The position numbers and the translations under genes are program-made. This document shows, piece after piece, positions 1-22,825 of a DNA stretch of 22,825 nucleotides; the first letter of the stretch is position 1; every line of letters begins with the position of its first letter. The notes below the pieces were generated by a model. That model was not told where the DNA came from. It did no database searches and saw only the letters and a program-made list of their open reading frames with translations. Source of the DNA: a virus; UHGV virus genome UHGV-0073937, one strand, 5' to 3'.

Positions 1-149
1 ATATATGATTTTCTTTTAAAATAATTACCCACATTTTTAATGTGTCTGTTTTTTAGCGCCGTTGAGAACAACGTTTGCTATAAAAACTACCCCATAGACT
101 CCGATCTTTTCAAACATATTGCACCATCTGTGTACATCGGGGTGAGGAT

Positions 150-365
150 ATGAAATCAATGGATAAGTTAACAACAGGTATCGCCTATGGCACATCGGCT
201 GGGAATGCTGGTTTCTGGGCATTGCAGTTACTCGATAAAGTAACTCCGTCACAGTGGGCTGCAATCGGTGTGCTGGGTAGTCTGGTTTTTGGCCTGCTGA
301 CGTATCTGACAAACCTTTATTTCAAGATTAAAGAAGACAGGCGTAAGGTTGCGAGAAGAGAGTAA
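150..365 (+). CDS. Phage holin, class II (S21/EssD-like), dual-start motif M-K-S-M
   Basis: 71 aa; N-terminal MKSMDKL dual-start; Gly/Ala-rich TM segments ([34 protein letters not shown]); charged C-terminus; SD GGTGAGGA upstream; directly precedes endolysin cassette. Confidence 0.85.
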
Positions 366-369
366 TCCA

Positions 370-714
370 ATGACACAAGACTATGAACTGGTTGTGAAAG
401 GAGTCCGCAATTTTGAGAATAAAGTGGCGGTAACTGTAGCCTTACGGGACAAAAAACGCTTTGACGGTGAAATTTTTGACCTGGACATCTCGCTGGACCG
501 TGTTGAAGGTGCCGCGCTGGAGTTTTATGAGGCAGCAGCCAGAATGAGAATCAGACAGGTATTCCTGGATGTTGCTGCCGGGTTATGTGTAGGGGATGAG
601 CAGTCGCCGGAAAAGCGCCCCATAATTTTAGAGGCGCAGAATGTGTGGATAACCTACAAAGGAAAGCCACCAGGAAGAATTACTGATTCTCTGAAGACTC
701 CACCGAAATGGTAA
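370..714 (+). CDS. Hypothetical protein, DUF1327/YdfR-like (lysis-cassette insert)
   Basis: ORF between holin and endolysin as in Qin-type prophages; ATG at 370 (track ORF begins at TTG 349); N-terminus MTQDYELVVKGVRNFENKV resembles YdfR from memory. Confidence 0.5.
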   Translation: MTQDYELVVKGVRNFENKVAVTVALRDKKRFDGEIFDLDISLDRVEGAALEFYEAAARMRIRQVFLDVAAGLCVGDEQSPEKRPIILEAQNVWITYKGKPPGRITDSLKTPPKW

Positions 715-952
715 TTTTACCAGCATATTTTTCTTCCAGTAATGCCGCCAGCCACTTGAAAGAATTTTGTTGTTCCTGGGACCATTTGGGGTTGCGTGAT
801 TCAAGCAGGAGCGATGCCAGTGTTGGTTGCATTTGTTCTCTGGGAATTGATAAGGCCAAATATGAAAATGCAACAGTGAGGGCATTTACATCATCCCGAA
901 GCTTTGAAATGCAGTCGAGCAACTCCTGTAGAGAAATGGTGTTATTGTCCAT
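680..952 (-). CDS. Hypothetical protein (possible moron, antisense between ydfR-like gene and endolysin)
   Basis: 90-aa ORF with good SD (AAGAGGA, 7-nt spacer) upstream of ATG at 952; non-repetitive helical-looking sequence; 3' end overlaps 370..714 convergently. Confidence 0.4.
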   Translation of the reverse strand: MDNNTISLQELLDCISKLRDDVNALTVAFSYLALSIPREQMQPTLASLLLESRNPKWSQEQQNSFKWLAALLEEKYAGKITISVESSENQ

Positions 953-1057
953 AAATAATCCTCTTGATTGTCTTTACCTTTTCCCCGCCTGATTCAACAG
1001 GCCGGGACAGATAAACATATCCAGGGTTCAGAAACCGATAAATCCTGATAAATATCC

Positions 1058-2079
<1,022 letters not shown>

Positions 2080-2099
2080 ATGTAGATTAACATTAAATC

Positions 2100-2447
2100 G
2101 GATTATTTTTAGTGCTGAATGTGAAATTTAAATAAAAAGGACTCTTCCATGAGTCAAAATCCTTGAAATCTTAAGGGTAAGATAAAAGGTCATTAGACAG
2201 AATGACACGTTTTATTAATAAATAAAGCTATTGTTTCATTCGTGTGTTTTTCTTTACAAAAGTAATCCTTGCTATGGTTGGTTAATCATGCGTTAATGGT
2301 GTTCTGGTTTGTTACAAAATTATCTGAAGCAGTCATTGTTATAATTTTATTATTTGTACCTCTTGAGATTTCCTTGTTGGTTTTTCTCTCTGATATTTTT
2401 TTCGGACCATTCTGCCCAAGGGCTAACTTCTTCAAAAGGTAATAATG
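2100..2447 (+). promoter_or_regulatory. AT-rich promoter and long 5' leader of the cold-shock gene
   Basis: ~350 bp AT-rich non-coding stretch directly upstream of csp ORF, consistent with long csp-family 5' UTRs; no explicit -35/-10 assigned. Confidence 0.35.
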
Positions 2448-2660
2448 ATGTCTAACAAAATGACTGGTTTAGTGAAATGGTTTAACCCTGAAAAAGGTTT
2501 TGGTTTCATCACGCCGAAAGATGGTAGCAAAGATGTGTTTGTCCATTTCTCAGCTATTCAGAGCAACGATTTCAAAACGTTAACTGAGAATCAGCAAGTC
2601 GAATTTGGTATTGAGAACGGACCTAAAGGCCCCGCGGCTGTTCATGTAGTGGCACTTTGA
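2448..2660 (+). CDS. cspI: Cold-shock protein, CspI-like (CspA family, prophage-encoded)
   Basis: 70 aa [38 protein letters not shown]...; RNP1 motif KGFGFI and RNP2-like VFVHF; SD AAAAGG 7 nt upstream. Confidence 0.9.
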
Positions 2661-2865
2661 GGTAGAAAATATTACAAACCATATTCACTTTAGATGCCCG
2701 TGTTGCCATGGTTCTCAGTATAGAACATCATCTTTTGATGTTTCTGACAGGAATCCTTTCGGGGCAAAATGTATCTTTTGTAAATCAATGATGATTACAT
2801 TTGATAATATTTCACAATACTTAAATGTTAGCCGTCTGTCGTTAGATTTAAGAAAGTGAAAATGA

Positions 2866-2887
2866 AGGCTCCTTCGGGAGCTTTTTT
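2866..2887 (+). terminator. Rho-independent terminator (GCTCC-TTCG-GGAGC + T6)
   Basis: GC stem with TTCG tetraloop followed by TTTTTTG. Confidence 0.65.
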
Positions 2888-2931
2888 GCTTAGTGTCTAG
2901 TCGATGGATACTCACATATTACGGTAACATC

Positions 2932-3162
2932 ATGAAAAAAATAATAGTTTTTTTTAACTCTGAACCAGCAATGGTAGTGCCAGTGATGACCGGAGTTAAC
3001 ACCATCATGCGTGAATATCCAAATGGCGAAACAACACATCTCACTGTAATGGCTGCAGGGTTTCCATCTCTGACCGGAGATCATAAAGTCATTTATGTAG
3101 CAGCGGATCGACATGTAACTTCAGAAGAAATTCTGGAAGCAGCAATGAGACTCTTGAATTGA
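2932..3162 (+). CDS. Hypothetical protein (position corresponds to ynfN-type gene of Qin-like prophages)
   Basis: 76-aa ORF from ATG 2932 (MKKIIVFF...); placement between csp and gns genes; no recognised motif. Confidence 0.4.
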   Translation: MKKIIVFFNSEPAMVVPVMTGVNTIMREYPNGETTHLTVMAAGFPSLTGDHKVIYVAADRHVTSEEILEAAMRLLN

Positions 3163-3331
3163 TTTCATTCTAATGCCTTGATAATAAAGGATAATCATCT
3201 TTATCTGTTTGTGCGAAATTTAGACTGTCGTATGTTGATTATTGCGATGTTTCATCTTATCTTTTATACGTTTGCTCCATATAATTGACACTACTGTGTA
3301 CCAGGAAAGTCATAACAGACTAAAAGAGGAA

Positions 3332-3508
3332 ATGATGAACATTGAAGAGTTAAAAACAAAAACAGAAGCAGATATTTCTGAATATATAACAAAAAAAATT
3401 ATTGAGCTTAAGAAAAAGACCGGGAAAGAAGTTACCAGTATCCAGTTTACTGCACGGGAAAAAATGACTGGTCTTGAAAGCTATGATATCAAGATTGATT
3501 TAATCTAG
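3332..3508 (+). CDS. gnsB: Gns family protein (GnsA/GnsB-like)
   Basis: 58 aa MMNIEELKTKTEADISEYITKKIIELKKKTGKEVTSIQFTAREKMTGLESYDIKIDLI matches Gns family from memory; SD AGAGGA upstream. Confidence 0.8.
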   Translation: MMNIEELKTKTEADISEYITKKIIELKKKTGKEVTSIQFTAREKMTGLESYDIKIDLI

Positions 3509-3803
3509 TATGTTTATAGTATTAGCATCAATTTCTTATCAGATGCTATTCAACAATACAATTTACCCATAAACCTCGTTTTTACGGGGTTTTGTTATAT
3601 TTAAACATTACCGAATAGATATAAATCTCGATAGTCGGTGGTATTGGTTGTGTGACAATACCTAGTCTTTCCGGTATGCCTGGAGAGAATACAAACGACA
3701 GATTATGTAAGGGAAACGCGCTGAAACTTTCACACTTTCATGCTGAGTGATTTGACGTTATATTTTTAGCCGCAAGTGAAGAGCAAACGCATGGAGCGAC
3801 AAA

Positions 3804-4010
3804 ATGCATAAAGATCCATACACTGATGACTCATCCTTGGATCAGGTCCGTGTAAAAACTATGCTCACTAGCACCATTTCTATGAGTTATCCGGATGTTG
3901 TAATTGCATGTATAGAACATCAAGTGTCTCTGGAAGCATTCAGGGCAATTGAGGCAGCGTTGGTGAAGCACGATAAGAATTCGAAGGATTATTCCCTGGT
4001 GGTTGACTGA
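3804..4010 (+). CDS. Hypothetical protein
   Basis: 68-aa ORF only; no recognised motifs. Confidence 0.3.
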
Positions 4011-4263
4011 TCGCCATAACTGCTAACCATTCAAACTATTTCACCTGTGACAGAGTCAATATCGCATTCTGTCACTGTCAGGCTAATACAGAACTACAAT
4101 TCAACTACTGCAATGCCTCGTAATTAGGTGAAGTTACAATATCGTCCTGTTCGGATGCCAACTGCATTTCTGAAGATAAGGCGTTTATGACTCACATATT
4201 TGTCCCACACGTTCGCCAGTCCTGTGCGGGGTGGGAGGGGAGGTAAAGAAACCGGGATATTCA

Positions 4264-4455
4264 TTATTCATCACTTTTGATTGATGTAGATGCTCTCTTT
4301 TCTGACGTTAGTCTCCGACGGCAGGCTTCAATGACCCAGGCTGAGAAATTCCCGGACCCTTTTTGATCAAGAGCGATGTTAATTTGTTCAATCATTTGGT
4401 TAGGAAAGCGGATGTTGCGGGTTGTTGTTCTGCGGGTTCTGTTCTTCGTTGACAT
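4264..4455 (-). CDS. Small ribbon-helix-helix-like DNA-binding protein (YlcI/DUF3950-like)
   Basis: MSTKNRTRRTTTRNIRFPNQMIEQINIALDQKGSGNFSAWVIEACRRRL: basic N-terminus, RHH-like beta-strand + helices; ORF track offers longer version to 4584 (no SD); sits adjacent to cos as ylcI sits next to nohD in DLP12. Confidence 0.55.
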   Translation of the reverse strand: MSTKNRTRRTTTRNIRFPNQMIEQINIALDQKGSGNFSAWVIEACRRRLTSEKRASTSIKSDE

Positions 4456-4624
4456 GAGGTTGTCCCGTATTCTGTGTCGCTGATTTGTATTGTCTGAAGT
4501 TGTTTTTACGTTAAGTTGATGCGGATCAATTAATACGATACCTGCGTCATAATTGATTATTTGACGTGGTTTGATGGCGTACACGCACGTTGTGATATGT
4601 AGATGATAATTATTATCATTTTGT

Positions 4625-4700
4625 GGGTCCTTTCCGGCGATCCGACAGGTTACGGGGCGGCGACCTCGCGGTTTTTCGCTATTTATGAGATTTTTTGAGG
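4625..4700 (+). other. cos: Lambda-type cos site 1 (cosQ-cosN, start of cosB); cosN GGGCGGCGACCT at 4655-4666
   Basis: Sequence CGACAGGTTACGGGGCGGCGACCTCGCGGTTTTTCGCTATTTATGA matches lambda cohesive-end region from memory; located ~220 bp upstream of Nu1-like gene. Confidence 0.85.
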
Positions 4701-4882
4701 GGGTGGTTGTTGTTTAATTGTTTGGTATATCTAATTGATAAGTAAGGTGAAAATAAAATAAATACAACAACCTTACGATGTGCTTTGATGTCATTAATGT
4801 GAAAAAATTAAATGATATCAAATGGTTTTGTAAAAACACATGGTTGTTGTATCGCTTTTTATCGATGACTTATGGAGAGGAG

Positions 4883-5389
4883 ATGGCCTTTTTATTGAAT
4901 AAAAGTGATATGGCCTCCTCCATCGGTATCTCTGTTCAGGCATTTGATAAATGGGGCGTTCCTCCTGTCGAGCGTCGGGGGAGGGAAGTTTTTTATGACG
5001 TTAAAACTGTACTGGAGATAGATCGCGAGCGGCGACAACACAATCATAGAACACCTGATGACGGGGGCGATCTGGAGGAAAGGCTGCTTCGGGCCAGAGC
5101 TGAACTGACAGAAGAACAGGCCGTAGCTCAAAAACTTAAAAATCAGGTAACCGAAGGTAAGCTCATCGATTCAGACTTCTGCGTTTTCGCCCTCAGCAAG
5201 CTGGCGATGGCATTGTCCAGTACGCTTGATTCTATTCCGTTATCCATGCAGCGACAGTTCCCGGATTTAACGCCACGTCATCTTGACCATCTGAAAACCC
5301 TTATTGCGAAGGGCGCAAATCAGTGTGCGCGGGCAGGGGATAAATTACCGGATTTGCTGGATGAATATATCAGAGCAACAACTGAATAA
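4883..5389 (+). CDS. nu1: Terminase small subunit, lambda Nu1-like (NohA-like)
   Basis: 168 aa; N-terminal HTH region (ISVQAFDKWGVPPVERRGREVFYD) and C-terminal region (FCVFALSKLAMALSSTLDSIPLSMQRQFPDL) align with lambda Nu1; overlaps terL start. Confidence 0.9.
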   Translation: MAFLLNKSDMASSIGISVQAFDKWGVPPVERRGREVFYDVKTVLEIDRERRQHNHRTPDDGGDLEERLLRARAELTEEQAVAQKLKNQVTEGKLIDSDFCVFALSKLAMALSSTLDSIPLSMQRQFPDLTPRHLDHLKTLIAKGANQCARAGDKLPDLLDEYIRATTE

Positions 5390-7289
5390 TCTGATGGCTG
5401 CCGTTTCGGTTGCGCTGCAGCCTCTGGTCAGGGTTGTACCGATGACGGCAGTTGAATGGGCTGACCAGTATTATTATCTGCCGAAAGAATCCTCATACGG
5501 TGACGGCGAATGGAAAACGCTGCCGTTCCAGATCGCCATCATGAACAGTATGGGGAATGATCAGGTCCGCACTGTTAATCTGATTAAATCTGCCCGTGTT
5601 GGCTATACAAAGATGTTGCTGGGGGTGGTCGGGTATTTTATTGAGCATAAATCCCGAAACAGTCTGCTTTTTCAGCCCACGGATTCTGCCGCTGAAGATT
5701 TTATGAAGTCTCACGTGGAGACGACGATTAGGGACGTGCCATGCCTGAAAGACCTTTCCCCATGGCTGGGTCGTAAACATCGTGATAATACCCTCACGCT
5801 GAAACGCTTTTCATCGGGCGTCGGTTTCTGGTGCCTGGGCGGCGCTGCCGCCAAAAACTACCGTGAAAAATCCGTGGATGTGGTCTGCTATGACGAACTT
5901 TCCTCGTTCGAACCGGATGTTGAAAAAGAGGGTTCGCCAACCCTGCTGGGGGATAAACGTATTGAGGGCTCTGTATGGCCAAAATCCATTCGCGGCTCGA
6001 CGCCTAAAATCAAAGGCTCCTGCCAGATCGAAAAAGCCGCTAACGAGTCGGCACACTTCATGCGTTTTTATGTGCCCTGTCCGCACTGTGGGGAGGAGCA
6101 GTATCTGAAATTTGGCGATGATGCCTCGCCTTTCGGTCTTAAGTGGGAGAAGAATAAGCCAGAAAGTGTTTTCTACCTTTGTGAGCATCATGGCTGTGTG
6201 ATCCATCAGTCTGAGCTTGACCAGAGTAACGGGCGGTGGATCTGTGAAAACACGGGCATGTGGACCCGTGACGGCCTGATGTTTTTCAGCGCCCGGGGTG
6301 ATGAAATTCCGCCGCCGCGCTCCATCACTTTCCATATCTGGACGGCGTACAGTCCGTTCACCACCTGGGTACAGATAGTCTATGACTGGCTGGATGCACT
6401 GAAAGATCCCAACGGCCTGAAAACCTTTGTGAACACCACGCTGGGCGAGACCTACGAAGAGGCCGTGGGCGAAAAACTCGATCACCAGGTACTGATTGAT
6501 AAGGTCGTGCATTACACGGCGGCGGTGCCAGCCCGGGTGGTTTATCTGACGGCGGGCATTGACTCGCAGCGAAACCGTTTTGAGATGTATGTCTGGGGAT
6601 GGGCTCCGGGAGAGGAAGCCTTTCTGGTGGATAAAATCATCATTATGGGACGTCCCGATGAGGAAGAGACGCTGTTACGTGTGGATGCGGCGATCAACAA
6701 AAAATACCGCCATGCAGACGGAACCGAAATGACCATTTCCCGTGTCTGCTGGGACATCGGGGGTATCGATGGCGAAATCGTTTATCAGAGGTCAAAAAAA
6801 CACGGTGTTTTCCGGGTGCTGCCGGTAAAAGGCGCATCTGTCTATGGCAAGCCGGTGATCACCATGCCAAAAACCCGCAATCAGCGGGGCGTGTATCTGT
6901 GTGAAGTGGGGACAGACACCGCAAAAGAAATTCTCTATGCCCGTATGAAAGCCGAGCCCACGCCTGCGGATGAATCCACGTCGTATGCCATCCGTTTTCC
7001 TGATGATCCGGAGATTTTTTCGCAGACAGAGGCGCAGCAACTGGTCGCGGAAGAGCTTGTGGAGAAGTGGGAAAAAGGAAAGATGCGTCTGCTGTGGGAT
7101 AACAAAAAGCGGCGTAACGAAGCGCTGGACTGCCTGGTGTATGCCTACGCGGCATTACGTGTGTCCGTGCAACGCTGGCAGCTTGATCTGGCTGTACTGG
7201 CAAAATCCCGGGAAGAAGAGACGACCCGGCCAACCCTTAAAGAACTGGCAGCGAAGCTGTCCGGAGGAGTGAATGGTTACAGTCGCTGA
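5361..7289 (+). CDS. A: Terminase large subunit, lambda gpA-like
   Basis: 642 aa; extensive collinear similarity to lambda gpA (TAVEWADQYYYLPKES, KRIEGSVWPKSIRGSTPK, HFMRFYVPCPHCGEEQYLKFGD, TWVQIVYDW, YLTAGIDSQ, NKKRRNEALDC). Confidence 0.95.
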   Translation: MNISEQQLNNLMAAVSVALQPLVRVVPMTAVEWADQYYYLPKESSYGDGEWKTLPFQIAIMNSMGNDQVRTVNLIKSARVGYTKMLLGVVGYFIEHKSRNSLLFQPTDSAAEDFMKSHVETTIRDVPCLKDLSPWLGRKHRDNTLTLKRFSSGVGFWCLGGAAAKNYREKSVDVVCYDELSSFEPDVEKEGSPTLLGDKRIEGSVWPKSIRGSTPKIKGSCQIEKAANESAHFMRFYVPCPHCGEEQYLKFGDDASPFGLKWEKNKPESVFYLCEHHGCVIHQSELDQSNGRWICENTGMWTRDGLMFFSARGDEIPPPRSITFHIWTAYSPFTTWVQIVYDWLDALKDPNGLKTFVNTTLGETYEEAVGEKLDHQVLIDKVVHYTAAVPARVVYLTAGIDSQRNRFEMYVWGWAPGEEAFLVDKIIIMGRPDEEETLLRVDAAINKKYRHADGTEMTISRVCWDIGGIDGEIVYQRSKKHGVFRVLPVKGASVYGKPVITMPKTRNQRGVYLCEVGTDTAKEILYARMKAEPTPADESTSYAIRFPDDPEIFSQTEAQQLVAEELVEKWEKGKMRLLWDNKKRRNEALDCLVYAYAALRVSVQRWQLDLAVLAKSREEETTRPTLKELAAKLSGGVNGYSR

Positions 7290-7479
7290 ACTGCAGGCGC
7301 TGCGTCAGGCGCGCCTTGATTTATTAACCGGTAAACGGGTGGTGTCTGTCCAGAAAGATGGTCGCAGAATTGAATATACGGCTGCTTCTCTGGATGAGCT
7401 TAACCGGGCGATCAATGATGCGGAGTCGGTACTGGGGACAACCCGACGTCGCCGTCGTCCGCTGGGAGTGAGGTTATGA
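7273..7479 (+). CDS. W: Head-tail joining protein, lambda gpW-like
   Basis: 68 aa; LLTGKRVVSVQKDGRRIEYTAASL resembles lambda W; overlaps terL end and portal start as in lambda. Confidence 0.8.
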   Translation: MVTVAELQALRQARLDLLTGKRVVSVQKDGRRIEYTAASLDELNRAINDAESVLGTTRRRRRPLGVRL

Positions 7480-8348
7480 AACGAACGCCTGTCCTGATTG
7501 ATGTGAACGGTGTTCCGCTTCGTGAGAGTCTCAGCTACAACGGTGGCGGCGCAGGATTTGGCGGGCAAATGGCGGAGTGGTTGCCACCGGCGCAGAGTGC
7601 CGATGCGGCCCTGCTGCCCGCGTTGCGTCTGGGGAATGCCCGGGCAGATGATCTGGTGCGCAATAACGGAATAGCGGCTAATGCGGTTGCCCTGCATAAG
7701 GATCACATTGTCGGGCATATGTTTCTGATCAGCTACCGTCCGAACTGGCGCTGGCTGGGGATGCGGGAGACCGCAGCAAAAAGCTTTGTCGATGAGGTGG
7801 AGGCGGCCTGGTCGGAATACGCCGAAGGGATGTTTGGCGAGATCGACGTGGAAGGAAAACGCACGTTCACGGAATTTATCCGTGAAGGTGTGGGCGTTCA
7901 TGCGTTTAACGGCGAAATCTTTGTGCAGCCGGTCTGGGATACAGAAACCACGCAGTTATTCCGTACGCGTTTTAAAGCTGTGAGTCCGAAACGGGTGGAC
8001 ACGCCTGGACACGGTATGGGGAACCGTTTTCTGCGGGCCGGTGTGGAGGTCGATCGATATGGCCGTGCCGTCGCGTACCATATCTGTGAGGATGATTTTC
8101 CGTTCTCTGGTAGTGGACGATGGGAACGGATCCCGCGTGAACTTCCCACCGGGCGTCCGGCCATGCTGCATATTTTCGAGCCGGTGGAGGACGGGCAGAC
8201 CCGTGGGGCTAATCAGTTTTACAGCGTCATGGAACGGCTGAAGATGCTCGATTCCCTGCAGGCAACACAGCTTCAGTCGGCCATAGTGAAGGCGATTTAT
8301 GTCTATCATCTCACCGTAGTTGCCCGCATCGTTCGCCAACTCCACTGA
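7476..8348 (+). pseudogene. B: Portal protein (lambda gpB-like) N-terminal fragment, truncated by island insertion at ~8301
   Basis: First ~275 codons collinear with lambda gpB (GNARADDLVRNNG, FEPVEDGQTRGAN, QSAIVKA); after codon AIY the frame reads into unrelated sequence and stops at 8348. Confidence 0.85.
8289..8301. repeat. Left copy of 13-bp imperfect direct repeat (AAGGCGATTTATG) = putative att core (attL)
   Basis: Matches AAGGCGATGTATG at 18579-18591 (12/13); both copies lie exactly at the breakpoint in the portal reading frame. Confidence 0.65.
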
Positions 8349-8424
8349 AACCCTTGCTGCGTCTGGAATGTCGTTTTCCATACTTTTGATGACCGTTCAT
8401 CACCCTTCCAGTTTTTCGCGGTTT

Positions 8425-8478
8425 TGTGTATTGCAATGTGTATTGCAAATTGGCGATCGGGATGGGTGTGTATTGCAA
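8425..8478. repeat. Three copies of TGTGTATTGCAA (candidate integrase arm-type binding sites) upstream of int
   Basis: Perfect 12-mers at 8425-8436, 8437-8448, 8467-8478; two related copies (GTGTATTGCA) at 18483-18506 near other island end. Confidence 0.55.
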
Positions 8479-8496
8479 ATCTCTTGAGGGCTTTTA

Positions 8497-9738
8497 ATGG
8501 CTATTGAAAACAAACTCAGTGACAAACTGTTAAAGAGTCTTGTCGGAAAACGGCAGGACAAACAAAAAACAATAGCGGATGGGCGCGGGTTGTCTGTGCG
8601 TGTAAGCATGGTTGGGGGGATCAGCTTTGTTTTTTACTATCGTCTTGGTGGCAGGGAATCCCCTCCGGTATGGCTTACACTTGGTCGCTATCCTGACATG
8701 TCTCTTGCAACGGCCAGGCGCATGCGTGATCAGTGCCGTGAATGGCTGGCTGAAAATCTGGACCCCCGCAGGCAAATAAAACTTGCTGCCGAAAAAACTA
8801 TGCAACCAGTGACCGTAAGGGATGCGCTGTTTTACTGGTACGACAATCACGCCACAACAGCCAGAAAAGAGCATGAATATTTAATAAAACGATTTGAAAA
8901 GCATATCTTCCCCTATATCGGTGATATGGCTATAGAACAGTGCAAATTACACACATGGCTTACCGTCTTTGACAGGATCAAAAAAAATGCGCCTGTTATG
9001 TCTGGTGCAATTTTTCTTGATATCAAACAGGCGTTGCGTTTTTGTCGCGTCAGGCAATACATCGCGTGCGATCCCTTTGGAGATATTAACGTAAGTTATG
9101 TCGGGGGCTCATCCGGTATAAGGGATCGCGTTCTTAATATCAATGAAACCGCTGATGTATGGTCTTATGCTTACGGTAATAATTTGCTAACTCTGTCATC
9201 AATATATAACCGAAGAATAATGGTTATCTGCCTGGTGTTTGGTTGCCGACAGCAGGAGGCGAGGCTATCCACCTGGGACGAATGGGATTTAAAAAACTGG
9301 GTATGGACAGTCCCAAAAGAGCACAGCAAAAACAAGGAGGCTATAGTAAGGCCTGTTCCTGACGGAATAAAACAATGGATCGTTAATCTTTACGCAGAAA
9401 CAAAAAATCGCGGTTATGTTGTCGGTTGTGCTTTGCAAAGGGCGACAATAACAGGGGCTGCAAACAGAATATGCAGGCGTCTTGGTCATGATACTAATGG
9501 CTTGTGGTGCATACATGATTTCAGGCGCACATTTTCCACTACGCTTAATGATATGGGGGCGGATCCTTATATTGTCGAACTTCTTTTAGGTCATAAAGTG
9601 AAAGGGGTTGCTGGTGTTTACAATAAAAGCAGGCATATAAAGAAAAAACTTGAGGTGCTTAATATGTGGGTTAATTACCTTAATACGATAGCAGGATTTA
9701 ACAACAACGTTATCGAGCTTAATAAAGAGGTGGTGTGA
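8497..9738 (+). CDS. int: Tyrosine recombinase / integrase, P4-type
   Basis: 413 aa; N-terminal arm-binding-like region (GRGLSVRVS...GGISFVFYYR); C-terminal catalytic region with HDFRRTFST...LLGH...GVYNKS; adjacent to island boundary. Confidence 0.9.
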   Translation: MAIENKLSDKLLKSLVGKRQDKQKTIADGRGLSVRVSMVGGISFVFYYRLGGRESPPVWLTLGRYPDMSLATARRMRDQCREWLAENLDPRRQIKLAAEKTMQPVTVRDALFYWYDNHATTARKEHEYLIKRFEKHIFPYIGDMAIEQCKLHTWLTVFDRIKKNAPVMSGAIFLDIKQALRFCRVRQYIACDPFGDINVSYVGGSSGIRDRVLNINETADVWSYAYGNNLLTLSSIYNRRIMVICLVFGCRQQEARLSTWDEWDLKNWVWTVPKEHSKNKEAIVRPVPDGIKQWIVNLYAETKNRGYVVGCALQRATITGAANRICRRLGHDTNGLWCIHDFRRTFSTTLNDMGADPYIVELLLGHKVKGVAGVYNKSRHIKKKLEVLNMWVNYLNTIAGFNNNVIELNKEVV

Positions 9739-9739
9739 T

Positions 9740-9997
9740 ATGGCAATTTATTCTCTTGTTGATGAAAACGATTTGCGCACAATGAAGGACATTGATCGGT
9801 TCATTCGTGAAAAAGAGTGCATAGCACTTACCACGCTGGCAAACTCAACACGCTGGAAAATGGAGCAGGCAGGTAAATTCCCGCGACGTATCAAGATCGG
9901 TGAACGTGCTGCAGGGTATCGACTTTCAGAGGTTCAGGCATGGATCCGTGGTGAGTGGCATCCTGGATGGAAACCTGGAAAAACAAAACAGCAATAA
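9740..9997 (+). CDS. alpA: AlpA-family transcriptional regulator / excisionase-like protein
   Basis: 85 aa; HTH region IALTTLANSTRWKMEQAGKFPRRIKIGERAAGYRLSEVQAWI resembles AlpA/HTH_17; start ATG overlaps int stop (coupled). Confidence 0.7.
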   Translation: MAIYSLVDENDLRTMKDIDRFIREKECIALTTLANSTRWKMEQAGKFPRRIKIGERAAGYRLSEVQAWIRGEWHPGWKPGKTKQQ

Positions 9998-10010
9998 CCA
10001 GTAAATAATG

Positions 10011-10033
10011 CCCCTCATCACGAGGGGTTTTTT
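10011..10033 (+). terminator. Rho-independent terminator (CCCCTC-ATCAC-GAGGGG + T6)
   Basis: Perfect 6-bp GC stem then TTTTTTG immediately after alpA stop. Confidence 0.7.
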
Positions 10034-10053
10034 GTCTATAAGGTAAAAACGCG

Positions 10054-10632
10054 ATGAATAAAAATATTGCCGTGACGGGCAAGGGGTACGCTCGTCCAGT
10101 GAAAAAATTCTGCGATATTCGTGATCTCGTCGTTCTGCGCTTTGATAGTGTGAACGTTCGTGTGGTGTATCTGAACGGCGATCCGTGGTTTGTTGCAAAA
10201 GATGTTTGTGCTGCGCTGGAACTAACCAATTCGCGTACGGCGTTGCAGATGCTTGATGATGATGAAAAGGGAGTAAATTTAACTTACACCCCAGGAGGAA
10301 ATCAGAATATGAGAATTATCTCTGAGTCAGGTTTCTACAAACTAATAGCCCGCAGCCGCAAAGCAACGACGCCTGGCACATTTGCTCATCGTTTCAGTAA
10401 CTGGGTATTCAGAAATGTGATACCAGGTATCAGAAAAACGGGGACTTATGGTATCCCGTGGGGTGCATTACAGGATTTTTCCCGCCGTAAAGAGCAATAT
10501 CAAATAAGTGCCAGCGAGAAGGGGAGAGAGCTACAGGCATGTAAGCGCAAAAAGCGTGAGCTGGAGGAAGAAGAAAAAACGCTGATACGTGAATATCAGC
10601 CTGAGTTTTACTTTGGTAACCGCATTCAGTGA
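10054..10632 (+). CDS. Bro-N domain protein (putative antirepressor-like)
   Basis: 192 aa; N-terminal region (VVYLNGDPWFVAKDVCAALELTNSRTALQMLDDDEKG...RIISESGFYKLIARSRKATT...FSNWVFRNVIP) typical of Bro-N; charged coiled C-terminus. Confidence 0.65.
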   Translation: MNKNIAVTGKGYARPVKKFCDIRDLVVLRFDSVNVRVVYLNGDPWFVAKDVCAALELTNSRTALQMLDDDEKGVNLTYTPGGNQNMRIISESGFYKLIARSRKATTPGTFAHRFSNWVFRNVIPGIRKTGTYGIPWGALQDFSRRKEQYQISASEKGRELQACKRKKRELEEEEKTLIREYQPEFYFGNRIQ

Positions 10633-10661
10633 CAAAACAAAGGCGACCGGGGGCGGTCGCC
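10630..10661 (-). terminator. Hairpin terminator for leftward small-gene operon (GGCGACCG-GGGG-CGGTCGCC; T-rich on minus strand)
   Basis: 8-bp perfect GC-rich stem; minus-strand downstream sequence TTTGTTTTGTC; sits between convergent genes. Confidence 0.55.
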
Positions 10662-10725
10662 AGTGGGAAAACACTAAACATAAGCACGAGGATGATAGCC
10701 GCTATCAGGTTGGTGGGCAATGTGA

Positions 10726-10935
10726 TCAGCCTGGTGGGCGGTTCCTGTTAGCTTTCATTACCCGGGGCTGTTTATTGAGAAACTCATCAAGCGCAAATTT
10801 TGTAGGCGCTGGTTCTGTATTTGGTGGCATTTGTTTAGCGTGTGCCTTTTCTTTCTGGCGTGCAACAATGCTCTGTAAAAGCAATCTTCGTTGTTCTGCG
10901 AAAATCTCTTCAGTGGATAGGTATTTTTTGCTCAT
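10726..10935 (-). CDS. Hypothetical small protein (leftward switch operon, second gene)
   Basis: 69-aa ORF downstream of 10993..11172 on same strand, followed by hairpin terminator. Confidence 0.45.
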   Translation of the reverse strand: MSKKYLSTEEIFAEQRRLLLQSIVARQKEKAHAKQMPPNTEPAPTKFALDEFLNKQPRVMKANRNRPPG

Positions 10936-10992
10936 AGTGCCGACCTGTAAAGCAATGCGCCGGAGTACCTCACACCACAGCGCTGATAGTGA

Positions 10993-11172
10993 TTATTCTT
11001 GCTCTTTAGCCTTGCGTCGCTGGCGGTATTCAACTTCTCGCTTTAATGCTGCTGTTACAAACTGCCCTGTACTTTCACCAGGCATTTTTACCGCCTCAAC
11101 ATTGTTCATAACTTCATGCGGAACCCTTGCCGCAACTGTTTGTGATTTTGCGTTTACTGCTTTTGTCGCCAT
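10993..11172 (-). CDS. Small putative DNA-binding regulator (possible RHH-type repressor), first gene of leftward operon
   Basis: 59-aa ORF derived by manual translation (below ORF-track size cut-off): MATKAVNAKSQTVAARVPHEVMNNVEAVKMPGESTGQFVTAALKREVEYRQRRKAKEQE; diverges from operator repeats. Confidence 0.45.
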   Translation of the reverse strand: MATKAVNAKSQTVAARVPHEVMNNVEAVKMPGESTGQFVTAALKREVEYRQRRKAKEQE

Positions 11173-11222
11173 GTTGTGTACCCCTCACAAAAAACAAATG
11201 CAGTATGCAGGAAAAAAAACAA

Positions 11223-11274
11223 GTGTTCAACACTTGACGTGTTCAACACCTGGGTTTAAATTGGTGTTCAACAC
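11223..11274. promoter_or_regulatory. Operator/promoter region: three perfect copies of near-palindromic 11-mer GTGTTCAACAC with candidate rightward sigma70 promoter
   Basis: Copies at 11223-11233, 11239-11249, 11264-11274; TTGACG (11234-11239) and TTTAAAT (11255-11261) fit -35/-10 with ~16-nt spacer; lies between divergent operons. Confidence 0.65.
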
Positions 11275-11371
11275 CTTGTTGGTGCAAGGTGCAGAAACGA
11301 CGAAACCCGGCAGTGCGCTAACACTAACCGGGCTTCTAACCACCAACGATAGCAACAGTATCGAGGTAGCT

Positions 11372-11575
11372 ATGAGAAATCATACCACACACCCGCAAGG
11401 GCGGGGCTCGCACAACCTGAATAAATACATCTGGCGTTTTATCGCCCTGAGCACCGCACAACCACGCGTAATACACATCGAGGCCGCCAGCGAACAGGAA
11501 GCCCGGCTGCAATCCCCAACTGGCTGCGTGATGATATTCGCCGCCCGTATTCGTCAGGAGGTATGCCGTGCTTAA
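11372..11575 (+). CDS. Small protein, first gene of rightward operon (possibly Icd-like)
   Basis: 67 aa from ATG 11372 with SD GAGG; MRNHTTHPQGRGSHNLNKYIWRFIALSTAQPRVIHIEAASEQEARLQSPTGCVMIFAARIRQE; family assignment from memory only. Confidence 0.45.
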   Translation: MRNHTTHPQGRGSHNLNKYIWRFIALSTAQPRVIHIEAASEQEARLQSPTGCVMIFAARIRQEVCRA

Positions 11576-11753
11576 AACCTTTCGTGTATTTGCTCGTGCG
11601 GTTAACCCACTAGGCCACACAATTGGTATCGCTCAGAACGTGAAGGCTGTTAATGTTCAGACGGCTATTGCTGCGGTGAGAAGCGAATCATCAGAATATG
11701 GCTTATCACAAGTCATTATCTCAGCAGTGTATGAATTAAAAGAGGTGCATTAA
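11568..11753 (+). CDS. Hypothetical protein
   Basis: 61-aa ORF; start overlaps upstream stop (coupled), part of tightly packed operon. Confidence 0.4.
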   Translation: MLKTFRVFARAVNPLGHTIGIAQNVKAVNVQTAIAAVRSESSEYGLSQVIISAVYELKEVH

Positions 11754-11944
11754 TGCAGGAAATTACATTACACGAAGCCGCTGAACGTGCGCACCAGACA
11801 GAAATTGTTTGCCGCCTTCTTGAGTTATACCCGAACAAAATTACAGATGCTGATATATCCGCGCTGGCGAGCCTACTGGCGCGCCTTTCGGGAAGTGTCG
11901 CTAGTTTCCTGATTGAGGAAGAAAGTAAGCTGGTGGGGGATTAA
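11753..11944 (+). CDS. Hypothetical protein
   Basis: 63-aa ORF; ATG overlaps previous stop (TAATG). Confidence 0.4.
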   Translation: MQEITLHEAAERAHQTEIVCRLLELYPNKITDADISALASLLARLSGSVASFLIEEESKLVGD

Positions 11945-12166
11945 ATGAATACAGAACGAGAAGTCTTTTTTAAATTGTTAGCATGTGCAGAGAGTTCATT
12001 AACTTTAAATAATTCAGCAAAAGCAATATTAAATATGTGGCTTGATTGCATAAATGACAATGAAGATGCAAATATTGCTTATGGCCTGTTGTCACTTATT
12101 GATGAAGCAGCAGAGAAACTTAATGACACAATAAATAGTGCCCTGCTATCAAATAAGTCGAGTTAA
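11945..12166 (+). CDS. Hypothetical protein
   Basis: 73-aa ORF; start overlaps previous stop; AT-rich codon usage suggests separate origin. Confidence 0.4.
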   Translation: MNTEREVFFKLLACAESSLTLNNSAKAILNMWLDCINDNEDANIAYGLLSLIDEAAEKLNDTINSALLSNKSS

Positions 12167-12183
12167 GTCGAAGAATAAATAAT

Positions 12184-12483
12184 ATGGAAATGAAAAATTC
12201 TGGCTTTATTGCCAGCGGCCCCGCTCGGCCTGAATTTATGAACGGCGATATTTACCGCGATAAATACGGCGGCACGGTAACGATTAAAGGCGTGGCAGAA
12301 CGGCGCATCACTTACCGCCGTGAGGGGTATAGCTATGACTGCGTGATGCCTGTTTATCAGTTCCGGCGTGATTTTTCCCTGGTATATGCCGCACCCCGCA
12401 GTAAGCCCATCAGCAGGGAAAAAGCGCGGGGAAACATCCAGAAAATGAAAAGCATGATTAACGCATTCAGGGGCAAAAAATGA
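12184..12483 (+). CDS. Hypothetical protein
   Basis: 99-aa ORF; stop overlaps start of replication protein (ATGA). Confidence 0.45.
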   Translation: MEMKNSGFIASGPARPEFMNGDIYRDKYGGTVTIKGVAERRITYRREGYSYDCVMPVYQFRRDFSLVYAAPRSKPISREKARGNIQKMKSMINAFRGKK

Positions 12484-14231
12484 AACTGGCACCGAACTTA
12501 AAAAAACAGCCACGCGACAGACTGACAGAGGTAATCATCTTTGCAGGTAGTGATGCGTGGAGCCATGCGAAAGAGTGGCAGGAATGGGCGGGTAAACATA
12601 TTGCCGCCGACGATGTGCCGCCTGTCGTGCTGGCTGATGAGCAACTGAAAAACATCACCGATTACCGGATCATTGATGAAGATCGTCAGTGTGTGCGTGT
12701 TTACCGCGCAGGACATATCACAGAGCACAGCATGACGCAGATTGTTACGTTACTGGCTGTGGCTGGAGTGAAGACCGTACACGAATACGCGGGGATTACT
12801 GACACCAGCCCAGTGGATTTATCCGACCAGTTGCCGCGACTCAAAGAGGAATGCGAGCGTGGGGAAAGTCTGGTGCTTAATCTTCCGACGAAGCAAAAGG
12901 CGCAACTTTCACAGATGGCAGACAGTGAACGTGCACAACTACTTGCCGATCGCTTTGATGGTGTGTGTGTTCATGCAGAAAGTGAAATCGTCCACGTATG
13001 GCGCGGCGGGGTATGGTGTCCGGTCAGCACAATGGAGCTGAGCCGCGAAATGGTGGCGATCTATTCAGAGCACAGGGCCACGTTCAGCAAACGTGTAATC
13101 AATAACGCCGTGGAAGCGTTAAAAGTTATTGCCGACCCCATGGGGGAGCCGTCCAGTGATTTGCTACCGTTCACTAATGGTGTGCTTAACCTGAAAACGG
13201 GAGAATTTTCTCCGCACTCGCCGGAGCACTGGAGCACCACGCACAATGGCATTGAGTACACGCCACCAGTAGCAGGGGAAAACATCCGCGATAATGCGCC
13301 AAATTTCCATAAATGGCTTGAACATGCTGCAGGAAAAGACCCGCGCAAGATGATGCGTATATGTGCCGCGTTATACATGATTATGGCGAACCGCTACGAC
13401 TGGCAGATGTTCATTGAGGCCACCGGAGACGGGGGAAGCGGAAAGAGCACATTTACCCATATTGCCACCCTGCTTGCTGGCAAACAGAACACCGTAAGCG
13501 CAGAGATGACATCACTCGATGATGCAGGTGGGCGCGCGCAGGTTGTCGGGAGTCGTCTTATCGTCCTTGCCGATCAGCCGAAATATACGGGTGAAGGCAC
13601 TGGCATCAAGAAAATCACGGGAGGCGATCCCGTCGAAATTAACCCGAAATATGAGAAGCGATTCACGACGATAATAAGGGCGGTGGTACTGGCGACCAAT
13701 AACGACCCTATGATCTTTACCGAACGGGCCGGAGGTGTGTCACGCCGTCGGGTGATTTTCCGGTTCGACAACATTGTAAGGGAGGACGAAAAAGACAAGG
13801 AATTACCGGAAAAGATAGCGGCAGAAATCCCCGTAATTATCCGCCGCTTGCTGGCTAACTTTGCTGACCCTGAAAAGGCACGAGCTTTACTACTGGAACA
13901 GCGAGACGGTGATGAAGCTCTGGCAATAAAGCAGCAAACGGATCCGGTTGTTGAGCTTTGCGCGGCGCTGGAGTTTCTGGAGGAAGCTCGTGGGCTAATG
14001 ATGGGCGGTGGTGGTGACTCCGTGAAGTACACGACCAGAAACAGCCTTTACCGTGTCTATATGGCCTTCATGGCATACACAGGAAAGGGGAAATGTTTGA
14101 GCGTGAATGAGTTCGGAAAGGCTATGAGGTCAGCGGCGAAAGTTTACGGATATGAATATATTACTCGAAAAGTTAAGGGAGTCACGCAGACCAACGCAAC
14201 GACTACTGATGATTGCGATGCGTTTTTATAA
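12480..14231 (+). CDS. Replication protein: primase C-terminal/D5-N domain with SF3-type P-loop NTPase (pri-rep-like)
   Basis: 583 aa; Walker A GDGGSGKST, downstream Walker B-like RLIVLADQ; architecture typical of P4-alpha/PICI pri-rep proteins; followed by iterons. Confidence 0.8.
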   Translation: MKLAPNLKKQPRDRLTEVIIFAGSDAWSHAKEWQEWAGKHIAADDVPPVVLADEQLKNITDYRIIDEDRQCVRVYRAGHITEHSMTQIVTLLAVAGVKTVHEYAGITDTSPVDLSDQLPRLKEECERGESLVLNLPTKQKAQLSQMADSERAQLLADRFDGVCVHAESEIVHVWRGGVWCPVSTMELSREMVAIYSEHRATFSKRVINNAVEALKVIADPMGEPSSDLLPFTNGVLNLKTGEFSPHSPEHWSTTHNGIEYTPPVAGENIRDNAPNFHKWLEHAAGKDPRKMMRICAALYMIMANRYDWQMFIEATGDGGSGKSTFTHIATLLAGKQNTVSAEMTSLDDAGGRAQVVGSRLIVLADQPKYTGEGTGIKKITGGDPVEINPKYEKRFTTIIRAVVLATNNDPMIFTERAGGVSRRRVIFRFDNIVREDEKDKELPEKIAAEIPVIIRRLLANFADPEKARALLLEQRDGDEALAIKQQTDPVVELCAALEFLEEARGLMMGGGGDSVKYTTRNSLYRVYMAFMAYTGKGKCLSVNEFGKAMRSAAKVYGYEYITRKVKGVTQTNATTTDDCDAFL

Positions 14232-14239
14232 AAAATGGC

Positions 14240-14480
14240 AATGGTTATCTACCTTGTCTACCTGACTGAAAGAAAATACTTTTATTTCAATGTATTAATG
14301 CAGGTAGATAACTATTTTTCACTGTCTACCTGTTATCTACCTTATCTACCCATTTTTGTAGACAGGTAAGGAGACGGGTAGAGATGAGGTAGACAGCTAT
14401 TTGGGGCTGTCTACCTCCCTGAAACCCGCGCCATTACTGGCCTGATAACTAATCAGGTAGACAAGGTAGACAAGGTGGTG
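14240..14480. repeat. Iteron array (>=10 copies of GGTAGACA / TATCTACC in both orientations) = putative origin of replication
   Basis: e.g. TTATCTACCTTGTCTACC, CAGGTAGATAAC, CTGTCTACCTGTTATCTACCTTATCTACC, GGTAGACAAGGTAGACAAGG; non-coding, directly downstream of rep gene. Confidence 0.75.
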
Positions 14481-14520
14481 GCGCACAAAAAACTTTTTAA
14501 ACGAGGGGGTAAAAATAAAA

Positions 14521-14778
14521 ATGCACACATCAGGAAAACTGAACAAACATATAAAGCCACATTATCGCGCCCTTGATATGGCTGAACACTGGCTAAGGGT
14601 GGCGATTAAGGCAATAGACCGCAACGCCGGGGAAGGATACGCGAAAGCACATCCCGAACTGATAAGCGCATTCATGACAACGGCGGCTGCAAACTTTGCC
14701 GCGCTGACCGAACGGGAGATTGCCGAAGCGGAGGAAGTGACAACCATCAATATTAAGTCCGGAGAGCAGGCAGCTTGA
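14521..14778 (+). CDS. Hypothetical protein
   Basis: 85-aa ORF; stop overlaps SSB start. Confidence 0.45.
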   Translation: MHTSGKLNKHIKPHYRALDMAEHWLRVAIKAIDRNAGEGYAKAHPELISAFMTTAAANFAALTEREIAEAEEVTTINIKSGEQAA

Positions 14779-15224
14779 CGGCGCAAATAGCAGCTTACGG
14801 GCGGCTGGTGGACGACCCACAGGTAAAACATACCAGCAAGGGAGCACCCATGACACTGGCACGGATGACGGTATCTTTGCCATGCAGCCAGGCAGATGAC
14901 GGAACGGCGACGATGTGGTTATCTGTCCTGGCGTTTGGCAGACAAGCCGACGCGCTGGCAAAGCATCACAAAGGCGAACTCCTGAGCGTGGCGGGTAATA
15001 TGCAGGTGAGCCAGTGGAGCGGACAGAACGGGGAAACGCGGCAGGGCTGGCAGGTTATCGCAGACAGCGTAATCAGTGCCAGAACGGTGCGACCGGGCGG
15101 CAAAAAAGGTCAACAGGGGCAGGCTACTGATGCACTGAACAGAGCAAAACAACAGGCAGATCAGCAAGGAAGCCATCCACCAGTGGGAGATAATGAGCAA
15201 TGGGGAGATGATATTCCGTTTTAA
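14775..15224 (+). CDS. ssb: Single-stranded DNA-binding protein homologue (SSB-like, TTG start)
   Basis: 149 aa; OB-fold-like N-terminus; Gln/Gly-rich linker; C-terminal acidic tip GDDIPF matching the SSB DDDIPF tail; SD GGAGAG 8 nt upstream of TTG. Confidence 0.75.
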   Translation: MTAQIAAYGRLVDDPQVKHTSKGAPMTLARMTVSLPCSQADDGTATMWLSVLAFGRQADALAKHHKGELLSVAGNMQVSQWSGQNGETRQGWQVIADSVISARTVRPGGKKGQQGQATDALNRAKQQADQQGSHPPVGDNEQWGDDIPF

Positions 15225-15243
15225 ATTCTGCAAACAAAAAGAT

Positions 15244-15268
15244 GCCGGAAAAAAATAGATTTTCCGGC
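15244..15268. terminator. Hairpin (GCCGGAAAA...TTTTCCGGC), possible terminator after ssb
   Basis: 9-bp inverted repeat; T-run better on minus strand so orientation ambiguous. Confidence 0.4.
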
Positions 15269-15435
15269 ATGCTACATAAATCCCGACCAAAGGAAGTAAA
15301 TACATTAACACGAATTATCAGCACTGAAGTTGTCACGGCATATTTTATACAACATTGCACTTGGTTGCATGTATTCGCATAGCAGACATCGGTAATAGAA
15401 TATATTCACAATTATTTGTAATGAATGTAAAGAGG

Positions 15436-16482
15436 ATGAGTATGGTTGATTTATATTCGCCTACACAGCTTGTGCAGGTGGCTAATGCTGAAGATGTGCA
15501 AAAAAAATTAAATGCGTTGTTTACCAGTTTGTTTTTCACTCGCTCGGTAATGTTTGAATCGAGAGACATTATTCTTGATACGATCGACGATCCAAATATC
15601 CCGATCGCGGCGTTTTGCTCTCCTATGGTGGGCAGTAAAGTTTCACGAGATGAGGGATACGAATCAAAAACAATTCGCCCTGGCTATATGAAACCGAAAA
15701 GCAGCATTGATCCAAATAAGTTAGCTGTGCGCCCTGCTGGTGTATCACCTGAACAATACAATGCTTTTGGGGCGCGTAATATTAAAGTTAAACAGGCGAT
15801 TGTAAATCAGGCTAAAGCTATACGTGCACGTATTGAATGGCTTGCTGTTCAGGCAATCACAACGGGGAAAAATATCATTGAGGGCGATGGTATTGAACGT
15901 TATGAACTGGACTGGAATATAAAACCACAAAATATTATCACGCAGTCTGGCGGTGCTGAGTGGTCAGGTAAGGATAAAGAAACTTTTGATCCAAATGATG
16001 ATATTGAGAGCTACGCAGAATTTAGTGAGGGCGTCACTAATATCATCATTATGGGCGGTAATGTATGGAAGAAATACCGTTCATTCAGAGCGATAAAAGA
16101 GGCTCTGGATACCCGCCGTGGTTCTAATTCCGAACTGGAAACGGCCCTTAAAGACCTTGGTGATTCGGTGAGTTTTAAAGGGTATATGGGCGATGTTGCG
16201 ATTGTTGTTTACAGCGGACGTTATACCGACGAGGACGGAACTGAAAAACATTTCCTTGATCCTGATTTGATGGTGCTTGGCAATACGGCTCTTCAGGGGA
16301 TTGTCGCCTATGGCGGTATTCAGGATCCGGAGCTAATCCGAATGGGGCTGACTAAAGCCGAACTTGCACCGAAAAACTATATTGTGCCTGGTGATCCGGC
16401 TATTGAATATGTGCAGACACATTCAGCACCACAGCCAATACCGGCCCGCATCAATCGTTTTGTTACCGTTCGCATTGGCTAA
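15436..16482 (+). CDS. Major capsid protein, divergent lambda gpE homologue (island-encoded)
   Basis: 348 aa; collinear similarity with lambda E across C-terminal two-thirds (NIITQSGGAEWSGKDKETFDPNDDIE, DTRRGSNSELETALKDLG, YMGDVAIVVYSG, LMVLGNTA, VPGDPAIE); start MSMVDLY parallels lambda MSMYTTA; start could be 15442. Confidence 0.85.
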   Translation: MSMVDLYSPTQLVQVANAEDVQKKLNALFTSLFFTRSVMFESRDIILDTIDDPNIPIAAFCSPMVGSKVSRDEGYESKTIRPGYMKPKSSIDPNKLAVRPAGVSPEQYNAFGARNIKVKQAIVNQAKAIRARIEWLAVQAITTGKNIIEGDGIERYELDWNIKPQNIITQSGGAEWSGKDKETFDPNDDIESYAEFSEGVTNIIIMGGNVWKKYRSFRAIKEALDTRRGSNSELETALKDLGDSVSFKGYMGDVAIVVYSGRYTDEDGTEKHFLDPDLMVLGNTALQGIVAYGGIQDPELIRMGLTKAELAPKNYIVPGDPAIEYVQTHSAPQPIPARINRFVTVRIG

Positions 16483-16491
16483 GGGGGAGCA

Positions 16492-16833
16492 ATGGCTACT
16501 CATTACACTGAACTCATGGCTGGCACTGAAGCACTGGTGACTACGCTGGGGATATTTTCAGCTAATAAAGGGGTAATTCCTGCATTTACGCCACTGATGC
16601 AGGAAGATGCAACAGGTGCACTGGTGGTATGGGATGGTTCGAGCGTAGGTAAAGCGGTTTATGTTTCCGCTGTACAAATCGACACAGCGAAAAAAACACA
16701 GGCACAGGTTTATAAGACAGGTGTTTTAAATGTTGATGCTCTGAACTGGCCTGAGTCTGTAAAAGAACTGTCGGCAAAGGTTGCCGCGTTTGTTGGCTCA
16801 GGTATTTCTGTTCAGCCGCTGGCTCGTGTGTAA
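16492..16833 (+). CDS. Head decoration protein, divergent lambda gpD homologue (island-encoded)
   Basis: 113 aa; VVWDGSSVGKAVYVSAVQIDT...YKTGVLNVDALNWPES parallels lambda [22 protein letters not shown]...[16 protein letters not shown]; strong SD AAGGGGGAG. Confidence 0.75.
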   Translation: MATHYTELMAGTEALVTTLGIFSANKGVIPAFTPLMQEDATGALVVWDGSSVGKAVYVSAVQIDTAKKTQAQVYKTGVLNVDALNWPESVKELSAKVAAFVGSGISVQPLARV

Positions 16834-16844
16834 AGGGGGATACA

Positions 16845-17228
16845 ATGCAGAATCATTACAATGACCTTAAGCCAATTGCCGAAATGATGTATCCGGATCC
16901 AGCAGTAGAGGAATTAAAGGCTATTGCTGACAAAATGCGTTTAAGTGAACGCCTTGTTGATATGAATCAGGTGATGGAACTTACTACCCTTAGCCGTCGC
17001 ACATTGCTAAACCTTGAGGCTCGCGGAGAGTTCCCCGAACGCGTACAGGTTACGGAAGGGCGTAAGGCCTGGTATTTAAGTGAAGTGATCGACTGGATAA
17101 ACAATATTCCTCGATCTTCTGAATATTGCCGCGTACCTGTCCCAAAAAAGCCAGATGCGGCGCTATGCCTCAAGATTGAGCGTGTACGTCGCAATGCACG
17201 GGATGGTCGCTATAAGTTGATTGGTTGA
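16845..17228 (+). CDS. AlpA-like HTH domain protein immediately upstream of island cos
   Basis: 127 aa; central HTH resembling AlpA/HTH_17 (MNQVMELTTLSRRTLLNLEARGEFPERVQVTEGRKAWYLSEVIDWI); strong SD. Confidence 0.55.
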   Translation: MQNHYNDLKPIAEMMYPDPAVEELKAIADKMRLSERLVDMNQVMELTTLSRRTLLNLEARGEFPERVQVTEGRKAWYLSEVIDWINNIPRSSEYCRVPVPKKPDAALCLKIERVRRNARDGRYKLIG

Positions 17229-17254
17229 TGAAATTAGGGCCCGTTCTGGCTGGC

Positions 17255-17330
17255 GGGTCCTTTCCGGCGATCCGGTAGGCTACGGGGCGGCGACCTTGCG
17301 GGTTTTCGCTATTTATGAGCCTTTTTCGGG
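17255..17330 (+). other. cos: Lambda-type cos site 2 (island cos): cosN GGGCGGCGACCT at 17285-17296
   Basis: ~65 bp (17255-17319) near-identical to 4625-4688 including cosQ/cosN; downstream cosB-equivalent sequence differs from cos 1. Confidence 0.8.
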
Positions 17331-17429
17331 TGCTGGTGGTGGTTTTGTTGTTCGCTCTATCTCTATGAATAAAAAGGAAAAGATAAAGCCAATACACCAA
17401 CCTGAAACATTACTTAAGTGGGGATATTG

Positions 17430-17972
17430 ATGAAATCGCACCTGATGAACAAAAAAAACATGGCGCAAAGCTGCCGTGTAAGTGCGACAGCGTTCGACAA
17501 GTGGGGAGTGACTCCCGTTGAACGTAAAGGCCGCGAGGCGTTTTATGATGTTGCCAGCGTAATAGACAATCGGGTTAGCAATGCAATTAACCAGATTACA
17601 GACGACAAAGGCGAGATTGATGATGATGAACTCCTACGAGTCAGGATCAGATTGCTGACAGCACAGGCAGAGGCGCAGGAGCTTAAAAACGAGCGCGAAC
17701 GCGGCGACGTTATTGATACAGCGTTTTGTATATACGTGCTTTCAAAATTGGCGAGTCAGATTTCTTCAATCATGGACAGCCTGCCGCTTGCCATGACAAG
17801 GAAGTTTCCCGACATGAAGCCGTCTATGCTGGATGGACTGAAAAAAGAAGTTATCAGAGCCTGTAACGCATGCGCAAAACTTGACGAAAACATACCGCTG
17901 ATGCTGTCCGATTATCTGATGGAAACTGCCGGAAACGTACCGGATAAGTTGCAGCCGAATAAAGATAAGTAA
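17430..17972 (+). CDS. Terminase small subunit, divergent Nu1-like (island-encoded)
   Basis: 180 aa from ATG 17430; homologous to 4883..5389 product and lambda Nu1 (ATAFDKWGVTPVERKGREAFYDV; AFCIYVLSKLASQISSIMDSLPLAMTRKFPDM) but clearly divergent. Confidence 0.85.
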   Translation: MKSHLMNKKNMAQSCRVSATAFDKWGVTPVERKGREAFYDVASVIDNRVSNAINQITDDKGEIDDDELLRVRIRLLTAQAEAQELKNERERGDVIDTAFCIYVLSKLASQISSIMDSLPLAMTRKFPDMKPSMLDGLKKEVIRACNACAKLDENIPLMLSDYLMETAGNVPDKLQPNKDK

Positions 17973-17983
17973 CGTAGTACGCT

Positions 17984-18286
17984 ATGACTGAATCCGAAAT
18001 ACTGCGATTAATCCGCCGTGCTTGTGGAATCAGCAAGCAGCATGACGAACAGGCCACGCAGCCGGACAGCGTGACCGCAGATAATTATGTGCGTGTAGTG
18101 GCTGAGGTGATGCGCCGTGACGGTATTGAGCTTAACGGCGTGGATATGCGCAACATACGAACAAGAGTCCTTGAGTTGCTGGCATATCGTCGCCGTAATG
18201 ATGATTCAGCCCACCAGCCAAATCAGCACAGCAACGACAGAATAGCCCGACACAGAAAAACCACGAATATGGGGTTTTTGTTATGA
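17984..18286 (+). CDS. Hypothetical protein (last island gene)
   Basis: 100-aa ORF; Arg-rich; no recognised motif. Confidence 0.4.
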   Translation: MTESEILRLIRRACGISKQHDEQATQPDSVTADNYVRVVAEVMRRDGIELNGVDMRNIRTRVLELLAYRRRNDDSAHQPNQHSNDRIARHRKTTNMGFLL

Positions 18287-18482
18287 CATGGTCATGATGA
18301 CCACTCATACAAAACAGGTAAAGCCCACCAGCCTGATTAAAGGTTAACCGGAAAAAAGCCAGGTATCCAATCTCGATATGGGGATCCCTATATCGACATT
18401 AACGCCCACTAAAACTGTGCATATATGCATAGAAAAAGCATCCACCAGCTTTATGACGGATGCCGCTCATCTTATAAATAAT

Positions 18483-18506
18483 CGTGTATTGCAGTGTGTA
18501 TTGCGA
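18483..18506. repeat. Two copies of GTGTATTGCA-type repeat near right island end (candidate arm sites)
   Basis: CGTGTATTGCAGTGTGTATTGCGA; same motif as 8425-8478. Confidence 0.5.
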
Positions 18507-18578
18507 CTCCTTTAAACGATAGGTCTGAGCATTCGTAATGTACTGTTTTTAAATTTTATTTTTTCCTGTCTTTTCATA

Positions 18579-18591
18579 AAGGCGATGTATG
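18579..18591. repeat. Right copy of 13-bp direct repeat (AAGGCGATGTATG) = putative att core (attR)
   Basis: 12/13 match to 8289-8301; portal reading frame (KAMYAATIESEL) resumes exactly here. Confidence 0.65.
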
Positions 18592-19336
18592 CCGCCACCA
18601 TTGAGAGTGAGCTGGATACGCAGTCAGCGATGGATTTTATTCTGGGCGCGAACAGTCAGGAGCAGCGGGAAAGGCTGACCGGCTGGATTGGTGAAATTGC
18701 CGCGTATTACGCCGCAGCACCGGTCCGGCTGGGAGGCGCAAAAGTGCCGCACCTGATGCCGGGTGACTCACTGAACCTGCAGGCTACTCCGTGTTTGAGC
18801 AGTCACTGCTGCGGTATATCGCTGCCGGGCTGGGTGTCTCGTATGAGCAGCTTTCCCGGAATTACGCCCAGATGAGCTACTCCACGGCACGGGCCAGCGC
18901 GAACGAGTCGTGGGCGCACTTTATGGGGCGGCGAAAATTCGTCGCATCCCGTCAGGCGAGTCAGATGTTTCTGTGCTGGCTGGAAGAGGCCATCGTTCGC
19001 CGCGTGGTGACGTTACCTTCAAAAGCGCGCTTCAGTTTTCAGGAAGCCCGTAGTGCCTGGGGGAACTGCGACTGGATAGGCTCCGGTCGTATGGCCATCG
19101 ATGGTCTGAAAGAAGTTCAGGAAGCGGTGATGCTGATAGAAGCCGGACTGAGCACCTACGAGAAAGAGTGCGCGAAACGCGGTGACGACTATCAGGAAAT
19201 TTTTGCCCAGCAGGTCCGTGAAACGATGGAGCGCCGCGCGGCTGGTCTTAAACCGCCCGCCTGGGCGGCTGAGGCATTTGAATCCGGGCTGCGACAATCA
19301 ACAGAGGAGGAGAAGAGTGACAGCAGAGCTGCGTAA
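18579..19336 (+). pseudogene. B: Portal protein (lambda gpB) C-terminal fragment, additionally frameshifted near 18767-18790
   Basis: MYAATIESELDTQSAMDFILGANSQEQRERLTGWIGEIAAYY... then frame change; second frame continues VFEQSLLRYIAAGLGVSYEQL... to the overlap with C; matches lambda gpB C-terminus. Confidence 0.85.
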
Positions 19337-20636
19337 TCTCCCGCATATTGCCAGCATGGCCTTTAATGAGCCGCTGATGCTTGAACCCGCCTATGCGCGG
19401 GTTTTCTTTTGTGCACTTGCAGGCCAGCTTGGGATCAGCCGCCTGACGGATGCGGTGTCCGGTGACAGCCTGGCTGCCGGAGAGGCACCCGCGACGCTGG
19501 CGTTATCCGGTGATGATGACGGACCACGACAGGCCCGCAGTTATCAGGTCATGAACGGCATCGCCGTGCTGCCGGTGTCCGGCACGCTGGTCAGCCGGAC
19601 GCGGGCGCTGCAGCCGTATTCGGGGATGACCGGTTACAACGGCATTATCGCCCGTCTGCAACAGGCTGCCAGCGATCCGATGGTGGACGGCATTCTGCTC
19701 GATATGGACACGCCAGGCGGAATGGTGGCGGGAGCATTTGACTGCGCTGACATCATCGCCCGTGTGCGTGACATAAAACCGGTATGGGCGCTGGCCAACG
19801 ACATGAACTGCAGTGCAGGTCAGCTGCTTGCCAGTGCTGCCTCCCGGCGTCTGGTCACGCAGACCGCCCGGACAGGCTCCATCGGCGTCATGATGGCTCA
19901 CAGTAATTACGGTGCTGCGCTGGAGAAACAGGGTGTGGAAATCACGCTGATTTACAGCGGCAGCCATAAGGTGGATGGCAACCCCTACAGCCATCTTCCG
20001 GATGACGTCCGGGAGACACTGCAGTCCCGGATGGATGCAACCCGCCAGATGTTTGCGCAGAAGGTGTCGGCATATACCGGCCTGTCTGTGCAGGCTGTGC
20101 TGGATACCGAGGCTGCAGTGTACAGCGGTCAGGAGGCCATTGATGCCGGACTGGCTGATGAACTTGTTAACAGCACCGATGCGATCACCGTCATGCGTGA
20201 TGCACTGGATGCACGTAAATCCCGTCTCTCAGGAGGGCGAATGACCAAAGAGACTCAATCAACAACGGTTTCAGCTACTGCCTCGCAGGCTGACATCACC
20301 ACCGTGGTGCAAGCGACGGAGGGCGAGAACGCCAGCGCGGCGCAGCCGGACGTGAACGCGCAGATCACCGCAGCGGTTGCGGCAGAAAACAGCCGCATTA
20401 TGGGGATCCTCAACTGTGAGGAGGCTCACGGACGCGAAGAACAGGCACGCGTGCTGGCAGAAACCCCCGGAATGACCGTGGAAACGGCCCGTCGCATTCT
20501 GGCCGCAGCACCACAGAGTGCACAGGCGCGCAGTGATACTGCGCTGGATCGTCTGATGCAGGGTGCACCGGCACCGCTTGCTGCAGGTAACCCGGCATCA
20601 GATGCCGTTAACGATTTGCTGAACACACCAGTGTAA
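19317..20636 (+). CDS. C: Lambda gpC (minor capsid protein C; S49-family prohead protease)
   Basis: 439 aa from GTG 19317; near-identical to lambda C as recalled (MTAELRNLPHIASMAFNEPLMLEPAYARVFF...). Confidence 0.95.
   Translation: MTAELRNLPHIASMAFNEPLMLEPAYARVFFCALAGQLGISRLTDAVSGDSLAAGEAPATLALSGDDDGPRQARSYQVMNGIAVLPVSGTLVSRTRALQPYSGMTGYNGIIARLQQAASDPMVDGILLDMDTPGGMVAGAFDCADIIARVRDIKPVWALANDMNCSAGQLLASAASRRLVTQTARTGSIGVMMAHSNYGAALEKQGVEITLIYSGSHKVDGNPYSHLPDDVRETLQSRMDATRQMFAQKVSAYTGLSVQAVLDTEAAVYSGQEAIDAGLADELVNSTDAITVMRDALDARKSRLSGGRMTKETQSTTVSATASQADITTVVQATEGENASAAQPDVNAQITAAVAAENSRIMGILNCEEAHGREEQARVLAETPGMTVETARRILAAAPQSAQARSDTALDRLMQGAPAPLAAGNPASDAVNDLLNTPV
20031..20636 (+). CDS. Nu3: Lambda Nu3 scaffolding protein (in-frame internal start within C)
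   Basis: In-frame ATG at 20031, 714 nt into C, same stop; placement inferred from lambda gene organisation. Confidence 0.7.
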   Translation: MDATRQMFAQKVSAYTGLSVQAVLDTEAAVYSGQEAIDAGLADELVNSTDAITVMRDALDARKSRLSGGRMTKETQSTTVSATASQADITTVVQATEGENASAAQPDVNAQITAAVAAENSRIMGILNCEEAHGREEQARVLAETPGMTVETARRILAAAPQSAQARSDTALDRLMQGAPAPLAAGNPASDAVNDLLNTPV

Positions 20637-20645
20637 GGGATGTTT

Positions 20646-20978
20646 ATGACGAGCAAAGAAACCTTTACCCATTACCAGCCGCTGGGCAACAGTGACCCGG
20701 CTCATACCGCAACCGCGCCCGGCGGATTGAGTGCGACAGCGCCTGCAATGACCCCGCTGATGCTGGACACCTCCACCCGTAAGCTGGTTGCATGGGATGG
20801 CACCACCGACGGTGCTGCTGTTGGCATTCTGGCGGTTGCTGCTGACCAGACCAGCACCGCGCTGACGTTCTACAAGTCCGGCACGTTCCGTTATGAGGAT
20901 GTGCTCTGGCCGGAGGCTGCCAGCGACGAGACGAAAAAACGGACCGCGTTTGCCGGAACGGCAATCAGCATCGTTTAA
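20646..20978 (+). CDS. D: Lambda gpD head decoration protein
   Basis: 110 aa [27 protein letters not shown]... near-identical to lambda D. Confidence 0.95.
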
Positions 20979-20996
20979 CCTTACCCTTCATCACTA

Positions 20997-21021
20997 AAGG
21001 CCGCCTGTGCGGCTTTTTTTA
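20997..21021 (+). terminator. Hairpin + T-run between D and E (GGCCGC-CTGT-GCGGC + T7)
   Basis: GC stem followed by TTTTTTT; may act as attenuating terminator or RNA stability element. Confidence 0.5.
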
Positions 21022-21033
21022 CGGGATTTTTTT

Positions 21034-22059
21034 ATGTCGATGTACACAACCGCCCAGCTGCTGGCGGCAAATGAGCAGAAATTTAAGTTTGATCCGCTGT
21101 TTCTGCGTCTCTTTTTCCGTGAGAGCTATCCCTTCACCACGGAGAAAGTCTATCTCTCACAAATTCCGGGACTGGTAAACATGGCGCTGTACGTTTCGCC
21201 GATTGTTTCCGGTGAGGTTATCCGCTCCCGTGGCGGCTCCACCTCTGAATTTACGCCGGGATATGTCAAACCCAAGCATGAAGTGAATCCGCAGATGACC
21301 CTGCGTCGCCTGCCGGATGAAGATCCGCAGAATCTGGCGGACCCGGCTTACCGCCGCCGTCGCATCATTATGCAGAACATGCGTGACGAAGAGCTGGCCA
21401 TTGCCCAGGTCGAAGAGATGCAGGCAGTTTCTGCCGTGCTTAAGGGCAAATACACCATGACCGGTGAAGCCTTCGATCCGGTTGAGGTGGATATGGGCCG
21501 CAGTGCGGCGAATAACATCACGCAGTCCGGCGGCACGGAGTGGAGCAAGCGTGACAAGTCCACGTATGACCCGACCGACGATATCGAAGCCTACGCGCTG
21601 AACGCCAGCGGTGTGGTGAATATCATCGTGTTTGATCCGAAAGGCTGGGCGCTGTTCCGTTCCTTCAAAGCCGTCAAGGAGAAGCTGGATACCCGTCGTG
21701 GCTCTAATTCCGAGCTGGAGACAGCGGTGAAAGACCTGGGTAAAGCGGTGTCCTATAAGGGGATGTATGGCGATGTTGCCATCGTCGTGTATTCCGGACA
21801 GTACGTGGAAAACGGTGTCAAAAAGAACTTCCTGCCGGACAACACGATGGTGCTGGGGAACACTCAGGCACGCGGTCTGCGTACCTATGGCTGTATTCAG
21901 GATGCGGACGCACAGCGCGAAGGCATTAACGCCTCTGCCCGTTACCCGAAAAACTGGGTGACCACCGGCGATCCGGCGCGTGAGTTCACCATGATTCAGT
22001 CAGCACCGCTGATGCTGCTGGCTGACCCTGATGAGTTCGTGTCCGTACAACTGGCGTAA
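21034..22059 (+). CDS. E: Lambda gpE major capsid protein
   Basis: 341 aa MSMYTTAQLLAANEQKFKFDPLFLRLFFRESYPF... near-identical to lambda E. Confidence 0.95.
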   Translation: MSMYTTAQLLAANEQKFKFDPLFLRLFFRESYPFTTEKVYLSQIPGLVNMALYVSPIVSGEVIRSRGGSTSEFTPGYVKPKHEVNPQMTLRRLPDEDPQNLADPAYRRRRIIMQNMRDEELAIAQVEEMQAVSAVLKGKYTMTGEAFDPVEVDMGRSAANNITQSGGTEWSKRDKSTYDPTDDIEAYALNASGVVNIIVFDPKGWALFRSFKAVKEKLDTRRGSNSELETAVKDLGKAVSYKGMYGDVAIVVYSGQYVENGVKKNFLPDNTMVLGNTQARGLRTYGCIQDADAQREGINASARYPKNWVTTGDPAREFTMIQSAPLMLLADPDEFVSVQLA

Positions 22060-22061
22060 TC

Positions 22062-22086
22062 ATGGCCCTTCGGGGCCATTTTCTCT
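22062..22086 (+). terminator. Hairpin after E (ATGGCCC-TTCG-GGGCCAT + T-rich)
   Basis: 7-bp perfect stem with TTCG loop followed by TTTCTCTC. Confidence 0.45.
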
Positions 22087-22100
22087 CTGTGGAGGAGTCC

Positions 22101-22499
22101 ATGACGAAAGATGAACTGATTGCCCGCCTCCGCTCGTTGGGTGAGCAACTGAACCGTGATGTCAGCCTGACGGGGACGAAAGAAGAACTGGCGCTCCGTG
22201 TGGCAGAGCTGGAAGAGGAGCTTGATGACACGGATGACACTGCCGGTCAGGACACCCCTCTCAGCCCGGAAAATGTGCTGACCGGGCATGAAAATGAGGC
22301 TGTATCAGCGCAGCCGGATACCGTGATTCAGGATGCGGCTGATCTGGTCACCGTTGTGGCACTGGTGACGCTGCATACTGATGCACTTCACGCCATCCGG
22401 GATGAACCTGTGGCATTTGTGATGCCGGGAACGGCGTTCCGTGTCTCTGCCGGTGTGGCAACCGAAATGACAGAACGCGGCCTGGCCAGAATGCAATAA
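22101..22499 (+). CDS. FI: Lambda gpFI (DNA packaging / head assembly protein)
   Basis: 132 aa MTKDELIARLRSLGEQLNRDVSLTGTKEELALRVAELEEELDD... matches lambda FI; SD GGAGGA. Confidence 0.9.
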   Translation: MTKDELIARLRSLGEQLNRDVSLTGTKEELALRVAELEEELDDTDDTAGQDTPLSPENVLTGHENEAVSAQPDTVIQDAADLVTVVALVTLHTDALHAIRDEPVAFVMPGTAFRVSAGVATEMTERGLARMQ

Positions 22500-22510
22500 C
22501 GGGAGGCGCT

Positions 22511-22825
22511 GTGGCTGATTTCGATAACCTGTTCGATGCTGCCATTGCCCGCGCCGATGAAACGATACGCGGGTACATGGGAACGTCAGCCACCATTACA
22601 TCCGGTGAGCAGTCCGGTGCTGTGATACGTGGTGTTTTTGATGACCCTGAAAATATCAGCTATGCCGGACAGGGCGTGCGCGTTGAAGGTTCCAGCCCGT
22701 CCCTGTTTGTCCGGACTGATGAGGTACGGCAGCTGCGGCGCGGCGACACGCTGACCATCGGTGAGGAAAACTTCTGGGTAGACCGGGTTTCGCCGGATGA
22801 TGGCGGAAGCTGTCATCTCTGGCTT
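22511..22825 (+). CDS. FII: Lambda gpFII (head-tail joining), 3'-partial at window edge
   Basis: Begins VADFDNLFDAAIARADETIRGYMGTSATITSGEQSGAVIRGVFDDPENISYAG... (GTG start at 22511); runs off the window. Confidence 0.85.
   Translation, partial: MADFDNLFDAAIARADETIRGYMGTSATITSGEQSGAVIRGVFDDPENISYAGQGVRVEGSSPSLFVRTDEVRQLRRGDTLTIGEENFWVDRVSPDDGGSCHLWL

What the first reader, a model, noticed from the sequence alone, without database searches (positions are those of the whole stretch)
18579..19336. The resumed portal fragment is itself frameshifted (~18767-18790)
After the island, the portal sequence reads correctly through ...HLMPGDSLNLQ and then runs into nonsense (ATPCLSSHCCG...) and a stop. 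A second frame carries the continuing portal sequence (GYSVFEQSLLRYIAAGLG...) up to the overlap with C. Comparison with the lambda gpB sequence as I recall it suggests a ~22-bp deletion removing about seven codons. So even precise island excision would not restore an intact portal, suggesting a defective prophage, a sequencing error, or relaxed selection once the island had inactivated B.
Basis: partly seen in the sequence, partly recalled or inferred. Interest (0 to 1): 0.55.

Follow-up and report, generated by a model that had tools for sequence, protein, structure and literature searches.

The report
Private 22-bp deletion in portal gene
The second half of a lambda-type prophage portal gene, already split by a known kind of phage satellite, lacks 22 bases that every relative has, so the gene is dead in this contig: an ordinary one-off lesion, or an assembly error in a thinly covered metagenome contig, not a new mechanism.

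Summary
Between window 18782 and 18783, exactly 22 bp (ACGGCTCAGGATACGGATAACG) are missing that lambda B and all relatives examined carry. The reading frame shifts, 30 nonsense codons follow, and a stop falls at 18873-18875. The rest of the portal continues in another frame to 19336.

The deletion is private. It is absent from 5,426 complete E. coli genomes, including all 59 that carry the same island at the same junction. It is also absent from 122 of 122 surveyed relatives, from GTDB representatives, IMG/VR and JGI metagenomes. Its 96-aa product is a singleton among about 15 billion proteins.

The "island" is a published element: a helper-embedded PICI at site B:Phage_portal_2:241 (Tommasini et al. 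2023). Its insertion is reversible and does not normally lead to portal decay.

The window is one whole metaSPAdes-style contig with k-mer coverage 3.56, so an artefact cannot be excluded. However, 8.3 kb of flanking alignment contains no other indel.

One finding is new here. The two portal halves belong to different lambdoid lineages (about 60% protein identity), so excision would give a chimeric gene even without the deletion.

Verdict: most likely a real, recent, inactivating deletion in a defective helper. Low interest.

The parts
7476..8296 (+). Portal gene, N-terminal fragment ('type 2' lambdoid portal, not lambda type). The ORF reads through attL into the island for 17 unrelated codons and stops at 8346-8348.
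   Evidence: Translation. Pfam Phage_portal_2 profile positions 2-242. 99.4% identity with zero gaps to the island-free prophage of E. coli Z247 over 4300-8301, but only ~66-68% to lambda B. The 290-aa read-through product is seen on 100 contigs.
8289..8301 (+). attL core AAGGCGATTTATG (identity block AAGGCGAT at 8289-8296).
   Evidence: The same block 'aaggcgat' is listed for group B_Phage_portal_2_241 in the supplement of PMC10111431.
8297..18586 (+). Helper-embedded PICI, 10,290 bp. Gene order: integrase, AlpA, Bro-N, small ORFs, DUF4222, D5/DUF5906 primase, SSB, E-like major capsid, decoration protein, AlpA-like HTH, Nu1-like TerS. [quoted passage not shown]
   Evidence: Precomputed Pfam hits on the called genes. 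Annotation of homologous islands in Ch1, N921 and EC28. Junctions. Literature.
18579..18591 (+). attR core AAGGCGATGTATG.
   Evidence: The attR flank is identical to the published B_Phage_portal_2_241 attR alignment.
18579..18782 (+). Portal C-terminal fragment, part 1 (lambda type), in the frame that would continue the N-terminal fragment after excision: KAMYAAT...PGDSLNLQ.
   Evidence: Pfam profile positions 236-298.
18782..18783 (+). Breakpoint of the 22-bp deletion (ACGGCTCAGGATACGGATAACG missing). There is 1 nt of microhomology (G).
18783..18875 (+). Out-of-frame tail: 30 nonsense codons plus the TGA stop at 18873-18875.
18782..19336 (+). Portal C-terminal fragment, part 2 (GYSVFEQ...SDSRAA, stop 19334-19336). 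It lies in the -1 frame relative to part 1.
   Evidence: Pfam profile positions 308-354. There is no other gap against lambda through 22825.
19317..20636 (+). Gene C (S49 protease/scaffold), intact. It overlaps the end of B by 20 nt, as in lambda.

Best explanation
The window holds the head-gene region of a lambdoid prophage. Its portal gene (the lambda B cognate) is split by a helper-embedded PICI, integrated by its tyrosine integrase at the published site B:Phage_portal_2:241 (core AAGGCGAT). In such composites the portal gene is normally restored when the satellite excises.

In this contig the attR-side fragment has also suffered a real, recent deletion of 22 bp, 196 bp downstream of the core. 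No other sequence examined carries it. It removes a motif conserved across portal lineages (LQ-TAQDTDN-G) and shifts the frame. Excision would therefore yield a 369-codon truncated portal instead of about 530 aa.

The two portal halves also come from different lambdoid lineages: type 2 on the left, lambda type on the right. Together these make the prophage a defective helper that cannot make its own portal. The satellite, whose genes all look intact, would be stranded until another helper arrives.

Shown: the deletion, its uniqueness, the att sites, the identity of the island, and the hybrid flanks. Inferred: that the deletion exists in the organism rather than only in the assembly, that it is recent, and that it is simply loss of function.
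For: - **Exact 22-nt gap.** It is seen against lambda and against island-bearing Ch1. It is the only gap in 4,269 aligned columns against lambda.
- **Base-level quality looks good.** The left arm 4300-8301 has zero gaps over 4,002 bp against Z247, so the assembly is not generally indel-prone.
- **No repeat that would explain a shortcut.** The undeleted sequence has only short repeats here (ACGGCT twice). The observed junction does not match a collapse between them, which would remove 19 nt (reading). A de Bruijn graph shortcut is therefore unlikely. That last step rests on my knowledge of assemblers.
- **Repair restores the gene.** Re-inserting the 22 nt gives an open frame, and C, D, E and FI are intact.
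- **Recent event.** The fragment differs from its closest relative by 2 synonymous and 1 non-synonymous codon, with one private substitution.
- **The deleted motif is conserved.** Two portal types that are only ~60% identical both keep it, and it lies inside Pfam Phage_portal_2.
- **Island identity and att sites.**, with PMC10111431. That paper also notes that many HE-PICI helpers look truncated, leaving 'abandoned' satellites.
Against: - The contig is the only carrier. The junction is absent from 5,426 complete E. coli genomes, GTDB representatives (15), IMG/VR (16) and JGI metagenomes (18). The 96-aa product is a singleton cluster seen on one contig.
- The contig name gives a k-mer coverage of 3.56, so very few reads support any one position, and no reads could be inspected.
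- The hybrid left and right flanks could themselves signal a chimeric assembly. That would lower trust in the contig as a whole.
Confidence: 0.62

Rival explanations
1. The deletion is an artefact of a thinly covered short-read metagenome assembly. Possible sources are a chimeric or erroneous read, a gap closure, or a mis-join. The hybrid flanks may be part of the same problem: an assembler crossing from one HE-PICI-bearing prophage to another through the shared 10-kb island.
For: - The window is the whole contig NODE_417_length_22825_cov_3.56 of ENA assembly ERZ1745601.
- The deletion is found nowhere else.
- Microhomology at the junction is only 1 nt, which is not typical of replication slippage.
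- The excision-product junction implied by the contig exists in no complete E. coli genome.
- E. coli strain 48 carries the same HE-PICI in both helper types in one chromosome. This is exactly the repeat structure that can mislead a short-read assembler.
- 22 nt equals the step between SPAdes default k values. This is my own knowledge, I know of no documented artefact behind it, and it may be coincidence.
Against: - Short-read errors are mainly substitutions, and every k-mer of a de Bruijn contig normally comes from reads.
- There is no other indel in 8.3 kb of alignment to close relatives, and no other broken gene in the island or flanks.
- No 20-nt-plus repeat at the site could create a graph shortcut.
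Confidence: 0.28
2. This is long-term decay: once the island had interrupted B, selection on the fragments relaxed and the deletion is one symptom.
For: A split gene is not translated as a whole while the island stays in place. Tommasini et al. remark that many helpers of such satellites look truncated.
Against: - All 59 complete genomes with this island at a lambda-type attR keep the 22 bp, and 57 of them span exactly 1101+22 nt in one piece.
- 113 of 114 relatives have an open frame.
- The fragment itself has only one private substitution, and mostly synonymous differences.
- All neighbouring head genes are intact.
- Insertion of this class is reversible, 'regulated gene integrity'.
Confidence: 0.07
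3. The frameshift is functional. Either a programmed -1 ribosomal frameshift reads through it, or the C-terminal 181-aa ORF (18791-19336) is expressed on its own as a split portal.
For: The downstream frame is -1 relative to the upstream one, and an ORF with a GTG start exists.
Against: - Between the last upstream stop of the -1 frame (TGA, 18764-18766) and the frame-1 stop at 18873 there is no X XXY YYZ heptamer in the right register. The only run, TTTCCCG at 18852, is in the wrong frame (reading).
- A conserved 7-residue motif would still be missing.
- No relative has this arrangement.
Confidence: 0.01

Closest known systems
Helper-embedded PICIs, site group B:Phage_portal_2:241 (Tommasini, Mageeney & Williams 2023, NAR Genom Bioinform, PMC10111431)
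   Same: - The identity block is the same (aaggcgat), and the attR flank is identical to the published alignment.
- The insertion codon matches: the Pfam profile match ends at position 242.
- The gene order is the same: int-AlpA / Bro-N / primase / captured capsid, decoration and TerS genes.
- The orientation matches that of the late gene.
- Several genomes found here (CP011416, CP006834, CP028192) are listed in their table.
   Different: In this contig the attR-side portal fragment carries a private 22-bp frameshifting deletion. The two portal fragments also belong to different lambdoid lineages. The island is itself a sequence variant, ~91% identical with non-matching stretches at 10730-11535.
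Phage lambda portal protein gpB (Pfam PF05136, Phage_portal_2)
   Same: The fragment 18579-19336 is 95.5% identical in DNA to lambda 3658-4437 (the figure counts the 22 gap columns). It has the same 20-nt overlap with gene C.
   Different: It lacks lambda nucleotides encoding TAQDTDN plus 1 nt. The N-terminal half in the window is not lambda-like: ~66% DNA identity to lambda, and the two portal types are 59% identical in protein over that half.
EcCICFT073-type Gram-negative PICIs (Fillol-Salom et al. 2018, PMC6092414)
   Same: Unidirectional int-alpA-pri layout, with a capsid-protein homologue and a head-decoration homologue in the late region.
   Different: Classical PICIs sit at chromosomal att sites 'never used by prophages'. 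This one sits inside a prophage late gene.
Defective or cryptic lambdoid prophages of E. coli (e.g. Qin-like elements); 'abandoned' HE-PICIs
   Same: Single inactivating lesions in otherwise well-preserved late genes. The left part of the window matches, at 91.7% identity, the N921 stretch annotated rrrQ, rzpQ, cspI, ynfQ, ynfR, ynfN and gnsB (window 1048-3645).
   Different: Only 22.8 kb is available, so the state of the rest of the prophage is unknown.

Membership tests
HE-PICI, group B:Phage_portal_2:241 | Integrated inside a prophage late gene, at about codon 241 of the Phage_portal_2 profile of the lambda B cognate | tested here: met
   The N-terminal fragment matches profile positions 2-242 and ends at the att core. 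The portal resumes after the island.
HE-PICI, group B:Phage_portal_2:241 | attL and attR share the identity block AAGGCGAT, with the flanks as published | tested here: met
   attL is GTGAAGGCGAT|TTATGTC and attR is CATAAAGGCGAT|GTATGCC. The supplement lists 'aaggcgat' and an identical attR flank.
HE-PICI, group B:Phage_portal_2:241 | Tyrosine integrase followed by AlpA at the left end, with key genes in the same orientation as the interrupted late gene | tested here: met
   PF00589/PF13356 integrase, then PF05930 AlpA, all on the + strand like B.
HE-PICI, group B:Phage_portal_2:241 | Four zones: integration, Bro-N dynamic zone, replication (primase), and a late zone with captured helper late genes | tested here: met
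   Bro-N; D5_N/DUF5906 primase and SSB; Phage_cap_E, HDPD and Phage_Nu1. The island capsid, decoration and TerS proteins are 42, 38 and 46% identical to the helper's E, D and Nu1.
HE-PICI, group B:Phage_portal_2:241 | No replacement sequence for the target gene in attP, so the target is disrupted until excision | tested here: met
   The attL read-through adds IYVYHLTVVARIVRQLH and a stop. This is not portal sequence.
HE-PICI, group B:Phage_portal_2:241 | Integrase falls in the HE-PICI integrase clade by phylogeny | not tested
   No tree was built. Indirect support only: the first 351 bp of the island are 99.7% identical to islands of genomes resembling those the paper lists.
HE-PICI, group B:Phage_portal_2:241 | Excision restores a functional helper late gene (regulated gene integrity) | tested here: not met
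   The in-silico excision product is a 369-codon truncated ORF. The two halves are also non-cognate, and no such junction exists in 5,426 genomes.
Lambda-family portal protein (PF05136), intact gene | Continuous match to the whole Phage_portal_2 profile in one reading frame | tested here: not met
   The profile is covered in three pieces: 2-242, 236-298 and 308-354. The pieces lie in two frames, and positions ~299-307 are deleted.
Programmed -1 ribosomal frameshift | Slippery heptamer X XXY YYZ in register within the overlap of the two frames | tested here: not met
   Codon-by-codon reading of 18767-18875 finds none in register.

The most novel reading that the evidence does not exclude
The hybrid arrangement is real: a type-2 Nu1/A/W/portal-N half on the left, and a lambda-type portal-C half with C, D, E and FI on the right, switching exactly at the island. 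It would have been produced by recombination between two HE-PICI copies sitting in two different helper prophages of one cell, either homologous recombination across the 10-kb island or integrase-mediated attL x attR exchange. Helper-embedded satellites would then act as portable crossover points that reshuffle, and can kill, helper head modules and rearrange the chromosome. The 22-bp deletion would be decay that followed such an event.
Probability: 0.15. Interest if true: 0.4.

Novelty: new member of a known kind. Interest (0 to 1): 0.15.

Why it matters
It matters little beyond annotation. The practical lesson is that this locus should be annotated as a helper-embedded PICI (group B:Phage_portal_2:241) inside a lambdoid prophage whose portal gene is a pseudogene in this contig. 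It should not be read as evidence that satellite insertion drives portal decay.

If the deletion is real, this is a concrete example of a stranded satellite: its resident helper can no longer supply a portal, so the satellite depends on an incoming helper.

The hybrid flanks, if real, hint that such satellites can mediate recombination between different helper prophages. That would be worth a systematic look in complete genomes. Strain 48, with two copies in two helper types, shows that the substrate exists.

Tried and rejected
- **Natural length variant: rejected.** 122 of 122 relatives have a 22-nt spacer. Even the ~60%-identical type-2 portal keeps the motif.
- **Shared indel in island-free or island-bearing relatives: rejected**.
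- **Replication slippage between the two ACGGCT repeats: rejected.** It would delete 19 nt and leave CTGCAGACGGCTAC, which is not what is observed.
- **Contamination by laboratory lambda or a lambda vector: rejected.** The junction sits at a PstI-like CTGCAG, but the right arm is only ~97% identical to lambda.
- **Programmed frameshift or split portal: rejected** (see rival explanations).
- **Damage to the attR-side target as a systematic, possibly adaptive PICI trait (the idea discussed for tRNA targets in PMC10111431): rejected here.** 0 of 59 other islands show it, and the lesion lies 196 bp from the core.
- **Exact-pattern scans of IMG/VR and GTDB for the hypothetical excision junction.** I replaced them with a BLAST of a 140-nt constructed junction against complete E. 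coli genomes, which gave no match.
- **Literature searches.** Two searches on 'satellite + portal gene' gave nothing useful. The relevant paper came from a reference in PMC10085698. Searches were syntax errors.
I could not resolve this into independent evidence.

Full report
**1. The observation**

From 18579, frame 1 reads KAMYAATIESELDTQSAMDFILGANSQEQRERLTGWIGEIAAYYAAAPVRLGGAKVPHLMPGDSLNLQ. It then runs into ATPCLSSHCCGISLPGWVSRMSSFPGITPR and a stop at 18873-18875. The frame beginning at 18581 carries GYSVFEQSLLRYIAAGLGVSYEQLSRNYAQMSY... through to SDSRAA and a stop at 19334-19336.

I aligned the window with lambda (J02459) and with an island-bearing prophage of E. coli Ch1. The window lacks exactly 22 nt between 18782 and 18783: ACGGCTCAGGATACGGATAACG, with placement ambiguous by one G. 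On either side it is nearly identical to both. Re-inserting the 22 nt restores an open 780-nt reading frame.

**2. Is it a natural variant?**

No.
Together with lambda and Ch1, all 122 have a 22-nt spacer, in three sequence variants. Only the window has 0.
- Of 116 full-length BLAST matches to the fragment, 114 differ by this single 22-nt gap.
- After repair, 113 of 114 relatives have an open frame. One, L074, has its own 1-nt indel.
- A 70-nt query centred on the junction finds no single-piece match in 5,426 complete E. coli genomes.
- Exact-pattern scans of GTDB species representatives, IMG/VR and JGI metagenomes also find nothing.
- The 96-aa product of the frameshifted ORF is a singleton cluster seen on one contig among about 15 billion proteins.

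**3. Where the sequence comes from**

The same look-up shows that the window is one complete contig, NODE_417_length_22825_cov_3.56074, of ENA metagenome assembly ERZ1745601. The name format and coverage field indicate a SPAdes-type assembly at very low k-mer coverage. This is my reading of the name; no reads were available. It is the main reason an artefact cannot be excluded.

**4. What the 'island' is**

- **Gene content.** The 10,290 bp between the portal fragments (8297-18586) encode a tyrosine integrase, AlpA, a Bro-N protein, small ORFs, DUF4222, a D5/DUF5906 primase and SSB. A lambda-E-like major capsid protein, a decoration protein, a second AlpA-like regulator and a Nu1-like small terminase follow. 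All lie on the same strand as the portal (annotation of homologues).
- **Junctions.** attL is ...GTGAAGGCGAT|TTATGTCTATC and attR is ...TTTTCATAAAGGCGAT|GTATGCC. The uninterrupted target, GTGAAGGCGATGTATGC, is shared by two otherwise divergent portal types.
- **Insertion site.** Pfam places the end of the N-terminal fragment at position 242 of Phage_portal_2.
- **Published match.** This is the group B:Phage_portal_2:241 of 'helper-embedded PICIs' described by Tommasini, Mageeney and Williams (PMC10111431). Their supplementary table gives the identity block 'aaggcgat' and an attR flank identical to the window's. It lists several of the genomes I hit: CP011416, CP006834 and CP028192.
- **Consequence.** In that paper the insertion is described as reversible 'regulated gene integrity': the late gene is restored when the satellite excises. 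The authors note that many helpers look truncated, leaving 'abandoned' satellites.

**5. Does island insertion lead to portal decay?**

There is no sign of that.
- All 59 complete E. coli genomes that carry the island's right end joined to a lambda-type portal fragment keep the 22 bp. Fifty-seven of them span exactly 1101+22 nt in a single aligned piece.
- In the window, the repaired fragment differs from its closest relative (L016) by 2 synonymous and 1 non-synonymous codon. It differs from typical relatives by 6 synonymous and 2 non-synonymous.
- It has just one private substitution, Ala to Glu at window 19272.
- Downstream, C, D, E and FI are intact, and 18579-22825 aligns to lambda at 97% with the 22-nt gap as the only indel.

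The deletion is therefore a single, recent event (or an artefact), not the tip of a decay process.

**6. Severity**

The deleted residues (TAQDTDN plus the first base of the following Gly codon) sit inside the Pfam portal domain, between profile positions 298 and 308. They belong to a motif, LQTAQD(T/S)DNG, that is conserved between lambda B and a second portal type only ~60% identical overall. In-silico excision of the island gives a 369-codon ORF: 339 portal codons plus 30 nonsense codons. A full-length portal is 530-533 aa.

**7. An additional finding: the two portal halves are not cognate**

- **Left arm.** Window 4300-8301 (small and large terminase, W, portal N-half) is 99.4% identical, without a gap, to an island-free prophage of E. 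coli Z247. The left junction region (window 7300-8700) is 99.6% identical to island-bearing EC28. Both have a 'type 2' head module with a 501-aa S49 protease.
- **Right arm.** It is lambda type.
- **Switch point.** The switch maps exactly to the island.
- **No precedent in complete genomes.** In EC28, Ch1, N921 and both loci of strain 48, the flanks are cognate. No complete E. coli genome covers more than 73% of the window. A constructed 140-nt excision junction (type-2 left plus lambda-type right) matches nothing in 5,426 genomes.
- **A possible substrate.** E. coli strain 48 carries the same HE-PICI twice, once in each helper type, in the same orientation and 1.07 Mb apart. That could drive recombination across the island. 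It could equally cause a short-read assembler to cross from one prophage to the other.

I cannot tell which happened here.

**8. Real or artefact?**

For a real deletion:
- The contig is otherwise clean at base level, with one indel in about 8.3 kb aligned to close relatives and no other broken gene.
- There is no long repeat at the site that could create a graph shortcut.
- The observed junction is not the product of collapsing the short ACGGCT repeat.
- Short-read errors are rarely 22-nt deletions (general knowledge).

For an artefact:
- Coverage is very low, and there is a single carrier worldwide in the collections searched.
- Microhomology is only 1 nt.
- The hybrid structure is suspicious.
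- 22 nt equals the step between SPAdes default k values. I know of no documented mechanism behind this coincidence.

I put a real deletion at about 0.6-0.7 and an artefact at about 0.3.

**9. Functional readings**

A programmed -1 frameshift would need a slippery heptamer in register between 18767 and 18875. There is none, and the conserved motif would still be missing. A separately expressed C-terminal ORF has no parallel in any relative. Both readings are rejected.

**10. Verdict**

The surrounding system is already described in the literature. The lesion is an ordinary private pseudogenising deletion, or an assembly error. Interest is low. The only mildly novel lead is the hybrid helper flanking the satellite.

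Noticed in passing
window 4300-8296 versus 18587-22825: The two flanks of the island belong to different lambdoid head-module lineages, and the switch falls exactly at the island. The left flank is type 2, 99.4% identical to E. coli Z247. The right flank is lambda type, 97% identical to lambda. No complete E. coli genome has this combination or the corresponding excision junction. The cause is either recombination across the satellite or a chimeric assembly.
   Followed up: partly
L128 (NZ_CP166879.1 2.77-2.80 Mb) and L129 (1.71-1.74 Mb): E. coli strain 48 carries the same HE-PICI (identical integrase, Bro, RepA-type helicase, capsid and other proteins) in two different helper prophages of one chromosome. 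One helper is type 2 and one is lambda type, each with cognate portal halves. The lambda-type helper also has a frameshifted tape-measure gene.
   Followed up: partly
window 17255-17403 and 4625-4773: A 149-bp stretch just upstream of the island's Nu1-like terS is 78.5% identical to the prophage region upstream of its own Nu1 gene, the position of cos in lambda. The satellite therefore appears to carry a cos-like site.
   Followed up: partly
window 15442-16482, 16492-16833, 17430-17972: The island's own major capsid, decoration and small-terminase proteins are only 42%, 38% and 46% identical to the flanking prophage's E, D and Nu1. They are old captures or come from a different source, not recent copies of this helper.
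   Followed up: no
window 10730-11535, 12585-12867, 14290-14560, 15160-15185: The island is a sequence variant of those in N921, EC28 and Ch1, at ~91% identity. Some stretches have no match at all (the dynamic zone after Bro-N). The region before and inside the SSB gene is indel-rich, including a 26-nt insertion.
   Followed up: no
window 7476-8348: The attL read-through ORF is 290 aa: the portal N-half plus 17 island-encoded codons. It occurs with exactly this sequence on 100 contigs from NCBI, JGI, Logan and ENA. Type-2 helpers carrying this satellite are therefore common outside the complete-genome set, where only 3 were found.
   Followed up: no
L074 (IMGVR_UViG_2526164663_000017): This is the only other relative of 114 with a disrupted portal C-terminal region. 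It carries an independent 1-nt indel.
   Followed up: no
window 1-4700: Upstream of the packaging genes, window 1048-3645 matches at 91.7% identity the N921 stretch annotated rrrQ, rzpQ, cspI, ynfQ, ynfR, ynfN and gnsB, with a 35-nt insertion at 3507. Window 4293-4695 matches the ynfO region.
   Followed up: no
window 18777-18783: The deletion's left edge coincides with a CTGCAG (PstI) site. Its length, 22 nt, equals the increment between SPAdes default k-mer sizes. Both are probably coincidences, and neither could be tested.
   Followed up: no
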